Source of the DNA: a virus
Taxonomy: Duplodnaviria > Heunggongvirae > Uroviricota > Caudoviricetes
IMG/VR virus record: IMGVR_UViG_3300037042_007115
Length of the DNA: 64,000 nt
Direction: 5' to 3' (one strand)
The notes under the pieces: generated by a model
The model's database searches: none
Seen by the model: only the letters and a program-made list of their open reading frames with translations
What the model was told of the DNA's origin: nothing
Shown here: positions 1 through 64,000 of the stretch, one piece after another
How the letters are laid out: every line of letters starts with the position of its first letter
How positions within the stretch are numbered: the stretch's first letter is position 1
Program-made: the position numbers and the translations under genes

Positions 1-3000
1 TGCTGTGGTAATGTAATTACTCTTTGTAATTGAGTCTATTCCGAATGGTCCTGAGATAGCTAATTTCACTGAGTAAGTACCCGGACTACTGTAAGTGTAG
101 GTAGGATCCTGAGCAGTTGAATCTACAGAACCATCATTATTGAAATCCCAGGCCCATGAGGTTGCATATGATGAACCATCTGTAAAAGTTACTACGAGGG
201 GTGTTGTACCAAATACAGGTGTAGCACTAAACTGAGCGATAGGACCATTACCCGAGGTAATATATGCTACATTTGTCTTTGTATTTGTTCCATAAGCATT
301 TGTCGATTGTAATGCAACATTATAAGTACCTACAGAAGTATATGTATGTGATGGATTCTTTAAAGTAGAGGTAGTTCCATCTCCAAAAGTCCATAACCAA
401 GAAGTAGGAGTATATGTTGTAGTATCTGTGAATGATACTACTAGAGGGATAGCTCCTGAAGTCTTATCTGAGGTGAAAGAAGCAACTGGTGCATATCCAG
501 TAGTAATGTAACTGCTCTTAGTCACAGAACTTGAGTCGAAGGCATTTGTAATAGTTAATTTAACTGAGTAAGTTCCGGGAGTTGCATAGCTGTAGGTTGG
601 ACTTTGAGTTGTTGATTCATTTATACCATCGTTGTTGAAATCCCAGAACCAACTGGTTGCATTTAAAGACTCATCTGTGAAAGTTACAGAGAGGGGGGTT
701 GCTCCAAAGACGGGTGTTGCACTGAACTGGGCAGACGGCCCAAACCCAGTAGAAATATAACTAGCTTTTGTCTCAGTAGAAATACTAAATGCATTAATAG
801 CTTGTAAGACTACCGTATAGGTTCCCGGGGAATAACTATGTGTTGGACTCTGTGTTCCTGAGAAGGAACCATCGCCAAAGGACCAGTTCCAAGAAGTAGC
901 ATTTGTAGAAGTATCTGTAAATGTTACTAGGAGTGGGGAAGAACCCGAAGTCTTGTCTGAGGTGAAGGAAGCTACTGGTGCATATCCTGTAGTAATATAA
1001 CTACTCTTAGTCATAGAGTTTGAATCGAAGGCATTTGTGACCACTAACTTAACTGAATAAGTTCCTGGTGTTGCATAGTTGTATGTAGGGCTTTGGACAG
1101 TAGATTCATTTACACCGTCATTGTTAAAGTCCCAGAACCAGTTTGAAGCCCCAGTAGACTCATCCGTGAAGGTTACGGAAAGGGGTGTGGCCCCAGAAAG
1201 GGGTAAAGCACTGAATTGTGCAACTGGACTGGCCCCGGTAGAGATATAATTAGGCCTAGTCTTAGTATCTGTACCAAAGGCATTAACTACACTGAGTGCT
1301 ACTGTGAATGTACCCGATGAATAGCTATGTGACGGGCTCTGTGTCTCTGAAAATGAGCCATCTCCAAATGACCAGTTCCAAGAAGTCACATTTGCTGAAG
1401 TATCAGTAAAGGACACTAAGAGAGGTGCTGGACCAGTAACTTTATCAGAAGTAAAGTTAGCTGAAGGAGCAAAATTAGTCGAAATCAAATTAGACTTAAG
1501 TTGTGTATCTGTTCCAAAAGCATTAGTTACTACTAATTTGACAGAATATGTCCCGGGGCTATTATACGTATAGCTTGGGCTCTGAGTGGTTGACTCATTA
1601 GTTCCATCATTGTTGAAGTCCCAATACCAATTAGTTGCATTTAATGATTGATCGGTAAAGTCTATTAAGAGGGGTACTCCTCCTAATACCCGGTCTTGGG
1701 TAAACAGTGCTGTGGGTGAATAACCCGCTGTTATATATCCGAGAACAGTTTTAGTGGAATTGCCATCTCCATTAAATGCTTGTAAACTTACATCAAATAT
1801 ACCGGGAGTAGTATAAATATGTTGTGGGTTCTGCGTAGTAGAGTTATCTCCATCACCGAAAGTCCAGTTCCACGCAGTGGGCGTATCTGTAGACAAATCT
1901 GTGAAGGTAACTACCAAGGGAACTGCTCCATATATTGTATCTGAAGTAAAGTTAGCTGCTGGTGGAGTAGGAAGCTTTTCTACATGAATATAATCTGTCT
2001 TGGTACTTGTGTTAGAACCCGCGGTATTTGTGGCTATAAGGGAGACAGTATAATTCCCCGGAATATTATAAATAAACGAGGGGTTTTGTAAACTAGAACT
2101 GTTTCCATCTCCAAAACTCCAAGCCCAACTAGTAGGATACCCAGTAGTAGTATCTGAGAAACTAACTGAGTTTCCAGCTATCAGTGTCTGCGGAGTCCCA
2201 GAGAAATTAGCAGCAATAACCCAGGGATTCAAAGTATAGGTAGTGTTATAGAATTTCGCTGTATTCCAGATCTTACCTGTAGATGACTCAGTATATTCAA
2301 AGTATGTTTGGAAGAAAGTAGTGGTTGATGCTGGACTACAAGTAATGTATTTAACATCATAATCTACTAATGGTCTATGGGTATCAGATGCATCTATAAA
2401 TCCTCCGCTGGATCTATTAAGTTCAAAGTATGCATACCCGACAGTAGGATTATATGCTATCATAGACTGTACTTGTGTCCCGCTGAAATAAGTAGCATTC
2501 CCCCTAATATTAGAGATTGATATAATTGCTGGATCCCATGAAACATTTAACTCCACCATAGAAGCATTTCTTTCTAGCTTATTAAAGGTAGAAGTAAGCA
2601 AGTAGGTCGTACCATTAGAGATTGATTGTGATTCCGGGGAAGATCTAACTTCGACATTATTATCTACTCTTGGAATGCAAGATAAATAATCTATTTTTGT
2701 CGATGTATTTGAACCATATGCATTTGTAGCGGTTAATGCTACAGTATAGTTACCGGTTTCTGGGCAAGTAAATGAGGTGTTTTGTACTGTTGAAAAATAC
2801 CCCCCATTGAAACTCCAATTCCAAGATGTGGGCAAGTATAAACTAGTATCATTAAATTGAACCGCATAGCCTTCGTATTGGCTCACTCTATCTGAAGTAA
2901 AATTGGCTTCAGGTGGTGGAGTACTTGCAGTGACATTAATCCAGGTTGTCTGAATACTCATATTACTCCCCACAGAATTTGTGGCATTCAACTTAATAGT

Positions 3001-6000
3001 ATAATTACCAGTAGTAAATGAATATGAGGCATTCTGAATAGTACTAAATGTAACTGGCACACTTGAGTCTAGTGCTGTGTAGTTCCAAGCCCAACTTATT
3101 GGGTTCTCACTGCTTGTATCATTAAACTGCACTGCTAATGGACTAATACCGGAAGTATTATTAGCGGTAAAGCTAGCGACTGGAACTGGGGCTACATAGG
3201 ACCCATTTAGATAACTAATAATAACTATCCCAGAACCCCCAGCAGCACCTTGATATGCGGCATATGCTCCAGTTCCCCCATTTCCAGTATTATTTGCTTG
3301 AGCAGTTTGGGCAGCTGATTGAGCATATCCACCCCCCTGACCCCCGGTAGAATAAGTAATAGATGTTCCAGAGATTGATAAAGCGTAACCAACCCCGGGA
3401 ATACCCCCAACACCTGCGGTTGGAGTACCGCCATTTCCTCCAATACCTCCCTTTCCTCCGCCACCGCCGCCCGAATCTCCTCCGGCATTACCCCCAGAAC
3501 TGCCTTGACCGGAAACTCCTGATTTGCCTGCATATCCATTAAATCCCCCACCCCCGCCCGAACCGCCTGCGAGAGCATTGTTTGCATTATTGCCTGCACC
3601 ACCCCGACCACCACCCATAGCATTGAATCCATTTCCAGGTGTAGTATTAGCGAATGACGAATTCATCCCATTCGTTCCTGTAACCCCACCAGAACCCCCC
3701 GTTCCTATAACTACAACAACATTATTGGATACCAATGTCGTTCCGGTTAATAAACCCCCAGCACCCCCACCAGCACCACCACCATTACCATTTCCGCCGC
3801 TACCCCCGCCCCCACCAGCAACTACTAAATAATCTACACTTGAAGCATTATCAGTAGCCAACCAAGAATGAGAGCCAGTTGAGTTCCACATAACCACCGC
3901 CCTTGATGCATTAATTCTCTTCCATGCATCACCATAGGCTGCCCAATCAGTAAACTCCAAGCCCAATGGACTCACATTCACCCAACTATTCTGTGCTGAT
4001 ACGTTGTAACCATATGCATTCCCTGCGCCTAATGAAATTAAAAAGTTCCCAGGTGTGAAAGATAATGTTGGGTTAGGTACCGTGCTTATATTCAAATACT
4101 TCGAACTATTAGTACCGTAACCCTGTATAGTCCAGTTCCACATCGTTGGGGCATTCGTGCTTGTGTCTGTGAATGCGACACTTAAGGAGTTTATTCCAGT
4201 TGCAGTAACTGGTGTAAATGAAGCTACCGGGGCTGATGCTTCTGCAGTTGCATATTTTATAATAACTATCCCGGAACCCCCGACATTAGGGAGAGCAGTA
4301 TACCCATCACCGTAAGCTCCACCGCCGCCGCCTCCAAGACCATTAGTACCAGCTCCAGCTTTATACTGTCCAGCCCCGCCCCAAGCACCGTAACCCCCGC
4401 CCCCAGAGCCCCCGGATGATCCACCCACACTATTTGTTCCTGAGCCCCCTCCCCCAGCATATGTTACTGCAATTCCAGTTATAGATGAAGATATGCCATC
4501 TGCACCATTATAGGTAGTGGCAGCGGCACTCTTACCCCCACCGCCCCCTCCCCCATTCCGACCAGTATTAGCTGGGCCTCCAGCATATCCCTCCCCAGTA
4601 ATACCCGAGCCCCCTGAGCCAACAGCGTATCCCCCGCCGCCGCCAGAGCCACCCCCAAGACCCGAAGCTGCCAAACCAGAAGTCCTCCCATATCCCCCCC
4701 CGCCCCCACCTGTAGTAGTTATAGAACCAAAACCTGAAGCTCCCCCATTACCCCCATAAACATTATCATAGCCATTACTGGTAGCCCATCCACCAATACC
4801 CACGGAGACAGATTGTAACCCAAATACCCCTGAGGTAGTACCAGTTTTCATTCCACCAGCACCACCCCCGCCTCCTCCGCCGAAAGAACTGCCTGCACCG
4901 CCCCCTCCCCCAGCAACAACCAAATATTCAACAGATGATGCATTCCCTGTTGCTACCCAATTATAATTACCAGTAGCATTCCACATTATTAAAGTATGTG
5001 TATTATTCGTTGCTTTCCATGCATTGCCAAATGCTACCCAACTACTAAAACTACTACCAGGACTAACATTTACCCAAGTTGTCTGAGTACTTATATTACT
5101 TCCTACAGAGTTTGTAGCATTCAACTTAACAGTGTAATTACCAGTAGTAAATGAATATGAAGCATTCTGGGCAGTACTAAAGGTTACTGGCACACTTGAG
5201 CCCAGTGCTGTGTAATTCCATGACCATGTCGTTGGTGTATTACTACTTGTGTCATTGAACTGCACCGCTAATGGACTTGTGCCTGCTGTAGTATTAGTTG
5301 TAAATGAAGCACTGGGAATAACTGGGGCTGCTCCTCCGGTTAAGTATTTGATGATTACGACACCGGAACCACCAACATTCGTAGAGCTTACTGCGCTACC
5401 TCCCCCACCTCCGCCGCCGAGACCGTTTGTACCGGGATTACCGTTACCCCCAGATACTGTTGCTGCTCCCCCACCACCATTACCACCAACTCCGTAAAAT
5501 CCTGCATCCGCCGTTCCTCCCCCACCACCAGCATAATAAACAGATATCCCCGTTATAGCAATTTGTGTTCCATTACCACCCTTGCCACCTCCACCAGATG
5601 TTCCAGCCTGACCAACCTCTCCAGACCCCCCGCCCCCACCGAACCCATAGTTAACTGCCGAATTTGACTGACCATTACCTCCAGCAAAACCATAACCATA
5701 TAATGATGGTTGTAATGTTGCTCCCCCAGTTCCACCATTATATCCCCCACCAGAACCGGAACCCCCAGCGATACCATTTGCACCACTTCCAGACACACCA
5801 GCCCCACCCCCTATAGATATAAGAGAGGAAAATGTTGAGTTAACTCCATTTGATGCAGATGCGCCAGATGCACCCCCAGTTCCTACAACCACCGATGTCG
5901 ATCCTGATACTGGGAATGATAGGTTATAAAAAACACCTCCACCACCTCCACCAGATGCTTTCCCTCCGCCACCACCAGCAACTCCGAGCACATCAACACT

Positions 6001-8019
6001 ACTAGCATTCCCAGTAGCCAACCAAGTGTGGCTTCCGGTCTGATTCCACATTCTTAAGGTGTGAGTTGCATTCGTAGCTACCCAAGAGTCTCCGGATGCA
6101 GACCATGGAGAAAATGCATTGGCATCTGCAACCGCCAATGAGGGTTCTGGATAGACATAAGGTCGTACCAATGCCCAATCGGACATCATTTTTCTACCAG
6201 CAGTCATTGTGGTTAATTCAAATGTAACAGGTAGATTTCCAGTGGGAACATAGGTCTTTTCAGAAATTGCTACTCCGTTATTCCACGCACCCGTTGCAGA
6301 AGTGGTTCCATTTCTATGAACATCTGCTACCCCCATGGTTAATGGATTCATTGTGATATCCGACATTGCATACTGGGGATTCCCTGTCCCGGCGAATACC
6401 ACGTATTTAGATTGGTATGAAATTACGGACCTTACAAACGTGTTCGAATTATTGTAAAATCCAACATCCATATAATTTTCACTATTTGTTTGGTTAAATC
6501 GGGTACGGAATGAGTAATTTACCCCGAATGTTTGTAAACTCTCCATTCCAGACATCTGGTTACTGGCAGCACTTGTTATCGTGTAATAACCCCCCGATTG
6601 TGAGGAGGTTCCGAAAGTACTGGGTCTCCATTTTGTTGCGTTTAATGATACACCATCAAACTCGTCGAATAAAGTAAATACTAAACTCCCATTGCTTGCA
6701 GAATTTGCGCTCGAATTTCCATACCATACTTTAATGCTTGTTCCTGAAGCGGGAATACTTGGGATATTAATCCAAATCGTCTGTGAAGTAACATTTCCCG
6801 TATTGGTTTCAATCCAATAGGGGAATGAAGCAGCCGTTGTTGTATCGCCCGAATTCGTAAATCTGATATCAGACCACGAAGGCTGTACATTATTTCCAAG
6901 GAATACCCCGTTGTTTGAATCTGTGCCAGTCACGTTCGAAAACAAAATTTTAACTGGATAATTTACTTGATTTCCACTCGATGAACCAGAAATGCTCAAA
7001 GTTTTGTTATTTGACATTATTACTGGGATTGGCTCTGAATATGACGAGACGTACTTGATTATAACGACACCGGAACCTCCGGAGCCACCAGCATGTATAC
7101 CCGCAGCACCACCGCCTCCACCTCCACCGCCGCCAGTATTTGCAGTAGCAGATACCCCGTTGCTTCCGGGTGCTCCGCCACTACCCCCTCCCTGTGTTGC
7201 AGTGCCGGCAGTAGAACCAGTAAACGCACCACCGCCTCCTCCACCAGCGTACCCGATAGCAGATCCGTTAATGGTAGATATTACTCCAGATCCCCCTCTG
7301 CCAGCAACAGTAATTGTTGCAGATATACCACTATCGGTTTCATTCGCCCCGCCGCCGCCACCACCGTTATATCCGGTTGCTGCAAATCCGTTGCCGCCAT
7401 TTGTACCAAAATAACTGCCAATTGCGATCCCACCACTCAACCCCCCGGTTGGGTGTGCGCCACCCCCGCCTCCAGAACCCCCATTTCTACCACTCCCCGT
7501 TGGAGATGTTGAACCCCCACCTCCCCCGCCACCCCCACCAAGAGCATTTATTCCGTTTCCAACAGTTGTATTTGCAAACGACGAATTTCCACCACTTGCT
7601 CCTTGGACTTCATTAGATGCGCTACCTACGCCACCAGCACCAACCGATATATTTACAGCCCCAGAAATTGAAAATCCTGTAGATGTCGTATATTCTCCTG
7701 CTCCACCACCCCCTCCCCCTATTGTAGAAGCAGATGATGATGTGCCTCCTGCCCCACCACCAGCAACAACTAAGTATTCAACACTTGATGCATTTCCTGT
7801 AGATAACCAATTATGTGAACCTGTACTATTCCACATAACCAGCGTATAAGTATCGTTGGTTGCTTTCCATGCATCTCCATATGCTGCCCAATTACTAAAT
7901 GCATCAGCAGCTACTGGACTAGCTAAAAGCAACACACATATAAGTAGAAAAATTAAAGATATTTTCTTAAAGTAACTAGTCAAAATTATTGAAGTCCTAG
8001 AACTATTTTCTTTAACCAT
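1..8019 (-). CDS. Giant secreted adhesin/spike-like glycoprotein (>2673 aa, 3' end runs off the window): signal peptide, four Gly-rich modules, DUF2341-like domain, many PKD domains
   Basis: Not in the ORF track because it has no stop inside the window. ATG at 8019 follows GGGGTG. Translation begins MVKENSSRTSIILTSYFKKISLIFLLICVLLLASPVAADAF..VEYLVVAGGGAGG. The same frame was open at every spot checked down to base 1 (..GPFGIDSITKSNYITTA). PKD motifs WxWxFGDG and WDFNNDG; many N-x-S/T sequons. Confidence 0.9.
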   Translation of the reverse strand, partial: MVKENSSRTSIILTSYFKKISLIFLLICVLLLASPVAADAFSNWAAYGDAWKATNDTYTLVMWNSTGSHNWLSTGNASSVEYLVVAGGGAGGTSSSASTIGGGGGGAGEYTTSTGFSISGAVNISVGAGGVGSASNEVQGASGGNSSFANTTVGNGINALGGGGGGGGGSTSPTGSGRNGGSGGGGGAHPTGGLSGGIAIGSYFGTNGGNGFAATGYNGGGGGGANETDSGISATITVAGRGGSGVISTINGSAIGYAGGGGGGAFTGSTAGTATQGGGSGGAPGSNGVSATANTGGGGGGGGGAAGIHAGGSGGSGVVIIKYVSSYSEPIPVIMSNNKTLSISGSSSGNQVNYPVKILFSNVTGTDSNNGVFLGNNVQPSWSDIRFTNSGDTTTAASFPYWIETNTGNVTSQTIWINIPSIPASGTSIKVWYGNSSANSASNGSLVFTLFDEFDGVSLNATKWRPSTFGTSSQSGGYYTITSAASNQMSGMESLQTFGVNYSFRTRFNQTNSENYMDVGFYNNSNTFVRSVISYQSKYVVFAGTGNPQYAMSDITMNPLTMGVADVHRNGTTSATGAWNNGVAISEKTYVPTGNLPVTFELTTMTAGRKMMSDWALVRPYVYPEPSLAVADANAFSPWSASGDSWVATNATHTLRMWNQTGSHTWLATGNASSVDVLGVAGGGGGKASGGGGGGVFYNLSFPVSGSTSVVVGTGGASGASASNGVNSTFSSLISIGGGAGVSGSGANGIAGGSGSGGGYNGGTGGATLQPSLYGYGFAGGNGQSNSAVNYGFGGGGGSGEVGQAGTSGGGGKGGNGTQIAITGISVYYAGGGGGTADAGFYGVGGNGGGGAATVSGGNGNPGTNGLGGGGGGGSAVSSTNVGGSGVVIIKYLTGGAAPVIPSASFTTNTTAGTSPLAVQFNDTSSNTPTTWSWNYTALGSSVPVTFSTAQNASYSFTTGNYTVKLNATNSVGSNISTQTTWVNVSPGSSFSSWVAFGNAWKATNNTHTLIMWNATGNYNWVATGNASSVEYLVVAGGGGGAGSSFGGGGGGGAGGMKTGTTSGVFGLQSVSVGIGGWATSNGYDNVYGGNGGASGFGSITTTGGGGGGYGRTSGLAASGLGGGSGGGGGYAVGSGGSGITGEGYAGGPANTGRNGGGGGGGKSAAATTYNGADGISSSITGIAVTYAGGGGSGTNSVGGSSGGSGGGGYGAWGGAGQYKAGAGTNGLGGGGGGAYGDGYTALPNVGGSGIVIIKYATAEASAPVASFTPVTATGINSLSVAFTDTSTNAPTMWNWTIQGYGTNSSKYLNISTVPNPTLSFTPGNFLISLGAGNAYGYNVSAQNSWVNVSPLGLEFTDWAAYGDAWKRINASRAVVMWNSTGSHSWLATDNASSVDYLVVAGGGGGSGGNGNGGGAGGGAGGLLTGTTLVSNNVVVVIGTGGSGGVTGTNGMNSSFANTTPGNGFNAMGGGRGGAGNNANNALAGGSGGGGGFNGYAGKSGVSGQGSSGGNAGGDSGGGGGGKGGIGGNGGTPTAGVGGIPGVGYALSISGTSITYSTGGQGGGYAQSAAQTAQANNTGNGGTGAYAAYQGAAGGSGIVIISYLNGSYVAPVPVASFTANNTSGISPLAVQFNDTSSENPISWAWNYTALDSSVPVTFSTIQNASYSFTTGNYTIKLNATNSVGSNMSIQTTWINVTASTPPPEANFTSDRVSQYEGYAVQFNDTSLYLPTSWNWSFNGGYFSTVQNTSFTCPETGNYTVALTATNAYGSNTSTKIDYLSCIPRVDNNVEVRSSPESQSISNGTTYLLTSTFNKLERNASMVELNVSWDPAIISISNIRGNATYFSGTQVQSMIAYNPTVGYAYFELNRSSGGFIDASDTHRPLVDYDVKYITCSPASTTTFFQTYFEYTESSTGKIWNTAKFYNTTYTLNPWVIAANFSGTPQTLIAGNSVSFSDTTTGYPTSWAWSFGDGNSSSLQNPSFIYNIPGNYTVSLIATNTAGSNTSTKTDYIHVEKLPTPPAANFTSDTIYGAVPLVVTFTDLSTDTPTAWNWTFGDGDNSTTQNPQHIYTTPGIFDVSLQAFNGDGNSTKTVLGYITAGYSPTALFTQDRVLGGVPLLIDFTDQSLNATNWYWDFNNDGTNESTTQSPSYTYNSPGTYSVKLVVTNAFGTDTQLKSNLISTNFAPSANFTSDKVTGPAPLLVSFTDTSANVTSWNWSFGDGSFSETQSPSHSYSSGTFTVALSVVNAFGTDTKTRPNYISTGASPVAQFSALPLSGATPLSVTFTDESTGASNWFWDFNNDGVNESTVQSPTYNYATPGTYSVKLVVTNAFDSNSMTKSSYITTGYAPVASFTSDKTSGSSPLLVTFTDTSTNATSWNWSFGDGSFSGTQSPTHSYSPGTYTVVLQAINAFSISTETKASYISTGFGPSAQFSATPVFGATPLSVTFTDESLNATSWFWDFNNDGINESTTQSPTYSYATPGTYSVKLTITNAFDSSSVTKSSYITTGYAPVASFTSDKTSGAIPLVVSFTDTTTYTPTSWLWTFGDGTTSTLKNPSHTYTSVGTYNVALQSTNAYGTNTKTNVAYITSGNGPIAQFSATPVFGTTPLVVTFTDGSSYATSWAWDFNNDGSVDSTAQDPTYTYSSPGTYSVKLAISGPFGIDSITKSNYITTA

Positions 8020-8020
8020 T

Positions 8021-8164
8021 TTACACCCCCAATGGATTTATGCTCATCGGCGTTGAAGATAAAACACAAGCAACCCCGGCATTCCCGGAACGGACAGAAT
8101 TCTCTAGGTACCAGCGAGCTATTTTTTCTAAATTTATTCTTGGGGGTAAAACAAAAAACTTCAA
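8021..8164 (-). CDS. Small hypothetical protein (47 aa, TTG start)
   Basis: GGTGAT SD 4 nt before TTG; fills the gap between 8170 and 8019. Confidence 0.4.
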   Translation of the reverse strand: MKFFVLPPRINLEKIARWYLENSVRSGNAGVACVLSSTPMSINPLGV

Positions 8165-8169
8165 GAAGA

Positions 8170-8574
8170 TCACCAATAACTGTATAAGCTCTTTCCACTC
8201 TTCCACTGGACATATGCCCAGAAATACACCATGTATAGTAGACCCTGGAGCATAACTGCAACGTATACTGGGAAATAAAACACATCCATCAATGCAGGAA
8301 TAATCAAAATTGCAGAGAGTATAAACCCAATAGCAACAAAGGTGGTTTCTATCACCCAAGAAGCTGCAACCATGAACATATCTCCCCCTGTGGCTGTTGC
8401 TGGGTTAGAGAAAGCATTCATTCCAGTTAAATTCTGGGAAAATAACTCACCCTTAGCCGCCATCATAAAACCAGTTGGATGTCCTGATAATACTGTTCCA
8501 AATCCCGATACATCTATGAATGTAATTGCTGCATTCAAGCATAGGCAAAATAATAAAATATCTACAGCTCGCAT
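8170..8574 (-). CDS. Membrane protein (134 aa), probable virion component
   Basis: ATG at 8574 directly after the upstream stop; several hydrophobic helices. Confidence 0.75.
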   Translation of the reverse strand: MRAVDILLFCLCLNAAITFIDVSGFGTVLSGHPTGFMMAAKGELFSQNLTGMNAFSNPATATGGDMFMVAASWVIETTFVAIGFILSAILIIPALMDVFYFPVYVAVMLQGLLYMVYFWAYVQWKSGKSLYSYW

Positions 8575-8575
8575 A

Positions 8576-11500
8576 TCATCCCTCCCCAACTCTGGCATTC
8601 ATCTTTGAGACAAATGCGAGTGTTCCTAATACTGCTACCGCTACTAAGAACTCCCATGGACACCAATCTAACCAGCCAATGTAGCCGAAAAATAATGCCC
8701 AGAAGGGGAACAACAAGGTCCCATAAACATTTGTAGTCCCTGAGAACATAGCTACAAAGCAAATTAAACAAATTATTGTAATCCAAGTATACCAAGAAGT
8801 ATCCCAACCAAGATATTCTAGTGGAGCTAAAAGTCGACTATGAGTAGTAACAAGGCTATTACCAGAAATAGGGCCATATACAGAATTCTGAGCAGTAAAA
8901 CCGTAGTAATACGTAGCTCCATGAGTAAATGGATCTACAACATAACTAAAGTCATGAGAAGCCCCAATATATGTTGTATTATATAATGGCGTCTTATTAG
9001 CATCCTCTGTATAGAAGTAAATAGAAGTTGTATACCCCTCTGCATCTAAGTAGCTTAAATTCATAAATAATTTAGTACCCGTCTGATTAGAAACTAAAGA
9101 TCTAACAATCTTACCAGTACCGGCACCAAACATCTTATCAGAACTCCCAGTTGCAGTAGTTCCTACCATAACAAGGTAAGAATCTTCCTTAGGGAATAAG
9201 TCTACTGATTCAGACACACCTAGTGTACTACTGGTGAAATTGACATGATACTGAATACTCTCAAGCATCAAGAAAACTACTGCCCCATCTGACCCAGTCG
9301 TCCCAGTCATAACCTCGGAATCCATAGCAGTAGTAGCAAGATCTATGCCGAGGATTGCAGTTATCCAACTGGCATTAGCCGTAGACTCAAATCCTTGTGC
9401 ATATACCCTAACATTCTTAACAGGCTGTCCAGCATAATCCTTTGCAATAAATCTTACCTGGTGGGGGTTATACCTCATTACTGGGTTGGGAGTTGGAGGT
9501 ATTGGTGCAGGTACTAAGTAAATAGTATCAGACAAATCCTGATCCATTAAATAAACTTGTACTTGTCCTATATAATTTTCTGCACTAATGTAGAGAGTAA
9601 GAATACCATATGAAGAAGTAATAGGAATAATCCCGACACCCTCACTATCTATAGTATCCGCTCGAGTACCTACACACTCCACAGAGATATTATCCTTAAT
9701 TAAGGTATTATGTACCGAATCCCTAAAGGTTAATGTAAGAAGATATTCTTGAGATTCAAGTACCATCTGGGGAATAACCGTATAGGTGGGGGGCTTGGCC
9801 CAAATATAATTAGTCTTGGTAGTTAAGTTTCCCCCATTAGCATTAGAAGCACGTAACTTAACGGTATAGTTCCCAGCTGCACTATAGAAGTGGGTGGGAT
9901 TCTGGGTGGAGCCATTAGTCCAAGCAGTACTGTCCCCAAAAGACCAGTTCCATTCTGTGGGGCTATTTGAAGACGTATCAGTAAACTGCACGGTCATGGG
10001 AGAAATAAAAGTCACCATGTCTGCGGTAAAATTAGCCACTGGAGCCGGGGGTACTGGCCCGACATTTATCACTACTGGAATACTAGAAGATGCCTCTCCA
10101 GCCCCATTGCTGGCATTTAGAGTAATTGAATAATTACCAATGCCAAAGCTTTTTACTGGATTTTGTAATTGAGACCACCAAACTTGCGTATTATTACCGG
10201 TAATATTTCTAAATGACCAGTTCCAGCCCGTTGGAGTATTACTGCTTGTATCTGTAAACTGAACGACTAGGGGAGCAGTACCTACAGAAACGTTGTTCAT
10301 AAAACTAACTACCGGTATAACTGGGGGAGCAACATATGGACTAACATTTATAAAAGTCTGCTGAGCAGAAATATTAGACCCCCCACCATTTGAAGAAGTT
10401 AGAATGATGGAGAAATTACCAATACCAAATACCCCTGTAGGATTCTGCAATGCACTCCATACAGTAGGTGTATTATTTCCAGTTACATTTAAGAAGGTCC
10501 AACTCCAGCTGGAGGGAGTATTTGTACTGGTATCAGTAAAATGGGCAGTGATCGGGTTTATACCCCCAGGAGTATCAACTGTAAAAGAAGCTACTGGTGG
10601 AATAGGTGGACCTGCCGTTACATTGACCCAAGCTAGTTGAGTTGAAATGTTAGACCCCCAAGCATTAGTAGCTGTAAGAATAATAGAGAAATTACCTACT
10701 TCGAAAGTAGTCGTGGGGCTTCGGGCTGTGCTCCAAACTACTGGGGTATTATTCCCAGTTACATTGTTGAATGACCAGCTCCAGCTAGTAGGAGTATTTA
10801 TACTAGTATCTGTAAAATTAACTACTAGTGACTGAGTACCAGAAGTATTACTTATAGTAAAACTAGCTACTGGAGCCGGTGGAAGGTCCACAACATTAAT
10901 ATAATTAGTTCTAACTTTTGTACTATTTATAAGGAAGTTTTCTCCAAGATATGCCATCAAGGTAACAGTTTTAAATCCTGAAGTTGCATATGAATGGAAG
11001 GTTGAGGCATTGTTACCATTATCAAAAGTACCATCACCAAAGTCCCAATACCACATATTTGGATAATCCCCAGTAAAGGAACTGGTAAATAATACCGGAC
11101 TATTTACAGATGGAGCTAAGCTATTGGCGGTAAAATTAGTAGTAAAATTCCATACCCCAAAATACACAGGAGTACTTATGAAGTTTATTATAGGATAAGT
11201 TACAGCATGTTGACCATCGGTAATACTTCCTGAAGTGAAATATGTATCATAGTAATCAATGGGGGTATAGCGAGAATACAACATTGAAATATCGACCAAA
11301 TCTGTGCGATTATTATTTACTAAGGTCTTAATACCAGCTGCCCTAGACACAGTGAAGGAGACTATCCCGTTTGTGGAGTCAATATTCCAGGAGTTTAAGG
11401 TCATATCATTATAGACAGTATTATTTAACCTCACGATAACTGGAGTAACTATGCTTGGTGCGTAATTTACTTCCCCATGTATAGATGTAGCATTAGTAGA

Positions 11501-14194
11501 ATACTGTATCTGCACTGTCCTATTCCGCGGAGTTTGATTATAAACTATTACCTCCAGGGGTGCTGCCCCTGGATTTGTCTTATAGCGAAGGGTAGCATCA
11601 GGATTAATGTTTATCCAATTATACTGACCCAGTCCATCAGTATACTCTGCATATGGTGTTGTTGTATTTCCAGTTTCTCTGGAGGTGGTGGACAACCTAA
11701 ATTCATCTAGATAGAAGTAGTTGTCCTGCCCAGCCTGTTGTGACCCGATAGAGAGGGGATTTGCCACAGCTAGTACTGTGGGAATTATTGTATCAGAAAG
11801 TCTGGTACCATCTGTATAAACTTCAATATTCCCGCCCTTCCGATATACCTTGAGCCAAGTCCATTGGTTATTAGGAATAGTAAAGTCTGGTGTCTTATTA
11901 GCAATGTCACCGACCCAGAATGAATAGGTAGAAGTAGTACCACCATTCCTGAGACCCCAACCCCCGGAGGTTCCGGCGCCATTTGAACTAGTACGTGAGA
12001 TAAGGTTTTTAGCGGTACTCCCCTGTACAGTGGGATAAATCCAGCACTCAAATTCAAAATCATTCGGCCCGATTACTGCGGCATAGCTAGAGAATATACG
12101 AGCATCGTTTGATTGAATCTCAAGTGATCTGCCCCCAAACTTAGTCTGAGTAGTACCAGTAACTGCTCCCCCAGCTGCTGACCAAGCATTTCCTTTTAGG
12201 TCAATAACTGAGACATTATTAAATGGTATCCAGGATTGTAACCAGGTATCATCATCATTCAGTAGATTAATGTACTTAGTTTTAGTACTGTTCATCCCCC
12301 AGACATCAGATACATTGAGGGTTACCGTGTAATTATTCCCCACATAATAAGTATATGATGGACTCCGATTACTACTATATCTTCCATCTCCGAAAGACCA
12401 GTTCCAGGATAGTGGACTCCCTGTAGAAGTATCAGTAAAATTAACTCTCATTGGAGAGGTAGAACTTGCATATAAACTAGCAGCAAAATCTGCACGAATA
12501 GTACTATCATTAGTTGTGTAAGTATTCCACTTTAACAGCTTTCCACTGGGATTTGTCCCCCCATAGATAGCTGTACCGTTCCCATCGTCAAACTGAGTCA
12601 AAGAATAAATGGTACCCTCTGACCCAAACTTATTTGCAACAGTCATCCAAGATGCAAGAGACCGGTTATATTTAAGCAAATAACCATTTGGAGAAGTACC
12701 GCCATAAACTGCGGCACCAGTACCATCATCATAGGTGGTTAATGCCCGGATATATGATTCTACTCCAGTAGTATTAGCAACTAGAGCCCACCCGCCCAGG
12801 GTCCTGTTATATTTCAATAATTTGGCTCCGGTACCTGTTCCACCAAAAATGGCGTTCCCTGTTCCGTCATCATAAGTGGTTAAACTTCTGATGGTTATTT
12901 GACCAGCAACGGGGTCAGCAACTTTAGCCCACCCCCCGAGAGACTGATTATATTTAAGGAGGTAAGCATTGTTCGAGGTACCGCCAAAAATGGCATTACC
13001 AGTCCCATCATCGTAAACGACTGTAGCATAAACATAATTCTCAGCAGCATAAGTAGTAGCTACCTGAGCCCAACCCGCTAAAGTCTGGTTGTATTTAAGT
13101 AATTTCCCACTAGTAGAAGTACTGGCGTAGAGAGCTAAACCAGTACCATCATTATATTGTGAGAAAGATCTAATCAGTGCCTCAGTAGAATATTTCGTAG
13201 CAACAGTTAACCAAGAGCCTAATGTAGCATTATATTTCTTTAACGTCCCATTAGTCCCTGTCCCACTGAAAATCGCAGGACCCGTACCATCATTAAAGTT
13301 GGTTAAAACTAAGCTACCAGACTCTCCCCCGGTTCCTGCAGCAGCCTGTGACCAATTTGCATAAGTTTTATTATATTTGTATAAAGCATCCCCAAGCCCA
13401 GAACACATTCCCCCATAAATAGTATTACTTGTACCGTCATCATATGTAGTTAAAGCACAGACATCACTATTAGGGGCGAGATATCCCGCAGCTTGTGACC
13501 AGGATAAATCATAATGATACGTGGGGTCAATAGTTAGGGGATAAGAAATAGGCACATAGTCGTATTTCTTAACTAATGTTGGATCAGCATCTATACCTCC
13601 AACAGTCTCTCCTATTTGTTCTGTAAGAGTTTGATTATAAATTCTAGCAGTTTTATCATATACTAAAGATAAAATCTCATCTGCATACTCATAATTCATC
13701 TCTACATATCTACCCTGGACATCAGTACCAAAAGGCTTAGAAATAACTATGCCTACTGAAGGATTCTGGGTATCTTTTACAATTTTCCACTCACCCGTAC
13801 CCCAGGGTATTAATGAAGAACCTGCTGCAAGTTGGATAGGAAATTTCAAATCTCTATCTTCTTTCAAAACTATGGTTTCTTTTAAAACCTCACCGTCATA
13901 GTCATAAGTAAAAGCCACCTTGGGATCATCAAAAATAAACCAAGCTTTCTCCCCTGTACCCCAAGTTAGGGACTCCCCAGAGGTAGCACTGGTAGCAGGA
14001 ATAAATTCTTGATTGTCTATGAGCGCGGAAGTTGTCACACCAAGGTCTGCGGCGCTAAAAGTAACATCACCCTGGGTAAGATTTACCCAAGTTGTAGACC
14101 CAACATTGACGCCTTCTTGTAAATCTAAAGCAGTTACCCCGCTTATCAGTAACAGTACCAGTAAGATTGAAAAAATTATAGGTTTTAGTCGCAT
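8576..14194 (-). CDS. 1872-aa spike/adhesin-like glycoprotein: signal peptide, YPLTIDPT-ending N-domain, YDDGTG propeller repeats, LamG-like domain, about 6 PKD domains, C-terminal TM helices
   Basis: ORF track; repeats of type TTYDDGTGxAIxGGT..LLKYNxTLxxW; LamG-like NQWTWLKVYRKGG..YLDEFRLS; PKD WNWSFGDG; hydrophobic C-terminus. Confidence 0.9.
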   Translation of the reverse strand: MRLKPIIFSILLVLLLISGVTALDLQEGVNVGSTTWVNLTQGDVTFSAADLGVTTSALIDNQEFIPATSATSGESLTWGTGEKAWFIFDDPKVAFTYDYDGEVLKETIVLKEDRDLKFPIQLAAGSSLIPWGTGEWKIVKDTQNPSVGIVISKPFGTDVQGRYVEMNYEYADEILSLVYDKTARIYNQTLTEQIGETVGGIDADPTLVKKYDYVPISYPLTIDPTYHYDLSWSQAAGYLAPNSDVCALTTYDDGTSNTIYGGMCSGLGDALYKYNKTYANWSQAAAGTGGESGSLVLTNFNDGTGPAIFSGTGTNGTLKKYNATLGSWLTVATKYSTEALIRSFSQYNDGTGLALYASTSTSGKLLKYNQTLAGWAQVATTYAAENYVYATVVYDDGTGNAIFGGTSNNAYLLKYNQSLGGWAKVADPVAGQITIRSLTTYDDGTGNAIFGGTGTGAKLLKYNRTLGGWALVANTTGVESYIRALTTYDDGTGAAVYGGTSPNGYLLKYNRSLASWMTVANKFGSEGTIYSLTQFDDGNGTAIYGGTNPSGKLLKWNTYTTNDSTIRADFAASLYASSTSPMRVNFTDTSTGSPLSWNWSFGDGRYSSNRSPSYTYYVGNNYTVTLNVSDVWGMNSTKTKYINLLNDDDTWLQSWIPFNNVSVIDLKGNAWSAAGGAVTGTTQTKFGGRSLEIQSNDARIFSSYAAVIGPNDFEFECWIYPTVQGSTAKNLISRTSSNGAGTSGGWGLRNGGTTSTYSFWVGDIANKTPDFTIPNNQWTWLKVYRKGGNIEVYTDGTRLSDTIIPTVLAVANPLSIGSQQAGQDNYFYLDEFRLSTTSRETGNTTTPYAEYTDGLGQYNWININPDATLRYKTNPGAAPLEVIVYNQTPRNRTVQIQYSTNATSIHGEVNYAPSIVTPVIVRLNNTVYNDMTLNSWNIDSTNGIVSFTVSRAAGIKTLVNNNRTDLVDISMLYSRYTPIDYYDTYFTSGSITDGQHAVTYPIINFISTPVYFGVWNFTTNFTANSLAPSVNSPVLFTSSFTGDYPNMWYWDFGDGTFDNGNNASTFHSYATSGFKTVTLMAYLGENFLINSTKVRTNYINVVDLPPAPVASFTISNTSGTQSLVVNFTDTSINTPTSWSWSFNNVTGNNTPVVWSTARSPTTTFEVGNFSIILTATNAWGSNISTQLAWVNVTAGPPIPPVASFTVDTPGGINPITAHFTDTSTNTPSSWSWTFLNVTGNNTPTVWSALQNPTGVFGIGNFSIILTSSNGGGSNISAQQTFINVSPYVAPPVIPVVSFMNNVSVGTAPLVVQFTDTSSNTPTGWNWSFRNITGNNTQVWWSQLQNPVKSFGIGNYSITLNASNGAGEASSSIPVVINVGPVPPAPVANFTADMVTFISPMTVQFTDTSSNSPTEWNWSFGDSTAWTNGSTQNPTHFYSAAGNYTVKLRASNANGGNLTTKTNYIWAKPPTYTVIPQMVLESQEYLLTLTFRDSVHNTLIKDNISVECVGTRADTIDSEGVGIIPITSSYGILTLYISAENYIGQVQVYLMDQDLSDTIYLVPAPIPPTPNPVMRYNPHQVRFIAKDYAGQPVKNVRVYAQGFESTANASWITAILGIDLATTAMDSEVMTGTTGSDGAVVFLMLESIQYHVNFTSSTLGVSESVDLFPKEDSYLVMVGTTATGSSDKMFGAGTGKIVRSLVSNQTGTKLFMNLSYLDAEGYTTSIYFYTEDANKTPLYNTTYIGASHDFSYVVDPFTHGATYYYGFTAQNSVYGPISGNSLVTTHSRLLAPLEYLGWDTSWYTWITIICLICFVAMFSGTTNVYGTLLFPFWALFFGYIGWLDWCPWEFLVAVAVLGTLAFVSKMNARVGEG

Positions 14195-16008
14195 TATAAC
14201 CCTCCAAATAGTTGTTGGAATGGTGTATAATTATTATAACGAACTAATCCCGAGGTAAGAGTATAAGTCCTGTTATTTACCGCATTATTAAATACATAAT
14301 ATCCTGCAGCATTTGTTCTAACAGTTGATAAGTTTCCACTAGCATTAAATGCAAAGACATATGCACCATCTGCTGGGCTATAATATGGTTTAAGACGTAC
14401 TAGGCCTCCTCCCGAAATCCCAACTGGAGTTAAAGTATTAGGTAGGAGGGGTATAGTTAAATTATAAGTTTTATGCCCAAGCGGAGTAAAACTAAAGTTA
14501 TCACTCCGGTATCCACTTGCAGTAGTACCAACATATAGTGGGGTACTAGTAGTCCAAGTTGCTGAATTATTAAACCTACCATTACTATCTGTAGTAGAAG
14601 TGGATGTGGAAAGTCCCTGCAGTAAAGTTATAGTAGCACCAAAAATGGGAGTAACATTAGGAGCATTTAAAACTTGCCCAATAATGATGATTTTATCTCT
14701 GATTTGTGTCTGGGCCCAGAATAAAGTAATAACTTTTGAATCACTTTTACGAACAGCATCCAATTCAGCAAAATAAATACCCTCAGAGTAAGTAACCGGG
14801 TTAAATGTAATATACTTATTACCAGATTGTCCCTGTAAGTCAAAAGTAGTCTTGAGTACTCCATTATAATCTAAGACTTTTATCTTATAATCATAAGTTT
14901 CAATATCATAGTTTCCATCTGAAATAGTATAGGTAATAGTAGCTGAATCAGTACTACTATATAATGTTCTATCCCAAGTAATAGTGGCCCCAGTAGCAAT
15001 ATACCAAATATCTGGGAACCCAGTAGCCCCAGAAAGTTCTGGCATAGACAATTGGTATTTACCATAAGGAGCAGCACTAGCAAAAAAGTGAACAAGATTA
15101 TAAGAGGCTATCCCTGCCCCAGTAGAAGCGTTAAAAGTTTCCCAAGTTACTCCTGAAGCATCGATTAAATTTACAGGAGTATTATTATGGTACCCGCAAA
15201 AAGCTACATTATTACCAAAGGTAGAGTAGAAAGTATTAGTCCTTACTATATTATTTAATGGGTCATATACCCCAGTAACAGCAGAATTTAATATATCCTT
15301 TCTTAAATACCAACCATATGGTAAAGTACCTATCTGTCCGCAGGAAGTATCCCCTAAGTTAATGTCATCAACCCACCAATCAGTGGGAACACTCGCATAA
15401 TTACTATCACCGCCATTTTGAATGTAGAATTTCATGTAAGAAGGAGCTACATTACTAGTACCTATTGTGCTTACAAAAACTCCATCCTTATATACTGACA
15501 TCGCTATACTATCGAGATTTCTAATAAATTCCCAGCGGTGGGGAACAGTATCGCGGAACTGAAGGTTATAGCCCCCATTATAAGAATATAATAGAGTTCC
15601 CTCGGAGTCATAAAACATCACTCCTTGCCAATAGTCCTGCCCGCCCCCAAAACCATAATTAAAATTATTAAATAGTGGTACAAGATTTTCAGTATTAGCC
15701 AGATAAGTCCCAACACTAGTAAAAGCAAAATAATTACTCGTTGTAGGAATATCATACCAAGCATAAGTATAAGCAACATGCCCCCAGTATCTTCCTGATT
15801 CTACATGAAGCTTCATACGAATCAACTCGGGATAGTTAGGCCTAGCAGCAATAGACATAGAAGAATAGGGAGGACTAATTTGATTGTCCGCACTAACATA
15901 GACCCAGCCTGTTTGACCTCCATCTTGAAAAGTCTCTAGTAATACTGCAGACGCCCCAGGAACTAATAGAAGTAAAAGTAGCCCCAACAACAAAATCTTA
16001 CCTTTCAT
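14194..16008 (-). CDS. 604-aa secreted beta-rich protein with carboxypeptidase-regulatory-like C-terminal repeats
   Basis: Signal peptide ..LLVPGASA; GQVLNAPNVTPIFGATITL..TTDSNGRF and RTNAAGYYVF motifs; GGTGAT SD. Confidence 0.8.
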   Translation of the reverse strand: MKGKILLLGLLLLLLVPGASAVLLETFQDGGQTGWVYVSADNQISPPYSSMSIAARPNYPELIRMKLHVESGRYWGHVAYTYAWYDIPTTSNYFAFTSVGTYLANTENLVPLFNNFNYGFGGGQDYWQGVMFYDSEGTLLYSYNGGYNLQFRDTVPHRWEFIRNLDSIAMSVYKDGVFVSTIGTSNVAPSYMKFYIQNGGDSNYASVPTDWWVDDINLGDTSCGQIGTLPYGWYLRKDILNSAVTGVYDPLNNIVRTNTFYSTFGNNVAFCGYHNNTPVNLIDASGVTWETFNASTGAGIASYNLVHFFASAAPYGKYQLSMPELSGATGFPDIWYIATGATITWDRTLYSSTDSATITYTISDGNYDIETYDYKIKVLDYNGVLKTTFDLQGQSGNKYITFNPVTYSEGIYFAELDAVRKSDSKVITLFWAQTQIRDKIIIIGQVLNAPNVTPIFGATITLLQGLSTSTSTTDSNGRFNNSATWTTSTPLYVGTTASGYRSDNFSFTPLGHKTYNLTIPLLPNTLTPVGISGGGLVRLKPYYSPADGAYVFAFNASGNLSTVRTNAAGYYVFNNAVNNRTYTLTSGLVRYNNYTPFQQLFGGL

Positions 16009-16014
16009 CTTAAA

Positions 16015-16293
16015 TCACCCATATTGCTTAGTATAAGTATGCACAGAAAAGACCAGCTTAATATACCAGATACCCACAATTATATTAATAGCTGCTATTA
16101 CAGTATAAAAATAATTGTGTAAACTATGCATAGTGTTGCCTGCTGTAGGAAGTGACCGAAGATCTGTAATAGTTATCTGATAATCTAAGATATCTACTAC
16201 AGGACCAATAATAACTACAATAATGATAGAGGCTAAAATTGTAACCATCAAAATAAAAGTAGCTCTTACCATATCCACGTCATTCTCTGGCAT
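16015..16293 (-). CDS. Small two-TM protein (92 aa), possible minor capsid protein
   Basis: Two hydrophobic helices separated by a polar loop; translationally coupled to neighbours. Confidence 0.7.
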   Translation of the reverse strand: MPENDVDMVRATFILMVTILASIIIVVIIGPVVDILDYQITITDLRSLPTAGNTMHSLHNYFYTVIAAINIIVGIWYIKLVFSVHTYTKQYG

Positions 16294-16577
16294 TAAAATA
16301 CATCTCCGCTTCTTTCCCTTACAGCATTCTTAATAGCGAAATATACTGCAGCAATCATTACCATTAAAGGTAAAATCCACCAAGCACTAAGTAAATTATT
16401 TAATAAGTCTTGCTTCTGTTGAGAAGAATGCATTGCTGGGTTATTAATCTGTGCATTAGATTGCGCAACCAAATCATCAACTATTCCACCAAACATAAGA
16501 TAAAAGAAGGCGAAGAACATTAGTAGGAGAAAGAAGTAAGTAATAACCCCCACAGATGCTTCTTCGTTTTTAATCAT
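16293..16577 (-). CDS. Small two-TM protein (94 aa) with a pilin-like N-terminus, possible minor capsid protein
   Basis: GAGGT SD before ATG 16577; MIKNEEASVGVITYFFLLL; two hydrophobic helices. Confidence 0.7.
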   Translation of the reverse strand: MIKNEEASVGVITYFFLLLMFFAFFYLMFGGIVDDLVAQSNAQINNPAMHSSQQKQDLLNNLLSAWWILPLMVMIAAVYFAIKNAVRERSGDVF

Positions 16578-16587
16578 GTTACCTCGG

Positions 16588-16947
16588 TTAAGTATAACCG
16601 TCTTTCTTTTTCTTTCCAGACCCTTTAGACTGTGGCTCTGACACAGGGGCTGGTTCGGGTTCTGGGTCTTCAGATTCTGCCTCATCCTCTTCCGGTAAAG
16701 CTTCGGGCTGAAGTTCAAGGCCTAAACGCTTAAGTTCTTCCGGGTCAGTTACAACAAGTTTCCCCTCATTATTAATTCCCAAATAGTCCTTGGCATCTTC
16801 CATATAAGCTAAGTATGATGCTTGAAGAACTTCTATTTCCGCTTCTGACATCTGTGCAGCAAACCGCTGCAGCACACTCATAATAAGTTGTGCACGGCCA
16901 GCATCTTCAATCATTTTCTTCAGGTATGTACGTGTATCGAGATCCAT
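16588..16947 (-). CDS. Hypothetical protein (119 aa) with acidic/Pro-rich tail
   Basis: ORF track; AT-rich promoter-like region upstream. Confidence 0.7.
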   Translation of the reverse strand: MDLDTRTYLKKMIEDAGRAQLIMSVLQRFAAQMSEAEIEVLQASYLAYMEDAKDYLGINNEGKLVVTDPEELKRLGLELQPEALPEEDEAESEDPEPEPAPVSEPQSKGSGKKKKDGYT

Positions 16948-17000
16948 TTCAACAACTCCAAAGATAATATATTTTTATATTATAGCACTTCTTAACCATT

Positions 17001-17228
17001 TTAAAGGTTATCCCTCATAGACACACAGACGTGGGTGTAATTAAAATCTCCCGGAATTCTAAGAGTTGACCGGGACCAGTGGTCAAGAGGAACTATGGAA
17101 AATTGGTAAATTTTCCCCTGTTTAAGTAGTTCCTCAAGCTTCCCGCGCAATGCTTCAATCTTATCAACCATATGAATAGGTATATAAGAAATTTTTGGGA
17201 CTGTCTCCCCATTTAGAGTTACTACCAT
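17001..17228 (-). CDS. Hypothetical protein (75 aa)
   Basis: ORF track; follows the 3186-aa gene. Confidence 0.6.
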   Translation of the reverse strand: MVVTLNGETVPKISYIPIHMVDKIEALRGKLEELLKQGKIYQFSIVPLDHWSRSTLRIPGDFNYTHVCVSMRDNL

Positions 17229-17237
17229 TGAACTACT

Positions 17238-20200
17238 TCAACCCCTCTTTGGTACTACTTTGAAGGGCTTGGGGGCTATTTTAGTGAGCCCCGGACCCCG
17301 TCGTGCAATTGCCCCCAGATCGGAGCCAAAACTACTAATTTGGGATACCTTAGTACCTACCTTTACCTTGGGTGCCTTTATGGTATCAAACTTCATTGGT
17401 GCTGTTCTAAGTACCGCTTTTTCAGGTGAAACTACGGTTTTGATTGTTTGCTTCACTGTAGCTACCTGGGGTAATGCTCCGGTCTTAGCTAATTTTTTAA
17501 CTCCGGCATTCAACCTACCCATCATCTGTCCAACTGAAGCTATCCGGGTAACTTCCCTAAAGGCAAAACTGCCCCTAGGTCCTCCACCCGCGCTACCGCC
17601 TCCGCCGTCTCCTCCGCCGCCACCAATTGGGGGTGGAGGAGTTTGAGGCGGCCTATCTCTTATAATATAATCATCTATTGGCTCATAGGGGGGCTTAGGT
17701 TTATAATCATCCGCTGGAGGAATATATTCATCTTTTGGGGGAGGATATTCATCTTTGGGGGGAATATACTCATCTTTAGGAGGCTTATACTCATCTTTTG
17801 GCTTATACTCATCTTTTGGCTTATACTCATCTTTAAGTTTATACTCATCTTTTGGTTTATATTCATCTTTTGGTTTATATTCATCTTTTGGTTTATACCC
17901 TTCTTTAGGCTTATAAGTATCTTTAAGCTTATAATTGTCTTTAGGCTTATATTCCTCTTTAGGCTTATATTCCTCTTTAGGCTTATATTCCTCTTTAGGC
18001 TTATATTCCTCTTTAGGCTTATACTCCTCTTTAGGCTTATATTCCTCTTTAGGCTTATATTCCTCTTTAGGCTTATATTCCTCTTTAGGCTTATATTCCT
18101 CTTTAGGCTTATATTCCTCTTTAGGCTTAGGCTTATATTCCTCTTTAGGCTTAGGCTTATATTCCTCTTTAGGCTTGGATTTGGCCGTTTCTTTGGGTTT
18201 GGCTGCTCTTTTAGCTGCTTGATCCATCCTCTCCGCCTCGGTCATTCTAACAAACCCCTCATCCATTAAAGTATATCTCTGTTTGAGGTATTCAACCTTG
18301 GTTAATTTACCAGCTTTGTAATCAGCATCAAGTAAATCTAGTCTCTTATACATTTTTTGTCTTTGAATACCAAAAGGAGAAGTATCTACTAGAGAACTTA
18401 CTGGCTTTTTTCCCCCCGGGGTATTAGTGGGTACATTAATAGGCTTTCTATATACCCCATTCCCAAGATCGATATATCCATCCCCCTTCAACGTTAACTT
18501 TTGCCCCGGAGTTAACGAGTAACCCTCCGGAACTATTATAGTCCCATCTGTACGGGGCCTCGGGATCCCACTCCAATCTGCATCTCCTGCTGCTACGGGT
18601 TTAGCAACTGGTTTAGCAACTGGTTTAGCAACTGGTTTAGCAACTGGTTTAGCAACTGGTTTAGCAACTGGTTTAGCAACTGGAGAACTTATTGGCTTTT
18701 TTCCACTGCCAGAGTTTATAAATTCTACCAGAGGATTTGCCCCTGGCTTAGATTTTACTACCGGTACGGGTTTAGCAACTGGTTTAGCAACTGGTTTAGC
18801 AACTGGTTTAGCAACTGGAGAACTTATTGGCTTTTTTCCACTGACAGAGTTTATAAATTCTACCAGAGGATTTGCCCCTGGCTTAGATTTTACTACCGGT
18901 ACGGGTTTAGCAACTGGTTTAGCAACTGGTTTAGCAATATTTTTAATCCTTGCCCCAGCACCCAAAACTTCTTCAGTAGTAGAAGCAAACTTTAATCCCA
19001 AACTCGAAATGGGTCCCTCGGGTACAACATATGCATGAGAAACATAAGATCCTTTCCTACCAAAAACATCCACGTCTGCTACACCAGTTCTCTGGCCCAC
19101 AACTCTTAAACCCTCTTTAGTTCTAAATTCAAAAAGCTCTGTCTGCCCAGGTTTTAAATCAACCTGTTTTATATACTTACCTACTTTGCCCCCACTACTT
19201 ACTTGAGCTTCAAAGAGGGGTAACTCTGAGCTAGGTACAATCCCGCGAGTATGCCCCAATTCTTGAAACCCACCTACACTATTAGGGGATCTTACTTTCT
19301 CTACATTCCCAAAAACAAACTCAGGATAATTTTTAGGGTTTATATTAGGCCCAGGTTTTACTATGGGTACTGGTTCTGCTACTACCGGTTTAGGTATGGG
19401 AACCCCTGCACCCCCTGGGATAACCGGCTCTACTACCGGCCTTTTCCCCCCCTCAATTGCTGCTCTAACTCTAGCACTTTGGGCTTCAGCAAAACTTGTC
19501 CCGGATTTAACCTTTGCCTCTTTAACTAATGCATCTCTAGCTAATTCTGCTGTAAACAACTCATCACTAAGTATCTTTTGTTGAGCATATCCCTCTTTAT
19601 ACCTTATCTTTCCTTGAGATTGTGCCTCACGTACCTGAAGAATTTCTTGATTAATGGCTTCTATAGTACGTGGGGTTGAGGGCTTAGGTGCTGCCACACC
19701 GGTGGGTGGTTTGATTCCGGTAGCATCATCTATGCGTGCTAGAGCTTGATTTACCTGCTCTACAAACTGTAGGGAGGAAGTACCCGGTTTCCGTACTATT
19801 CCAAGCTTCTTTGCTATGGCTGTTTTTGTTGCAAGATCTGATACTTGAGCCGGAGTTCTTACCTCACCAAGTGCATCTGACATAGCTTTTGCTTTTGCTT
19901 GAGCAATAAAATCCTTAACAGTACTACCGGGTTTTACCTCTATGCCTAGCTCCCGACCTGCCCCAGCTAGTGCTGCATCGGTCGACTGAGCTTTTACCCC
20001 GGTAATTGCTTCTCTAATAAAATTACGCGGAGATACCTGAGGCTCCTTAAGACCCGACCCACCCTCTGATAGAGGTTTAAATGCATCTTCTCTAACTTGA
20101 TTAATCCTCTCCGCCTGGGCTAGGGGCTCCTTAAGACCTATTTCTTTACCAGCCACACCAAGTGCCTGCTTTTGGGCAAGTAGTTCCTGCGGTGTAAATA

Positions 20201-23200
20201 CCCTAAGAACTTTCTTTTGTGGTATAGCATCAGGGGCCATTGATGCCTGCCACTCCACCCTACCTGTCCCCCTATTCTTATTTATACCCCTAATAATTTG
20301 AGTATCTATTCCAAAGTCTTGATAAACCTTCCTATAAACAACTTTGCTAGATTCATCTAAAGCTTTTGCGATTTTTGCAAAAGCTTTAGGATTAGTTATG
20401 ACCATAGACCCATCGGGGCCCACACTGTATGCTGTCTTTTTAATTTCAAACATATTATTAAATGCATTTTGCAACTCAACATTACTTAACCTAACAGGAT
20501 CAATTCCATAGTAAGATCTAACCCCGGCCCTTGCTTGAATCACTTTAAGATCCAATATTTGCTGTGGTGAAAGCTTGACGTCTCCCTTCCCTTTAATAAG
20601 ACGAATTACCCCATTAGGTGTTACTGTATAAGCTGAGGTTTGTCCCGGATTAGAAAGTAATGCTTCAATATCAGTTATTGAGGCATGACTTGCGGCTCGC
20701 TCCGAAGCAGGTAGTAATACCGGATTCTCTACAGATCTAATAGGATGATTATGAGCATCTGTCTTGATTGTTATTCCTCTCTCCGGGTCAAATTGCCGAG
20801 TAACCCTAGTAGCAGAACTAATCTCAATATCAGGAATTATGGTAACCCCGGTTGGAGATTTGCTTATACTATGCTCAACTCTAGTAGTCCGGTCCATCAA
20901 CTCAATAACATGTTCTGGTAATGGTGTTGAACGCCCAGAAGAAGCTTTAAACTTCACGGCAGTACGAGCTGAAGCAGGTCTTACTACTCTAGATGCTCCA
21001 GAAGGTCTTAAAACTACTTTATTTCCAGCCACACGATTTATTTCTGCCAACTGAGCCGGAGTTCTTACCCCACCAAGTGCATCTGACATAGCTTTTGCTT
21101 TTGCTTGTGAGACAAAATCTTTAACGGAAGTCCCTGGCTTTACTTCTATACCCAACTCTTTACCTGCCCCAGCTAATGCATCTGTCATTGCTTTTGATTT
21201 TGCTTGAGCAATAAAATCCTTAACAGTACTACCGGGTTTTACCTCTATGCCTAACTCCCGACCTGCTCCAGCTAGTGCTGCATCGGTCGACTGAGCTTTT
21301 ACCCCGGTAATTGCTTCTCTAATAAAATTACGCGGAGTCACTTGAGGCTTAGCTTTAACTATAGTCTTTGCCCGGTTTATAATTAACATATAGTCTATAC
21401 CATTAGGACCAAAATCAATCGCATCATAGCCTAATATTTGAGCAAACCTCCCATCATTAAGAAGGATTTTTTTCTCCCTAAGAATCTGATCAGCTTGGCT
21501 AGGATTCTTCCTTTCATATGCATCCATTTGTTTATACCAAGCTTCTTTCTGCATACGCAAATCAGTAATTTTAACAACTTTAGCATCTTTAGCTAAGGTC
21601 ATCTCCATAAGATTAGCAGAGTTGTCGACATTTTTTATAGGGTTTTTTGCGTACATAGAAGCAATCTTTTCTGCATCTGCACCATAAGCAGTATAAGTAC
21701 CACTACCTACACCCCCCTGCCTAACCACATTCTTTTTTCCTTCAACAAAAGCTCGTATATTTTTCTCTTCAGCTACCCCACGAAGAAGCCTTATACTACC
21801 AGAATTAACCTGTGCCTCAAAAGTAGCAGCATCAACTACTTTTGGAGGAAGATCTGCTCCTGCTTCTCGCATTAGTAAATCCATTGCTGGGTCATATACA
21901 GCATTATGAGGATCTATATCTCTGAAGCGAGGCCGGGTAATCTTCTTTAAAACAGCACTCTCAGCCGAACGCCCAACATCTACTGCTAGTGGAGGACCAA
22001 AAGGTAATGGACCAGTCTTTATTGTCCTTGACCCAATATCTGTAACTTCTCCAAGAACTTTTACTACTGCTCCTTGGTTTTCTGGTATATTCCAGGTCCT
22101 ACTGGGATCTACAAACTTATTCTTCCCTAGCCCAAACACCGCTTTAATTTTCTGGCCGGTAGTGGTCGCTTGGCCCCAACGATACCCGGTACGGTCTGCA
22201 GTAGCAAAAGCCTTCTCAAAGTTTGAGGGGTTGTCAAGTAAAGCCGTCTTCAAAACTTTAATTGGGTGCTTCCAAGAATATATAGGTTCAATATTCATGT
22301 GTTTTTCAACAGCACCCGCTACCTGGGCAACCTCAGCAGGTGTAAAACCCTTCATTGATTCTGGAAGATAATAACCCCTACGTATAACTTCTGCAGCAGC
22401 CTTACCGTGTGAGAAGGGAATAGTATCTATATCAGAAACTTTAGCTAAGTCATGTGCAATAGCTGTAGCTTTTATTACTTTAGGTGAAACCTCACTTTTT
22501 AGTGTTGGGCTACTCCACATCTGATCTAGTGCACCCTTCTCAACAGCAGCAATATGAGCCCGCCCGTGTGCCTGATGAGACCAGGGGAGTTCATAGGCTT
22601 TACCTTGAAGTTGTAAATCTTTGAATGCCATGTCTTGTGCATGGGATTTAAGGTAGCTCTCTGTAGCAGTACGAGTATATGCTCTATTCTCAGCCAAAGT
22701 CTGCCCTAAAGTTTCAGTTATTGGTGCTTGAGTACCAAACCTCACCTTGCGAATAGGTACCCCTGACTCAGTGTATCCTGCAAATGCGGTACTAGTAACC
22801 CGGCTAGATAAAGGATTATTCTTACCATAAACTACTAACATTTCAGCTTCAGGGTAAGTACTAGCAAAAGCACGTTTTGGTGAAAGAGTTACTACGGGTT
22901 GACCAATTCTATCTGCTTTTGCTTGAGCTTTATCCAGGAGTTTCTTATATAAAGGAAGATCTAGACCCTCTGGTCTAGCAGCTTGAAGTTTAACAAGGTT
23001 TTTCTCTGCCGCGGTTAACTCAGAAGCAACAGTTTGCAAATTCTCAAACCTATTAATCTCAGAACCTATAAGAATACCCTCATTCTTAGAAATAAACTTC
23101 TCACCAATATTTCGCTGTAAAACCTTCCCCGTACCCCCCTCTACACTACTGGGATTAACAAAGGTCCCCTCAGTACTCGCAATCTCCCGAGCCGCAGGAG

Positions 23201-26200
23201 AACTTCGTTGAGCCAGAGGCATATTCTTTTCTCCCAACTCAGTCTTAAAGTAATCCCAAGTTCCCCCAAGCTTTTGTTTCAAGTTAGAATAAGCACTATT
23301 TCTAGTAGCTGTCTGCATATCCTGAATAACGGGCTTATCAAGAACATCAGCAATTGCTCGAGCAGGATCAGCACGAGGAATTCCGTGTGGTTCATTTAAT
23401 CTGGGGCGAGCAGTCACTGTAGAAGTATCAACAACACCAGTAGGAGAACCAGTAACTTTGAATACTTTACGGGATAACGGAGAAATAGCTCTTGTACCTA
23501 CCTTCTCTAAGCCTCCCATGGTCACAGCGGCTCCGGCCATACTCCAAGCAAAATCCTTGGGGTTAGTAGTAGCTTGCTCCCAAACTTGCCCAGGCATTGC
23601 ATATAGTGCTGCACCAGTAATTACTGCAGCTTGAACTGGATTCTTGGCCGCTAATTCAACAGCAACAGGAAGAAGGCCCCCGGTATATGCAAGAGTACCA
23701 GGAACATCTCTAATTATAATATTGCCTCCATGAATAAGCTCCTGTGTTCCAGCTTTAACTAACCCGTCAGGCATTTGACTTAATGACCTATTCTGGCCCT
23801 CTTCCATCTTGACCATGCCTCGATTAACCGCAGAAGTAAATTCTTTCATGCCAGTCCAAACCCAACCGGTACGAAGTCCCTGAGCTTTTTCCTTTTCATC
23901 CCAGTATTCACCCCGGAGAACCTTCTGATCCTGGGTATTAACTGCATCAGACATCTCTTTATAAGCCTTATTCCTAGCCGCTGATTCCTCCGATGACTGG
24001 GAAGCGGGAAGTCCCTTTATTTGTTCCAGGGCTATGTCATAATCAGCACGCATCTGTTTCTGAGTCGCCAATTCTGCCTCAGTAGACTTTAAATCTGCGG
24101 GCCTAGAAAATTCCCTGGGTTTAAAGGTAGACATAATCACATTGGGAACATTGATGGCAGCTTGTAACGGAGTTACCCCGAATTTCCAATTCTTTTCATC
24201 TGCTCTTTGCCCCACCATAACTCCTTCCCAGGTACGTCCCGCAGTCCCGAAAGTAGCATCTCTTATCTTATCCATTATTCCCCCGAATATAACAGTTTTC
24301 TGTGGGGGAGTCCCTGAAGTCGAAGCAGGAGAAACTGCGGGAGTCGAAGCAGGGGAAACTGCGGGAGCCATAGCCGGAGTCATCTGAGGTCCAAATCCTA
24401 CTCTAGAGCCGTCGTCGGTCTGAGCAGCAGTTACTATAAATGGGTTCCACCTATTTATAGATTTATTAACATCTTGAATTGCATCCCAAACTGGATTAGT
24501 TGTTTTCTTAGGAGTAAACCCTACAGTATCTGCTTTAGTTTGAGTTGGAACAAATGTCTGTGTTGGGGTAGACACAGATGCGTTGGCTGCCTTTAAGGGT
24601 CCTCGTTGAGGCATGGGAGTTAATCCAGTACCGGCAGGAGCTTGACCTGCTTGCGCCCCTACTGGTGGAGCAAATGCTCCCCTACCCTTTTCTCCTACCC
24701 TAAGACCCGCGGGCCCGCCAAGACTTAACTCTTGGATTCCCCAAGGTAAGTTTTTACTTCCTATACCTTGATAGGGATTGTTCTTCCCCAATAAAGCGGG
24801 ATTTCCCTGAGGAGTTTTTAGTGCAGATATTAGGTCGGACACGGATGCGTCATAGTCCGGCATCTTCGCAGGAAGAACTGTGTATTTAGCATAAACGGGA
24901 TTGTTCCTAGCATTATTAACAGCATTTGCTAGATAAATATCCCCGCCTTGAGTTGCCTGCTCTAAGACCGCATTACCCCCAGTTAAGTCGCCCCAGAACT
25001 TGGTGTTGGGTGTTCCGCCAGTCATGTCCTGGTGAACGATTTCTGATTTAATAAGTGCTCGATCGGCTACGGCTTCATGGTCGTTGTAGGGAATCCAAAT
25101 GTTTTCCTTGATAGTATAGTGGTGAAGTTCACTAGAGTCTCTCTGCTTATTATAGTAGATGTGGTCAAGTTCTGTCTCTAAACTATTTTTTTGCCGTTCA
25201 GTAAGACCCCCTTGAGCCAGCTTCCCTATGGCCTCTTTCTCGGTCATAGTAGTTATATATCTCTCACCCTCTGGAACAACCAGCTTAGTTGGGTCTCCTA
25301 CCATTTTTAAGCCCTTATACCCCGGGGCCATACTATCGTAATAATCGGCTGCCTGAGCTGCTTGTTGTTTCTGTGCCTCAGTAAGTGATTCTCCGGGAGC
25401 ATATTCTCTATTTCGGGGTTCTGGGGCACCCTCCGTACCCACTAGCGGAGGAGTACGTTCAGTCATACTAACTCCTTCGACAACACCTGTTCCTGCTCCT
25501 AGAGCAACAGGAACTACAGCTGATTTAATTGGGCCGGGAGAATAATCCGCTCCGGCCTTTTTATAGGGGAACGTAGATTCTGGAGATTTAGGTTGAAATA
25601 AAGTCTTTGCTGCAAAATTTCCAAGGGCTGCAGCACCCAATAATGGTAAACCCATTGGTCCAGCCACTGCTGCTAAAGGAATTACAGCTAGTGCGGGCCA
25701 GGATACCCCAGAAGCCGGGGCTTGTGCCGGAGTAGACACAGAAGCCGGGGCTTGTGCCGGAGTAGACACAGATGCTGGCCCTGATCCAAATGGGTTCCAC
25801 TTGTTTATAGATTTATTAGCATCTTGAATTGTCCTTCCAAGGGCTGCAGCACCCAATAATGGTAAACCCATTGGTCCTAGGGCAGAGCCCCCAATTGCAG
25901 CTAAAGCGGGCCAGGATACCCCTTCCCAAGATGTCCCTACGCGGGGGACCGGAGTAAACCCTACAGTATCTGCTTTAACTTGGGTTGGCATAACCGTTTG
26001 TCGTGGGGCAGTAACTAAAGAACCCGCCCGATTAATCTGTCCTAGAATTGGTATGCTGCCCAACCCTGAATTAATCTTACTAATATCCTGGGCCCGTTGA
26101 ACAGGCGCTGCTGTAACGGCTGAACCCATTCTATTAATGGTACTAAGACCGGGTATTTGTTGGAAAATACTATTTCCTTTAGATAAAAAACTCTCTACTG

Positions 26201-26798
26201 AACTTCCTTGTGCTGCCCTCGGGGATACTTGAGCAGCAAAAGGTTTCCCTACGCTAAGAATATCTAATTTTACAGGAGTTGCAAAAGAAAGAGGAGCACC
26301 CAGGGGCCCAACAAAAGGGGCCGCAGACTTAGTAACAGCAACTTGCCCAGTATTAGAAAATGCTGGTCCGGCTACTCTTCCTACATCCTGAAGGGTCCTA
26401 CCCGCGGCTTGTTTTCCTATTTCCAATGCACTAGTAATGGGTTTACTCATAACAGAGAGAGAATTAAGCCCCCTGGATATGGGTTGAGCTGCAGTAGCTA
26501 CTTGACGCCAGCTAGAATCAAGGGTATTACTAAAAACTTGCCTACCCCCAATATAAGCAACAGCGGCTGGAGCAACCCAAGGGTTAGATCCGCCGCCTCC
26601 ACCGCCTCCGCCACCCCCACCATATGAACTACCCCCGCTACCAGACCCGGGACTACCCCCGCCACCACTACTGGGCCTGTAGGGAGCAACAACATTTTGA
26701 ATTGTAGAAGTTACTGCCGCAGTTCCTTGACCGATTACTCCTCCCACATATTGAGCGACCTGATTAATCGGTGTTGTGATAAAATCCCAAAAGCCCAT
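17238..26798 (-). CDS. 3186-aa multidomain polyvalent-type protein (HD hydrolase, ART-like, JAB-like, GAP1-N2-like domains plus low-complexity repeats)
   Basis: GGAGG SD; uninterrupted ORF; motifs HGRAH..AHDLAK..HG..KH..ADR, GSGTYTA..GYDAI..LIINR, HNHP..SITD, GRKGSYVSHAYVV. Confidence 0.9.
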   Translation of the reverse strand: MGFWDFITTPINQVAQYVGGVIGQGTAAVTSTIQNVVAPYRPSSGGGGSPGSGSGGSSYGGGGGGGGGGGSNPWVAPAAVAYIGGRQVFSNTLDSSWRQVATAAQPISRGLNSLSVMSKPITSALEIGKQAAGRTLQDVGRVAGPAFSNTGQVAVTKSAAPFVGPLGAPLSFATPVKLDILSVGKPFAAQVSPRAAQGSSVESFLSKGNSIFQQIPGLSTINRMGSAVTAAPVQRAQDISKINSGLGSIPILGQINRAGSLVTAPRQTVMPTQVKADTVGFTPVPRVGTSWEGVSWPALAAIGGSALGPMGLPLLGAAALGRTIQDANKSINKWNPFGSGPASVSTPAQAPASVSTPAQAPASGVSWPALAVIPLAAVAGPMGLPLLGAAALGNFAAKTLFQPKSPESTFPYKKAGADYSPGPIKSAVVPVALGAGTGVVEGVSMTERTPPLVGTEGAPEPRNREYAPGESLTEAQKQQAAQAADYYDSMAPGYKGLKMVGDPTKLVVPEGERYITTMTEKEAIGKLAQGGLTERQKNSLETELDHIYYNKQRDSSELHHYTIKENIWIPYNDHEAVADRALIKSEIVHQDMTGGTPNTKFWGDLTGGNAVLEQATQGGDIYLANAVNNARNNPVYAKYTVLPAKMPDYDASVSDLISALKTPQGNPALLGKNNPYQGIGSKNLPWGIQELSLGGPAGLRVGEKGRGAFAPPVGAQAGQAPAGTGLTPMPQRGPLKAANASVSTPTQTFVPTQTKADTVGFTPKKTTNPVWDAIQDVNKSINRWNPFIVTAAQTDDGSRVGFGPQMTPAMAPAVSPASTPAVSPASTSGTPPQKTVIFGGIMDKIRDATFGTAGRTWEGVMVGQRADEKNWKFGVTPLQAAINVPNVIMSTFKPREFSRPADLKSTEAELATQKQMRADYDIALEQIKGLPASQSSEESAARNKAYKEMSDAVNTQDQKVLRGEYWDEKEKAQGLRTGWVWTGMKEFTSAVNRGMVKMEEGQNRSLSQMPDGLVKAGTQELIHGGNIIIRDVPGTLAYTGGLLPVAVELAAKNPVQAAVITGAALYAMPGQVWEQATTNPKDFAWSMAGAAVTMGGLEKVGTRAISPLSRKVFKVTGSPTGVVDTSTVTARPRLNEPHGIPRADPARAIADVLDKPVIQDMQTATRNSAYSNLKQKLGGTWDYFKTELGEKNMPLAQRSSPAAREIASTEGTFVNPSSVEGGTGKVLQRNIGEKFISKNEGILIGSEINRFENLQTVASELTAAEKNLVKLQAARPEGLDLPLYKKLLDKAQAKADRIGQPVVTLSPKRAFASTYPEAEMLVVYGKNNPLSSRVTSTAFAGYTESGVPIRKVRFGTQAPITETLGQTLAENRAYTRTATESYLKSHAQDMAFKDLQLQGKAYELPWSHQAHGRAHIAAVEKGALDQMWSSPTLKSEVSPKVIKATAIAHDLAKVSDIDTIPFSHGKAAAEVIRRGYYLPESMKGFTPAEVAQVAGAVEKHMNIEPIYSWKHPIKVLKTALLDNPSNFEKAFATADRTGYRWGQATTTGQKIKAVFGLGKNKFVDPSRTWNIPENQGAVVKVLGEVTDIGSRTIKTGPLPFGPPLAVDVGRSAESAVLKKITRPRFRDIDPHNAVYDPAMDLLMREAGADLPPKVVDAATFEAQVNSGSIRLLRGVAEEKNIRAFVEGKKNVVRQGGVGSGTYTAYGADAEKIASMYAKNPIKNVDNSANLMEMTLAKDAKVVKITDLRMQKEAWYKQMDAYERKNPSQADQILREKKILLNDGRFAQILGYDAIDFGPNGIDYMLIINRAKTIVKAKPQVTPRNFIREAITGVKAQSTDAALAGAGRELGIEVKPGSTVKDFIAQAKSKAMTDALAGAGKELGIEVKPGTSVKDFVSQAKAKAMSDALGGVRTPAQLAEINRVAGNKVVLRPSGASRVVRPASARTAVKFKASSGRSTPLPEHVIELMDRTTRVEHSISKSPTGVTIIPDIEISSATRVTRQFDPERGITIKTDAHNHPIRSVENPVLLPASERAASHASITDIEALLSNPGQTSAYTVTPNGVIRLIKGKGDVKLSPQQILDLKVIQARAGVRSYYGIDPVRLSNVELQNAFNNMFEIKKTAYSVGPDGSMVITNPKAFAKIAKALDESSKVVYRKVYQDFGIDTQIIRGINKNRGTGRVEWQASMAPDAIPQKKVLRVFTPQELLAQKQALGVAGKEIGLKEPLAQAERINQVREDAFKPLSEGGSGLKEPQVSPRNFIREAITGVKAQSTDAALAGAGRELGIEVKPGSTVKDFIAQAKAKAMSDALGEVRTPAQVSDLATKTAIAKKLGIVRKPGTSSLQFVEQVNQALARIDDATGIKPPTGVAAPKPSTPRTIEAINQEILQVREAQSQGKIRYKEGYAQQKILSDELFTAELARDALVKEAKVKSGTSFAEAQSARVRAAIEGGKRPVVEPVIPGGAGVPIPKPVVAEPVPIVKPGPNINPKNYPEFVFGNVEKVRSPNSVGGFQELGHTRGIVPSSELPLFEAQVSSGGKVGKYIKQVDLKPGQTELFEFRTKEGLRVVGQRTGVADVDVFGRKGSYVSHAYVVPEGPISSLGLKFASTTEEVLGAGARIKNIAKPVAKPVAKPVPVVKSKPGANPLVEFINSVSGKKPISSPVAKPVAKPVAKPVAKPVPVVKSKPGANPLVEFINSGSGKKPISSPVAKPVAKPVAKPVAKPVAKPVAKPVAKPVAAGDADWSGIPRPRTDGTIIVPEGYSLTPGQKLTLKGDGYIDLGNGVYRKPINVPTNTPGGKKPVSSLVDTSPFGIQRQKMYKRLDLLDADYKAGKLTKVEYLKQRYTLMDEGFVRMTEAERMDQAAKRAAKPKETAKSKPKEEYKPKPKEEYKPKPKEEYKPKEEYKPKEEYKPKEEYKPKEEYKPKEEYKPKEEYKPKEEYKPKEEYKPKEEYKPKDNYKLKDTYKPKEGYKPKDEYKPKDEYKPKDEYKLKDEYKPKDEYKPKDEYKPPKDEYIPPKDEYPPPKDEYIPPADDYKPKPPYEPIDDYIIRDRPPQTPPPPIGGGGGDGGGGSAGGGPRGSFAFREVTRIASVGQMMGRLNAGVKKLAKTGALPQVATVKQTIKTVVSPEKAVLRTAPMKFDTIKAPKVKVGTKVSQISSFGSDLGAIARRGPGLTKIAPKPFKVVPKRG
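17760..18175 (-). repeat. 18-bp tandem repeat encoding (KPKEEY)n and (KPKDEY)n
   Basis: Plus-strand unit TTTAGGCTTATATTCCTC repeated many times, degenerating leftward. Confidence 0.95.
18595..18935 (-). repeat. 12-bp tandem repeats encoding (AKPV)n in three blocks, separated by a duplicated spacer
   Basis: TTTAGCAACTGG units; spacer PVVKSKPGANPLVEFINSxSGKKPISS present twice. Confidence 0.9.
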
Positions 26799-26883
26799 TT
26801 AGCTCCTCCTTTTAATAAAACAAGACCAAACTAGAGTCAAAATAAATCACGGATCCCCTAATAATTAATATTATTAATCATAA

Positions 26884-26896
26884 CTTAGTATATAAA
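26884..26896 (-). promoter_or_regulatory. Archaeal TATA box upstream of the 3186-aa gene
   Basis: TTTATATA on the minus strand in the intergenic region. Confidence 0.5.
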
Positions 26897-26934
26897 ACTT
26901 GTCCTTACTATTCTGGACAATTCTGGGCAAAAAA

Positions 26935-27834
26935 TTAGAGATATTTCTCCCCGGGCCCAAGCAGGGAATCTTTCTTATAGTTGCGAATATCAGATAACTG
27001 CTCCATGTCCGGGTCTTTATCTTTAGACTTGCCTCTACCCTTACGGGGTTTCTCTTCATTAGCACCCGCAAGTCCCTCCCGCATCTCTTGAAGCATCTCA
27101 GTAACATACACATCCTTCCTTGCCTCATATGGGATCAGAAGTGAATTAGGCGGCTTCCTAAATCCCACTCTTGTAATCTTTCTCTTCTCATGCGTCACAG
27201 GGTCGTGTACACGGGGCAATGCACGAGTTACTATATCATTCCAATCATCCTCTGCACTGATGATATAATATGAAGCCCAACAAATATTATTTCTATAATC
27301 AATCTCCCTAGTCTTAATCCATAGATGGAATAGTCGACGTGCATTTTTATCAAGCATTGCTAAGTTAGGTAACGTAAAAATAGTTGGAATCTGAAGGTAC
27401 CTAAAGGTCTTAAGAATATTAGAGAAGAAAACATTTTTCTTAGATGAGCTTCTTCTTGCATCTAAGTCTACTCCTGCTTCATCAAAGATGATAACCTTAC
27501 CAGGCCCTAGCACTTCCATAATAGTAAGAAACTCCTCGACGGTAAAGACTACTTGGGCCGGTGTGAAAGTAGGATCAATTAACCTAGCAAACTCCAAAGC
27601 TGATAGACTTTTTCCTGTTCCCGTCTGACCGGTAATGACACACAGAAGGTTCTGGTTGCGTGCAAGCCTCTTACGGGCTAGACTTACTGGGTCCCACTTA
27701 AGGGAAAGATCCATATCTGGATTATTATATGAGCGATAAGTAGGCTTATCCCAACCCAGTGCCGCTAAGGCAGAGGGGGAAATAGGGTATGGGCTACTAA
27801 GAGCATCCATCACTGCGGTAGAAAACTGTGACAT
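26935..27834 (-). CDS. P-loop ATPase (299 aa), probable packaging/morphogenesis ATPase
   Basis: Walker A VITGQTGTGKS; Walker B IIFDEAG; located in the virion module. Confidence 0.85.
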   Translation of the reverse strand: MSQFSTAVMDALSSPYPISPSALAALGWDKPTYRSYNNPDMDLSLKWDPVSLARKRLARNQNLLCVITGQTGTGKSLSALEFARLIDPTFTPAQVVFTVEEFLTIMEVLGPGKVIIFDEAGVDLDARRSSSKKNVFFSNILKTFRYLQIPTIFTLPNLAMLDKNARRLFHLWIKTREIDYRNNICWASYYIISAEDDWNDIVTRALPRVHDPVTHEKRKITRVGFRKPPNSLLIPYEARKDVYVTEMLQEMREGLAGANEEKPRKGRGKSKDKDPDMEQLSDIRNYKKDSLLGPGEKYL

Positions 27835-28362
27835 CTAATCTTGCTCCATAGGTCCCATCCCGGTTGTGGGTGGAACATCATAGGTCCCACCTAGGATGAC
27901 TCCTTCTTCATCTCGCTCTTCTACTACAACTTCCTCAACATCCCTGAGTTGGCCTTCTCCTGCTACCGACTGAGCAGAACGTTCTCTGAGGATTCCTTTC
28001 TTGGATAAACACTTCGACATTAGGGAAAGAGTTTTAGAAGCTACACTGAAGGTTAAAGATACAACCTGATCTCTGCGAGCCTTCATCATTGCTGGTTTTG
28101 CTTCTCCCTCCTTAACAAGCTCCTTATACATTGCCTCTGCCCTAAGAAGAAGCATAATACGGTCTCTTTTTGCTGGCTCATCGATATAATCTTCTAGGAT
28201 GGACCATAGGGTTAAAACCTGAAAGTAATAATTATCAGCATTTTTCTGATAATCTAAGTCCAGGGAAGTACGAATCTTTGCAGCAGACTGGCTGAGGTCT
28301 AACATATACCTGAAGACTACATCTTCAAGGGTAATTTTTTCACTTGCAGATTGTGCCATCAT
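27835..28362 (-). CDS. Hypothetical protein (175 aa)
   Basis: ORF track; coupled to ATPase and upstream gene. Confidence 0.75.
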   Translation of the reverse strand: MMAQSASEKITLEDVVFRYMLDLSQSAAKIRTSLDLDYQKNADNYYFQVLTLWSILEDYIDEPAKRDRIMLLLRAEAMYKELVKEGEAKPAMMKARRDQVVSLTFSVASKTLSLMSKCLSKKGILRERSAQSVAGEGQLRDVEEVVVEERDEEGVILGGTYDVPPTTGMGPMEQD

Positions 28363-28940
28363 GCCACCTTGTCTCTATCACGTTTTCTCTTTCTTACTCG
28401 AACAGACGGCACCGTGCCTGCTGCCACAGGTGTGATGCTGGGTCCGGGTACTGGCCCATTCGCAATCTGTTCTGCTTTGAGTTTATCTGCAGCATCTGCT
28501 GCCGCTATCTTGTCTTTCGCAGCAAGCAAATCAAAATCAAAAAGGAAGGGGGGTGCAACATGCTCTTCGAATAGTTGTAGGAGACCAAGATTTCCTAAGC
28601 TATTAATAACTTTCTCAGCCAAAGCAATACCAGTCTTACGGGTAACAGCATTATTACCTGCCCCCACTTCACTACTATCCGCTATCCACTTAGAAATCTC
28701 TACAGAAAGCTCTTTAGGAATTAAGGTACTCGTAAGATTATATACCTCAATAAAAACGCTATAGAAAGAAGAGAAAGTTTTCTTTGATAAATCGGAACTG
28801 TAGTGGAGATCTGCAATAAGAAGGGAGCGTTGTCTGTTCAGCTCCACTACTAAACTGATGACAAGGTTGATAAGTTTAAGTCCACCTTGCGCGCCTGACT
28901 CTCCAGAGCCTCTTCCTGCAGATACATCTCCGTCGCCCAT
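28359..28940 (-). CDS. Hypothetical protein (193 aa)
   Basis: ORF track; ATGA overlap with next gene. Confidence 0.75.
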   Translation of the reverse strand: MGDGDVSAGRGSGESGAQGGLKLINLVISLVVELNRQRSLLIADLHYSSDLSKKTFSSFYSVFIEVYNLTSTLIPKELSVEISKWIADSSEVGAGNNAVTRKTGIALAEKVINSLGNLGLLQLFEEHVAPPFLFDFDLLAAKDKIAAADAADKLKAEQIANGPVPGPSITPVAAGTVPSVRVRKRKRDRDKVA

Positions 28941-28944
28941 TAAA

Positions 28945-29136
28945 TTACCTCTGGGTCAGACACAGGAGGTACTCGAACAAGAAGGTCTTGTCCTCATTGG
29001 GTGTATTATAAAAGATCTGGATAAGTTCCTCTGCATTCTTGGCGCGAGCACTATGGTTGGTACATTCACCCGGACGAACTAAGTGGTTCATCAGTCGGGT
29101 AGCTTCAAGTCTTTTGGACACTCTATTTTCTATCAT
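28945..29136 (-). CDS. Small hypothetical protein (63 aa)
   Basis: ORF track; packed in operon. Confidence 0.6.
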   Translation of the reverse strand: MIENRVSKRLEATRLMNHLVRPGECTNHSARAKNAEELIQIFYNTPNEDKTFLFEYLLCLTQR

Positions 29137-29310
29137 TTAGTTTCCCTTATTCTGACTTATGTCTGGGATCTTTACCATTCTTATGAATTGTGCCTGGACA
29201 TTCCAAACTATTGTGCCGGGTCCATACGCAATTTGGTAATCTAATATCTCAGTCATTAAATCTCTCTGTAATTCGAGGATTCTTTTTTCAGCTTCTTGTT
29301 GCGTAGACAT
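29137..29310 (-). CDS. Small hypothetical protein (57 aa), below ORF-track cutoff
   Basis: MSTQQEAEKRILELQRDL..; GGAG SD; fills the operon gap exactly. Confidence 0.6.
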   Translation of the reverse strand: MSTQQEAEKRILELQRDLMTEILDYQIAYGPGTIVWNVQAQFIRMVKIPDISQNKGN

Positions 29311-29311
29311 T

Positions 29312-29566
29312 TTAATTCTCCTTTCTTTTAAATAAATTTAAGATTGGCTTCCTTACATCATATCCTAACATGGTCATAATACAAACCTCCCAGACTAAGA
29401 GCCCGCATAGAGCAATTAATATGGTGAATAGGCCGGGCATACAGATAAATACTTCTGGGCTACTTGCCGGGTAAGAGAACCCTACACATCGCGCAGGAAG
29501 AAATGGGTCTGTCCCGGATGAAAAGTATATGCAGAGATAGTCCCACCACATCTCAAAGTTTATCAT
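29312..29566 (-). CDS. Small membrane protein (84 aa)
   Basis: ORF track; one TM helix. Confidence 0.55.
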   Translation of the reverse strand: MINFEMWWDYLCIYFSSGTDPFLPARCVGFSYPASSPEVFICMPGLFTILIALCGLLVWEVCIMTMLGYDVRKPILNLFKRKEN

Positions 29567-30519
29567 GGGCTACTCCTAGCGGGCTCTGGGATAGAATTAG
29601 ATAGTAAATCTAACTCTTGTGGGTCTGATGATTCTGCAATTTCGGGCATATTAAGCCGTACTTTTATTTCAGCCCACTGCTCCTCGCAGTAGAATGATTG
29701 ACCGTTGTAGACATCGGTTAAAATATCTTCTAATAGCGTCTCCCAGAATTCTCTATCACCATTTGTCATACCATGGTGGCTGTCACACAGTGGAGCAAAC
29801 ATGCGTGGGCTGGTCTCATTGCATAGTGACCGCTTATCATAATGTACGTGATGAACATTAAGCAGCCCCTTCTGAGGATACATCTCCCCACCCTCATATA
29901 AGCAAAGGACACATTTATGTTCAAAGAAATGGCGCACATTTCTCCGGAACTCCCGGGTGAATTTATGACAGTATGGCTCAAAAGATAAGCCCCCCTTCCA
30001 AGCATTGGATAGGGGCCCTATTCGCTGGGAGCATTTTGCACGGAACTCTGGGTTATCCAAAGCTTTTTTCATTATAGCGGAGTGTTGTGCCCTAGCTTCT
30101 GGCATAGAATAATATTTCAGATTAGCTATGTGGCGACGTTCTTGAAAGGCGGGGTCTTCCCAGGCCCTCTTAGCACAGGCTCTGGCAGAGGAAATAAATT
30201 CTTCAGATTTATAGGTTTCCTTTCTTGGGTCATCTGGATTTTCCGCCCAGAACTGCTTGCCTCCAGCACAAGTGGCCTGGCGGAATTCCGCTGTGGTGCG
30301 GTATTCAAATTGTTGCTCTAGTTCTGTAGTATCTAACCCTAGGGCTTTCCACCGCTTAATTTTCTTTCGTATAGCTCTCCGTTGCTGCTTCTCTTCCTCT
30401 GTTTGGTATTCACTAAACCCGGCGTTTGGGGGTCGAATACGAAATACCCTTGCCACTTTAACTTCTATTTGTTCCATGGTAAGTTTCCCTCTGAGTAACT
30501 CTTGTATTTCTAAGCCCAA
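29563..30519 (-). CDS. HNH homing-type endonuclease with N-terminal helical repeats
   Basis: YCHKF..KCVLC..LNVHHVHYDK..LCDSHHGMTN. Confidence 0.85.
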   Translation of the reverse strand: MGLEIQELLRGKLTMEQIEVKVARVFRIRPPNAGFSEYQTEEEKQQRRAIRKKIKRWKALGLDTTELEQQFEYRTTAEFRQATCAGGKQFWAENPDDPRKETYKSEEFISSARACAKRAWEDPAFQERRHIANLKYYSMPEARAQHSAIMKKALDNPEFRAKCSQRIGPLSNAWKGGLSFEPYCHKFTREFRRNVRHFFEHKCVLCLYEGGEMYPQKGLLNVHHVHYDKRSLCNETSPRMFAPLCDSHHGMTNGDREFWETLLEDILTDVYNGQSFYCEEQWAEIKVRLNMPEIAESSDPQELDLLSNSIPEPARSSP

Positions 30520-31367
30520 CCTAGCGCTTTAAAGACAAACACCATGCCACCAAGGACTAACACAAAACCAAACGCGTACATAAGTATCTGGGACTGCTGT
30601 AAACTACCTTCCCGCCTGACTGCTGTTTCTATGATGGTTTTTGCTTGCATGAAGTTCTTGCTCGTAAAACCCATGAGATTATCCCAAGATCTAATGAGGG
30701 TTTGGAATGAGAAAGGTACGGGCCTGAAATAAGGCACAAGTTGCTCAAACTCATCCCGGTGAGTCTGCAAGAATTGTACTGTATCCCGGACTCGCTGTTT
30801 AGTTTCCGTATCATCCAGACGAATACTAGCAAGTACCTCATTTAGAGTACGCTTCTTCATAATGGAAGAGCCATCTTCCTGGATTTCTTCATATTCTTTC
30901 TCAGCCTCTGAGAGAACATAGAAGAATAAATCTTGCATCCCATCAATGGGGTAACCAGAGTTCTTTAAAAATGCTTCAACCTGGGACATGATTGCAGCAA
31001 TCTTATGGTTAACTGTCTCAGGAACATTGGACAGAACATGGTAAAGTGTTATATCCCCATTGAGTCTTTCATAGTTCTGACCGGATGAATCCCAAAACTT
31101 ATAGACACCATCAGCCTTAAAGTAGTTTGCTATATCTTCTACCTTGGCTTCCAGTTCTGGGAATACCAACCGGGTAATGTTATTCGGATAGTGGTACATG
31201 ATGACTGGGATCTTCTTGTCTCGTGCCTGCATTAAAACAAAGGCTTCTGGGACAGTCCGCTTCAACTTCATGTAAAAAACTACTACTCCCATCACAACAA
31301 AACCAAGGACCATAATAAGGCCCCAGAAAATATTAGAATCGATAATCATTGATGCCATTTTATTCAC
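30510..31367 (-). CDS. 285-aa membrane protein (N- and C-terminal TM)
   Basis: GGTGA SD; hydrophobic termini. Confidence 0.8.
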   Translation of the reverse strand: MNKMASMIIDSNIFWGLIMVLGFVVMGVVVFYMKLKRTVPEAFVLMQARDKKIPVIMYHYPNNITRLVFPELEAKVEDIANYFKADGVYKFWDSSGQNYERLNGDITLYHVLSNVPETVNHKIAAIMSQVEAFLKNSGYPIDGMQDLFFYVLSEAEKEYEEIQEDGSSIMKKRTLNEVLASIRLDDTETKQRVRDTVQFLQTHRDEFEQLVPYFRPVPFSFQTLIRSWDNLMGFTSKNFMQAKTIIETAVRREGSLQQSQILMYAFGFVLVLGGMVFVFKALGWA

Positions 31368-31510
31368 CTTTCCTAAATAATTTATATTTTGGTATTTGAC
31401 TTAGTTCCCAATAATATTTGAGATAAGAGTATCCAGCAGATAATGCTGACAGACACACTGAGACGAGACCACTCACTAGTAAATAAATATCTATGATCTG
31501 GGAGGGCAAT

Positions 31511-32014
31511 TTAATTCCTCCCCATAATGTTCATTCTTTGCCACATACTTTGTTGAGCTGTTTGGTCAGTTTCTTGGGGAGAATTACCATCTAGAGTTTC
31601 ATTAGTCTGAGTGGAGATTCTTCTCATATGGAATCCACCGGTGGCCCGATAGAGCTGGTTCAAAAAGTTCAGATCAATAATATCTAAGACATGAGTAAAA
31701 GAATCATTCATGTCATATAAGGTAAGACCTAAAGGTAGTTCCACCCGGAGCACATTGTATTTGTCAACCAGGCGATCAAAATCACGGTTACTTCTGATGT
31801 TACTCACTACCATACCCATGTTAATTACTCCCCGGTAGTATATCCTGAGCTTATGCATAGCGCGGGGGGTAAGAGGGTTCTGACGAAGAAAAAAATCTAA
31901 ATCTTTACGTAGCGAAAGATCCGTGATGTCTCTCACTAAGTTTACGAACTCATTATCGGTGACAATCTTATCCACATCTGGATAGTCAAGACCCCCGGTT
32001 ATAGTCTGTCCCAC
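31511..32014 (-). CDS. Hypothetical protein (167 aa, GTG start)
   Basis: AGGAG SD; TATA-like TTTAAATA upstream. Confidence 0.75.
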   Translation of the reverse strand: MGQTITGGLDYPDVDKIVTDNEFVNLVRDITDLSLRKDLDFFLRQNPLTPRAMHKLRIYYRGVINMGMVVSNIRSNRDFDRLVDKYNVLRVELPLGLTLYDMNDSFTHVLDIIDLNFLNQLYRATGGFHMRRISTQTNETLDGNSPQETDQTAQQSMWQRMNIMGRN

Positions 32015-32175
32015 AGTAGTAACTCCTAAACAAATATATATATATTTAGTGGTTCTTAACTATTTAAATGTACTGGGAGTAGCAATGGTATTAAACACTA
32101 ATTTGAGGTCTAAATGCAAAACTAAAGCATTTAAGCTGTAGTAAGAAGAAAGATAGAAGAAGTTAAAGAGATTAT

Positions 32176-32195
32176 GAGGTGGGTTTCCCCACCTC
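32176..32195 (-). terminator. Hairpin downstream of the capsid-like gene
   Basis: Perfect 8-bp stem GAGGTGGG/CCCACCTC, GAAA loop on the minus strand, followed by a pyrimidine-rich tract. Confidence 0.6.
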
Positions 32196-32234
32196 TGTAT
32201 TCATCAACGATACCCACCCGGTTACAGGGTGAAA

Positions 32235-32555
32235 TTACTGCCCAGACTGCATGATGTTAGTAAAGCCAAAGACATATGCAATGGCAATACCACCAACCGC
32301 GGCTAAAATCAGCATGGGGAGCCACCCAAAAGCACTGTCAATTGACGTTGCAAGAGTCGTCGCGGTCTTGTTAAACTGTGCATCTGGCGCAAATTTAACA
32401 GTGTCCATTGCCTGTTGGGCAAGCCCAAGCCCAACAACACCGACGAGAAGGATGACTACGAATGAAATAACCAAACGTGGAAGTTCCTCTAAAATCCCGA
32501 TCACCTCTGATAAGTAAACTAAGATGGAACCTACAAACATATAAAAGTAACCCAA
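32235..32555 (-). CDS. Putative major capsid protein, spindle-shaped-virus (SSV1 VP1/His1-like) two-helix type; start uncertain (32555, 32540 or ATT at 32495)
   Basis: Two long hydrophobic helices joined by a polar loop (..AQFNKTATTLATSIDSAFGWLPMLILAAVGGIAIAYVFGF); own terminator; very strong SD; virion-module context. Confidence 0.65.
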   Translation of the reverse strand: MGYFYMFVGSILVYLSEVIGILEELPRLVISFVVILLVGVVGLGLAQQAMDTVKFAPDAQFNKTATTLATSIDSAFGWLPMLILAAVGGIAIAYVFGFTNIMQSGQ

Positions 32556-32674
32556 ACTAAGACCAGATTGAGCTCTAAATGCAAAACAGAGACTAAACTG
32601 GAGTTATTTCTTTTAAAATACTGAAGATAAAGTCTTTCTGAGTGTAAGAAAAAAAGATAGCTTGATAGCCGTTT

Positions 32675-33763
32675 TTAAGACCCGAGCATCCGTGAGGTAA
32701 TAATATTTTCCTGGGCATAATGTAATGGATTATAGGGTTTATATGTGGGCTCTAGGGGGCCTAGCTTGTACCTTAGTGTGGGCACTATGTATTCAGAAAT
32801 TAAGGGTAAAAACTTCTGTGCGTCTATACGGGGTAAACGGATAAGGTTTTGATTAGTTACATGGCTAGATTCTAATCCAAAAGAAGCAATCAATATGGAA
32901 CAAAGTTTCTGGTTATCTTTTTGAGTAAAACCCTGGCTGCAAAAATGAACAGTATTTTGTATTTTATTAAAACTACCGTCGCCCATATACCACCAAGCTA
33001 AAACTTGAGCATCAATTTTTGATAGAATTTCATCTGGAACAATCTTTTTACCTTCAGGGTACCATAATTTCCGTGCTAAATGATCGCAAGGCAAAATAGG
33101 TGCTGACATATGATAATGCAAAACATGCAACCCATATCTCTTCCTATGAAAATTAGTTGCTGCACATTTAATTCTTTTTAGTGGCCCGGCAGCTTTCCAC
33201 CTTATACTTTCTTTCCAAGCATAGATGGGCTCATGCATTTTAGCTAACACTTCTACTAATTCTTTCTGTGCTCGGCAATGACCTTCTCGGAATCTACCTT
33301 TTACGGTATAAAGCCCGTCACCCAATAAAGATCCAATTCTAACTTTTTCTAATCGTGACCCCGGCATGATAACTGGATAGTCCTCCCCTAGAACGGGGGG
33401 GTGGAATGAGGAACGAAACCCATTAGAAATACCTCCCTGCCAGTTAGGGTGCTTTTCTCCCGCGATAGAATTACTAATATTCTTTTTATGGTCACCAGAA
33501 AGCTTTTTCCCCGCCCAATACCCCTGGATGCCAAAGCGGACATTTTTCTCTCCGAGAAGAGCCTCAGACATCAACTTTTTAGACTCTTCTGTATGCTTAT
33601 GTCCTAACATAGGGGGATTGGCACTCAAAGACTTACTTTGATTATCCCGCCTCTCTTTTGACACCATATATCCGGGCCAAATTTCACCCGGGTGGTTTTT
33701 CTCCCAGCGCCGTTTTTGATAACGCTGCTTATATTCGTCAGTGCGTTCTACCATAGAATTCAT
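32675..33763 (-). CDS. LAGLIDADG homing endonuclease with N-terminal NUMOD3-like motifs
   Basis: IGSLLGDG and LAWWYMGDGS motifs; GHKHTEESKKLMSEA and GKKLSGDHKKNISNS. Confidence 0.85.
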   Translation of the reverse strand: MNSMVERTDEYKQRYQKRRWEKNHPGEIWPGYMVSKERRDNQSKSLSANPPMLGHKHTEESKKLMSEALLGEKNVRFGIQGYWAGKKLSGDHKKNISNSIAGEKHPNWQGGISNGFRSSFHPPVLGEDYPVIMPGSRLEKVRIGSLLGDGLYTVKGRFREGHCRAQKELVEVLAKMHEPIYAWKESIRWKAAGPLKRIKCAATNFHRKRYGLHVLHYHMSAPILPCDHLARKLWYPEGKKIVPDEILSKIDAQVLAWWYMGDGSFNKIQNTVHFCSQGFTQKDNQKLCSILIASFGLESSHVTNQNLIRLPRIDAQKFLPLISEYIVPTLRYKLGPLEPTYKPYNPLHYAQENIITSRMLGS

Positions 33764-33874
33764 TTAGGCGTAATACTATATCAACGAAACCTAAGGGCAA
33801 TTAAATTACTTTTGTGAACTAAGGCGACATGTTTAGAAGTACTAAGCATTAAATTTAACTAAAAAGAAGTTTGC

Positions 33875-33904
33875 CTGCTCAGAGCACGAACCACCTCTGA
33901 GCAG
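33875..33904 (-). terminator. Perfect 10-bp hairpin followed by a U-rich tract
   Basis: CTGCTCAGAG/CTCTGAGCAG right after the 33906 stop. Confidence 0.55.
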
Positions 33905-33905
33905 A

Positions 33906-34157
33906 CTATAAGGACAGAATGAACAAGAATCGACAACTAGAACAACTGACCAGAATGACAGGACGAACAGAATACCAAACAAACCCCGGGCGACGAACTC
34001 CGGAAGAATCAAATTCTTGAAAGAGGTTCATAAATGCGGTACACAATAACCAGAAGACCTGGCTAAAGTTCATGCTAGGAATCCCATTTCTGAAGAGAAG
34101 CCGAGCAAGGCAAGAATCAAGTATAACACCAGTTGATGGGTTGAACGTTGAATTCAT
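33906..34157 (-). CDS. Uncertain 83-aa ORF (possibly leaderless, or an ncRNA)
   Basis: TTTAAATA about 26 nt upstream of ATG; sense strand unusually U-rich and A-poor. Confidence 0.35.
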   Translation of the reverse strand: MNSTFNPSTGVILDSCLARLLFRNGIPSMNFSQVFWLLCTAFMNLFQEFDSSGVRRPGFVWYSVRPVILVSCSSCRFLFILSL

Positions 34158-34219
34158 GCAAAATAATATGCGATCTTAAAATATTTAAAGTTACCTAAAC
34201 TTACTGAGACAAAAAGAAT

Positions 34220-35194
34220 TTATTTCTTAAAGAATTTAGACCCGGCAACTGTACTACCTCTGGGGGTGAAGGTAGACTTAAATGGCACTACTGGCTTGGG
34301 TACTGCTTTCTTACTGGACTTCTCTTCAAGCTTCACTGACTCCTCTACTTCTACCTCTACCTCAGCAGCTTTTACTTCAACCTTTACTGGCTTTGGTAGG
34401 GGCTTAGGTACAGGCATAGGTAGGGGCTTAGGTACTGGCTTAGGTACTGGCTTAGGTATTGGCTCTGGTTCTGGGTCAGCTTCTGGTTCTGGATCAGCTT
34501 CTGGCTCTGGTTCAGGCTTAGGTGGAAGTTTAGGCTCTTTCTTAGTACCCATTGCTTTTAATTTCTGAACAACCCCGGGATTAAACTCAGGTTCTGATTC
34601 TGGCTCTAGCCCGGGCTGGGGCTCTGACTCAGGCACACTTGCACGTGCGACCTTGAGCGGAACCGTCTCTTCCAAAGGTTCTTGTGCTAAGGAGTCTTCT
34701 GAATCATATCCTGAGATAGCAGCGTGGACAACATTTTCATCCTCAAATGGATTTGAATCTATTAGGTCATGTGGGGCGGGGTCTGGCATGATATCCCAGG
34801 GTTCTGGATTGTTAGGAATATGTGTCTCTACCTCTTTCAATATCTCAGCTACCCCAGAGTTATTAGCTATCTCTGAATCACTGAACCCAGAGGTACGCGC
34901 GAGGGTAACGCGTAAAGCTTGCAAGTATGCTGCTTCTGTCCACACCATGCTGTACTCATTCAATACCATAAGAGTAGCAGCACCAAACATTATAATACCC
35001 ACTGCACCCATATAGTAGTTCGCACTTAACTGTGCAGACCAAGTAACAATTCCTGCAATAAAACAAACCCCGCACAACAACATAACTGTACTAAATCTGT
35101 TGCCTTTACTGCGGGCTTTAATTTCAGTGACAGCTTTCCCCTTAACCAAAGATTTGGTTTTACCTGATAATCTTTTTAATATTGACAGTGCCAT
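34220..35194 (-). CDS. 324-aa membrane protein with PEPEAD/PKPV low-complexity tail
   Basis: Two TM helices then Pro/Glu/Lys repeats. Confidence 0.8.
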   Translation of the reverse strand: MALSILKRLSGKTKSLVKGKAVTEIKARSKGNRFSTVMLLCGVCFIAGIVTWSAQLSANYYMGAVGIIMFGAATLMVLNEYSMVWTEAAYLQALRVTLARTSGFSDSEIANNSGVAEILKEVETHIPNNPEPWDIMPDPAPHDLIDSNPFEDENVVHAAISGYDSEDSLAQEPLEETVPLKVARASVPESEPQPGLEPESEPEFNPGVVQKLKAMGTKKEPKLPPKPEPEPEADPEPEADPEPEPIPKPVPKPVPKPLPMPVPKPLPKPVKVEVKAAEVEVEVEESVKLEEKSSKKAVPKPVVPFKSTFTPRGSTVAGSKFFKK

Positions 35195-35821
35195 AAAAAT
35201 CCTCGACTTTGAAAAATCTAAACATAACAGTTTATATACAAATTAGATGTACACCTATTTAATATTTCGGGATCACTTGAAGACCAACTCCCTGAGTCTT
35301 AACAAAAGATCTTAATAGTCTTAATGGTCTTAACACAGTACCGACAGAACACAGGTATAATATTATCAATAAGCATTATCAACTCTACAACTATAAACCA
35401 TTAATACAGTATATCATCCAATATATTATACAATAGTAATAGAGTAGTGGGCCGGGGTACATCTTCTTATTATACTACAAAAGAGAGAGGGGGCATATAA
35501 TATACCGGGCCGGCTACATCTTTAATTTTGCCACAAAGGAGAAGGGGAGAAGAATCCTATTCATCTACCTCCACCACCACTCCACCAGAGAAGAAGAGAA
35601 GGGAGAGAGTAAGATATACTATCTGTCTCGGGGAGAGGAGAAGGAAGACGGCGGCAAGGGGGAGAAGGGCAAGAGTAGAATCCATCAGTCTTGAGAGTGA
35701 GAGATATGAAGATAGTCTCTTAGTGTTATACTATGTAAGTATATAGGTAGGGTATGTGAGGAAAGAATAAATAGATCAGAACATAATTATAAATGTATGG
35801 AATACTTAGGGGGATAAAATT

Positions 35822-36409
35822 TTGGGCTACCCGAAATATAAGAAGGCTCCAGCCTTACCTATAGATTTAAAGGCAATAGCCTCGGAGCTCGTCTGCAGAT
35901 ACTGTGGTCGAGGGTTTTCATCTGTTGCACAGCTGCGCGGCCATATAGGTCAATGTGGGAAGAGGGGAGCATTCCTAAAAAAGCTTGACCGAGGGGTCAT
36001 AGTAATAGTACACCGTAAGTACTTCCATATTATGCCTAAGTCTCTTGCGGCGCTGCAGCACATAGAAAAATTTCTGGCTTTGTATAAAGAAAGGAATGGT
36101 AGACCGGATCTTTGGGAGAAAGATATCAATACGTTTTTAGGTGCCCTGACAGCTTTACACATGGAGAAGAAATTAAGCTTCGAGATGGTAGAAAAAGAAG
36201 AGGCGATGAAGCTATCACACGTTGTGGCGGAAGTTTACACCGATGGTAGTCTCCAAGATAGCCCGGTAACAGCTCCGCCAGTGGAAATAATAGTGGCGGA
36301 GGTGCCTATAGAAGCTGAGGAAGTACAGCCCCAGATAAAGAAACCACTCGTCGATGTTATTAAAGAGAAGAAAAGAAAAGCTAAGAAGAAACTAAGTGAG
36401 ATTAAATAA
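35822..36409 (+). CDS. C2H2-type zinc-finger protein (TTG start)
   Basis: CRYCGRGFSSVAQLRGHIGQC. Confidence 0.75.
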   Translation: MGYPKYKKAPALPIDLKAIASELVCRYCGRGFSSVAQLRGHIGQCGKRGAFLKKLDRGVIVIVHRKYFHIMPKSLAALQHIEKFLALYKERNGRPDLWEKDINTFLGALTALHMEKKLSFEMVEKEEAMKLSHVVAEVYTDGSLQDSPVTAPPVEIIVAEVPIEAEEVQPQIKKPLVDVIKEKKRKAKKKLSEIK

Positions 36410-37019
36410 ACCCCTCTCCGCCAAATCTCTTTATTATATCAAAATACCTATTTGGGCCTGGCGACCGATAAGCTACAACTGAGCGGTCGAACCTTTCACG
36501 AATCCACCATTGCATGTGGCTATCCACCTTCTCCAGTACCTTGCCCATGTCATTAGAAATACTATAGTCATATGAAACTATAGAGTAGTGGGGTCGCAAG
36601 GAAGACATGAGAGCAACATAAGAATCCATCAGTTTTTTATAATTCTCAATAACTCCAGCCATCTGATCGCGATCATTCCATTTCTGGACTATCTCAGCAG
36701 AGGGGTTGCAGAAAATAATAAGTGGATGCACTTCGCAACGGAACCTCTCCTGTAATTTTAAACCCAGGGGAGACTCATTAAAGATATTGCGATTACGTAA
36801 AGCCGGGCCATAGATAGCTTCTGAGATTAAGGGAAACCGATCATAGATAATAGGTATTCCTCTATCCTTATTGAAAGCCTCTATTACCCAAGAGATTACT
36901 GTATCGTAGTCTTTAGGCCCCGGGGAATGGATACCCTCAAGGCCATACTCTTCGCAGAGGCCGGTTAGAAGGCAACTCTTCCCGGTATTGTCCATTCCCT
37001 CAATAACAATCATATACAA
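36402..37019 (-). CDS. Nucleoside monophosphate (dTMP-like) kinase
   Basis: IVIEGMDNTGKS P-loop; IIYDRF..SEAIYG. Confidence 0.8.
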   Translation of the reverse strand: MYMIVIEGMDNTGKSCLLTGLCEEYGLEGIHSPGPKDYDTVISWVIEAFNKDRGIPIIYDRFPLISEAIYGPALRNRNIFNESPLGLKLQERFRCEVHPLIIFCNPSAEIVQKWNDRDQMAGVIENYKKLMDSYVALMSSLRPHYSIVSYDYSISNDMGKVLEKVDSHMQWWIRERFDRSVVAYRSPGPNRYFDIIKRFGGEGFI

Positions 37020-37144
37020 TAGTATAGGTTCCCGGGGCTAATAAAAGTATACCTGTGAGATAATGATGACCCGCCAATTAAATTTAAATTAAAGGGAACC
37101 TTAAATAAGAGATAAATCCTATATAAACTATTCAGGTGAACGAT

Positions 37145-37336
37145 ATGACAGAGCAGAAGGACTACTACACTATCAAGGAAACTGCTATCATGCTGGGAGT
37201 TACTCAGCAGAAAGTCTTCAACTTATTACGATCAGAACCCCCTACCTTCCCGGACGCTACACGCATTGGCTGGCAATGGGCCATCCCAAGAGAGAATATT
37301 GAAACATACCAGAAAAGTATAGAAATTACAACCTAG
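37145..37336 (+). CDS. Excisionase/MerR-like HTH DNA-binding protein
   Basis: YYTIKETAIMLGVTQQKVFNLLRS..ATRIGWQWAIPRENIE. Confidence 0.8.
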   Translation: MTEQKDYYTIKETAIMLGVTQQKVFNLLRSEPPTFPDATRIGWQWAIPRENIETYQKSIEITT

Positions 37337-37350
37337 GTACCGGTGATATA

Positions 37351-39783
37351 GTGGTTCACCGAGAATTAACACTTAGAAGTCTGTCGCAGATTCTAAGTTT
37401 GAATTTTACTGATGGGGATACCTTCTTCCTCTCCTCTAATATAAGAGATACTACTCCTGGTGCACCGGGGAATTGGCAAGATAAAGCATTCAAAGTGGGC
37501 CCTGGAGCCTTGGCGGAAATAAAAACCTGGTTAGAAATTCACCCAGAAGAAATGTATGATATCTATTTCTGCCCTCTACCCTTCAAAGATACCATTAAAA
37601 GGAAAAAGGACAAAGTAAAAAGCTCCAGACTACTCTGGTCTGATCTAGACAATATCACCCCGGAACAAATAGAAAAACTCAGGCCCTCTCTATTATGGGA
37701 ATCCTCACCGGGTAGTTTCCAGGGGCTTTGGATACTTGATCAAACTATGTCTCCTGAGGGAGCAGAACACCTCAACCATAAATTAACCTATTATATCGGG
37801 GGAGATCCGAGTGGCTGGGACCTGACACAAGTACTCCGTGTGCCCGGGACAATTAATCATAAATATGCAGCTCTACCGCGGGTTTCTGCATTTACCCCCG
37901 GACCCGAGTATAAACGGGTAGATATAGAGGAGAGATTAAAGGAAATACATATAGAAGCTAAGAAGGCGGATCTCCAGGGGAAATTGGTGGATATAACCGG
38001 ATGGGAAAGGCTGGACCCCTCTGGGGTATTGAAAAAGTATGCTAATTTGATGTCCCTCAACCTGAAACAGTTGATAGCAATTAAGCGGGAATTGGCCACT
38101 TTTGGGAAGAGATCTGACAACTTGTGGAAAATCTACTGCGGGTGTGCTGTAACATGCATGTCACCGGCAGAGATGTATTCCTTAGTTAAACACTCTAATT
38201 GGAATAAATGGGGTACAGGGGATTTCTTACACCAGGACTTAACCAGGTTTTATGAAAAAACAGGGTCAACAATCTTTAAAGTAGAGGTAGAAAATTATGA
38301 TTATACCCCGATAGAAAAAGAGCCAAGCTTAATTAGAGAGAAGCATTACCTAGATGTCGCCCCGAATGATGACCCCTGTGAGGAAGTTGTAGAAATCCCC
38401 GCAGAGAAAAAAGAGACCAAACAAAGTAAGCCAACCCCCGTTGGACAACTTGATGTTTCTCCGGATTTTATAGATGTAACCTCGGATGATTTTACTGAGG
38501 GAATACCGGATATCTACAAACAATCATTGAAGCTTAATATGGGGTATCCAGCAGACCACTATATTACTAAGTATATTACCCATGCAAAGAAACTCAGTGA
38601 TAGTTACCCTGAGTATCATCACGGGGCAGTCGTAGCACTTTTATCCATAGCCATTGGTAGAAAAGCCGCTATTGTCTTTGGGTCTGGTGCAGTCTTCCCG
38701 AATACCTGGTGTTTCTTAGTAGGAAACTCAACTATAAGCAGAAAAAGTACCGCGGTAGGACATGCTAAAGATCTTGCAACCGAGCTTTTTGGTATGGTAG
38801 CATTACCCCAGTCTTTTTCCCCAGAGTCCTTTATCGAAATCTTAGCCAATACCCCACAAGGCTGGCTAATTAAAGATGAGGTTGCATCACTATTAGCGGC
38901 GATGAAGAAAAACTACATGGGGGAAATTCGTGATATCTTTTGTGAGGTATATGATAATAAAGGATTCATGCGCAAACTTCGGTCAAGCACGAAGAAAAAT
39001 GCTACGGAATTTAATGTCATTGACCCATACGTGGTCCAACTGGTAGCTACTACCCCGGGTAGTATTGCAGAAAACAGCCAAACACTCGATTTAACTAGTG
39101 GGTGGTTGCTTAGGTTTATGTTTTATTACCCAACATATCAGAAGGAATGGAAACCCCTAGCGGAAATAACCAAAGAACAGTCCTCTGAGCTAGTTGCACT
39201 TAAAAATGAACTCAAAGACATTGGGCAACTCTTCTGGGGGTTAAATACTCCCCTGATCTTTACCTTCTCCCCTGAAGCCCAGAAGTATTTTGAAAATTGG
39301 CAGCAGCATGAAGAGATCTCAATGAGCCGTAGAAATGATGAAGTGGAGTCAGGGGCATATGGTAGGTTATCAGTCTATGCAGTTAAACTTGCCATGATCT
39401 ACGTAGTAGGGGCCGGGGGGTTCCTCACCCGGGCACAGGGAGCGATTGCTCGTAAAGAAAAGATCCAGATAGGGCTCCAAGAAATAACTTGGGCATGTCA
39501 GGAGATAGAGCATTATTTTATGCCTACAGTTAAGCAGGTATATGAACTGATTGCTTTAGCGGATGGGCGCAATAACCAGAAGAGAATTATCCATTTAATC
39601 AACTCACATGATGGGTATATGTTTAGATCAGACTTAATTAGAAAACTTAGATGTAAAATAAGGGACTTTAATGATGATATGGCAGCACTATTTGAAAGTG
39701 GCGAAATTATAGAGAAGCAAACTATGAGAAAGGGGGGTAAAATGGAAACAACCTATATCAAAGCAAAAGAAAGCTCAGAATAG
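37351..39783 (+). CDS. RepB-type primase fused to a DUF3987-like helicase and C-terminal winged helix
   Basis: IYFCP..LWSDLD..WESSPGSFQGLW..QVLRVPGTINHKY; GNSTISRKST P-loop variant; DEVASLL; GGTGAT SD before GTG. Confidence 0.85.
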   Translation: MVHRELTLRSLSQILSLNFTDGDTFFLSSNIRDTTPGAPGNWQDKAFKVGPGALAEIKTWLEIHPEEMYDIYFCPLPFKDTIKRKKDKVKSSRLLWSDLDNITPEQIEKLRPSLLWESSPGSFQGLWILDQTMSPEGAEHLNHKLTYYIGGDPSGWDLTQVLRVPGTINHKYAALPRVSAFTPGPEYKRVDIEERLKEIHIEAKKADLQGKLVDITGWERLDPSGVLKKYANLMSLNLKQLIAIKRELATFGKRSDNLWKIYCGCAVTCMSPAEMYSLVKHSNWNKWGTGDFLHQDLTRFYEKTGSTIFKVEVENYDYTPIEKEPSLIREKHYLDVAPNDDPCEEVVEIPAEKKETKQSKPTPVGQLDVSPDFIDVTSDDFTEGIPDIYKQSLKLNMGYPADHYITKYITHAKKLSDSYPEYHHGAVVALLSIAIGRKAAIVFGSGAVFPNTWCFLVGNSTISRKSTAVGHAKDLATELFGMVALPQSFSPESFIEILANTPQGWLIKDEVASLLAAMKKNYMGEIRDIFCEVYDNKGFMRKLRSSTKKNATEFNVIDPYVVQLVATTPGSIAENSQTLDLTSGWLLRFMFYYPTYQKEWKPLAEITKEQSSELVALKNELKDIGQLFWGLNTPLIFTFSPEAQKYFENWQQHEEISMSRRNDEVESGAYGRLSVYAVKLAMIYVVGAGGFLTRAQGAIARKEKIQIGLQEITWACQEIEHYFMPTVKQVYELIALADGRNNQKRIIHLINSHDGYMFRSDLIRKLRCKIRDFNDDMAALFESGEIIEKQTMRKGGKMETTYIKAKESSE

Positions 39784-39897
39784 TGGAAAAGGAGTGTCTT
39801 GACTAAGAGAGATAGCGATTAAATACCTCCTCATCCAAATATGTATATCATCAATGAAATTAATTTCTTCCCTTGATTGAATTGCTGGAGTTACAAA

Positions 39898-41085
39898 ATG
39901 TCCTTTATAGACCGATTTAAGTTTAAAAAACAGCCGGGGCCTGCGGAGATTGTGGGAATAAGACCCGAACTGCTTCGCCATGCACAGGACCCCACTAAAG
40001 GTGAACTGTGGGCACATAGAGCTATACCCAAACCCGTGCAACAAATACCCCAAAAAGATATTGATAGTTTACTTGAATCTAAGAAAAAGATGTTACCTAA
40101 AAAGATTGAAAAACCCCCCGAAGAAAATATTCGTGATCTACTTGAGTGGGGCGAAGATTTTCCTGCTATAATGTCTGTAGATAAAGTAAAACCCATAGAA
40201 AAAGTTCCCCCCTGGATAGAACTTAATACACCAAGTGAAGTAGTACCGGGAGAAAAAGTTATACCTTGGGTAGAACTTGATATACCAGCCGAGGTAATGC
40301 CCGTAGAAGAGGTTAAACCCCGGCCTGAAGTAGCGGTACCTCGGGGGATACAGAAAAACCCTGCTACCAAAAAAGTCGAAAAAGCACCGATAGGGCACCT
40401 GTTGGATTGGCTCCGTGGGCGAAAGGAAGAAAAAACAACAGTTCAGGAACCCATTTCGGTAGAAATATTAAAAGAAACCCCAAGAAGGGTAGAAGTTGAG
40501 ATAGAAACCCCCCCATCTCCAGTAGAAGCTGTAGGGAAGAAGAAAGAGTTTATTCCTGATCCCCCGCCCCAAAAAGGCAAAAAGAATAAAATACAAGTCG
40601 AAGCCCTAAGGGAAAAGAAAAAAGTTGAGGAGCCTAAGCCCAAAAAGGCCCTTACCTATGAAGAAGCCGTGGAAGAATATGAAAGAAACCTGTCTAAAGG
40701 TAAGGCTTCTACAACTACTACTAAGGTAGGGCCAGTAATCCCCGTAGCCCCAGCAAGATTCTCCCGGGCAGAAATTAATAAGTTAATGATAATTAAAGTT
40801 ATGCCTAGTTTTGTTCGAGCCTTCTTAGCTAAAAGAGGCGGGGTACCCTTCATGTCGATGTGTGGAATCTACAGATTAGAGTTTATACAGATAGTAAGCA
40901 CTAGAGAAGAGGGGCATAAAATCATGGCTGATCTAAAAGACGCACTAGATTATGAATCTATTTTAGAAACATACCCCAAAAGAACGGGGGGAGTAGTATT
41001 GGCGGTATATTCTAGAGCAAAAATGAAGCACCAGGGTAGATATTCAGGAACCCCGCTTAGGCCCAGATTAGAGGAAAGGACCTGA
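39898..41085 (+). CDS. Hypothetical protein (395 aa), Pro/Glu/Lys-rich with a globular C-terminus
   Basis: GGAG SD before ATG 39898; internal PWxEL repeat. Confidence 0.75.
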   Translation: MSFIDRFKFKKQPGPAEIVGIRPELLRHAQDPTKGELWAHRAIPKPVQQIPQKDIDSLLESKKKMLPKKIEKPPEENIRDLLEWGEDFPAIMSVDKVKPIEKVPPWIELNTPSEVVPGEKVIPWVELDIPAEVMPVEEVKPRPEVAVPRGIQKNPATKKVEKAPIGHLLDWLRGRKEEKTTVQEPISVEILKETPRRVEVEIETPPSPVEAVGKKKEFIPDPPPQKGKKNKIQVEALREKKKVEEPKPKKALTYEEAVEEYERNLSKGKASTTTTKVGPVIPVAPARFSRAEINKLMIIKVMPSFVRAFLAKRGGVPFMSMCGIYRLEFIQIVSTREEGHKIMADLKDALDYESILETYPKRTGGVVLAVYSRAKMKHQGRYSGTPLRPRLEERT

Positions 41086-41117
41086 ATCTCTTTTTATACC
41101 ATTGAAACCCATATTCT

Positions 41118-41588
41118 TTGATGATCGTTATTTATACGGATAGTGCTGTTCGGGGTAATCCAAGTGATCGTGGCGCTTGGGCCTTCTTTGTGATGAAAGA
41201 AAATGGAACACTAAGTATACCTGTTTGTGAAGTAAAAGCGGGTGGCTCCATCCCCGGTAAGGTAACTAATAATATGGCTGAGTATATAGCAATAATAAAG
41301 GCACTAAAATATGCTAAATCTACCAGAATAAATGACTTTAAATTACGGTCTGATAGTAATTTAGCTATCAACCAAATACTAGGGCTATTTAAAATAAAAA
41401 ACTCCGGTCTAATTCCACTGTATTTAGAAGTAAGGGGCCTAGTTGCAGAGATAGAAAATGTTGAATTTGAATGGGTACCCCGGGAAAACCCCTGGATATC
41501 CCGGGTAGATGCCTACTGTAATGAAATACTAAACTGTTATCCCCTGGAGACACAGGACAGACTCAAGCTGCGTGAGAGGGATTTCTAA
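41118..41588 (+). CDS. rnhA: Ribonuclease HI (archaeal type)
   Basis: IYTDSAVRGNP..TNNMAEYIAII..SDSNLAINQ..WVPRENP..VD. Confidence 0.9.
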   Translation: MMIVIYTDSAVRGNPSDRGAWAFFVMKENGTLSIPVCEVKAGGSIPGKVTNNMAEYIAIIKALKYAKSTRINDFKLRSDSNLAINQILGLFKIKNSGLIPLYLEVRGLVAEIENVEFEWVPRENPWISRVDAYCNEILNCYPLETQDRLKLRERDF

Positions 41589-41608
41589 ATACCATACAAA
41601 AAAAGGGA

Positions 41609-42385
41609 TTATTTTATCCGGGGATGCCATTTCCCATAGGTCTTCTTCTCATGAATATAGGCTCTTAGTTTTTCAAAATCTGAGGTATCTCTTTTCTTAT
41701 AGATATGTGGGATGAGAGACACGAGGGTGACTTCACCGGCCTCGACGGTTATTATACCCAGGCGGTTTATCCACTCCACAATGAGGCACTGCAGGGCCCT
41801 AACCCCTACAAGATTCTCCGCCAGACCGAGTAACATGTCCTGTGACCTAAATACCACGCGGATGTGTAACCGGCCTTTCCGTATAACTAGCTGTACCATG
41901 TCCATGCATGGAGGCTCTAGGCTCTTTGAGTCAAGCATTGGGCTCCATGTTACCATAACCCCCCTGCGGGAGTTTGGGTCATTTGCTAGCTTTTCAACTA
42001 GCTCGGTAACTTGTTTATACCCACCCCCATCTCCATTACCCTTAAGTCTGTCTAGTATGACGTGTGGGTAATCTTCAAGACGGTTCCAGTAGGTATAGGT
42101 AGCGTGCTTACCATCTTCTCGCGGAGGTGAGAGAGTTAGGAATTGCTTCTTATAGGCTTCTGTGAGCAGCGGGCCGTAGTTAGAGCCGGCAGAAACTTGG
42201 GGCTCATCGCCCGGGTGCAGGATATGAAGAACCATTATATCATCCCCACCAGAGGGTGATTCAAATTCAAGTGTAAATTCTTTCTTATCCACATGGGTCT
42301 GGATATAGATCTCTTTATGCTGAGACATGATTACATCACAGGCGGCCTCATGGGCTTCTGACAAGGTATTAGTTGTTATTTCCAT
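41609..42385 (-). CDS. thyA: Thymidylate synthase, archaeal ThyA type
   Basis: YTYWNRL..NSRRGVMVTW..PPCM..FRSQDM..N..HIY. Confidence 0.92.
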   Translation of the reverse strand: MEITTNTLSEAHEAACDVIMSQHKEIYIQTHVDKKEFTLEFESPSGGDDIMVLHILHPGDEPQVSAGSNYGPLLTEAYKKQFLTLSPPREDGKHATYTYWNRLEDYPHVILDRLKGNGDGGGYKQVTELVEKLANDPNSRRGVMVTWSPMLDSKSLEPPCMDMVQLVIRKGRLHIRVVFRSQDMLLGLAENLVGVRALQCLIVEWINRLGIITVEAGEVTLVSLIPHIYKKRDTSDFEKLRAYIHEKKTYGKWHPRIK

Positions 42386-43309
42386 TATATCACCTCTGGC
42401 TCTGCCAGACTAGTATGAACAAATACTCTACTAAATTTTTGAGCTGAGAGGAGCTGTTATCTCCATCAAAATATGGGTCGTGAAGACAAATAAAGGTAGC
42501 CAGTAAAAGGGAGTGAAATAAACTAGGTTAAGTAAGATTTGTGCTCGTGTGGTGGGGGTAGTCCGGATCCGTTTGGTTTGGGGGTAACCTTTATATATGT
42601 GTTCAGTCTTGATTTAATGATGTGGGGTAGCAAATACTGTGTTTGGCCAAAGTATTATAAAACAAGATCTATTTAGCTTTGGGCACACGCCTTGGGTTTA
42701 ACCCAACAAGTCTGGGTATTGCCCGGTGTGAAATCTGATTTCTTTTGGTGGGGTCCGGCTTAAAAACACCTTCTAGCGGAACCGTTTTATCACAATACAG
42801 AGGAAAAAGCTGCTCAACTCGTTTCTACTTGAGGGACTGGTACAGAAATTTTAGGAGTTTTTTCCAGTCTACTTTCTGGGACTTTCAGAGTGGTGAGTAG
42901 GAGTTATCTTGATTAACTGATGTCTCACTATATTATCGTCGCAGGGGAAGATTTATAAGTTCATTAAACTTACTCTGCTCTGGTGGTATTTCCAGTGCTA
43001 AAGCGGTGAGTTTAAAAAAATATTTTTTGGTTGATAAAAAGTGGGTCTCTGGGTTAAAAGGGGTAAGGGTTGAGATTTTATGGGGGATAATAAAGGAGCT
43101 GAAGGATCATACTAAGTTTCGATAGAGGGTACGGAGGTGCTAGGTGGAGTTAAAAAATCGAATATTCTTTAGTCTTGGTAGGGTGCTGGGGCGGTAGGGC
43201 GGGCTATGTGGGCTGGCACACTTGCTTGGGTGATTATGGGGGGTTGTTCCTGTTTAGTTAAAGGGATCTTAACTTCTCTGAGATGACATAGAATTTATTT
43301 CTCCGTTCT

Positions 43310-43615
43310 GGTTTTCCAGGTTAAGCCTATTGCAAAAAATCACTTTCTTCTTATTCTATTTTTGTATCCGTTTCTTACTACAAAGAACCCATATACAATA
43401 AGATCTATATATACTTATCTTTTTCTATATAAAGAATTATTAATTTATATTTAAACTTACTCTTTGTTAGTTATCATGCTATATTTAAATTTAGTTCTAT
43501 CTATATCAATTTGTGATATTAATATCTAAAATTAAAAACTTAGACTTGTGTCTATTTACATAGAGTGATAATAAGAAGAAAGTGATTTTTTGCAATAGGC
43601 TTAACCTGGAAAACC
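43310..43615. repeat. Perfect 46-bp inverted repeat (43310-43355 / 43570-43615) around a 214-bp AT-rich spacer; origin candidate
   Basis: GGTTTTCCAGGTTAAGCCTATTGCAAAAAATCACTTTCTTCTTATT and its exact reverse complement. Confidence 0.9.
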
Positions 43616-43998
43616 TTAAAGGTGTTTTTTCCAGTCTATACCTTAATATATTTTTCAGAGCCCTTAACTAGAGGGATGATCCGTTTTAAGGCCGCCGCCG
43701 CTAATAGCCCCCTTTATCTTAATAGACTTACTCTTACTAGTTCTTTAGGTATTCGTTGCAAGTTAGGGGGATCCGTTTATGCGGCAGGGTGTCGCAAAGA
43801 AAATTTAGACCCGCTCGAAAATTAATCAAAACAACCGCCTTGAGATTGTTAAAATTTCTCCTCAAATTTTCCTCTTTAACCCCAGTATTCATAGACCAGA
43901 GAATTTCTCCAGTTTCATCATTAAAAGTAGTCTAGTCTGAATATCTTTCTCAGACCCCAACAGAACTATTAAATACTTACACTTAATACATTTATTAT

Positions 43999-45141
43999 AT
44001 GGAAAAAGCAGAACTTGCCCCACATGAGTTTTTATTATGTGAGAGATCGGGCAAGACCCTCTTTTTTGAACACGGGTCAGAGACCCTGCACCTCCTAAAT
44101 CAATTTATCTTAACCTTTCTCTCAGACTCAGCTCGGGGTCGCATATCTACTGGGTCTTTTATTCTTCACGAGATGTTTACTGGAATTTGCTCACCAGATG
44201 CTACGGTACAGTATTTTATCACCGGACGGGTAGAACACTGGGCCAGAGAAGGTTATTCTGTAGCAACAATTCCCCCACATAACTCAGCTAGAGTATTCTA
44301 TACCCCCCACTTAGTTCCAGGCGACCTTATAAAAAGACCCGCACAGCCCTCAGTTATATTCAGCTATTTAGGGGTTAAATCCCATAAAGCCAAGGAGGCT
44401 TTGATTAACTACCTCCTAATGCAGGGCTTAATCCTTCCAGAAGAGTCAGTGGAGCCGAAGACTACCCCAGGTATCGACAACTTCTTCAATTATCTTTCAA
44501 AAAATAGCCCAATAGCCCGAGAAGATCTACTTGAGACTGGGATTTGGAGTAAACAGATGCTCAATAAATACCTCGGAAAGTTACTTAAAACCAAGAAAAT
44601 TAAAAAGATAAAGGTTACTAACAGGAGGACCGGTAAGTTAGAGCTACACTACGCTATAAAAGAGTCAGACATAAAAGAGGTCCTGGGGTTTATACCCGCA
44701 GAAGAAGCAATATCCAGAGCAGAACTCACAGAAAATCTAGAATGTAATAGGCCAAACCTAAATATTTACTTAGATAAATTAGTTAAACTCGGAATTATCC
44801 TAAGAACAGAAACTTTTCTGAACTCTCAGCTTACAGTATCTTATACTCGGACTGGCATTCCACTCAGAGAAGAGACAACGTCTCATAGAGATACCCGGAT
44901 AGATGACTTGCAGGATAAAATACTTTTCCTAATTAATCACAATGACAATAACATTTTTAGGTCATACTTACTTAGAAAACTAAGAATTAAAATATCTGAA
45001 TTTAATACCGCCATAGAGTCACTAATAGAAGATGGGAGACTTATAGAAAAACCAGCAACGAAGAAAAACTACCTGGGAGAAAAAATGGAAACTACTTACT
45101 TAATCCCCAATGACGCGGAGGAAGACTATGACAAAGAATGA
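43999..45141 (+). CDS. 380-aa protein with tandem winged-helix domains
   Basis: AREDLLE..KQMLNKYLGKL and SRAELTE..LNIYLDKLVKLG motifs; C-terminus resembles that of the primase-helicase. Confidence 0.8.
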   Translation: MEKAELAPHEFLLCERSGKTLFFEHGSETLHLLNQFILTFLSDSARGRISTGSFILHEMFTGICSPDATVQYFITGRVEHWAREGYSVATIPPHNSARVFYTPHLVPGDLIKRPAQPSVIFSYLGVKSHKAKEALINYLLMQGLILPEESVEPKTTPGIDNFFNYLSKNSPIAREDLLETGIWSKQMLNKYLGKLLKTKKIKKIKVTNRRTGKLELHYAIKESDIKEVLGFIPAEEAISRAELTENLECNRPNLNIYLDKLVKLGIILRTETFLNSQLTVSYTRTGIPLREETTSHRDTRIDDLQDKILFLINHNDNNIFRSYLLRKLRIKISEFNTAIESLIEDGRLIEKPATKKNYLGEKMETTYLIPNDAEEDYDKE

Positions 45142-45715
45142 ATATGATGTAATATTGATACTTAAGGGTAAGGTAAAAGCTTACTCTCCGGCTGAGATAG
45201 AAGACAACATCGACGAATATGCTGATGAGATGTGCGATGCATTATTTGGCACTAAGCTGCCACATTACTTCAGCATAAATGATGGTGAGTTATCAGGATC
45301 CACAGGGCTCGCTCGGAAAGAACTCGAGGATAGATTAGCCTATGAACTGTATTGGTTCGACCGCAAGATAAGGCTCAAAGTAGTATCTAAGCTCCATAGC
45401 ATAAGCACCCAGTTTGAAGAGGGGTCAGGCTTTGTCTTCAAAGACCCCAAAGCCATAAAGGCCGCTATAGACCTTAAAGAATATAGTGCCCTGCTTAAAT
45501 CCTCAATCCTTATACCAAAAGATTATAATAATGGTAGCTGGTCCTGGAGCCCACCGCATAAAAGCTACTTTAGCGAGGTCGATCAGATCCTTTCCTCAGA
45601 ACAGCGTGCTTTCTACCAGAACATGTCACAAGAGCTTCTTGGACAGACCTTACTGCTTTGGCAGGCAAACCTTATTATCCCAGACGCCCTCATAAGTAAA
45701 ATGGTGAAAAAATGA
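45128..45715 (+). CDS. Hypothetical protein
   Basis: ORF track; operon packing. Confidence 0.65.
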   Translation: MTKNEYDVILILKGKVKAYSPAEIEDNIDEYADEMCDALFGTKLPHYFSINDGELSGSTGLARKELEDRLAYELYWFDRKIRLKVVSKLHSISTQFEEGSGFVFKDPKAIKAAIDLKEYSALLKSSILIPKDYNNGSWSWSPPHKSYFSEVDQILSSEQRAFYQNMSQELLGQTLLLWQANLIIPDALISKMVKK

Positions 45716-45915
45716 TGAGAGTAGAGAAGTATACAGAAACAGTCAACTATATCAAGGATTCCTATAATTTTATGAACAAGGCTCCGGCACAAGAATTCTT
45801 AGAGGTAGAAGAAATAACTGTACAACTAGTTATTTCCGGTCTTACCCGAGAGAAGGCAAAGGATATAAGAGCTATGCTAGGAAAATTGGGAATTTCATCC
45901 CCGAGGAAAGAATGA
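45712..45915 (+). CDS. Small hypothetical protein
   Basis: ATGA overlaps on both sides. Confidence 0.6.
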   Translation: MMRVEKYTETVNYIKDSYNFMNKAPAQEFLEVEEITVQLVISGLTREKAKDIRAMLGKLGISSPRKE

Positions 45916-46181
45916 CAAAAATCTGCCCCAGGTGTAAGAAAGAGATGGTAGACCACATCATCAAAGAAGGTGCACGGTATCATACCCCAAGCTGGGACCA
46001 CTCAGGCGAGCATTGCAGCGAGCCAAACTGTGAGATAAACCATGGACCCGGGAAATGTACCCCCCGCGACCAGAAGGAGCTGAATAAATTCTGCGGTAGG
46101 ACAGAATGTAAAGTAACAAACCCCTTAACCTGCATGGGTTGCTCTGGGGATGAAGCAAATGACCTTAATAGAGCTGGATAA
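45912..46181 (+). CDS. Small Cys/His-rich zinc-binding protein
   Basis: CPRC..HCSEPNCEINH..C motifs. Confidence 0.6.
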   Translation: MTKICPRCKKEMVDHIIKEGARYHTPSWDHSGEHCSEPNCEINHGPGKCTPRDQKELNKFCGRTECKVTNPLTCMGCSGDEANDLNRAG

Positions 46182-46183
46182 CC

Positions 46184-46795
46184 GTGACAAAAATTGCCTT
46201 TTGGCTTAATGCCCTCACAGTCTCCTCAAGTGTGTCTGCCCAGGCGCATCAGGGCCAGTACAGGAAAGATACCAAAACGCCCTTTGTGGTACATCCTGCT
46301 AGAGTAGCCGGTTTGGCTTTGAGGTTTAATGCACCCCCACAAACTGTTATCTCCGCGTGGTTCCACGACATTCTGGAGGATTGCCCGGGTAACCCATTAT
46401 TAGATATTATTTTGCCCGCACTAGAGAAGATGAGTATCCCCCCTGGCACGAAAATAAGTGAAGAAATTATTGATAACATTCTTTTTATGACTAAAAACAT
46501 GGGTCTTCCGAAAGAAACTCGTGAGAAGGAGTTCTTAGACCGTTTACTAAGTGCTAATGCAGAGATGGGTTTGCTCAAGGTTTGCGATAGGATTGATAAT
46601 CTCTTAGACATGCCTAACTGTAATGATTTAGACCCCAACTGGTCTAAGAACTACATACAGAATAGTATTGAGGTTCTTTCAAATCTTCCTCCATCTACTA
46701 TAGAAAAGTATCCCGCTGCTGTAGCAGTACTTGCGGATATTGTCCTAAATACTTCCCTAGGGGCAGATTTCCTAGGACAGTTGGAGGAAAAATGA
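46184..46795 (+). CDS. RelA/SpoT-type (Mesh1-like) HD hydrolase
   Basis: AHQGQYRK..PFVVHPARVA..WFHDILED..KVCDRIDNL. Confidence 0.85.
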   Translation: MTKIAFWLNALTVSSSVSAQAHQGQYRKDTKTPFVVHPARVAGLALRFNAPPQTVISAWFHDILEDCPGNPLLDIILPALEKMSIPPGTKISEEIIDNILFMTKNMGLPKETREKEFLDRLLSANAEMGLLKVCDRIDNLLDMPNCNDLDPNWSKNYIQNSIEVLSNLPPSTIEKYPAAVAVLADIVLNTSLGADFLGQLEEK

Positions 46796-47334
46796 CCTAT
46801 AAGAAAGTAGAACTCTACCCGAACTACACAGTTGTTTTGATAGGAGATGAAACTAAGATGAAAATCTCCATAGATTGCCCAGGACTCGCATATTACTCGA
46901 TAATTCATTGTAATCCCGGAATATTAGAGCGTATTATGCACCCCTATTTCCCCTCCATCATCTATATATCCAGTGAGAGTCTTTATCATTGCAGAATTAA
47001 AAATTGTTTAGAGAATTTTACCCAGCTGGTTCATGCTTACTTCCGGAATACTCAGAGAGAGGTACAAAAAACTTTAGTGAAGCGGTTGGAGAGAGCAGAG
47101 AGGGAAGCTAAGTTTGACCAGGTTTTAACCGAAATCATCCTCCCCCTTTCTCCTCAGATAAGCAAAGATGTTCCGCCCGGGTCCATCTCTTTTACCGCCA
47201 AAGAAGCTAATGATGCGCTTGATGCTATTAGTGACCCCATGGACATTCATGCTCGCCCGATAGCAGAGAAACGAAAACTTCTGATTTTGCAACCAATTAA
47301 GCATAGGGATGGGTGCCCTACCGATGACGAATGA
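46792..47334 (+). CDS. Hypothetical protein
   Basis: ATGA overlap; ORF track. Confidence 0.65.
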   Translation: MTYKKVELYPNYTVVLIGDETKMKISIDCPGLAYYSIIHCNPGILERIMHPYFPSIIYISSESLYHCRIKNCLENFTQLVHAYFRNTQREVQKTLVKRLERAEREAKFDQVLTEIILPLSPQISKDVPPGSISFTAKEANDALDAISDPMDIHARPIAEKRKLLILQPIKHRDGCPTDDE

Positions 47335-47551
47335 ATTTTCTTGTGAGGGAATAATCCTTACATATAAGCCCTTCACTATAGGTGGAGAGGTCTGGGGTAA
47401 AGAGGTTTGCGCTAGACCTGCAACCTGGAAATGTACCGGGATGACCGAGAAGGAGAAAGCCGGTCCAGCAATGTATATGTGTAATAACTGCCGTGTAGAA
47501 TTCCTAAAGAAAAATCCTGAGTATGCAGAATACTGTACAAAGGTGGGGTAA
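47324..47551 (+). CDS. Small zinc-finger protein
   Basis: CARPATWKC..MCNNC. Confidence 0.55.
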   Translation: MTNEFSCEGIILTYKPFTIGGEVWGKEVCARPATWKCTGMTEKEKAGPAMYMCNNCRVEFLKKNPEYAEYCTKVG

Positions 47552-47554
47552 TTT

Positions 47555-47746
47555 ATGCTATCTACCGGAGCCCAAGGGGCCTTAGGAGTGTTGATTCTTA
47601 GTTTGAGTGTTGTGATGTTTATTATCACTCAAATTTCTTCTCTACAGCAGGGGTTGGGATTAGACTATTTCTTAGGTCTTCTGGAGATATCTATGTCTTT
47701 AATTGGAGAATACTTAATTTATTTATCTTTAAGAGAGGGCCTATGA
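47555..47746 (+). CDS. Small two-TM protein
   Basis: ORF track; hydrophobic. Confidence 0.55.
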   Translation: MLSTGAQGALGVLILSLSVVMFIITQISSLQQGLGLDYFLGLLEISMSLIGEYLIYLSLREGL

Positions 47747-48435
47747 CAGAAATACCTACTAAGCGTATCATAGAAGTAGAGAGATGCTGGGGCATAAATC
47801 AGTATAACCTAAAAGGTTGCCCATATGCCCGCTTTATGTCTTATGAATCTGGGCATTTTTGTACAGCAGCAAACAAAGACTGTTGGCAAGTAGGGCCTGA
47901 GGACCCAAAGATTGAGAAAGATACCGATGGTTTTCCCCTTTGGTGCCCACTTAAGAAGCCATTAGTGCCGCCAGAATGCATACAGGTTCCCGGAAATCCT
48001 CCCCCTAAGACCCCATATACTATTTATGAGTGGGAATGTGAGGAGATAGAGAAGGTTAATGAGAGTCTACCTACTGATGAGCTTGAGCTAAAAGTTCGTT
48101 CCTTGTTATGGGTAGTGCGTACTCGGGACCCAGTAGAGCCCAGGCACACCCTAGAATACCAGATGAAGCGACTAGCTCAGTATTTCATCTACGGTACCTG
48201 CGATGGTATCTGCGACAACTGCTGTCTGTGTGACAATGCCGGAGGCTGTATTGCACCTGACCCCATAGGGTGTCCTCATCATACCTCAGTTGCTCATACG
48301 GGTGACCGGGTAGAACCTATCAAGCATTTCTGCAGGGGGACATCAATTAAAGACATTATTACCCCAGATATCGTAGACGCTGCTTTCAGGGCCGGCCAGT
48401 ACTCAATGAAAAATAAGAAGTTAGGGGATGGGTAA
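47743..48435 (+). CDS. Cys-rich hypothetical protein (230 aa)
   Basis: Multiple Cys clusters; ATGA overlap. Confidence 0.65.
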   Translation: MTEIPTKRIIEVERCWGINQYNLKGCPYARFMSYESGHFCTAANKDCWQVGPEDPKIEKDTDGFPLWCPLKKPLVPPECIQVPGNPPPKTPYTIYEWECEEIEKVNESLPTDELELKVRSLLWVVRTRDPVEPRHTLEYQMKRLAQYFIYGTCDGICDNCCLCDNAGGCIAPDPIGCPHHTSVAHTGDRVEPIKHFCRGTSIKDIITPDIVDAAFRAGQYSMKNKKLGDG

Positions 48436-48547
48436 GAAAATGGCTGACTCTCCACTCTTCCCTCTCCCATTAATACTCCTTGTATCCTCTATTTTAGTTG
48501 CTCTATTTATTTTGTTTCGTTACTGGGCGGGAGACTAGGGTGAATTC

Positions 48548-48730
48548 ATGCTAGATTTCGACAATTACGGTATTCGCTGCTTGCTGCTTGCAGCATCTCT
48601 TCTGATAATGTATCTTTTTATTACATTAATTACCCGGTTTTGCCCCTGTCTTACCTGTTGTATAGATGGGTGCCACGGGGGTTGTCAGAAGAATAAAGAT
48701 TCTGTGAGAAAGGAGGAAGAAAAACCATGA
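48548..48730 (+). CDS. Small membrane protein, Cys-rich tail
   Basis: GGTGA SD; ORF track. Confidence 0.5.
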   Translation: MLDFDNYGIRCLLLAASLLIMYLFITLITRFCPCLTCCIDGCHGGCQKNKDSVRKEEEKP

Positions 48731-48990
48731 TAGAAAAGGACAAAGTAAAATATGAAGCCCAGTTTAAAGCTTGGTTCAAGGATCAGTTCGGCCCGCGGCC
48801 CTCACCCCATAGCCTCCTAACCTTAGAGCTTAAGGTTGTTGAATTAGAGAGAAAAGCCACTGAGGCTCGGTATCTATACAACCAGGTGAGGATCTATGAT
48901 AATTGGTCTTCTGCTGCCTTGTTCGCCTGGGATGCAGCTCGGGACCTCCTACTCATAGAAAATAATCCCGAGGCTCGAGAGGGGAGATAA
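48727..48990 (+). CDS. Hypothetical protein
   Basis: GGAGG SD; ATGA overlap. Confidence 0.6.
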   Translation: MIEKDKVKYEAQFKAWFKDQFGPRPSPHSLLTLELKVVELERKATEARYLYNQVRIYDNWSSAALFAWDAARDLLLIENNPEAREGR

Positions 48991-49069
48991 GTATTAAAAG
49001 TTCTGGGCATAATACTCATTATTCAAGGGTTGCCCTAGAATTTCAAGGCTACCTGAATTTGGTGATATA

Positions 49070-49414
49070 GTGTCCGACGAAAATCAAATACGCATAAAAG
49101 CAGAGATAGATTCAATCACTCAGCAGCGACTTAGAATTGCTGCTCGAGATGAGTATTGCAGAATTAAAGCTGCTACTCTACACTCCCGCCTACCATATGT
49201 CACACAGAAGCTTGTGTCCGAAAAGGTTTTGGAATATGCACTTCTGGACGATTGGGCCCATCGGGAAGCATTGTACCGGTCACCCCATCTACATATTGCA
49301 TCGGAAGATCTACTGATGCATCTCCTGGAAAATCCCTCTATCTTGGAAGAACCTGAGATACTCTTTTTATCTTCTCTGATAAAACTGGAACACAATATTA
49401 GGTCTGGGGGATAA
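49070..49414 (+). CDS. Hypothetical protein, possible RHH-like N-terminus
   Basis: GGTGAT SD before GTG; QIRIKAEIDSITQQRLR. Confidence 0.6.
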   Translation: MSDENQIRIKAEIDSITQQRLRIAARDEYCRIKAATLHSRLPYVTQKLVSEKVLEYALLDDWAHREALYRSPHLHIASEDLLMHLLENPSILEEPEILFLSSLIKLEHNIRSGG

Positions 49415-49418
49415 GCCT

Positions 49419-49634
49419 TTGCCCGTCACTCTACCTTGTTCAAATCCTCGCTGTAGGAATAAGGTTTCTCGAAGTCCCTGTGAGATCGCTGCCTCAAAGA
49501 CTGGGGAGTTCTATTGTTCTAGGGACTGCCAGCATGAATCGCTTGTGGTTTCTGGTTTATTTCGCAGGAAAGACAGTAGGGGAAATATCCTACGATCTCA
49601 ACCACAGTACCCTCCACATAGAGTTGGTGTTTGA
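49419..49634 (+). CDS. Small zinc-finger protein
   Basis: CSNPRC..FYCSRDCQ. Confidence 0.6.
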   Translation: MPVTLPCSNPRCRNKVSRSPCEIAASKTGEFYCSRDCQHESLVVSGLFRRKDSRGNILRSQPQYPPHRVGV

Positions 49635-49894
49635 TTATGGTATTAGATGATAGTCCTCTTGAGCTCCTTATTCCTTTGGCCCTTTTGGTAATCGTACTAA
49701 TACTTGCCGCTACCATTCTCCAGGGGCTCACTGCGCCCTCACATTCTTCCAACTCGGAATATAATGAGTATTTAAGCATACGCGACTATTCTAGTTGTAC
49801 TAAAACTAATGACACCGGTTGTATGGGCGGTTGTATCCACACATATCGAATGTGTCAAATAGAACACTGCGGCCCAGAAGGAATAGGGTGGTAA
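49631..49894 (+). CDS. Small membrane-anchored Cys-rich protein
   Basis: TM helix then 6 Cys. Confidence 0.55.
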   Translation: MIMVLDDSPLELLIPLALLVIVLILAATILQGLTAPSHSSNSEYNEYLSIRDYSSCTKTNDTGCMGGCIHTYRMCQIEHCGPEGIGW

Positions 49895-49895
49895 G

Positions 49896-50204
49896 ATGCA
49901 TTATTTAGACTGTGAGTTTAGGCATAGACTTCCATTGTCCTCAAGAATTTTAGGCTCCCGGAAACGTTTAATAGAGATTTTTGAGCACGAGCTTATCGGT
50001 CAGTCACCAGGGGCCCAAGATCTTCTGAGTAACACTCTAAACAAAACAGAAACCGAGCCATGTTGCACGCATAAGAATGGTCCATGGGTGCCCTTTGGGG
50101 GTATTAGAGACCCATTCCTCTGCGAAGTAGCTATTCTCTCTGGGAGATGCCCAGAGGGCCACAGGCCACATGAGGTACCACCACACTGGAGAGAGAGAAA
50201 ATGA
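49896..50204 (+). CDS. Cys-rich hypothetical protein
   Basis: ORF track; packing. Confidence 0.55.
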   Translation: MHYLDCEFRHRLPLSSRILGSRKRLIEIFEHELIGQSPGAQDLLSNTLNKTETEPCCTHKNGPWVPFGGIRDPFLCEVAILSGRCPEGHRPHEVPPHWRERK

Positions 50205-50434
50205 CTGCTGATGAGTGTGATTTTGAATATGAGGGTAGGTGTATCCCTCCGGAAGAGTTTGCCTCTTTCGTGTGTCCATCCTCAGAGCTGCGACACGGAG
50301 TTAGATTCTGCCGGGGAAACAATGCAGAACTTGTTACCCAGCAAGAATGGGAGGATCAACAGGCAGAAAAGCTATTAAGTACCCCCCGCACCAGTAGAGA
50401 TGACCGAGAAATGAAAGGATTCCAAAGAACATGA
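50201..50434 (+). CDS. Small hypothetical protein
   Basis: ATGA overlaps. Confidence 0.55.
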   Translation: MTADECDFEYEGRCIPPEEFASFVCPSSELRHGVRFCRGNNAELVTQQEWEDQQAEKLLSTPRTSRDDREMKGFQRT

Positions 50435-50619
50435 GGCCAAGGGGTATTGGAAAGAGGAATTATACTAGTGCTAGTAGGCAGGATTTCCTTAGATTAGCTA
50501 GACTTGTACAGCAAGGAAAGGCAAGTATGATTCCTAAACGAATGTATACCGTAGAAGAAGCCATTAGGCAAGCTGGAATACCTTTGGAGGGGGTCCATGA
50601 GCCTACTACTGCAGTTTAA
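50431..50619 (+). CDS. Small hypothetical protein
   Basis: ATGA overlap. Confidence 0.5.
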   Translation: MRPRGIGKRNYTSASRQDFLRLARLVQQGKASMIPKRMYTVEEAIRQAGIPLEGVHEPTTAV

Positions 50620-50905
50620 CCCCAGACCCTCTTCCCGGTGTTATGGGTGTAAATACCTTCCAGGCGGAGATTGGTGCCATAAATACAAGGAGAACGTGCA
50701 TTATTGTGCGATGACCTGTATAAATGATCATCCTGTCTGTGAAAGAGACCATCCGATCATTAGGAGGAGGATTCAGATCATGAGGATTATTAGAGTGGCT
50801 GCAGTTTGTAATGCCTGTACCATGAGTACCTGTGACGGTTGTTCCACAGCTAGGAAGCTAGACGGCATGATACTGCCCCTTTCAAAGAAGGAATTGGAGG
50901 GTTAA
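50597..50905 (+). CDS. Cys-rich zinc-binding protein
   Basis: CYGC..C..C..C..CNACTMSTCDGC. Confidence 0.55.
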   Translation: MSLLLQFNPRPSSRCYGCKYLPGGDWCHKYKENVHYCAMTCINDHPVCERDHPIIRRRIQIMRIIRVAAVCNACTMSTCDGCSTARKLDGMILPLSKKELEG

Positions 50906-51528
50906 TGTGGCCAACTGTAGGTACCAGGAGCGTATTAATAGGTGTGCACCAGTTTATCTGGCACCCAATTACTGTAGCCTTAGGTTGGCATCAGCTTTAT
51001 GGTTGCTGGCCAACCTGGCCGGAACTAGTTTGTATTGGGTTACACGATATCGGCTACTGGGGTAAACCCAATATCGATGGAGAAGAGGGGGATACACACC
51101 CGGAATACGGGGCTGGACTTGCCCATTGGCTACTTGAGCCTACATACTGGGAAGTACTGGGTGAGACAGATGACCAGAGCTCAGGTTGGTCAGTTCTGAA
51201 ACAGAAGACCTACTGGTTAGAGTTTTGCTTGTTTCACTCGAGACACTACGCTGCTAAGTATGGCAAAGAGCCCTCAAAACTCTGCTGGGCAGACAAGCTC
51301 TCCTGTGCCTATGACCCCTGGTGGTTCTATCTCACCCGTTCTTGGTTAACAGGAGAGATTCATGAGCAACGCAAGATGTGGGCAGATGAGGGTCGTATTC
51401 CCATAACTGCAACGCATAAGGAATGGTATTTATGGGCTCAACAACGTTCTATAAACATAGGTCTAAGCCAGGGTAAAGTGAACTACAAATTACACCGGAG
51501 CCCAGGAAGCCCGGAGGATGAATCATGA
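50905..51528 (+). CDS. HD-like metal-dependent phosphohydrolase
   Basis: HQFIWHP..LHDIGYW..HPEYGA..FHSRHY..WADK. Confidence 0.65.
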   Translation: MWPTVGTRSVLIGVHQFIWHPITVALGWHQLYGCWPTWPELVCIGLHDIGYWGKPNIDGEEGDTHPEYGAGLAHWLLEPTYWEVLGETDDQSSGWSVLKQKTYWLEFCLFHSRHYAAKYGKEPSKLCWADKLSCAYDPWWFYLTRSWLTGEIHEQRKMWADEGRIPITATHKEWYLWAQQRSINIGLSQGKVNYKLHRSPGSPEDES

Positions 51529-51986
51529 TAGAAGAAATACTACTTAAAAATATCTCATATGACATAAGGGCCCGGAATGGTACTTGGTGCAGTAGCCCTT
51601 ACCCCGGGCACAAGCGCGGTTGCCCTAATATTAAGAAAGGGTGCCTCAGGAAGACACCAGATTTTGCTGAGTTTCCGGCTAGGAACTGGTACGCAGTAAT
51701 AGAAGAGTTTGACCTTGCTGCCCATGCTAAGAAAATGAAAGAGGCTCACCCCGATTGGTCCGAGCGTCAGTGCAGGAACCCCCTCTACTGGCAAGGCGGT
51801 GTACGCAAGAGGCTCAGAGACAAAGCCGCAGCTTGTGCCATTGTGCATAATGGTGATTATATCTTAGAGATTCCTGAAGCTTGTGGAGTTGATGTATTTG
51901 CAACTATGGCCAAAGTGGGTATTGTTTTGGAGCGGGTTCCCCAGAAGGTCATTAAAGTGATGCTTGTAGGAACCCCCCTGGGATAG
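51525..51986 (+). CDS. DUF2284-like metal-binding protein
   Basis: C..YPGHKRGCP..PEACGVDVFATM. Confidence 0.7.
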   Translation: MIEEILLKNISYDIRARNGTWCSSPYPGHKRGCPNIKKGCLRKTPDFAEFPARNWYAVIEEFDLAAHAKKMKEAHPDWSERQCRNPLYWQGGVRKRLRDKAAACAIVHNGDYILEIPEACGVDVFATMAKVGIVLERVPQKVIKVMLVGTPLG

Positions 51987-52005
51987 CTATTTTCTTAGAA
52001 GAGCC

Positions 52006-52022
52006 TAGAAAGGAATATATAC
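52006..52022 (+). promoter_or_regulatory. BRE/TATA promoter for the ncRNA-Ro60 operon
   Basis: TAGAAAGG purine-rich BRE-like element then AATATATA; expected start near 52043-52046 coincides with the first RNA stem. Confidence 0.6.
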
Positions 52023-52042
52023 TTATGGAATCCAAATGTATT

Positions 52043-52120
52043 TACAGGGTTGCGTAGAGTACGGTTACTTCTCTACAACTTGGATTGAACATCACACCGT
52101 GCTCGTTTGATCTCCCTGTA
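52043..52120 (+). ncRNA. Y-RNA-like RNA 1
   Basis: TACAGGG/CCCTGTA terminal stem; GAGTACGGT/ACCGTGCTC inner stem; conserved GGGTTGCGTAGA, TTACTTC and TTGATCTCCC motifs; upstream of Ro60. Confidence 0.8.
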
Positions 52121-52125
52121 TTCTT

Positions 52126-52159
52126 ACTCCTATACTTGGGTTCAACTCCCAATAGGGGT
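52126..52159 (+). ncRNA. tRNA-like minihelix (acceptor stem plus T-arm)
   Basis: ACTCCTA/TAGGGGT 7 bp; 3-nt linker; TTGGG-TTCAACT-CCCAA T-arm. Confidence 0.55.
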
Positions 52160-52274
52160 TTTAGCCTTCGGGGGCGGAGAATATGATCTCTCCATGTCTC
52201 GTCTTTCATCGGTTTAATCTCCTGTGTTTGACTTCTCATCGGAAGCATCAATTGGCCGTCACCTTGGGCATTAG

Positions 52275-52365
52275 TTTAGGGTTGCGTAGAATACAGTTAC
52301 TTCGTGTTCTACATGTATTGATCTAACTGGTCGATATTCAACTGTATTCGATTGATCTCCCTAAG
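52275..52365 (+). ncRNA. Y-RNA-like RNA 2
   Basis: TTTAGGG/CCCTAAG terminal stem; GAATACAGTT/AACTGTATTC perfect 10 bp; same conserved motifs with compensatory changes versus RNA 1. Confidence 0.8.
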
Positions 52366-52386
52366 CACTCCTCACCATATTACATC

Positions 52387-52515
52387 GGGGACATGGGGTA
52401 GTGGTTATCCCGCTAAAATTTCCGCTGTCGATTGATCTCCCTTTATCGGGTTGCGTAGATAGCGGTTACTTCGGCTTCAGATCGAGAGACCCAGGTTCGA
52501 CTCCTGGTGTCCCCA
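52387..52515 (+). tRNA. tRNA-like RNA with UCA anticodon and a 57-nt insert (52415-52471) in the anticodon stem that is a circularly permuted Y-RNA stem
   Basis: Acceptor GGGGACA/TGTCCCC+A73; D-arm GGG-TAGTGGTTAT-CCC; anticodon stem CT^CGG/TCGAG with loop CTTCAGA; T-arm CCAGG-TTCGACT-CCTGG; U8, A14, G18G19, A21 and U33 all present. Confidence 0.8.
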
Positions 52516-52536
52516 CTTCAAGTATTGATTCATGAA

Positions 52537-52559
52537 AACCGGTTGCGAATTCTCCGGTT
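52537..52559 (+). promoter_or_regulatory. Mini hairpin in the Ro60 5' leader carrying fragments of the Y-RNA motif
   Basis: AACCGG-TTGCGAATTCT-CCGGTT, 15 nt before ATG 52575. Confidence 0.45.
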
Positions 52560-52574
52560 ATGTCGAGTTTTTGT

Positions 52575-54107
52575 ATGTCAAAATTAAACAAGAAAGCTAG
52601 CGAGGGCGAGAAACTTCTTTCTCACCCAGACCTTACTCTTAATAAAGAGAATGGGGTCGCCTTTAAGACCGGGCCAAAGGTTGAGCTTATGCTTAGAATT
52701 GTAAGTTCCCTTATCTCTGAGGCTGGTGCTTATACCCCCGGGAAAGAGATGGATAAAGAACTGCTTATTGCTATTGAGAAAGCAATGTGTGAGGACCCAA
52801 AGTACATCTTGCAGTTGGCAGTATTTGCCCGTAACAAACTATATCTGCGGAGTGCCACTACTGTATTGCTTGGTGAATATGCTTTAAGTGCAGGGGTAAG
52901 TAAAGTACCAGAGGCACGGAAGTACTTTTTCAATGCACTCCAGAGAGCAGATGATATTACTGAGCTTTTGGGCTATATCTTAACTCGCAAGGGCCAGATA
53001 GATGTCCCATTTAAGGGTAAAATCCCGCATGTGGTTAAACACAGTGTAGCGGAGGCCTTAAAGAAGTTTGATGCCTACCAGTTGGCTAAATACAATCGCT
53101 CAGATGTAGAGGTTACTCTTCGGGATGCTATCTTCCTTACCCACCCCCAGCCGGATAATGATGAGCAGGCAAAGTTATTCGCTAGTATTATTGATGGAAC
53201 TCTTGCCCCACCAGATACATGGGAAGTTCACCTCTCCAGAGATGGTAGTAGCAAGGAGACCTGGGAAGGTATTATCCCCAAGATGGGTTACATGGCTACG
53301 CTTAGGAACCTCAGGAACATGCTTGAGTCTAAAGTCAACATGGTGCCAGTATTGAGGAAACTCTCTGACCCTTCAGAAGTATTGAAATCTAAGCAGTTCC
53401 CATACCGGTTCCTTAGTGCCTACAAGGAGCTTGAGGGTGTAAGTGGCGCCAGTAGAACTTTAGCTGCACTTTCAGATGCACTTGATCTGAGTGCCCAGAA
53501 TGTGCCAGACTTTCCCGGTATTAGCTTCATCACCTGTGACACCAGCGGGACCATGAACGCCACCCTCTCGAGTAAATCAAAGATGACCCGGAAAGAGGTC
53601 GGCTGTTTATTCGGTGCCATGGTGCATAAGAAAGCTGAAGACTCAATAGTAGCAGCTTTTGCCTCAGAGATAGCCCCGGTAGAACTCAGCTATAGGGATT
53701 CAACCTTCACAAACATGAAGAAGCTGTTTGAGGCCAATACTCACGGGAGTGCTACTAACGCTTACAAAGTAATGGACTGGTTAATTGAGGAGAAGCACTT
53801 TGTAGATAGGATTATTCTATTTAGCGATATGCTGTGTTATTCCTCTAGCACAAGAATGGCTTGGATTGCTGTTAACAATGACCAGAATCTCTACCTGGGT
53901 CTGAAGAAATATCGGCAGCAGATCAACCCCAACGTGTTTGTCTACACCTTCGACCTCTCCAGCCACGGCTCAGTACAGTTCCCCAAGGACGACCCAAAGG
54001 TCTGTGTCTTAGGGGGGTTTAGTGATAAGATCTTAAATTTCATCCCCATGTTTGAAAGATCCCGGGCAGACATGCTAGCTGAGATAGAATCCATTGTCCC
54101 TGAGTAG
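52575..54107 (+). CDS. ro60: Ro60/TROVE-domain RNA-binding protein with C-terminal vWA domain
   Basis: LQLAVFARNKLYLRS..QRADDITELLGY..KFDAYQLAKYNR..LRDAIFLTHP..TWEVHLS..MGYMATLRNLRN..QFPYRFLSAY; vWA CDTSGTM; IILFSDM. Confidence 0.95.
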   Translation: MSKLNKKASEGEKLLSHPDLTLNKENGVAFKTGPKVELMLRIVSSLISEAGAYTPGKEMDKELLIAIEKAMCEDPKYILQLAVFARNKLYLRSATTVLLGEYALSAGVSKVPEARKYFFNALQRADDITELLGYILTRKGQIDVPFKGKIPHVVKHSVAEALKKFDAYQLAKYNRSDVEVTLRDAIFLTHPQPDNDEQAKLFASIIDGTLAPPDTWEVHLSRDGSSKETWEGIIPKMGYMATLRNLRNMLESKVNMVPVLRKLSDPSEVLKSKQFPYRFLSAYKELEGVSGASRTLAALSDALDLSAQNVPDFPGISFITCDTSGTMNATLSSKSKMTRKEVGCLFGAMVHKKAEDSIVAAFASEIAPVELSYRDSTFTNMKKLFEANTHGSATNAYKVMDWLIEEKHFVDRIILFSDMLCYSSSTRMAWIAVNNDQNLYLGLKKYRQQINPNVFVYTFDLSSHGSVQFPKDDPKVCVLGGFSDKILNFIPMFERSRADMLAEIESIVPE

Positions 54108-54161
54108 CTTTTTTCCAGCCGGGGGTAAATTTAAATCCCCCAAAACCCATTTATTTAATAC

Positions 54162-54827
54162 ATGTATATCGAGCACTATGTCTACAGCGCGGCTATCGGT
54201 ATACTGGTCGGGATGTTTTACCACCGACTTACTGGAAGAAACCCTACCTGGATTATATTGGCCGCCGCCTCTGTGCCTGATATTGATTATCTTTTTCAAT
54301 ATCTTTGCTATGATGTTTTATCTAAGTGGAGCCTATTTGCTGGGCCTTGGGTAACTCATGGTGACTTTCACAATTTTTTATCTTTCTTTGTCCTTTCAGC
54401 TTTCTTAGGAGTAGTTTGTAGGAAATACTTCGGTGAGCTTTTTGTTGATGGCTTTATTTGTATCTGGATTAGTTGTTGTTTACACTTAATTTGTGATATT
54501 TGGGTATATGCTGTACCAGTTACTCCTTTCTTTCCTCTCAATTATGCTTTTTATGGGCTTAATATTACCCCAGAAATTTTAGATATGCCCCTGGCGATAG
54601 GGAATTGGGGTATTTTACTGGTGAGTTTTTATTTCTTCTTAACTGTATGTGTGATTAAGTACCTCTTTGACTGCAAAGAGTGTGCTGACCACTACCAAAC
54701 TTTAGTTGAGTTTATTTCTCCCGGTATTACTTCAATTTATTTTATGATTACCCGGTATGGTTCACGTATCTCTCGTATATATTCCATTTGTTTAGCCTCA
54801 GTTGTTAGGGGTAATCGAGAGCCTTAA
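54162..54827 (+). CDS. YdjM-like membrane-bound metal-dependent hydrolase
   Basis: EHYVYS..ASVPDIDY..THGDFHN..LHLICDI; multiple TM helices. Confidence 0.75.
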   Translation: MYIEHYVYSAAIGILVGMFYHRLTGRNPTWIILAAASVPDIDYLFQYLCYDVLSKWSLFAGPWVTHGDFHNFLSFFVLSAFLGVVCRKYFGELFVDGFICIWISCCLHLICDIWVYAVPVTPFFPLNYAFYGLNITPEILDMPLAIGNWGILLVSFYFFLTVCVIKYLFDCKECADHYQTLVEFISPGITSIYFMITRYGSRISRIYSICLASVVRGNREP

Positions 54828-54877
54828 CAGGTATAATGCAGAGAAAGGCTTAATATACAATACACCTAAGTAGTATT

Positions 54878-55255
54878 ATGTCATTTACTCTGACCAGCTC
54901 CTTGAAATACAAAATTGTGGGCATTCTCCTTATTTTAGTAGGGGTTATATTGTTCGGTCAAGCATTCATGGTGTTCTTGACTCAGATGTTGAGTTTTTCA
55001 ACTTTAGGTACTGACCCGACTACCGGGCGTATTATCATCCCCACCTCACCAGTGGCTCTTATATGTGCAGAAGTTGCAGTTCCTGCCATTCTAGGAGTAA
55101 TTTTCTCCCTGCTTGGGTTTATCTTATACTGTATTCCGATGATAACTGACCTTTCTACTTACCTAAAAGACTTTAGCACCATATTAAATCCAAAAGAACC
55201 GGAGACAGAGTGCCAGTGCAGGCACAACTGCCAGAATTATGTGCCCAGGAGATAA
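54878..55255 (+). CDS. Two-TM membrane protein
   Basis: ORF track; hydrophobic helices. Confidence 0.65.
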   Translation: MSFTLTSSLKYKIVGILLILVGVILFGQAFMVFLTQMLSFSTLGTDPTTGRIIIPTSPVALICAEVAVPAILGVIFSLLGFILYCIPMITDLSTYLKDFSTILNPKEPETECQCRHNCQNYVPRR

Positions 55256-55385
55256 GTAATTAATGGGAGACACTATCTTCAGATCCGGATAGCTCTGACA
55301 GAGTTCAGGCGGATGAGAATGAGAGACTCTCAGCTCCCGGGGTAACTTTTAATATGCCCACAGCCCATATTAATTAACGGAGTTT

Positions 55386-55607
55386 TTGATGAATGCGTTA
55401 GCCGGGCTGCCCAACTCAGCCATTAGTGTCCATGCAGCTTTAACTGCTTTGGGGTCCTTAGACCACAGTGAGTTAATAGTGCAAACAGGATTAGCTCCCA
55501 GGACTGTTAGATACGCTCTAACAAAATTAAAGGGAGTTGGATTACTCCAAGAAAGTCTAAATTTTAGAGACATGCGGCGGATTATTTATAGTTTGAAGTC
55601 GCAGTAA
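55386..55607 (+). CDS. Small winged-HTH transcription regulator
   Basis: LDHSELIVQTGLAPRTVRYALTKLKGVGLLQE..DMRRIIYSL. Confidence 0.8.
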   Translation: MMNALAGLPNSAISVHAALTALGSLDHSELIVQTGLAPRTVRYALTKLKGVGLLQESLNFRDMRRIIYSLKSQ

Positions 55608-55643
55608 CTTAGTTATCCTTTTATATCTTCACGCCTCATACTT

Positions 55644-55973
55644 ATGTATACACGGAGGCATATGAAAACTATTTCTAAGAAGAAAGCACGCCATCTTTCT
55701 GTTCTGGCTAACCGCGCTGGAAAGCTGGCTACTCTTCATGAGGAGGCCTCTCAGGCCTTCTGGGCTGCTTTTAAGGAGACTATTGGGTCTTCTGGTGAGC
55801 CTTTTAACCTGGAGACGGGGGCAGAAGACCCGCTTGTCGACATTGTAGACTATGGCCGAGCTGAAGCTACTATAGAGAGTATGCAGAAAATGGTAGCGGA
55901 TATTCTGGCAGATGACAGCTCCCTCCCACAAGAAGATAATGAGGAAGAAGCTGGGGATCCCGATTACCCTTAG
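55644..55973 (+). CDS. Hypothetical protein
   Basis: ORF track. Confidence 0.6.
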   Translation: MYTRRHMKTISKKKARHLSVLANRAGKLATLHEEASQAFWAAFKETIGSSGEPFNLETGAEDPLVDIVDYGRAEATIESMQKMVADILADDSSLPQEDNEEEAGDPDYP

Positions 55974-55981
55974 GTGATAGC

Positions 55982-56137
55982 ATGGTATACATTATTGCAA
56001 AAGAGCGAGATGACGACTGCTATAGATTTATGGACTCCGTGAATGAGCGGTTATTTCGTACTGAAAGAGAAGCTTGGTCTCGCTTAGACCAGATACAGCC
56101 CCTCTTTCATGAGACACTAGTTGTAGCGGGGAACTAA
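55982..56137 (+). CDS. Small hypothetical protein (51 aa), below ORF-track cutoff
   Basis: AGGTGAT SD; TAATG coupling to next ORF. Confidence 0.5.
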   Translation: MVYIIAKERDDDCYRFMDSVNERLFRTEREAWSRLDQIQPLFHETLVVAGN

Positions 56138-56307
56138 TGCCTAGCCCGATGAAGCATGAATACGGGGGAATCTTGCACCACATACAGGTAAACCTTAGAG
56201 ATCAGGGTTTTACCAATGATGAGCTTATTACCCTTCTAGCCTCGGCAAGTAAGATACAGGACCAGTGTGCCCGGGCCATCATACAGAATACGAGGAAACA
56301 CAGATGA
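56137..56307 (+). CDS. Small hypothetical protein (56 aa), below ORF-track cutoff
   Basis: TAATG and ATGA coupling on both sides. Confidence 0.5.
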   Translation: MPSPMKHEYGGILHHIQVNLRDQGFTNDELITLLASASKIQDQCARAIIQNTRKHR

Positions 56308-56696
56308 GCAATTTAGTGGATAAAGAAAAGTTGGTTAGTGCCATTGAGGTACTTCCAGCCGAAACACAGAAGGCTATTGCTGGCCTAGTTCAGGGTATTA
56401 TCTCTGGGCTTTACGACTTTAGCCCAGCCCCTTCCGGTCAAACCGGGATAGTCCGCAAGAGTATTATCCAGACACTTCATGTGCGGGGTACCTGTTTAGG
56501 AGTACCTGGTGGCGGGAAGGCCTGTATCAACCTACATAGCTGCAGTTTTGCTCTAGGTAAGGGTATGTTGCCTTGTGAACAAATCTTAGAAGCTCTTGCA
56601 CAGACGCAGATGACCTTAATGCATGGTGATGTAGTGGTGAGGGATTTCAGTACTCCTTCTAGTATAGATCGTTATAAGCAGCTGTCGGGGGTTTAA
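56304..56696 (+). CDS. Hypothetical protein
   Basis: GAGG SD; ATGA overlap. Confidence 0.6.
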   Translation: MSNLVDKEKLVSAIEVLPAETQKAIAGLVQGIISGLYDFSPAPSGQTGIVRKSIIQTLHVRGTCLGVPGGGKACINLHSCSFALGKGMLPCEQILEALAQTQMTLMHGDVVVRDFSTPSSIDRYKQLSGV

Positions 56697-56697
56697 A

Positions 56698-56943
56698 ATG
56701 TGGGAAAATACTGGGTATGTTTTTCAACTTATTCATTTAGCAAAGAAGTATCCGGAAAAATCTATGGAGGAGCTTGGCTCCCTGGCCCACACCCAGATTA
56801 GTTCTATGAAGATAGAGCTTCCTAACTACCTTAAAGATCCACTAACGGCTGCTTCTACTCAATTTCAGTCAGATCCTAATATGATTATTTGTCATGCACT
56901 TGAGGATTGGCTCATTTCAAGAAAATTCATTTCAGAGGTTTAA
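56698..56943 (+). CDS. Hypothetical protein
   Basis: ORF track; packing. Confidence 0.55.
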   Translation: MWENTGYVFQLIHLAKKYPEKSMEELGSLAHTQISSMKIELPNYLKDPLTAASTQFQSDPNMIICHALEDWLISRKFISEV

Positions 56944-57276
56944 ATGATAGATGTGAAATTGTTGCGGGAATGTGCTGATAGGGCATACAACTACCGCTGG
57001 AAAATTGGTAAAGATGAATTCCGTGGTCTCTATGGTTTAATCCAGATTTTGGAATACGCAGAGACTAAAGGAATTGAGATCAAGACAGCTCAAGACTTTC
57101 AGAATCTCCTAACAAAGCTTCAGGGTGAACAGAAGAAGCTTGATAATGAGGCCCAAGAAAAGTACCTCAAAAAGCATAGCAAGCCCTCGTTGAAAGGCAA
57201 GAAATACTGCGGCTTGAAGAATAAAGATTGGCGGGACTGGATCCTTTGTGATGGTAAGGAAGTATTTCCACTATGA
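56944..57276 (+). CDS. Hypothetical protein
   Basis: GAGG SD; packing. Confidence 0.6.
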   Translation: MIDVKLLRECADRAYNYRWKIGKDEFRGLYGLIQILEYAETKGIEIKTAQDFQNLLTKLQGEQKKLDNEAQEKYLKKHSKPSLKGKKYCGLKNKDWRDWILCDGKEVFPL

Positions 57277-57626
57277 CCCCAGAAACAAAGTATACTATCA
57301 GTGAAGAGCAACTATCAGAGTTGATAGGTGTTCAACTCTTTGCTAATCCAGCTCTTGCTAGAGAGATTAGGTCTAGCCTTCTTTCTATAAAATTAAAGGG
57401 AGAATATGAGAGGGGGTATAATGACGGGTCTTCCGCAGTTGTTGTAGACCCCTATGTTCTTGAGTACAAGGCAGCAAAGAAAGTGCGAGAGTTGATCTTG
57501 CCCACAGATTTAGAGTTAAGGGCGATTAAACATGCCGTCTGTTTTGCCATTCAGGAGAAGATTGAGGGATATGAGGTTGCTGATTCATACTACCATAAAT
57601 TAAAGGCTTTATGTGGTAGATTATGA
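57273..57626 (+). CDS. Hypothetical protein
   Basis: ATGA overlap. Confidence 0.6.
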   Translation: MTPETKYTISEEQLSELIGVQLFANPALAREIRSSLLSIKLKGEYERGYNDGSSAVVVDPYVLEYKAAKKVRELILPTDLELRAIKHAVCFAIQEKIEGYEVADSYYHKLKALCGRL

Positions 57627-57818
57627 CTGGGGCTCTTAAAGCAGTTAAGATTAAGCCTAACATATCAGAGGAGAACTTAGTCGAACTTCAGGAGATAGCA
57701 GATAGGATGCATGCAATGGGCATTATTAAAAATAATTCTCCTGATTCTTGCTTATCAGAGCTTATTTCATTTTGGCTGCGTGATGATTTATGACCAAACA
57801 CTATGCGGGGTTGATGCA

Positions 57819-58187
57819 ATGAATAATTATATAATAGTAATTGCAGTATTTATTACTATAATAGGGGTTGCAATTATATCTTCAACGCCCGAATCTAATA
57901 CGTCGTTATCTGCATTACCAAATATAAACGCAGATACCCATTTAAATGATATGGGGTATATGCAACATATGGTTATGTTACATATCGAACCCCCCGAAAA
58001 AGATATTATTGTATCAGCATGGGCTTCTGATAAATATCCCATTACGTCGGGGAGAACCGATAACAATTCTGATATTGTGTTTCCGATGATTTCTGCCGAA
58101 AAATACTACGTTACAGTACCATCACGGAATATTTCTATTGTGTTATACCCAATGGGCGAGTATTACATTTTAGGGGCGGGGGTTTGA
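57819..58187 (+). CDS. Membrane-anchored protein resembling the C-terminal domain of the 1872-aa spike-like protein
   Basis: N-terminal TM; SGRTDNNSDIVFPMISAEKYYVTV..LYPMGEYYIL. Confidence 0.65.
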   Translation: MNNYIIVIAVFITIIGVAIISSTPESNTSLSALPNINADTHLNDMGYMQHMVMLHIEPPEKDIIVSAWASDKYPITSGRTDNNSDIVFPMISAEKYYVTVPSRNISIVLYPMGEYYILGAGV

Positions 58188-58191
58188 TATA

Positions 58192-58533
58192 ATGACCAAA
58201 CACTATGTCACACAATCTGAGAAACAAAATCCAGGCTGCTGTAAGCATGTTCACCGGGACTATTCTCACTGCTTAATCTGTATTTTGATGCTTGAGTTTA
58301 ATGTCTCAAAATGCAAAGAGGGTCGGGGGAATTGTGTACATTATTGTCGAAGATATAGCGGGGGTCTAGCACCCCACCCTCTTTGTGCCCATACCGGTCT
58401 TGAAAGGTTGCCTTCCGGGGGCGGCCTTACTTTAACTTCTTGTTGTCATGAAGATTCTGTCGAGCATAATCATATTATCTGTGAGCTTGAGAACCAGAAA
58501 ACCTGCAATGACTATGAGAGGGAGGAACCATGA
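58192..58533 (+). CDS. Cys/His-rich protein
   Basis: Multiple Cys clusters. Confidence 0.55.
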   Translation: MTKHYVTQSEKQNPGCCKHVHRDYSHCLICILMLEFNVSKCKEGRGNCVHYCRRYSGGLAPHPLCAHTGLERLPSGGGLTLTSCCHEDSVEHNHIICELENQKTCNDYEREEP

Positions 58534-58811
58534 AATACCTTTGCATTTTATTAATTATTATGTTAGCTACTGCCGGTTGTGCTAGTACTGTTTGCATTCC
58601 AGTTAAGGTAGATAGGGTTGTATACAGTAGTTCTGGGACATGCAATCTTCTTCTTGAGAATGTCTCTTTCCAAACTCTAGGTAATTTTGGGGGTTTTGAC
58701 TGTTCTGATATTATGCTAGGAGAAACGGTTTGGGTAAAATTTGATGGGTCCCTACCACAAAGTCCTATCACTCAGATTTGTCAAGCAGACTCCAATGGAG
58801 TATACAAATAG
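58530..58811 (+). CDS. Putative lipoprotein
   Basis: MKYLCILLIIMLATAGC lipobox. Confidence 0.6.
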   Translation: MKYLCILLIIMLATAGCASTVCIPVKVDRVVYSSSGTCNLLLENVSFQTLGNFGGFDCSDIMLGETVWVKFDGSLPQSPITQICQADSNGVYK

Positions 58812-58819
58812 GTGAATTT

Positions 58820-59152
58820 ATGTACGTTATTCCACTGACACTTGAAAATTTAGGTAAGATCGGGGTTCTTTCTACCCCAGAGCATCTAGAAAGGTATGTT
58901 GAGCCTACAAAGACTGGGAGTTTTTACTTCCATACACTAAGTAGTTTTGGAGATGAGTTTGTAGTCATGTCCTACTATAAGGAGGACATAGAAAAGGCTA
59001 AGAAGCGTTGTACTGAGGAGTTAGCTTCTCATAGTTTGAAACCTATCTGGGGAGAAATCCGTAGGGAGAGTCAATCTTGGGTAAAGGCTCAAGAGTCTCT
59101 CTTCAAAGCAAAGCGGGCTCTAATCAAAGACCCCATTAGAGTAAGTGGTTAA
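58820..59152 (+). CDS. Hypothetical protein
   Basis: AGGTGA SD before ATG. Confidence 0.6.
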   Translation: MYVIPLTLENLGKIGVLSTPEHLERYVEPTKTGSFYFHTLSSFGDEFVVMSYYKEDIEKAKKRCTEELASHSLKPIWGEIRRESQSWVKAQESLFKAKRALIKDPIRVSG

Positions 59153-59615
59153 GATGAAAGTCAACGATGTGATTAAAGAAGCTGACCCTAAAAAAGAATT
59201 TATCTCCATAGAGAAAGGAGAGGTCAGCCTGGTTATGGTTTTTGACCATGAAGCTCTGGTAAAGAAGAATGAGAAGAAAATTGTTCGCCTGTATAAACTT
59301 ATGGCAGACGGAGAGTCAGTTGAACCAATAGATACCAAGAAAGTTATTTCTCGCCTGGTTAATGCCGTTAAAGGTGATGTCAAGGTGGATGAACTTCTCT
59401 CAGAGGTCTTCAGCAACACGCCCCCGGAATTACTTTTGAAGCTTGATGATAAACTTCGGAAAGCTAAAGAACAATCAGTGAAGGATAGCAATCCCCACAA
59501 GATTAGGGTAGGAAGCTCCCCTACTTACCACTGTTGCTATAGTCTTGTAGTTGAAGACAAGGACGGAAAAATTGAGATACCTATCTCAGGGGGAAGATAT
59601 GACCGTGGGGGATAG
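59145..59615 (+). CDS. Hypothetical protein
   Basis: ORF track. Confidence 0.7.
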   Translation: MVKMKVNDVIKEADPKKEFISIEKGEVSLVMVFDHEALVKKNEKKIVRLYKLMADGESVEPIDTKKVISRLVNAVKGDVKVDELLSEVFSNTPPELLLKLDDKLRKAKEQSVKDSNPHKIRVGSSPTYHCCYSLVVEDKDGKIEIPISGGRYDRGG

Positions 59616-59660
59616 GTTAATATTTTAATCCTGGGCATCCCATAAGAATATGGGTGTATT

Positions 59661-59906
59661 TTGGTCGCTGATACTAATTTTGCTTGGGACTGGATTCTTA
59701 CCATTGTGTCAGTGGCGGTTATTGTTTTAATGTTTTTAGCCACTATCTTTTTTATTATTCTAGTTACTTACCTTAAACAGTGGGATATTTATTACCCACC
59801 AATAGACAAATGGCTAAAAGCTAGAGAGAAGGCTAAGAAGGAGGCAGTTAGGAAGCAGAATAAAGCTATAGGTAGAATAGAGAGGCGAGGGAAGCTTGGT
59901 AACTGA
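59661..59906 (+). CDS. Single-TM protein
   Basis: ORF track. Confidence 0.55.
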   Translation: MVADTNFAWDWILTIVSVAVIVLMFLATIFFIILVTYLKQWDIYYPPIDKWLKAREKAKKEAVRKQNKAIGRIERRGKLGN

Positions 59907-60189
59907 TTCTAATTTTATTCTTCTTTGTTTTCTTGAGGGGACTATTGTTTTTCTTATCTGTGGGATTCTTCAAGATTTTTGTCCTAGGAAAAGAGTTATT
60001 CCATTTGATCCCAACTGGGGTGGATTAAAGAAGTGTGTTTTCTGGGCAATTTTAATAAAAACTTCATTATTAAATCATAGATATATTGGGGGTTTGTTTC
60101 CCTTTGTGTTTTTTTCTTTGTTAGGCTTAATCTTCTTGAGTTTCATTTGGTATGGCTACCATGTTTATAGAATTATGCTAGGAGGATAA
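59896..60189 (+). CDS. Membrane protein
   Basis: ORF track. Confidence 0.5.
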   Translation: MVTDSNFILLCFLEGTIVFLICGILQDFCPRKRVIPFDPNWGGLKKCVFWAILIKTSLLNHRYIGGLFPFVFFSLLGLIFLSFIWYGYHVYRIMLGG

Positions 60190-60192
60190 GAA

Positions 60193-60927
60193 TTGAAACC
60201 ATATGAATTAAATTTAGGCGGGTTTACTCCAGTTTCTACTGTGGATTTACCCGGCAGGTCTGCTTGTGTCGTGTTTTTCCGCGGGTGTCCTAATTCCTGT
60301 ACTTATTGTCACAATGTACAGCTCATACGAGGTAAAACCTCAGCACCTATAGAATATGTGAAAAAGATGATTAAAGATTCCCATCTAGCAATTAGTGCCG
60401 TAGTTTTCTCGGGGGGAGAACCTACTCTCCAGCCGAGAGCATTAATAGAGCTTCTTAAATATTCCCGGGACTTAGGATTATATACCGCTATTCATACCAG
60501 TGGGGTGTATCCGGATGTATTGCAAGAGATTTTAGCCAGGAAGCTCGTAGACAAGATTGCTTTGGATATTAAGACTACCTGGGAATACTATCCTGCCCTA
60601 TTAGGTAATGATTTTACTGCCGGGGTCCAGGCATCTTTGTTTTTTTGTCGCGGGGCAAAAATGCACGGAGACCTTAACGACTTTGAAGTAGTACATACGG
60701 TTTTCCCTGGGGGTCTCCATGTAGCTATGAATGTCTCTTTGTATGCCCCGGAGATTCCTCTGGTCCTTCAGCAGGGGAACTTAGGTCATAGGGGGCCGTC
60801 AGTCTCACCGTTGGACTTAAGAGAGATAGCTAATATCTGCAGTAACCATGAGGGTGGAATTCGTATAAGGTCTAGAGAATGCGGGGAAGAGCAAGTAGTG
60901 TCTCCGATCAAACCATTTGGGTTTTGA
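60193..60927 (+). CDS. nrdG: Radical SAM anaerobic ribonucleotide reductase activating enzyme
   Basis: STVDLPG..VVFFRGCPNSCTYCHN..VVFSGGEPTLQ..HTSG..KIALDIK. Confidence 0.85.
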   Translation: MKPYELNLGGFTPVSTVDLPGRSACVVFFRGCPNSCTYCHNVQLIRGKTSAPIEYVKKMIKDSHLAISAVVFSGGEPTLQPRALIELLKYSRDLGLYTAIHTSGVYPDVLQEILARKLVDKIALDIKTTWEYYPALLGNDFTAGVQASLFFCRGAKMHGDLNDFEVVHTVFPGGLHVAMNVSLYAPEIPLVLQQGNLGHRGPSVSPLDLREIANICSNHEGGIRIRSRECGEEQVVSPIKPFGF

Positions 60928-60969
60928 TCTAGCACCCTTTAATACCCTTCACTGCTAATACTATTTTGT

Positions 60970-61218
60970 ATGGACATTGATCTTAGGAGCGACGAGTGGG
61001 GGACTTTGTTATTGCTCCTTCTTAAGTGTGAACTTCTTAATGATGCAGTACAGGCCGGGCTCCCGGTAACACTTACTAAGGATAACTTCAAATTTCCCGA
61101 TGGGTTTTCAGATAAGTCGGCTGTTAGGTCTATTGCACAGAAGATATACCACAATGAATCATTAGCTTGGCTTAAAGAACAAAGAGGTGCGTATATGGAC
61201 CCCCCCAAGGTGAAATAA
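60970..61218 (+). CDS. Hypothetical protein
   Basis: ORF track. Confidence 0.55.
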   Translation: MDIDLRSDEWGTLLLLLLKCELLNDAVQAGLPVTLTKDNFKFPDGFSDKSAVRSIAQKIYHNESLAWLKEQRGAYMDPPKVK

Positions 61219-61273
61219 ATATGAGATTCTTTATATACCTTTACTCACTTCTTTTAAGTAAAGAAGGTAAACT

Positions 61274-61639
61274 ATGACAAAACCCAATTCGGAAGATGAA
61301 AAGTATAATGCTGGCTTAGGTGTCTGCATTATTAGGAAGAGTGTTAATGTAACTAAATGGCTCTGGAAAGAGTGGTCACTCCCGGTAGTTTGCGTACTTG
61401 GAATACTGATCATCGTATCCATATTAAATTTCTTGATAGTGGCTACATTCCCTTACTTCCAGTACGCCATGATGACCCTGCGTACACTTAATCCACTAGT
61501 ATATGTAGCTTTAGCCATACTGCTGCCTATCCCAATTTATTCTACTTTCTGGTGTATCTGGTACCGAAGGCGAGTACAGACTAAAAAAGCCTTTGAGGAA
61601 GAGCCTGTTTGCCCCATTCCAAATACTGGGGGCGATTAA
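61274..61639 (+). CDS. Two-TM membrane protein
   Basis: AAGG SD; ORF track. Confidence 0.6.
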   Translation: MTKPNSEDEKYNAGLGVCIIRKSVNVTKWLWKEWSLPVVCVLGILIIVSILNFLIVATFPYFQYAMMTLRTLNPLVYVALAILLPIPIYSTFWCIWYRRRVQTKKAFEEEPVCPIPNTGGD

Positions 61640-61641
61640 TC

Positions 61642-62394
61642 ATGGCTATGGAACTACCACGAATTGCTGAAGAGCAAAATGCCTATAATAATGTCATTTT
61701 GGCCTCAGAACATGGTAAGGGCGTAGCTTTTAGTGGAAAATTCTATCACCTCTGCTATGGGCGCTATACTCCCAATTCTCAGACCCTGAAATGTGAGGGT
61801 ATTAGCCTAGTTATCAAGAGTAATATCGACCAGAGCCCTGGGAAGCCAATCATAGTTAAATTTGAGCCTGAGAAGATTGGGGTGTTAGACTCCTTGAATG
61901 GTAAAGTTGCAAAGCCTTTCAAAGTTAGATTGAAAGAGGCTACTGACAAGCAGATTGCAGTCATAGAGGAGTTTGATGATCATAATCGGAAAGTTAAAGA
62001 GACAGCAGAGAAGATCGTACAATGCCACATGAACATTGATAATCTCATGACAGAAATTACTAGCGGGACGGCCATTTCACATATAACTATGATTGAAGAC
62101 CAAGCAAATGCCCAGAAAGCTCTTAAAGCAGCAGAGGAAAAAGTTGAGGCAGAGTCTGAAAGGTTCATGTCCGAGAGTACTAGCCTGCAGCCGCAGGACT
62201 TTTTACCCGACCAATCCAACAATCGCTCAGTTGGGGCCGAGGCTATAGATGATTTGCAGGCTAAATCCCGCCGGGCCAATGACATTATTCTCAACGCCGA
62301 CTATAGGGTCATAGAATCCGGGTATGGTGCTCATGCTAAAGTACCCATAGGTTCTGCAACTACTCCCCGCCCGCGTAGCATCATTGAATATTAA
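61642..62394 (+). CDS. Hypothetical protein with a coiled-coil segment
   Basis: ORF track; start trimmed to MAME. Confidence 0.7.
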   Translation: MAMELPRIAEEQNAYNNVILASEHGKGVAFSGKFYHLCYGRYTPNSQTLKCEGISLVIKSNIDQSPGKPIIVKFEPEKIGVLDSLNGKVAKPFKVRLKEATDKQIAVIEEFDDHNRKVKETAEKIVQCHMNIDNLMTEITSGTAISHITMIEDQANAQKALKAAEEKVEAESERFMSESTSLQPQDFLPDQSNNRSVGAEAIDDLQAKSRRANDIILNADYRVIESGYGAHAKVPIGSATTPRPRSIIEY

Positions 62395-62408
62395 GGAGGT
62401 AAAGTAAA

Positions 62409-62867
62409 ATGGAAATTGGAGACAAATTATTGGTCTATGAGTTGAGCGGTTTTGGGTATGTTGATACCCCTTATGCTCTTCTTACTATTACTGAGAAGCG
62501 TAAAAATGTGCCGGGCTCTTATGGTTCTATGAATAACTCTGGCTATAAAGCCGTAGACCAGTATGGCATCTTATATGAATGGTGCTGGAACACATTTCCC
62601 GACGAGGCCATGGGCGGTATAGTCTGGTATAGCCTCGGGACTAGGGATGGTAGGGTTATAGAGGAGCCAAAAGTTTGGAGCCATTTCACCGGGGCCCCAC
62701 GAAGAATCACCCGGCTTGTAGAGAAATACCCCGAGTTAGTAGCATATTGTGAAATGCATCATTGTACCTACTTGAAAGAGTGGGGATGCCGTGAGTGTTC
62801 CGCTCTGAAGCACAATAATGACCTTGGAGTCAAAGTAGATCGTAAGCAAGATATAATAGAGTATTGA
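62409..62867 (+). CDS. Hypothetical protein
   Basis: GGAGGT SD. Confidence 0.7.
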   Translation: MEIGDKLLVYELSGFGYVDTPYALLTITEKRKNVPGSYGSMNNSGYKAVDQYGILYEWCWNTFPDEAMGGIVWYSLGTRDGRVIEEPKVWSHFTGAPRRITRLVEKYPELVAYCEMHHCTYLKEWGCRECSALKHNNDLGVKVDRKQDIIEY

Positions 62868-62935
62868 GGGATTCAGGGTTGGGTACCTTTATAACTCATT
62901 ACACCTAATATCAATTACATTTTGTGAGGTAAAAT

Positions 62936-63166
62936 ATGAAGATTGTTAAGTACTACCCATATCGGAAGGGCCTAGTACGGGGCCATGCAATACCCCGGGA
63001 ACTTGCTCGCCCGTTAGAAGAAGAACTTTGTAAGCTTGCCGGTGTCTCAATAGACAACCATGTATGTTTCTTTCTTCTGGATGAATATAGCAACCCATTC
63101 GCAGTCATGTTCCACGACCTTGTTTGTGTCTTTGGCCAAGAAGTAGATGAGCGGGGGATGGGCTGA
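62936..63166 (+). CDS. Hypothetical protein
   Basis: GAGGT SD. Confidence 0.6.
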   Translation: MKIVKYYPYRKGLVRGHAIPRELARPLEEELCKLAGVSIDNHVCFFLLDEYSNPFAVMFHDLVCVFGQEVDERGMG

Positions 63167-63546
63167 TGGTATACTTTGCGGTAATTACAAAAGTACCCGA
63201 GGACACGGAGGGTAATTATGCCTGTGCAGAAGCCTATATCAATCCTAAGGCTAGTCAGCATATCGCTGGGTCTAACATCATTGTCTCTCCACCTAAGTTG
63301 AATGAAGAGCTTTTTGTTAAGGCGATTTCAGCTCGGGGTAAGCAAAATATAATAGACCTCTCCATTGAGCAGATTGTTATCTGTAATACTCCGGTATTTA
63401 GCCTGGGGGAGATTATGGTAATGGGAGCTAATGATAGGACAATACCTGACGGCAGAAAGCCTAGTAAGTGGGATGTTACATATGAGGCTTTTACGGATAT
63501 TGATGCAGCTGTTAAGAGGGCTTTAGAGGTAGTGGTATGGGTATGA
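63166..63546 (+). CDS. Hypothetical protein
   Basis: TGATG coupling. Confidence 0.65.
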   Translation: MVYFAVITKVPEDTEGNYACAEAYINPKASQHIAGSNIIVSPPKLNEELFVKAISARGKQNIIDLSIEQIVICNTPVFSLGEIMVMGANDRTIPDGRKPSKWDVTYEAFTDIDAAVKRALEVVVWV

Positions 63547-63815
63547 TCTTGGAATTAGTCTTGCTTTGTGTTGCTACTTTTTTTCTGGCATTCTCTTTGA
63601 CCCAGGGAGATACCGATTGGAAATCTCAGGGTGGCCAGGAACACCACCCTATAGGTAATGGATTGGTTCTTTACGGCATTATAGGAATGGTCTTAATAGC
63701 AGTAACCATCTTAGTTGGACTATTTATTCCAGTATCCTTTACTGTTTTACCTCCATATGGTTGTACAATTCTATTTGCTTTGATAGTTGGTATGTTCTTT
63801 CAGGCATTATTATGA
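63537..63815 (+). CDS. Membrane protein
   Basis: Three hydrophobic segments. Confidence 0.55.
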   Translation: MGMILELVLLCVATFFLAFSLTQGDTDWKSQGGQEHHPIGNGLVLYGIIGMVLIAVTILVGLFIPVSFTVLPPYGCTILFALIVGMFFQALL

Positions 63816-64000
63816 AGTCTACTATTCTAACTAAGTTAAGCCAGTTTGATTCTAGTGAGCCGGAGTGGTGCCTACCACCAAAATTCTGGGAGAGAGCTTT
63901 CTCTTTCTCTTGTGAAACAATATTTCCTTTGGGAGTTATGCAAGACTTCCTTCATAGGAAGTGTCACCCATTATCTATTCGGGTATATCAGACAGCTAAA
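63812..64000 (+). CDS. Partial hypothetical protein (runs off the window)
   Basis: ATGA overlap; open to the window end. Confidence 0.5.
   Translation, partial: MKSTILTKLSQFDSSEPEWCLPPKFWERAFSFSCETIFPLGVMQDFLHRKCHPLSIRVYQTAK

Follow-up and report, generated by a model that had tools for sequence, protein, structure and literature searches.

The window analysed here (64,000 nucleotides) encodes a protein of 3186 amino acids that, on balance, probably serves spindle-shaped viruses of methanogens as a polymorphic effector carrier; we infer that it is packaged in the virion and delivered together with the DNA. The carrier role is deduced from its orthologues, in which a shared scaffold at both termini encloses differing middles. 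If it is true, effector co-delivery needs no tailed head, and a convergent carrier exists in budding archaeal viruses of the spindle type. Nearly all descriptions of host-manipulating enzymes being delivered with viral DNA concern tailed phages of bacteria. A large uncharacterised gene of this morphogenesis module would also gain a function, and a source of anti-defence enzymes acting in methanogens would be at hand. Beyond an earlier sequence-only reading of this DNA, the conserved scaffold with exchangeable cargo, the obligate coupling of two of its enzyme domains and the misfit with several criteria for polyvalent proteins are new.

The ORF runs without interruption over 3186 codons on the minus strand, from position 26798 to 17238, as had been claimed, and its ATG is preceded by an AGGAGG Shine-Dalgarno sequence. 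N-glycosylation sequons are depleted in the protein (4 compared to 13.7 expected). All motifs quoted in the sequence-only reading were recovered in their places: PEAEMLV at aa 1316 (nt 22853), the HD motifs at aa 1411–1535 (nt 22568–22196), RLLRG..GYDAI..LIINR at aa 1670–1809 (nt 21791–21372), HNHP at aa 2016 (nt 20753) and the GAP1-like motif at aa 2576 (nt 19073). Pfam and homologue searches with the full-length protein yielded no match, whole-protein searches of PHROGs, PADLOC and PDB sequences gave nothing or noise, and IMG/VR scans gave almost no matches. Support for the individual domain names is graded: strong for HD, good for the ExE-type ADP-ribosyltransferase (ART), moderate for a second ART, probable for JAB and weak for GAP1-N2.

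The gene is located in a morphogenesis operon, between an ATPase gene directly upstream and genes for adhesins, and synteny of the locus was observed in at least eight relatives. The region comprises:

17238..26798, minus strand: giant ORF; 3186 aa, 341 kDa, pI 9.6, no Cys, no signal peptide
26935..27834, minus strand: Zot/B251-like P-loop ATPase of spindle-shaped viruses (phrog_5484, E 3e-13)
32235..32555, minus strand: candidate two-helix hydrophobic major capsid protein, from the family profile; start uncertain
16015..16947, minus strand: three small genes conserved downstream of the giant gene, two of them for two-helix membrane proteins
1..16008, minus strand: three adhesin-like proteins (604, 1872 and >2673 aa) with signal peptide, rich in sequons, with PKD and related domains

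The ATPase, capsid-like and adhesin neighbours point to a virus of the spindle-shaped type as the source, in support of the earlier assignment to a non-tailed archaeal virus. The B251/Zot-like morphogenetic ATPase, a criterion for spindle-shaped archaeal viruses, is present; a comparison with 50,697 phage records yielded relatives only in the lemon-shaped virus LSV-48N and in Halorubrum spindle-shaped virus BLv25. For the small two-helix protein, the best PDB match of the profile is SSV19 VP1 (E 0.81, weak but specific), and the same profile picks the annotated major capsid protein of BLv25 among 41 proteins (E 0.0018). Two-helix proteins of relatives match the PHROG virion structural protein phrog_16261 (E 1e-4 and 0.01). 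Methanogens, i.e. methane-making archaea, are probably the hosts, because sequence homologues occur in Methanosarcina; a host search in GTDB genomes using the ATPase found none.

LSV-48N, BLv25 and Itzamnaviridae/tepeuvirus resemble the source virus in a homologous ATPase, two-helix capsid-type proteins and adhesins (PMC12714723, PMC9894754). The equivalent slot in LSV-48N is occupied by a low-complexity protein of 679–824 aa without enzyme cargo. It was rejected as a scaffold homologue, since the sequence similarity is not significant, and is a positional analogue only. Genomes of spindle-shaped haloviruses and Itzamnaviridae/tepeuvirus span 13–73 kb, with 72.6 kb for the largest ANME-1 spindle virus (PMC9894754), whereas the source contig has 178 kb and its relatives have 101–202 kb (L003 201 kb, L004 163 kb, L006 182 kb). 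Provided that these viruses are spindle-shaped, they far exceed in genome size the ANME-1 and halophile examples compared.

The scaffold of the giant protein is composed of an amphipathic N-terminus, the N-domain, a helical pre-cargo region, Pro/Tyr/Lys repeats, a C-terminal motif and a basic tail. From the N- to the C-terminus, the following segments were delineated:

24729..25391, minus strand: N-terminal globular scaffold domain, aa 470–690; ~60% identical in the relatives L001, L008 and L017; no Pfam match
23469..23777, minus strand: mildly hydrophobic helical 'pre-cargo' region, aa ~1008–1110; common to the ART-HD family (profile E 1.7e-8)
22683..23231, minus strand: ART-A, predicted ADP-ribosyltransferase-fold domain; Arg1198 in strand 1, Glu1317-x-Glu1319
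22164..22616, minus strand: predicted HD phosphohydrolase; full set of ligands (H1411, H1415, H1449-D1450, H1464, H1500, D1535)
21345..21908, minus strand: ART-B, putative PARP-like ART; strand 1 with Arg, strand 2 with Tyr, catalytic position without acidic residue
21063..21350, minus strand: block 1 of the helical repeats (33-aa units), flanking the JAB-like cassette on its left
20574..20906, minus strand: probable JAB/MPN-fold domain; upstream Glu, HNHP, SxxD, spacer longer than canonical
19863..20042, minus strand: helical repeat block 2; DNA 93% identical to block 1
18984..19331, minus strand: possible GAP1-N2-like domain (weak)
17727..18965, minus strand: tandem repeats with units of 12 nt and 18 nt, rich in Pro/Lys and in Tyr/Lys/Pro
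17241..17570, minus strand: conserved C-terminal motif (aromatic-x-Glu..Ile..Ser/Thr..), then basic tail; net +16 in the last 90 aa

Almost every full-length homologue has a basic tail. The slot of the giant protein is occupied by proteins of 2192, 2040 and 2623 aa in its nearest relatives (ATPase 80–84% identical). Those of L001 (2192 aa) and L008 (2040 aa) have only aa 1–770 and 2830–3170 in common with it, and neither ART nor HD was found in their unrelated middles. L017 shares the scaffold, ART-A and HD (52% over aa 429–1653), with ART-A as the best conserved segment (65%). After HD, this protein continues directly with the C-terminal repeats, where the contig ends, indicating that the block from ART-B onward (ART-B/JAB) is a later insertion. 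At the level of sequence, the comparison of these orthologues shows gain and loss of enzyme cassettes in the scaffold middle.

The scaffold family also includes a more extreme polyvalent case, the 6432-aa protein of L013, which adjoins an ART-HD protein and features five JAB-like repeats, faint GNAT matches and the same C-terminal motif; the similarity of its JAB repeats to the JAB-like unit of the giant protein was not above that of shuffles. Its C-terminal half (L013:1–9997) contains ParB-like, ART-like and HExxH segments by eye. More distant viruses possess two to four scaffold-like genes in tandem, with cargo that is NTase-like (by eye) or methyltransferase-like. The scaffold proteins at L003:14011–18693 and L006:13186–17793 appear by eye to carry AbiEii/MenT-type nucleotidyltransferase-like cargo; a Pfam scan of the L003 protein was negative.

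A phmmer search with aa 1120–2200 resolved two families, A (ExE unit and HD) and B (RLLRG unit). The ExE+HD stretch gave ~30 protein matches among 1.84 billion representatives (best E 2e-41); like those of the RLLRG unit given below, these exceed what chance would produce. Homologues in family A are ~30% identical and share an invariant PK motif (29–30 sequences). Modelled alone, ART-A reached an AF2 pLDDT of 82, and 42/42 structural matches with Z ≥ 2 are ART-fold proteins, with RES toxins and the SdeA mART at the top (best Z 4.6). Since the Z values are low, the fold rests on the unanimity of the matches and no subfamily is singled out; querying ART-A in the structure searches of Foldseek and Atlas returned nothing significant. 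An ART fold of the ExE unit is thus predicted with good support. This unit, previously noted as a possible ART-like one, turned out to be the better conserved of the two ARTs: ExE is found in 28–29 of 29 ART-A homologues and the strand-1 Arg in 22 of 25, with the closest orthologue, L017, missing the Arg.

The HD domain matches Pfam HD (E 0.0055), and the family A AF2 model matches HD proteins with Z 8–10.7 (VIA). The His/HD ligands are invariant in 30 sequences, the last Asp in 28/30. The prediction of an HD fold with the canonical ligand pattern H..HD..H..H..D is therefore strong, which confirms the HD hydrolase proposed earlier. ART-A directly precedes HD in 29/29 ART-A matches and none of these 29 contains ART-B, although some ascertainment bias is left in these counts because the query held both domains. 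Judged by them, ART-A and HD travel as one conserved, coupled cassette, which was not found in a literature search. The obligate pairing suggests linked chemistry, in which HD may shorten ADP-ribose to phosphoribose or break down nucleotide signals that infection elicits. We offer only as a speculation that spindle viruses of methanogens own a so far undescribed DNA-coupled effector-delivery protein whose most frequent cargo, the ART-HD unit, ADP-ribosylates a host target and then cleaves the pyrophosphate, leaving a phosphoribosyl mark immune to macrodomain/ARH-type erasers (or achieving a SidE-style ligation). In that case, it would represent a new modification chemistry in archaea.

The RLLRG unit (family B) yielded ~120 protein matches among the same 1.84 billion representatives, many of them short or of other architectures. 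All eight PDB matches of the ART-B profile are PARP15 (weak, E 0.2–0.75), and family members show scattered matches to four ART families (ART-PolyVal, PARP, DUF3990 and Exotoxin A). Column counts revealed Met/Leu/Tyr/Val where the catalytic Glu/Asp of strand 5 is expected, and Arg replaces His in the PARP-like triad. Profile comparison of ART-A and ART-B was not significant. The homologues and weak profile matches give moderate support to a PARP-like ART, so that the earlier ART-like label is retained, but for a unit without the catalytic Glu. This residue is also missing in some mono-ARTs.

For the HNHP unit, the closest Atlas language-model neighbours are DUF4329 and Toxin-JAB1 (0.88–0.89); no Pfam/HMM match was obtained and homologue searches were empty. 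Motif and neighbours make a JAB domain probable, in line with the JAB/MPN-like claim. The unit is flanked by direct repeats of 183 nt (93% identical, 1305 nt apart). As this spacing keeps the frame, repeat recombination would excise the unit in frame. The duplicated helical linkers described before hence exist as flanks of the JAB-like unit, but the other domains are not separated by them. Five 33-aa helix-loop-helix-like units lie around the JAB cassette (19740–21350) and may be nucleic-acid-binding modules. Assignments of the repeats as HEH/Rho-N or ubiquitin-like found no support, the weak matches being judged spurious for 33-aa units. The motif proposed to be GAP1-N2-like was located, but its profile score is below threshold: GAP1-N2 is the top Pfam match (E 0.074, 13.5 bits compared to a cut-off of 24) only on a 61-aa fragment narrowed post hoc, and other domain searches and Atlas were empty for the segment. 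GAP1-N/M/C architectures stand next to a DO-GTPase gene (PMC7159879), whereas this segment is internal to a viral protein and has no such neighbour.

A member of the ART-HD family, MM_2760, is encoded in Methanosarcina mazei. Its locus in assembly CP117271 is an integrated element of ~20 kb (L021:1180–20355) that corresponds to the Go1 region and carries genes for an integrase, a DUF927 protein, the ART-HD giant, a capsid-like 85-aa protein, a resolvase and a B251-like ATPase. The latter belongs to the same family as the ATPase of the window (E 6e-19), and no adhesin gene is visible in the element. Based on gene content, it is apparently an undescribed spindle-type provirus or satellite; no paper on MM_2760 was found in the literature searched, in which many journals were not covered. 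As M. mazei is genetically tractable, delivery and chemistry can be tested directly in this species.

Compared to polyvalent proteins (PMC5512222), the giant protein is likewise very large, joins unrelated enzymes (ART and JAB, with GNAT and NTase-like cargo in relatives), is encoded among late genes and appears to have grown from smaller versions by domain accretion. However, the ARTs of polyvalent proteins are of the H-Y-D type (ART-PolyVal), whereas R..ExE (ART-A) and R-Y without an acidic residue (ART-B) are found here. Viral carriers of polyvalent proteins are terminase-portal phages, in contrast to a spindle-type module in the 64 of 178 kb read, and archaea are poor in such proteins (PMC5512222). 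Searches with the whole protein or pieces against Pfam, PHROG and PADLOC revealed no polyvalent anchor domain (MPTase, ArdC-N, MuF, DarA/B, N4 RNAP, relaxase, LPD), and no release protease, including MPTase, was detected. The term 'HD domain' is absent from PMC5512222. The earlier designation as polyvalent-type thus holds for the large multi-enzyme chain and its late-gene context, but neither for the ART type nor for the carrier, which is not of the terminase-portal/T4SS kind. The protein would work like a polyvalent protein but is not assigned to that class in the strict sense. The idea of a multi-enzyme protein in a virion-morphogenesis module stands, given the predicted ART and HD folds and the ATPase and adhesin neighbours.

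T4 Alt and MuF-fused virion ARTs are of the ExE type and encoded with morphogenesis genes, with injection known or proposed (PMC9503650), and so provide a precedent for delivery. The giant protein resembles them in an ExE-type ART beside morphogenesis genes, but has no Alt/VIP2 or MuF sequence match, belongs to an archaeal non-tailed virus and has HD fused. Legionella SidE/SdeA (mART, PDE and DUB) is similar in that an ART adjoins a domain of phosphodiesterase fold, and an isopeptidase fold may also be present. The SdeA mART is among the top ART-A matches (Z 4.5) and the SidE/SdeD PDE matches HD (Z 6.4–7.0), values that are not specific to SidE. The HD domain keeps its canonical metal-binding ligands, whereas the PDE of SidE lies before the mART, needs no metal and has eukaryotic ubiquitin as its substrate. 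In SidE-type phosphoribosyl ligases, mART and PDE work one after the other through a phospho-His. The resemblance is therefore one of predicted folds and an analogy only. RES-domain toxins (MbcT, ParT, NatT) gave the best Z values for ART-A (4.2–4.6), but with a high rmsd (5–5.5 Å), no antitoxin neighbour at the giant gene and Z values tied with other ARTs. For spindle-shaped viruses, no description of an ART or a giant effector was found in the literature searched, in which many journals were not covered.

As an effector carrier, the giant protein would be made late and stay on the cytoplasmic side, with its basic tail binding the viral DNA and tying the protein to the genome. It would be enclosed in the virion lumen at budding and enter the next cell with the genome. 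The cargo would start with an ART of the ExE type linked to an HD phosphohydrolase of the di-metal kind (predicted structure), followed by later additions: the PARP-like ART, the probable JAB and smaller units. The ARTs may use up NAD+ or modify proteins or nucleic acids of the host, and HD may cleave a nucleotide phosphoester, either in ADP-ribose made by its partner or in an immune-signalling nucleotide, so that early host defence would be blunted. The adhesins have signal peptides and are rich in sequons; the giant protein differs from them in lacking both a signal peptide and Cys and in having few sequons, indicating that it faces the cytoplasm or the virion lumen. In spindle-shaped viruses, nucleoprotein is released by budding, and a tail serves to eject the DNA (PMC10791045). 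Packaging gains indirect support from the positional analogue P_03685 of LSV-48N (679 aa), which was abundant in virus-containing supernatant, with 52 peptides and an iBAQ of 1.4e8, compared to 4.5e6 for the ATPase (PMC12714723 Dataset EV2), in a sample that is a crude precipitate with many host proteins (PMC12714723).

The route of a 341-kDa chain through the tail of a spindle virus lacks explanation, which argues against delivery, as do the failure to detect a release protease in the protein and the absence of a visible adhesin gene from the M. mazei element. The protein might instead be a morphogenesis factor or nucleoid scaffold retained in the chronically infected cell, with cargo that acts late, suppressing defence during budding or excluding superinfection. 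The cytoplasm-side features fit this equally well, spindle-shaped viruses are often chronic and budding (PMC10791045; PMC12714723), and a homologue is retained in the integrated M. mazei element without a visible adhesin. We nevertheless regard action in the producer cell as possible at most, since many unrelated enzymes on one structural-operon protein are best explained by joint delivery (the argument of PMC5512222), a 178-kb genome could hold stand-alone genes, and the LSV-48N analogue was detected extracellularly.

It is improbable that virions or vesicles bring the cargo to competing non-immune cells or viruses, killing or inhibiting them, as a polymorphic toxin would. A virus replicating in the recipient profits little from its death, the cargo is internal instead of C-terminal, and no immunity gene varies with it: the same 119–122-aa protein follows the giant in the window, L001 and L008. 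These points outweigh the conserved carrier with variable enzyme cargo, the RES NADase toxins among the nearest ART folds, the JAB lead to Toxin-JAB1/DUF4329 and the NTase-like cargo (by eye) of L003/L006. Just as doubtful is a largely disordered structural spacer, similar to a tape measure or DNA pilot, with an insertion-tolerant middle and enzyme-like domains as partly inactive passengers. L001 and L008 lack these enzymes, and tandem and cassette-flanking repeats mark a permissive region. The absence of the strand-1 Arg from ART-A of L017 and of the catalytic Glu from ART-B fits a spacer and argues against an effector carrier. Mere passengers, however, would hardly account for ExE, PK and HD ligands that are (near-)invariant across 29–30 homologues at ~30% identity, or for the constant pairing of ART and HD. 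An effector carrier is in agreement with both.

Several further genes were observed in the window and its relatives. The adhesin of >2673 aa (1–8019) is Gly-rich and DUF2341-like, with PKD repeats, and runs off the window edge. Within the structural operon, HNH-like and LAGLIDADG-like homing endonuclease ORFs were recognised by eye (29563–30519 and 32675–33763), which L001 does not have there. A RepB-type primase fused to DUF3987 (37351–39783) is conserved beside the structural module in L001. By eye, a nucleotide kinase, an RNase H, a ThyA-fold protein and a stand-alone HD protein (RelA/SpoT-hydrolase-like) are encoded at 36402–37019, 41118–42385, 46184–46795, and a TROVE/Ro60 gene is located at 52560–54107. 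The capsid-protein gene of L008 is present as two identical tandem copies (L008:258–1108). In the 163–202 kb relatives, an archaeal histone gene heads the operon of the ATPase and the giant protein (L003:8497–8733, L004:8439–8645, L006:8385–8600).

What the first reader, a model, noticed from the sequence alone, without database searches (positions are those of the whole stretch)
52006..54107. Archaeal-virus-encoded Ro60 / Y RNA / tRNA-mimic operon
Seen: a clear TROVE+vWA (Ro60) gene is preceded by about 520 nt of non-coding DNA under one BRE/TATA. The order is Y1 (52043-52120), tRNA minihelix, Y2 (52275-52365), tRNA::Y chimera (52387-52515), leader hairpin, Ro60. Three copies share GGGTTGCGTAGA-N6-TTACTTC and TTGATCTCCC, and the N6 stem covaries across them (GTACGG/CCGTGC, ATACAG/CTGTAT, TAGCGG/CCGCTG). 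Known: Ro60 binds Y RNAs through a conserved terminal helix (metazoan GGUCCGA/UUGAC). Bacterial Rsr genes sit beside Y RNAs such as the tRNA-like YrlA, often with RtcB, and Rsr-Y RNA recruits PNPase for structured-RNA decay. Inference: this virus carries its own Ro60 RNP for RNA surveillance, tRNA-damage counter-defence or redirection of the host exosome. I know of no description of such a system in an archaeal virus.
Basis: partly seen in the sequence, partly recalled or inferred. Interest (0 to 1): 0.96.

Follow-up and report, generated by a model that had tools for sequence, protein, structure and literature searches.

The report
Viral Ro60 gene with Y RNAs
A large uncultured virus, probably of archaea, carries a Ro60 RNA-binding protein gene behind a cluster of small RNA genes that all share one conserved 'handle'; they are best read as its own Y RNAs, one of them built into a complete tRNA shape, which extends a bacterial and phage system to archaeal viruses in a new layout.

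Summary
Window 52575-54107 encodes a Ro60 orthologue (TROVE plus Ro60-type vWA). The 588 nt before it hold three copies of one RNA module: helix P1, an asymmetric internal loop (5' UUGCGUA, 3' G-N-U-U-G-A-U-C-U), a covarying 8-bp helix P2, then UUACUUC. Two copies are simple Y RNAs. The third is circularly permuted, closed by a loop, and inserted between the D arm and anticodon arm of a full tRNA cloverleaf.

The same layout precedes Ro60 genes of 50-61% identity in 11 other metagenomic contigs, several with viral genes. A covariance model of the module finds 108 matches beside more distant Ro60 genes, 107 on the Ro60 strand. The motif also flanks YrlA-like cores in Streptomyces phage BRock.

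These are therefore members of the prokaryotic Y RNA kind. No bulge-helix-bulge splice motif exists, so the insert is probably not an intron.

An archaeal host is likely (TATA/BRE spacing, oligo-T ends) but not proven. Ro60 genes in archaeal viruses were already reported; their Y RNAs, as far as I found, were not. No RNA data exist.

This scan has noted the same kind before on other DNA, in phages and archaeal viruses. New here: a mini-handle hairpin in the Ro60 leader.

The parts
52007..52022 (+). BRE/TATA-like promoter box (purine-rich stretch followed by AATATATA)
   Evidence: It ends 20 nt before the base of Y1's terminal helix. In 10 of 12 related loci a TATA-like box ends about 20-24 nt (mostly 21) before the first Y RNA, although the sequence between them differs. 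Similar boxes lie 21-25 nt before the ATG of neighbouring genes. No sigma-70 site fits this position.
52043..52120 (+). Y1, a simple Y RNA. P1 is UACAGGG/CCCUGUA, the internal loop is UUGCGUA / GUUUGAUCU, P2 is GAGUACGG/CCGUGCUC, followed by UUACUUC and a 32-nt apical part.
   Evidence: Fold energy -24.5 kcal/mol, z -3.1. Model R1 scores 77.9 bits; note that this sequence was in the training set. Covariation is shown.
52126..52159 (+). tRNA minihelix: a 7-bp acceptor-like stem, a 3-nt linker and a T arm (UUGGG-UUCAACU-CCCAA)
   Evidence: Fold z -3.35. Weak match to the Rfam mascRNA-menRNA model, 20 bits, E 0.26. It was not found in the related loci. A role as a processing signal is inferred only.
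52199..52214 (+). Possible relic of a Y 3' strand (UCG-GUUUAAUCU-CCUG) with no matching 5' strand
   Evidence: Seen by eye against the 3'-strand consensus. Model R1 does not detect it. Low confidence.
52276..52364 (+). Y2, a simple Y RNA. P1 is UUAGGG/CCCUAA, P2 is GAAUACAG/CUGUAUUC.
   Evidence: Fold energy -27.3 kcal/mol, z -3.85. Model R1 scores 67.7 bits; this sequence was in the training set.
52387..52515 (+). tRNA-shaped Y RNA. It has the acceptor stem GGGGACA/UGUCCCC, a D arm, the anticodon arm with loop CUUCAGA (UCA), a T arm and A73. The handle is inserted as a closed hairpin.
   Evidence: ARAGORN calls a tRNA with anticodon tca at 52448-52514. ARAGORN also gives a cloverleaf with anticodon tca in 80 of 126 deletion variants. 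The Rfam tRNA model scores 23 bits on the 3' part.
52422..52472 (+). Circularly permuted handle inside the tRNA: P2 3' strand, GAUUGAUCU, CCC, loop UUUAUC, GGG, UUGCGUA, P2 5' strand, UUACUUC
   Evidence: Model R2 scores 65.1 bits; this sequence was in the training set. P2 pairs 8 of 8. No conserved bulge-helix-bulge motif lies at the junctions.
52539..52557 (+). Leader 'mini-handle' hairpin CCGG-UUGCGAAUUCU-CCGG, followed by UUAU and a T5 run (52568-52572) just before the start codon
   Evidence: Present in 11 of 11 clade loci, its 3' end about 17-43 nt before the ATG. Three sequences carry a C-G to U-A compensatory change. The proposed functions, autoregulation or attenuation, are inferred.
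52575..54107 (+). Ro60 orthologue, 510 aa: TROVE ring domain plus Ro60-type vWA domain
   Evidence: Pfam PF05731 E 1e-27 and PF25045 E 2.9e-8. PDB 9KOP/9L5Y E 4e-27. 694 homologues were found; the nearest are 50-61% identical and all metagenomic.
54109..54114 (+). T6 run directly after the TAG stop codon, a likely oligo-T terminator of the unit
   Evidence: Read directly from the sequence. That archaeal transcription stops at oligo-T runs is established knowledge; it was not tested here.

Best explanation
Window 52007-54114 is one expression unit of a large virus on a 178-kb contig, probably a virus of archaea. It encodes a Ro60 orthologue and, in front of it, that protein's own Y RNAs.

All the RNAs share one 'handle': a short terminal helix P1, an asymmetric internal loop with conserved letters (5' UUGCG-U/A-A, 3' G-N-N-U-N-A-U-C-U), a covarying 8-bp helix P2, and the single-stranded tail UUACUUC.

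By homology with bacterial and phage Y RNAs, the handle is where the Ro60 ring docks. This step is inferred, not shown.

The part beyond the handle differs between copies:
- Y1 and Y2 carry only a short, anticodon-arm-like remnant.
- The third RNA is a whole tRNA body with free acceptor ends. Its handle is a loop-closed side hairpin between the D arm and the anticodon arm. This is a circular permutation of the YrlA layout.

The tRNA-like parts (the chimera and the minihelix) would let host RNase P, RNase Z and the CCA-adding enzyme cut the precursor into separate RNAs. They would also give Ro60 a tRNA-shaped tether for a tRNA-binding host factor or nuclease. Both points are inferred.

A miniature handle in the Ro60 leader, followed by a T-run, may let Ro60 limit its own synthesis. 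This is also inferred.
For: 1. The protein is Ro60.

2. Three exact copies of the motif lie within 430 nt and nowhere else in the 64-kb window.

3. The same handle and the same order (promoter, Y, tRNA-shaped chimera, leader hairpin, Ro60) stand before Ro60 genes of 50-61% identity in L001-L003, L145-L147, L150 and L153-L156. They are always on the Ro60 strand and never on the other.

4. Covariation:
- P2 pairs 7.45 of 8 with its own partner, against 5.40 of 8 with partners from other copies.
- On alignment A2, 86% of cells are paired against 71.6% in shuffles (0 of 500 shuffles reach it) and 43-56% when the partner is slid.
- 10 of 13 pairs show changes on both sides.

5. Model R1 of the handle finds 108 matches at E <= 0.1 in other loci. 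Of these, 107 are on the Ro60 strand. They lie in 54 of 84 Ro60 loci of only about 25-44% identity that were not used for training.

6. In Streptomyces phage BRock the same 5' and 3' strands flank cores that match Rfam YrlA positions 25-83, directly upstream of its Ro60 gene.

7. Phage Ro60 proteins bind upstream-encoded Y-like RNAs carrying a CGAA motif (PMC12135203). Y RNAs lie beside Ro60 in 254 bacteria and 22 phages (PMC4201824).

8. The chimeras: all 16 examined were called as tRNAs by ARAGORN once the insert was removed (15 with a clear majority anticodon; L154 gave no consistent call, and L153 and HGTV-1 only weak pluralities). Permuted hairpins also occur in L156, L148 and L004. A YrlA-ordered version with the same parts exists in L156 and L150.
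Against: No transcript data could be found, so discrete RNAs, their ends and their processing are not shown.

Ro60 binding to the handle is inferred from homology and adjacency only.

The Rfam Y_RNA and YrlA models give no match in the window at E <= 10. They stay far below threshold in relatives.

The published 5' motif GNCGAAN0-1G is only partly matched: most copies here have UGCGUAG, some have UGCGAAG.

Archaea lack PNPase, the one well-documented effector, so the partner is unknown.

The host domain is not proven. One related contig sits in a MAG labelled Alphaproteobacteria, and the handle family spans bacterial phages.

The 183-kb contig L004 has handle RNAs but no TROVE gene in the part held.
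Confidence: 0.78

Rival explanations
1. The RNA at 52387-52515 is a real decoding tRNA (anticodon UCA, an opal suppressor or Trp-like). The handle is an intron that is cut out, and perhaps circularised, by the host splicing endonuclease and RtcB.
For: Removing about 57 nt leaves a regular cloverleaf with U33 and a purine at position 37. GenBank annotates the HGTV-1 counterpart as 'tRNA-Asp + intron', and that virus encodes RtcB nearby. Archaeal tRNAs do carry introns at non-canonical sites (established knowledge).
Against: No conserved bulge-helix-bulge motif lies at the junctions. Seven of 15 chimeras have no candidate at all, and the candidates in the others lie at inconsistent places.

The same design occurs in Arthrobacter phage Atuin, a phage of bacteria, and bacteria are not known to have that endonuclease.

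TGA is the commonest stop codon on this strand, 18 of 40 ORFs, so an efficient UGA reader would be harmful.

The anticodon is not kept between chimeras in the same position upstream of Ro60: UCA, CUG, UUG and GUG are all seen.

The insert itself is conserved and covaries like the free Y RNAs.
Confidence: 0.1
2. The repeats are not separate small RNAs. They are structured parts of a long Ro60 5' untranslated region that act in cis on stability, attenuation or translation.
For: A single TATA box precedes the whole block, and no strong terminator lies between the elements. A handle-like hairpin and a T5 run lie just before the start codon.
Against: Homologous handles also lie downstream of Ro60 genes, 3 kb away from the gene (HGTV-1), or in tRNA arrays with no adjacent Ro60 gene. 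tRNA-like elements that are known processing signals separate the copies. In M. smegmatis, YrlA and YrlB are cut from one precursor upstream of rsr (PMC4201824).
Confidence: 0.07
3. The elements are remnants of tRNA genes and short mobile repeats, such as integration scars or MITE-like copies, with no RNA function.
For: The region holds tRNA fragments (the minihelix and a relic 3' strand). A loose motif scan of bacterial genomes gives about as many hits as chance predicts: 52 found, about 70 expected by my own estimate, and none of them near a Ro60 gene.
Against: Compensatory changes occur in both helices. Model hits show a 107-to-1 strand bias beside Ro60 genes. The order and spacing of elements are kept across Ro60 genes of 50-61% identity.
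Confidence: 0.03

Closest known systems
Bacterial and phage YrlA/YrlB Y RNAs with Rsr (Ro60): Salmonella, Mycobacterium smegmatis, mycobacteriophages (Chen et al. 2014, PMC4201824; Wang et al. 2018, bioRxiv 10.1101/312249)
   Same: The RNAs are encoded next to Ro60 on the same strand, with several per locus cut from one precursor. The handle is formed by a terminal helix with a conserved 5' strand containing CG(A/U)A. A tRNA-like module is attached. M. smegmatis YrlA is even opened by RNase P and receives CCA, which gives free acceptor ends.
   Different: The Rfam YrlA model does not reach threshold. Here the anticodon arm is kept as its own hairpin. In the chimera the gene order is that of a tRNA, with free acceptor ends and the handle closed by a loop. 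That is the reverse of YrlA, whose ends lie in the handle and whose acceptor is closed. The expression signals here look archaeal.
Thermus phage phiLo Ro60 with Yrl1/Yrl2 and host PNPase (PMC12135203; PDB 9KOP, 9L5Y)
   Same: This is the closest solved structure to the window's protein (E 4e-27). It is a virus-encoded Ro60 with two Y-like RNAs upstream of the gene, shown to bind them.
   Different: The host is a bacterium that has PNPase. Going by the passages I read, no tRNA-shaped Y RNA is described there. Sequence identity between the proteins is low.
Streptomyces phage BRock and Arthrobacter phage Atuin Ro-like loci (GenBank KX925554, OK040794)
   Same: They have the same handle letters (AUGCGUAGA ... 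UUACUUC with UUUUUCUAG-type 3' strands) around YrlA-like cores next to Ro60. Atuin also has tRNA-ordered chimeras.
   Different: The hosts are bacteria. These RNAs are not annotated in the records. Their Ro60 proteins are only about 27% identical to the window's.
Haloarchaeal virus HGTV-1: TROVE gene 129 and 'tRNA-Asp + intron' gene 136 (NC_021328)
   Same: It is a proven archaeal virus with a TROVE gene (29% identity). It carries a 132-nt tRNA whose 'intron' has the same plan: 3' strand, loop, 5' strand, then GUUACUUCG.
   Different: The RNA lies 3 kb from the TROVE gene, in a tRNA/RtcB region. Its handle letters are more diverged, and it is annotated as an intron-bearing tRNA.
TROVE/Ro60 genes reported in Asgard 'Nidhogg' viruses (bioRxiv 10.1101/2021.07.29.454249) and Borg elements (PMC11208441)
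   Same: Ro60-type proteins are encoded by archaeal viruses or extrachromosomal elements.
   Different: Those papers name the protein only. In the passages I read, no partner RNA is identified.

Membership tests
Ro60 / Rsr protein family | TROVE (HEAT-repeat ring) domain | tested here: met
   PF05731, E 1e-27, 97.9 bits against a cut-off of 23.
Ro60 / Rsr protein family | C-terminal Ro60-type von Willebrand A domain | tested here: met
   PF25045, E 2.9e-8, 34.3 bits against a cut-off of 27.7. The D-x-S-G motif is invariant in the alignment of 22 relatives.
Ro60 / Rsr protein family | Full-length similarity to a Ro60 of solved structure | tested here: met
   9KOP/9L5Y, residues 23-494, E 4e-27. 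Human Ro60 9NEN gives E 6.6e-4.
Prokaryotic Y RNAs (YrlA/YrlB class) | Encoded within a few kb of a Ro60 gene, on the same strand | tested here: met
   All three copies lie 60-530 nt upstream on the + strand. The same holds in 11 related loci. 107 of 108 model hits lie on the Ro60 strand.
Prokaryotic Y RNAs (YrlA/YrlB class) | Stem formed by the 5' and 3' ends, with a conserved 5'-strand motif (GNCGAAN0-1G / CGAA) | tested here: inconclusive
   The stem and a conserved 5' strand are present and covary. The letters are UGCGUAG in the window; UGCGAAG occurs in L145, L153, L156 and BRock. This is only a partial match to the published motif.
Prokaryotic Y RNAs (YrlA/YrlB class) | Match to Rfam RF02553 (YrlA) at the gathering score | tested here: not met
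   No match at E <= 10 in the window. Relatives and phages reach at most 27-33 bits against a gathering score of 69, and only over the tRNA-like core.
Prokaryotic Y RNAs (YrlA/YrlB class) | YrlA layout: ends in the handle, internal T arm, closed acceptor hairpin, D arm | tested here: not met
   Y1 and Y2 have no T or D arm, so they are YrlB-like. The chimera has all arms but in tRNA order, with open acceptor ends. YrlA-ordered relatives exist in L156 and L150.
Prokaryotic Y RNAs (YrlA/YrlB class) | Homology of the handle to RNAs beside distant Ro60 genes | tested here: met
   Model R1 gives hits in 54 of 84 untrained Ro60 loci of about 25-44% identity. The strands are shared with BRock YrlA-like RNAs.
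Prokaryotic Y RNAs (YrlA/YrlB class) | Bound by Ro60 | not testable with these tools
   This needs EMSA, RIP or CLIP. No RNA runs were listed.
Metazoan Y RNA (Rfam RF00019) | Match to the family model | tested here: not met
   No hit at E <= 10 in 51900-52700, and none at the gathering score in the whole window.
Archaeal intron-containing tRNA | Bulge-helix-bulge (3-4-3) motif at the exon-intron junctions | tested here: not met
   A scripted scan of 15 chimeras found no candidate in 7. In the rest the candidates lie at inconsistent places that would not restore the tRNA.
Archaeal intron-containing tRNA | Canonical cloverleaf after removal of the insert | tested here: met
   ARAGORN: anticodon tca in 80 of 126 deletion variants for the window; the other 15 chimeras were also called as tRNAs, though L154 gave no consistent anticodon.

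The most novel reading that the evidence does not exclude
The tRNA-shaped Y RNAs form a new functional class with two roles. With free acceptor ends and an intact anticodon loop, they pass as tRNAs to host enzymes, or to tRNA-targeting defence nucleases. Through the built-in handle they carry the viral Ro60 ring to those targets, acting as decoy, sensor or repair platform. Separately, Ro60 controls its own synthesis by binding the miniature handle in its mRNA leader. Neither role has been described for any Ro60 system.
Probability: 0.15. Interest if true: 0.8.

Novelty: new variant of a known kind. Interest (0 to 1): 0.6.

Why it matters
Ro60 and Y RNAs are studied mainly in animals (autoimmunity, RNA quality control) and in a few bacteria. 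What the RNP does for viruses is open.

This locus and its relatives show that viruses likely infecting archaea carry the whole particle, both protein and RNAs. The partner RNA can be built as a complete tRNA with a docking arm.

This gives a compact, testable system. The RNAs are short, their handle is defined to the base, natural compensatory variants exist, and there is a candidate autoregulatory site.

Archaea lack PNPase. Finding the effector here would show how general the 'tether' model of Y RNAs is.

It also corrects annotation. 'Intron-containing' viral tRNAs such as HGTV-1 gene 136 are probably Y RNAs.

Tried and rejected
- Rfam on the window, at gathering score and at E <= 10: no Y_RNA or YrlA hit, only a weak tRNA and chance hits.
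- No whole genome is held for the window, so genome-wide searches for RtcB, tRNA sets or host markers were impossible.
- Single-protein scan of IMG/VR with Ro60 found nothing. The alignment-based scan succeeded.
- Loose motif scan of genome contigs: 52 hits against about 70 expected by chance (my estimate), none near Ro60. These were set aside as chance. In IMG/VR only L004, with two hits 430 nt apart, was real.
- Expression: no RNA holder was listed for the stretch. Read laying was not used, because only DNA contigs were on offer.
- Host assignment:
  - A homologue search with the YdjM-like neighbour gave two proteins and no names.
  - PCNA and archaeal pilin families were not found in five related IMG/VR records.
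  - The record classed as 'provirus' (L157) holds only viral-type genes.
  - The primase's nearest isolates are bacterial phages at low identity.
- Alignment A3, which mixed short and long permuted hairpins, was too poorly aligned to use.
- A GUAG/UUAC pairing inside the handle was considered and dropped, because variants do not keep it.
- A regex test for the uniqueness of the mini-handle failed technically, so no specificity figure is given.
- No RtcB or other RNA-repair family was found among about 30 window ORFs scanned.
Full report
**What is there**

The ORF at 52560-54107 matches Pfam TROVE (E 1e-27) and the Ro60-type vWA domain (E 2.9e-8). It aligns almost end to end with the solved Ro60 of Thermus phage phiLo, 9KOP/9L5Y, E 4e-27. 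The database copy of this protein has 510 residues and sits on a 178,173-bp contig. All relatives begin M-x-K-L-N, so the true start is the ATG at 52575.

Between the previous ORF (end 51986) and this start lie 588 nt with no convincing ORF.

**The repeats**

The 5' motif GGGTTGCGTAGA-N6-TTAC occurs exactly three times, at 52047, 52279 and 52448. Even with three mismatches allowed, shuffles give only 0.5 matches against 5 seen; the two mismatched ones lie elsewhere and are unrelated. The 3' motif TTGATCTCCC occurs exactly at 52107, 52352 and 52432.

Each pair of strands folds into the same module:
- P1: GGG/CCC, lengthened by flanking pairs that differ between Y1 and Y2
- an asymmetric internal loop: 5' UUGCGUA, 3' G-(U/A)-U-U-G-A-U-C-U
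- P2: an 8-bp helix whose middle differs and compensates between copies
- the tail UUACUUC

In the third copy the 3' strand comes first, P1 is closed by the loop UUUAUC, and the 5' strand follows. This hairpin sits inside a tRNA:
- acceptor stem 52387-52393 / 52508-52514
- D arm
- anticodon arm UUCGG-CUUCAGA-UCGAG
- T arm
- A73

ARAGORN gives a cloverleaf with anticodon UCA once the insert is removed.

Between Y1 and Y2 lies an acceptor/T-arm minihelix at 52126-52159 (fold z -3.35).

**Is it tied to Ro60?**

The nearest Ro60 proteins (50-61% identity) are all metagenomic. I fetched eleven such loci:
- L001-L003
- L145-L147 and L150 from IMG/VR
- L153-L156

Every one has a 560-850-nt gene-free gap before Ro60. 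Every one holds the same handle, on the Ro60 strand only.

The order is also kept: a TATA-like box, a first Y RNA starting about 21 nt after the box, optional further Y RNAs, a tRNA-shaped chimera, a leader hairpin, then Ro60.

Some loci hold a second chimera with a different tRNA body (anticodon UGU). Some hold YrlA-ordered RNAs in which the same parts are arranged with the ends in the handle and the acceptor closed (L156 1102-1218, L150 1706-1812). The tRNA-ordered and YrlA-ordered forms are exact circular permutations of each other. Both keep an anticodon-arm hairpin after UUAC.

**Covariation**

Across 33 distinct handles:
- P2 pairs 7.45 of 8 with its own partner, against 5.40 of 8 with partners from other copies.
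- For the four middle pairs the figures are 3.55 and 2.14.

On a MAFFT alignment of 17 simple Y RNAs:
- 86% of cells are paired, against 71.6% in shuffles (0 of 500 reach it) and 43-56% when partners are slid.
- 10 of 13 pairs have changes on both sides.

These sequences are related, so the shuffle count is not a probability. The slide control and the many pair types point the same way.

**Link to known Y RNAs**

Rfam gives no Y_RNA or YrlA match in the window. Two other lines tie the handle to that kind.

First, upstream of the Ro60 gene of Streptomyces phage BRock, cores that match Rfam YrlA positions 25-83 are flanked by the same strands: AUGCGUAGA-stem-UUACUUC on the 5' side and stem-UCG-CUUUUUCUAG on the 3' side. 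Arthrobacter phage Atuin has the same strands, including tRNA-ordered chimeras.

Second, covariance model R1, built from this clade, finds only the three known copies in the 64-kb window. Two of those were training sequences. In 93 other loci it finds 108 matches at E <= 0.1. Of these, 107 are on the Ro60 strand. They lie in 54 of 84 untrained loci whose Ro60 is only about 25-44% identical.

The published picture fits:
- Y RNAs lie beside Ro60 in 254 bacteria and 22 phages.
- They have a conserved 5' motif GNCGAAN0-1G, and several RNAs are cut from one precursor.
- M. smegmatis YrlA is opened by RNase P and given CCA (PMC4201824).
- Thermus phage Ro60 binds two upstream Y-like RNAs carrying a CGAA motif and joins host PNPase (PMC12135203).

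Here the motif reads UGCG(U/A)AG, a partial match.

**Intron or built-in arm?**

HGTV-1, a haloarchaeal virus with a TROVE gene (29% identity) and RtcB, carries a 132-nt gene annotated 'tRNA-Asp + intron'. It has the same plan.

I scanned 15 chimeras for a 3-4-3 bulge-helix-bulge motif near the junctions. Seven have none. In the others the candidates lie at inconsistent, non-restoring places.

Three further points argue against an intron:
- The design also occurs in a phage of bacteria.
- The anticodon differs between chimeras at the same position upstream of Ro60: UCA, CUG, UUG and GUG.
- TGA is the commonest stop codon on this strand, 18 of 40 ORFs.

I therefore read the insert as a permanent Ro60-docking arm and the UCA loop as non-decoding. 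About 10% is left for the intron/suppressor reading.

**Leader**

In 11 of 11 clade loci a hairpin lies with its 3' end about 17-43 nt before the ATG. Its form is CYGG-(U/A/G)UGC-N-(A)UCU/UCAU-CCRG-UUAU. This amounts to P1 plus the first letters of the 5' loop strand and the last letters of the 3' loop strand, with no P2. A T4-T5 run often follows. Three sequences carry a C-G to U-A compensatory change.

This looks like a miniature handle. Autoregulation by Ro60, or attenuation, is a hypothesis only.

**Host and expression signals**

Points that fit archaeal transcription:
- A purine-rich/TATA box ends 20 nt before Y1.
- In 10 of 12 loci the spacing is about 20-24 nt (mostly 21) despite different intervening sequence.
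- Similar boxes lie 21-25 nt before the ATG of neighbouring genes, which suggests leaderless messages.
- A T6 run follows the stop codon.
- There is no sigma-70 promoter excess, and the only intrinsic-terminator-like match on this strand lies inside the Ro60 coding region.

Related contigs carry Pfam families typical of archaea: Pilin_N and DUF7557 in L001, zf-like PF04071 in L002 and L155. They also carry viral genes such as terminase and DUF1064.

The window itself holds a primase-helicase, homing endonucleases, thymidylate synthase and RNase H.

Direct tests of the host failed. One relative lies in a MAG labelled Alphaproteobacteria. I put the archaeal host at about 70%. Earlier notes of this scan on the same contig reach the same view, but they are not independent evidence.

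**Novelty**

Ro60/TROVE genes in archaeal viruses and elements are already recorded: the HGTV-1 annotation, Asgard Nidhogg viruses and Borgs. In the papers I could search and read, I found no partner RNA described for them. I also found no description of a tRNA-ordered Y RNA with the handle as a side hairpin. Wang et al. only remark that YrlA resembles permuted pre-tRNAs.

This scan has noted the same kind of RNA several times on other DNA, in phages and archaeal viruses.

I file the finding as a new variant of a known kind. It is a real and well-supported locus. Its function, its effector and its host still need to be shown by experiment.

Noticed in passing
window 52560 vs 52575: The Ro60 ORF has two in-frame ATGs. 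The database protein (510 aa) and the N-termini of all relatives (M-x-K-L-N) point to 52575 as the start. The mini-handle hairpin and the T5 run would then lie in the leader, not in the coding sequence.
   Followed up: yes
window 52055-52076 and 52287-52311: In Y1 and Y2 a second hairpin can form (GUAGAG...CUCUAC in Y1, GUAGAA...UUCUAC in Y2, differing by a G-C to A-U change). It excludes P2 and could be an alternative conformation. It is absent from the chimera and only partial in relatives.
   Followed up: partly
window 52466-52485; apical parts of Y RNAs in L002, L146, L147, L153, L154: After UUAC, nearly all members carry an anticodon-arm-like hairpin whose loop is often CU(C/U)UGGA, a Gln-type loop. 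The simple Y RNAs keep a CUUUGGAAA remnant. This suggests descent of the whole family from a tRNA-Gln-like RNA.
   Followed up: partly
L062 2941-3072 (-), i.e. NC_021328.1 70440-70571: The 'tRNA-Asp (gtc) + intron' of haloarchaeal virus HGTV-1 has the permuted-handle plan. After removal of the insert, ARAGORN most often (42 of 126 variants, a plurality) reads it as a CUG-loop cloverleaf. It is probably a Y RNA and not an intron-bearing tRNA-Asp.
   Followed up: partly
L004 1611-2117 and 8956-9085 (-), IMG/VR contig of 183 kb: A dense tRNA array of 30 or more tRNAs holds one YrlA-ordered and two tRNA-ordered handle RNAs. No TROVE gene was found in the 183 kb held; CheckV estimates the record as about 52% complete.
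   Followed up: partly
L148 1373-2330 (IMG/VR, 74.9 kb, direct terminal repeats): A 1.1-kb array before a Ro60 gene of 42% identity holds six handle RNAs and two tRNA-ordered chimeras (anticodon loops GUG and UCC). The design therefore extends well beyond the window's clade.
   Followed up: partly
L145 1770-1905, L153 1715-1945, L150 2255-2430: A further conserved tRNA-like RNA lies in the same gaps. It has an acceptor stem and T arm around a long insert that begins GCACCUGUUGGUUCGGUGC. It is absent from the window and was not identified by Rfam.
   Followed up: no
window 60193-60927; L156 4564-5100: A radical-SAM protein with a Fer4_12 domain (QueE-like) lies 6 kb downstream of Ro60. In L156 a PTPS (QueD-like) gene and a radical-SAM gene follow Ro60. 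Together they hint at a 7-deazaguanine pathway for DNA or tRNA modification.
   Followed up: no
window, ORFs of 70 aa or more, + strand 43-64 kb: Stop codon use is TGA 18, TAA 17, TAG 5. UGA is therefore an ordinary stop codon despite the UCA anticodon loop in the chimera.
   Followed up: yes
window 1-26798 (-): Three very large ORFs (more than 2673 aa, 1872 aa and 3186 aa) fill the left third of the window. The 604-aa ORF beside them has CarboxypepD_reg domains. They were not studied here.
   Followed up: no
L001 (GCA_028690095.1, contig of 73 kb): This contig is binned in a MAG labelled Alphaproteobacteria. It carries phage-type genes, an archaeal-type pilin N-terminus, TATA-type promoters and the Ro60/Y cluster. 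It is probably a mis-binned viral contig.
   Followed up: partly

What the first reader, a model, noticed from the sequence alone, without database searches (positions are those of the whole stretch)
52387..52515. tRNA with a circularly permuted Y-RNA domain inserted in its anticodon stem (inverse of YrlA)
Seen: removing 52415-52471 leaves a canonical 72-nt cloverleaf, GGGGACATGGGGTAGTGGTTATCCCGCT^CGGCTTCAGATCGAGAGACCCAGGTTCGACTCCTGGTGTCCCCA. The 57-nt insert has the Y-RNA 3' strand first (CCGCTGTCGATTGATCTCCC), then a TTTATC loop, then the 5' strand (GGGTTGCGTAGATAGCGGTTACTT), the reverse order of Y1 and Y2. Known: bacterial YrlA has its ends in the Ro-binding stem and a closed tRNA-like module. 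Here the ends are real acceptor-stem ends, so RNase P, RNase Z and CCA addition could process it. Inference: it is either an unspliced, possibly chargeable Ro60-tethered tRNA decoy, or a tRNA whose intron is excised as a circular Y RNA. It could be an evolutionary intermediate between tRNA and YrlA. I found no canonical BHB at either possible junction (27/28 or 28/29).
Basis: partly seen in the sequence, partly recalled or inferred. Interest (0 to 1): 0.93.

Follow-up and report, generated by a model that had tools for sequence, protein, structure and literature searches.

The report
tRNA-ordered Y RNA beside viral Ro60
Just upstream of a virus-encoded Ro60 gene lies a conserved 129-nt RNA gene with a complete tRNA cloverleaf, open acceptor ends and a Ro60-binding hairpin as a fifth arm; this is a new circular arrangement of the known tRNA-mimicking YrlA Y RNAs and is probably not a spliced tRNA.

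Summary
Window 52387-52515 has a 7-bp acceptor stem, D arm, anticodon-like arm and T arm. A Y-RNA helix is inserted between nt 27 and 28 with its two strands in reversed order. Deleting the insert gives a cloverleaf that ARAGORN calls a tRNA (anticodon UCA).

It is not chance. The next gene is a Ro60 (TROVE+vWA) gene, and two ordinary Y RNAs upstream share the same strand motifs. The same architecture sits upstream of Ro60 in about 15 other metagenomic or viral contigs, about 20 elements in all. Every helix covaries (25 of 32 pairs change on both sides; 0 of 500 shuffles reach this). The 27:43 pair and the tertiary 15:48 pair covary too.

More distant Ro60 loci carry the same modules in the published YrlA order, with a closed acceptor loop and the ends in the Ro stem. 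The element is therefore a circular permutation of YrlA. On a Ro60 tree all the tRNA-ordered loci form one nested clade, which suggests a derived state.

No bulge-helix-bulge (BHB) splice motif is conserved, and the Ro hairpin tips are stable tetraloops. The unspliced reading is therefore favoured. I found no description of this arrangement in the searchable literature. Earlier notes of this scan concern this same genome only.

The parts
52008..52022 (+). Promoter-like purine run plus TATA-like box (AATATATA at 52014-52021), 25 nt before Y1. Probable single promoter for the Y-RNA cluster and Ro60.
   Evidence: The same box (consensus about AAA-N-TTATWWATAC) lies about 25 nt upstream of the first Y RNA in L002, L004, L053, L006, L007, L054, L010, L020 and L009. 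Its function is inferred.
52047..52116 (+). Y1, an ordinary-order Y RNA (5' strand GGGTTGCGTAGA..GTTACTTC; 3' strand ..TTGATCTCCC).
   Evidence: fold.
52126..52159 (+). Acceptor-plus-T-arm minihelix after Y1.
   Evidence: Weak mascRNA-like match, 20 bits, E = 0.29. Not followed up.
52279..52361 (+). Y2, an ordinary-order Y RNA.
52387..52393 (+). Acceptor stem, 5' strand (GGGGACA).
   Evidence: Pairs 7/7 with 52508-52514. Six of the seven pairs show changes on both sides across 18-20 homologues.
52396..52411 (+). D arm (GGGT-AGTGGTTA-TCCC), preceded by U8 and G9.
   Evidence: U8, A14 and the D-loop GG are present in 17/17 homologues. The D stem covaries.
52412..52413 (+). G26 and C27. C27 pairs with G52486 (the 27:43 pair).
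   Evidence: The 27:43 pair is C-G in 10 homologues, A-U in 8 and U-A in 1. I checked this by eye on the raw sequences.
52414..52421 (+). 5' linker UAAAAUUU between the tRNA body and the Ro arm.
   Evidence: Conserved as UAAA(A)UUU-like in homologues, and in the canonical-order L010.
52422..52465 (+). Ro60-binding-type hairpin: 3'-type strand 52422-52441, loop 52442-52447, 5'-type strand 52448-52465 carrying the GCGUAG motif.
   Evidence: It has the same strand sequences as Y1 and Y2. Six of eight pairs in the 8-bp stem and all three pairs in the 3-bp tip helix show changes on both sides. RNAalifold predicts it independently. In relatives the tip loops are the tetraloops GUAA and CUUG. Ro binding itself is inferred.
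52466..52470 (+). 3' linker UUACU, containing the YrlA 'YUAY' motif.
   Evidence: UUAC or AUAC is invariant in the homologues. The motif is described in Chen 2014.
52471..52486 (+). Anticodon-like hairpin UCGG-CUUCAGA-UCGA plus G43, the homologue of the YrlA 'V' hairpin.
   Evidence: The stem covaries (UUCG/CGAA, UCUA/UAGA, UUCA/UGAA). Loops fit Y32-U33-NNN-R37. Relatives carry CUYUGGA, CUUGUAA, CUGUGGA or CUUCCAC.
52487..52507 (+). Variable loop AGAC and T arm (CCAGG-TTCGACT-CCTGG).
   Evidence: The T loop is UUCRANU in 17/17 homologues. The Levitt pair 15:48 is G:C in 15 and A:U in 2. The T stem covaries.
52508..52515 (+). Acceptor stem, 3' strand (TGTCCCC), and discriminator A. No CCA is encoded.
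52538..52558 (+). Hairpin in the Ro60 leader that holds GGTTGCG..TCTCC, a miniature of the Y motif.
   Evidence: A similar hairpin (CCGGTTGTATTCTCCGG) precedes Ro60 in L005, and CCGGTTGTCATCTCCGG does so in L002. An autoregulatory role is speculation.
52575..54107 (+). Ro60/Rsr orthologue (510 aa from the second ATG; the ORF is open from 52560).
   Evidence: Pfam TROVE, E = 1e-27, and vWA_Ro60, E = 3e-8. There are 647 homologues at E <= 1e-30.

Best explanation
The element is a Y RNA of the YrlA (tRNA-mimic) class in a new, tRNA-ordered gene arrangement. It is a complete four-arm cloverleaf with free acceptor-stem ends. A Ro60-binding hairpin is attached as a fifth arm between nt 27 and 28, at the top of the anticodon-like stem. 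It is probably co-transcribed with Y1, Y2 and the Ro60 mRNA from one upstream TATA-type promoter. It would then be released by the host's tRNA end-processing enzymes (RNase P at G52387, RNase Z after A52515, followed by CCA addition). I think it stays unspliced. The viral Ro60 ring would bind the hairpin, and the tRNA-shaped body would present a tRNA look-alike to host tRNA-binding factors, as a tether or a decoy. Shown here: the sequence anatomy, adjacency to Ro60, conservation, covariation of all helices and of two tRNA-specific contacts, homology with canonical-order YrlA, and the absence of a conserved splice motif. Inferred: Ro60 binding, the processing steps, the single-chain mature form and the biological role.
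For: 1. The next gene is Ro60. Y1 and Y2 share both strand motifs with the insert.
2. The covariance model R1 finds full-length copies upstream of Ro60 in L002-L004, L006, L007/L055, L008, L022 (two copies), L028, L038/L058, L051 (two copies), L053, L054 and L056 (two copies) at 62-156 bits. L032 carries an expanded copy at 722-949, of which R1 matches only 817-949 at 43 bits. R1 gives one hit in the 64-kb window. In whole viral records the hits above 75 bits lie only next to Ro60.
3. Covariation: 93% of cells are paired. 25 of 32 pairs change on both sides. 0 of 500 shuffles reach this. Slid controls give 31-47% paired. RNAalifold recovers the acceptor, D, Ro and T helices on its own.
4. tRNA-specific signals: 27:43 is C-G/A-U/U-A in 10/8/1 homologues. 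U8, A14, the D-loop GG and the T loop are present in 17/17. The pair 15:48 is G:C in 15 and A:U in 2.
5. Deleting the insert at the same alignment position makes ARAGORN of the 17 full-length elements a tRNA with a standard anticodon; one more gets an abnormal call with a 6-nt loop, and one (the Ro arm inside the anticodon loop) gets none. Rfam's tRNA model scores the distal L002 copy at 47 bits across its insert.
6. L010, L020, L161 and L163 carry the same modules in the YrlA order with a closed acceptor loop.
7. Precedent: in vivo, M. smegmatis YrlA, which has a 7-bp acceptor stem, is cut at the site expected for RNase P and receives CCA; in vitro, the E. coli RNase P RNA cuts it at that site (Chen 2014).
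8. The Ro hairpin tips in relatives are the tetraloops GUAA and CUUG, which fits a hairpin that stays closed.
Against: The thermodynamic minimum-energy fold of the window copy is not the cloverleaf (-49.2 against -38.2 kcal/mol). The alignment used for the pair counts was fitted to the model, which leans towards the structure. The window's Ro-strand motif is GCGUAG, not the published GNCGAA. Ro60 binding to a helix whose end is closed by a loop has not been shown for any Y RNA. The host domain is unresolved, so which processing enzymes act is an inference.
Confidence: 0.75

Rival explanations
1. It is an intron-containing tRNA. The 57-nt Y-like insert is excised (linear or circular) by a splicing endonuclease, giving a normal tRNA(UCA) and a free mini Y RNA.
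For: Removing the insert gives a perfect cloverleaf. The virus may infect archaea, which splice tRNA introns at non-canonical positions. That host assignment rests on earlier scan notes and on the TATA-like promoter box.
Against: No BHB is present. At the splice points that preserve the product, no element combines a full 4-bp central helix with both flanking helices, and the would-be central strand is the D-stem 3' strand. ARAGORN's alternative intron model (tRNA-Arg UCG) is not conserved in the relatives. The same junction exists in canonical-order YrlAs, where the Ro arm carries the RNA ends. At 57 nt the insert is also far too small to be a group I intron (own knowledge).
Confidence: 0.07
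2. It is a working, aminoacylated tRNA that decodes UGA here (CAR, ACA and other codons in relatives) while carrying a Ro60-binding arm. In other words, it is a Ro-tethered suppressor or supplementary tRNA.
For: The anticodon loops are canonical 7-nt loops with U33 and R37, in several 'isotypes'. The acceptor stem is open and 7 bp long with discriminator A. All tRNA tertiary-contact nucleotides are present.
Against: The same hairpin and CUYUGGA loop occur in closed-acceptor YrlAs and in a Y RNA without a tRNA body, neither of which can be charged (L010, L020, L163, L009). One family member has a 6-nt loop, and another has the Ro arm inside the loop (L051). TGA ends 22 of 67 mechanical ORFs, and very long ORFs are open under code 11. 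An efficient opal suppressor would therefore be costly and is not needed. Whether the ribosome tolerates a 44-nt arm at positions 27/28 is unknown.
Confidence: 0.08
3. It is a two-piece RNA. The tip loop (52442-52447) is cut, so that the mature particle holds two base-paired halves with ends like those of Y1 and Y2.
For: Y1 and Y2 begin at GGG and end at CCC, exactly the sequences flanking the loop. M. smegmatis YrlA functions as two nicked halves.
Against: The loop is a stable tetraloop (GUAA or CUUG) in relatives and has no conserved sequence. No processing signal is apparent.
Confidence: 0.05
4. It is a chance resemblance, or the decaying product of a rearrangement of tandem Y RNA genes.
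For: Tandem canonical YrlAs can mimic the order: the model's hit in L034 spans two units. L005 carries a degenerate copy.
Against: The acceptor halves within one unit covary (6 of 7 pairs). The element is kept across Ro60 proteins only 41-60% identical to each other. In the window there is no partner strand downstream.
Confidence: 0.02

Closest known systems
YrlA Y RNAs of bacteria and phages (Chen et al. 2014, PMC4201824; Wang et al. 2018, bioRxiv 10.1101/312249, PDB 6CU1)
   Same: Encoded just upstream of Ro60 on the same strand. Ro-binding 5' strand with a CGAA-like motif, followed by YUAY (UUAC here), a hairpin, a T arm, an acceptor-like stem and a D arm. tRNA tertiary nucleotides are present, including the covarying 15:48 pair. 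Homologous module by module with canonical-order copies in L010, L020 and L163.
   Different: The gene order is circularly permuted. The ends lie in a 7-bp acceptor stem instead of the Ro stem. The Ro helix is closed by a loop. The acceptor stem is open rather than capped. In this subfamily the 'V' hairpin is closed by nt 27, so it forms a 5-bp anticodon-like stem, and the Ro helix is an extra arm rather than a replacement for the anticodon stem.
[quoted passage not shown] 2014)
   Same: A Ro-bound tRNA mimic with a 7-bp acceptor stem, a tRNA-like 5' end and a CCA 3' end.
   Different: That molecule is made by nicking a closed acceptor loop, so it consists of two pieces with the Ro stem also open. 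Here a single chain would have the open acceptor end encoded in the gene.
D. radiodurans Yrn1 (Chen et al. 2000, 2013, 2014)
   Same: The D-like element, an anticodon-like arm and the T arm come in tRNA order. It is co-transcribed with a tRNA and other Y RNAs upstream of rsr.
   Different: In Yrn1 the Ro-binding helix is formed by the 5' and 3' ends and takes the place of the acceptor stem. Here both an acceptor stem and a separate Ro hairpin exist.
Circularly permuted tRNA-like genes: permuted pre-tRNAs of Cyanidioschyzon (cited in Wang 2018) and two-piece permuted tmRNA genes (own knowledge)
   Same: They are precedents for tRNA-shaped RNA genes that exist in two circular orders, probably through tandem duplication.
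   Different: Those RNAs are processed back into a standard tRNA or stay in two pieces. Neither carries a Ro60-binding module.
Archaeal tRNAs with non-canonical introns
   Same: An insert within the tRNA body, away from position 37/38.
   Different: Those introns are flanked by a BHB motif. None is conserved here.

Membership tests
YrlA-class Y RNA | Encoded within about 4 kb of a Ro60/TROVE gene, on the same strand | tested here: met
   It ends 59 nt before the Ro60 start codon, on the + strand. The same holds in the related loci.
YrlA-class Y RNA | Ro-binding 5'-strand motif GNCGAA(N)G | tested here: inconclusive
   The window has UGCGUAGA, one substitution in the CGAA core. The relative L053 has GCGAAG, and others have GCAUAG or GUGAAG. 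Binding was not tested.
YrlA-class Y RNA | Conserved T and D stem-loops with tRNA tertiary nucleotides and a covarying 15:48 pair | tested here: met
   U8, A14, GG and UUCRANU in 17/17 homologues; 15:48 is G:C in 15 and A:U in 2.
YrlA-class Y RNA | YUAY motif after the Ro 5' strand | tested here: met
   UUAC at 52466-52469, invariant as UUAC or AUAC.
YrlA-class Y RNA | 5' and 3' ends pair to form the Ro stem, and the acceptor-like stem is closed by a loop | tested here: not met
   Here the Ro helix is closed by TTTATC and the acceptor stem is open. The acceptor pairs covary within one unit.
YrlA-class Y RNA | Bound by Ro60/Rsr; modified by TruB and DusA | not testable with these tools
   Needs immunoprecipitation, EMSA and modification mapping.
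tRNA | Contiguous cloverleaf recognised by tRNA finders | tested here: not met
   On the unedited sequence Rfam's tRNA model gives 23 bits against the 29-bit threshold, and only over 52449-52515. The cloverleaf is found only after the insert is removed.
tRNA | Aminoacylation and decoding | not testable with these tools
   Indirect arguments against are given under the rival explanations.
Archaeal intron-containing tRNA | BHB (or relaxed hBH) motif at both exon-intron junctions | tested here: not met
   No element combines a paired 4-bp central helix with both flanking helices. The candidate central strand lies in the D stem.
Yrn1-type Y RNA (Deinococcus) | Ro helix formed by the RNA termini in place of the acceptor stem | tested here: not met
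   A separate 7-bp acceptor stem and an internal Ro hairpin are both present.

The most novel reading that the evidence does not exclude
The open, CCA-competent acceptor end is actually used. The RNA would be aminoacylated and would deliver or tether the viral Ro60 ring to aminoacyl-tRNA synthetases, elongation factor or ribosomes (here possibly at UGA codons), linking Ro60 RNA surveillance directly to translation. A second, separate novel reading is that the tRNA-ordered form is ancestral. In that case YrlA arose from a tRNA that first acquired a Ro-binding arm and was then permuted through a tandem dimer; I put that at about 0.15.
Probability: 0.07. Interest if true: 0.9.

Novelty: new variant of a known kind. 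Interest (0 to 1): 0.64.

Why it matters
Every description of YrlA-type Y RNAs that I could read treats them as circularly permuted tRNA mimics with a capped acceptor stem, and the partner of their tRNA-like module is still unknown. This viral clade has the same modules in true tRNA order, with a free 7-bp acceptor stem and a full anticodon-like arm.

This has three consequences. First, it shows that in this subfamily the Ro helix is an added fifth arm rather than a substitute for the anticodon stem. Second, it offers a natural single-chain substrate for asking whether a Y RNA can be processed, given CCA and charged like a tRNA. Third, it bears on the 'dimeric tRNA' model for the origin of YrlA. 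If the host is archaeal, as earlier notes and the promoter box suggest, these would also be Y RNAs of archaeal viruses, which I did not find described. In practice, annotation pipelines will miss these genes or call them intron-bearing tRNAs: Rfam has no YrlA family and calls one copy a tRNA.

Tried and rejected
- Rfam at gathering thresholds found nothing in the window. In E-value mode it gave only a sub-threshold tRNA half and a mascRNA-like minihelix. Rfam also fails to recognise canonical YrlAs, so it cannot decide membership.
- BLASTN of the locus against GenBank phages found no match.
- The single-protein scan of IMG/VR found nothing. The alignment-based scans did work.
- The genome-contig scan found only distant Ro60 genes from Actinoplanes and a cyanobacterium. 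No whole genome is held for the window.
- Two papers could not be opened.
- ARAGORN's intron mode proposes a tRNA-Arg(UCG) with a 51-nt intron and a mismatched stem. I rejected it because that pairing is absent from the relatives.
- The model's hit in L034 turned out to span two tandem canonical YrlAs, so it is not a true tRNA-ordered copy. L005 holds only a degenerate copy.
- A pattern for an insert-free tRNA with the same D arm and CUYUGGA loop found nothing in IMG/VR.
- Two IMG/VR pattern scans were mis-specified by me and returned unrelated loci. The corrected scan recovered only the three contigs already known, plus canonical-order YrlAs.
- The host domain was not settled. Atlas look-ups for ThyA and the primase-helicase say only tailed viruses. 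Ordinary tRNAs on a related contig have no introns.

Full report
**Observation.** In order it contains:
- acceptor 5' strand GGGGACA, then U8 and G9;
- D arm GGGT-AGTGGTTA-TCCC, then G26 and C27;
- linker UAAAAUUU;
- a 44-nt hairpin (52422-52465);
- linker UUACU;
- hairpin UCGG-CUUCAGA-UCGA followed by G;
- AGAC, then T arm CCAGG-TTCGACT-CCTGG;
- acceptor 3' strand TGTCCCC and discriminator A.

The first strand of the 44-nt hairpin ends in GATTGATCTCCC and the second begins with GGGTTGCGTAGA. These are the 3'-end and 5'-end motifs of two ordinary hairpin RNAs upstream, Y1 (52047-52116) and Y2 (52279-52361), but in reversed order. Deleting 52415-52471 gives 72 nt that ARAGORN draws as a canonical cloverleaf with anticodon UCA. 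On the unedited DNA, ARAGORN and Rfam see only a poor half-tRNA at 52448-52515 (23 bits, below the 29-bit threshold). RNAfold keeps the acceptor stem and the hairpin. Its minimum-energy fold (-49.2 kcal/mol) is not the cloverleaf (-38.2 kcal/mol), which is a caveat for any single-sequence argument.

**Context.** The ORF that follows (52575-54107) is a Ro60/Rsr orthologue with TROVE and Ro60-vWA domains. The window shows strand-clustered arrays of mostly small ORFs plus a few giant ones, a primase-helicase and a ThyA whose nearest clusters are from tailed viruses. No cellular genome is held for it, and its contig is 178 kb long. Earlier notes of this scan call it a virus of methanogenic archaea. 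I could test that only partly. A purine run plus a TATA-like box lies 25 nt before Y1, and it recurs at the same distance before the first Y RNA of related loci. The Ro60 gene has no Shine-Dalgarno sequence. I treat the host domain as probable, not shown.

**Relatives.** Ro60 homologues of 41-61% identity were used to fetch loci from Logan, NCBI, JGI metagenomes and IMG/VR. L002, L003 and L004 carry the same architecture directly upstream of Ro60. Their acceptor stem differs (GAGGCUG/CGGCCUC), the hairpin tip is a GUAA tetraloop, and the anticodon-like stems are compensated (UUCG/CGAA against UCUA/UAGA). A covariance model built from four sequences then found full-length copies at 62-156 bits in L006, L007/L055, L008, L022 (two copies), L028, L038/L058, L051 (two copies), L053, L054 and L056 (two copies), and second copies in L002 and L004 whose acceptor strands fall outside the model's match. 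L032 has an expanded copy (722-949), of which the model matches only 817-949 at 43 bits. The model gave one hit in the whole 64-kb window. In five whole viral records, two of them at least 96% complete with terminal repeats, the hits above 75 bits lie only next to Ro60.

**Structure support.** On the 20-sequence alignment:
- 93% of cells form pairs, and 25 of 32 pairs change on both sides;
- no shuffle out of 500 reaches the observed values, and slid controls give 31-47% paired;
- RNAalifold independently predicts the acceptor, D, Ro-stem, tip and T helices;
- the nucleotide after G26 pairs with the nucleotide after the anticodon-like hairpin (C-G in 10, A-U in 8, U-A in 1), which I also read off the raw sequences;
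- the tertiary Levitt pair 15:48 is G:C in 15 homologues and A:U in 2;
- U8, A14, the D-loop GG and the UUCRANU T loop are present in 17 of 17.

Removing the insert at the same alignment position makes ARAGORN call a tRNA with a standard anticodon in 15 of the 17 full-length elements. The labels are Gln YUG (nine), Thr UGU (three), His, Gly and the window's UCA. One more element gets an abnormal call with a 6-nt loop, and one gets none. Rfam's tRNA model scores the distal L002 copy at 47 bits straight across its 78-nt insert. L047 combines a Y-like insert at the same place with both an anticodon arm and a long variable arm. The hairpin after UUAC therefore behaves as an anticodon arm, and the Ro helix is a fifth arm.

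**Relation to YrlA.** Chen et al. 2014 and Wang et al. 2018 describe the YrlA order as Ro 5' strand, YUAY, V hairpin, T arm, closed acceptor-like stem-loop, D arm, Ro 3' strand. They call this a circularly permuted tRNA with a capped acceptor stem. More distant Ro60 loci in my set have exactly this order with the same modules as the window element. L010 has G26-A27-UAAAAU, UUAC, the hairpin CCA-CUCUGGA-UGG and an acceptor stem capped by GAAA. L020 has three such units, each with its own TATA-like box. L163 and L161 are further examples. The window element is thus a true circular permutation of YrlA.

Its anticodon-like hairpin is the homologue of the YrlA 'V' hairpin. The commonest loop, CUYUGGA, occurs in closed-acceptor YrlAs and even in a Y RNA without a tRNA body (L009). 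This argues that the loop serves the Y RNA rather than decoding. The window's own loop, CUUCAGA, departs from that consensus at two positions.

**Evolution.** On a Ro60 tree (33 rows, quick IQ-TREE) all loci with tRNA-ordered elements fall in one clade (SH-aLRT 92) nested among lineages with canonical YrlA. One change of state suffices. The two unscored members of that clade are L011, an upstream-truncated near-copy of the part of L032 that it overlaps, and L005, which holds a degenerate copy. Tandem canonical YrlAs exist (L034, L161), which provides the obvious duplication route to a permuted gene. A derived permutation is therefore more parsimonious than an ancestral intermediate. However, the deep branches and the root are weak, and I left out three rows with in-frame stops (L028, L038, L045).

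**Splicing.** At the splice points that would yield the cloverleaf, no element combines a 4-bp central helix with both flanking helices of a bulge-helix-bulge (BHB) motif. The candidate central strand is the 3' strand of the D stem. ARAGORN's alternative intron model is not conserved. Most tellingly, the junction between the Ro arm and the tRNA body is the same in canonical-order relatives, where the Ro arm bears the RNA termini and cannot be an intron. The tips of the Ro hairpin are stable tetraloops in relatives (GUAA, CUUG), which fits a hairpin that stays closed.

**Mechanism proposed.** One promoter drives Y1, the minihelix, Y2, the tRNA-ordered Y RNA and the Ro60 mRNA. The 7-bp acceptor stem plus T arm should be cut by RNase P and RNase Z and then receive CCA. 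In vivo, M. smegmatis YrlA is cut at the site expected for RNase P and gains CCA, and in vitro the E. coli RNase P RNA cuts it at that site. Ro60 would bind the hairpin, and the tRNA-shaped body would engage host tRNA-binding factors as a tether or a decoy. Only the anatomy, the conservation and the homology are shown here. Every biochemical step is inferred.

**Against a decoding role.** TGA ends 22 of 67 mechanical ORFs, and ORFs of up to 3186 codons are open under the standard code. Loop length and insertion site also vary within the family (L051).

**Novelty.** I ran five literature searches and read the key papers (13, 14, 38, 41, 54, 55, 63). None describes a Y RNA with an open acceptor stem encoded in tRNA order and an internal Ro hairpin. 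Two reviews by Sim and Wolin could not be opened, so an earlier mention cannot be excluded. I class the element as a new variant of a known kind. The earlier notes of this scan that I saw concern this same genome only; the look-up by sequence found no look-alike on other DNA.

Noticed in passing
window 52126-52159: A 7-bp acceptor-like stem plus a perfect T arm (a tRNA 'top half' minihelix) starts 10 nt after Y1. It gives a weak mascRNA-like match (20 bits). It may be a processing punctuation mark for the polycistronic Y-RNA transcript.
   Followed up: no
window 52538-52558; L005 about 316-340; L002 about 2952-2968: A hairpin in the Ro60 leader, CCGG..CCGG, encloses GGTTG(CG)..TCTCC, a miniature of the Y-RNA helix. 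It is conserved in related loci. Ro60 autoregulation is possible.
   Followed up: partly
window 52008-52022; for L002, L004, L006, L007, L010, L020, L053, L054: A conserved purine run plus a TATA-like box (about AAA-N-TTATWWATAC) lies about 25 nt upstream of the first Y RNA in many loci. In L020 every Y RNA unit has its own box. This resembles an archaeal BRE/TATA promoter, but it is AT-rich and ambiguous.
   Followed up: partly
L010 724-735, L020 about 1215-1226, L163, L161, L009 about 868-882: The loop CUYUGGA, on a short stem right after UUACUUC, is conserved in Y RNAs of both gene orders and in one Y RNA with no tRNA body. It is a candidate binding site for an unknown partner. The window's element has CUUCAGA instead.
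   Followed up: partly
L051 984-1113: In this variant the Ro hairpin sits inside the anticodon-like loop (closing stem AAGAC/GUCUU) rather than between nt 27 and 28.
   Followed up: no
L032 722-949: A tRNA-ordered element in which roughly 100 extra nucleotides lie between the two Ro-helix strands. They may hold a further embedded hairpin RNA.
   Followed up: no
L047 739-884: A class-II-like tRNA shape (loop CUUAAAA and a long variable arm) with a Y-like insert between the D arm and the anticodon stem, in a locus whose Ro60 is only about 29% identical to the window's. Its acceptor stem is imperfect.
   Followed up: no
L028 and L038/L058, 1501-3104: The Ro60 match in these loci contains 12-13 in-frame stops when translated straight through, although the tblastn identity is 57-58%. 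This suggests a frameshift or an intervening sequence. The L038/L058 record is a virus genome estimated 96% complete.
   Followed up: no
L034 935-1180; L161 8500-8846 (minus strand): Tandem canonical YrlA units lie head to tail. A covariance model of the tRNA-ordered form gives a false hit across the unit boundary. Such arrays are a plausible intermediate for the permutation.
   Followed up: partly
L056 544-870: This complete 75-kb virus genome carries, besides two tRNA-ordered elements, Y RNAs that have a T arm and a short closed stem but no D arm.
   Followed up: no
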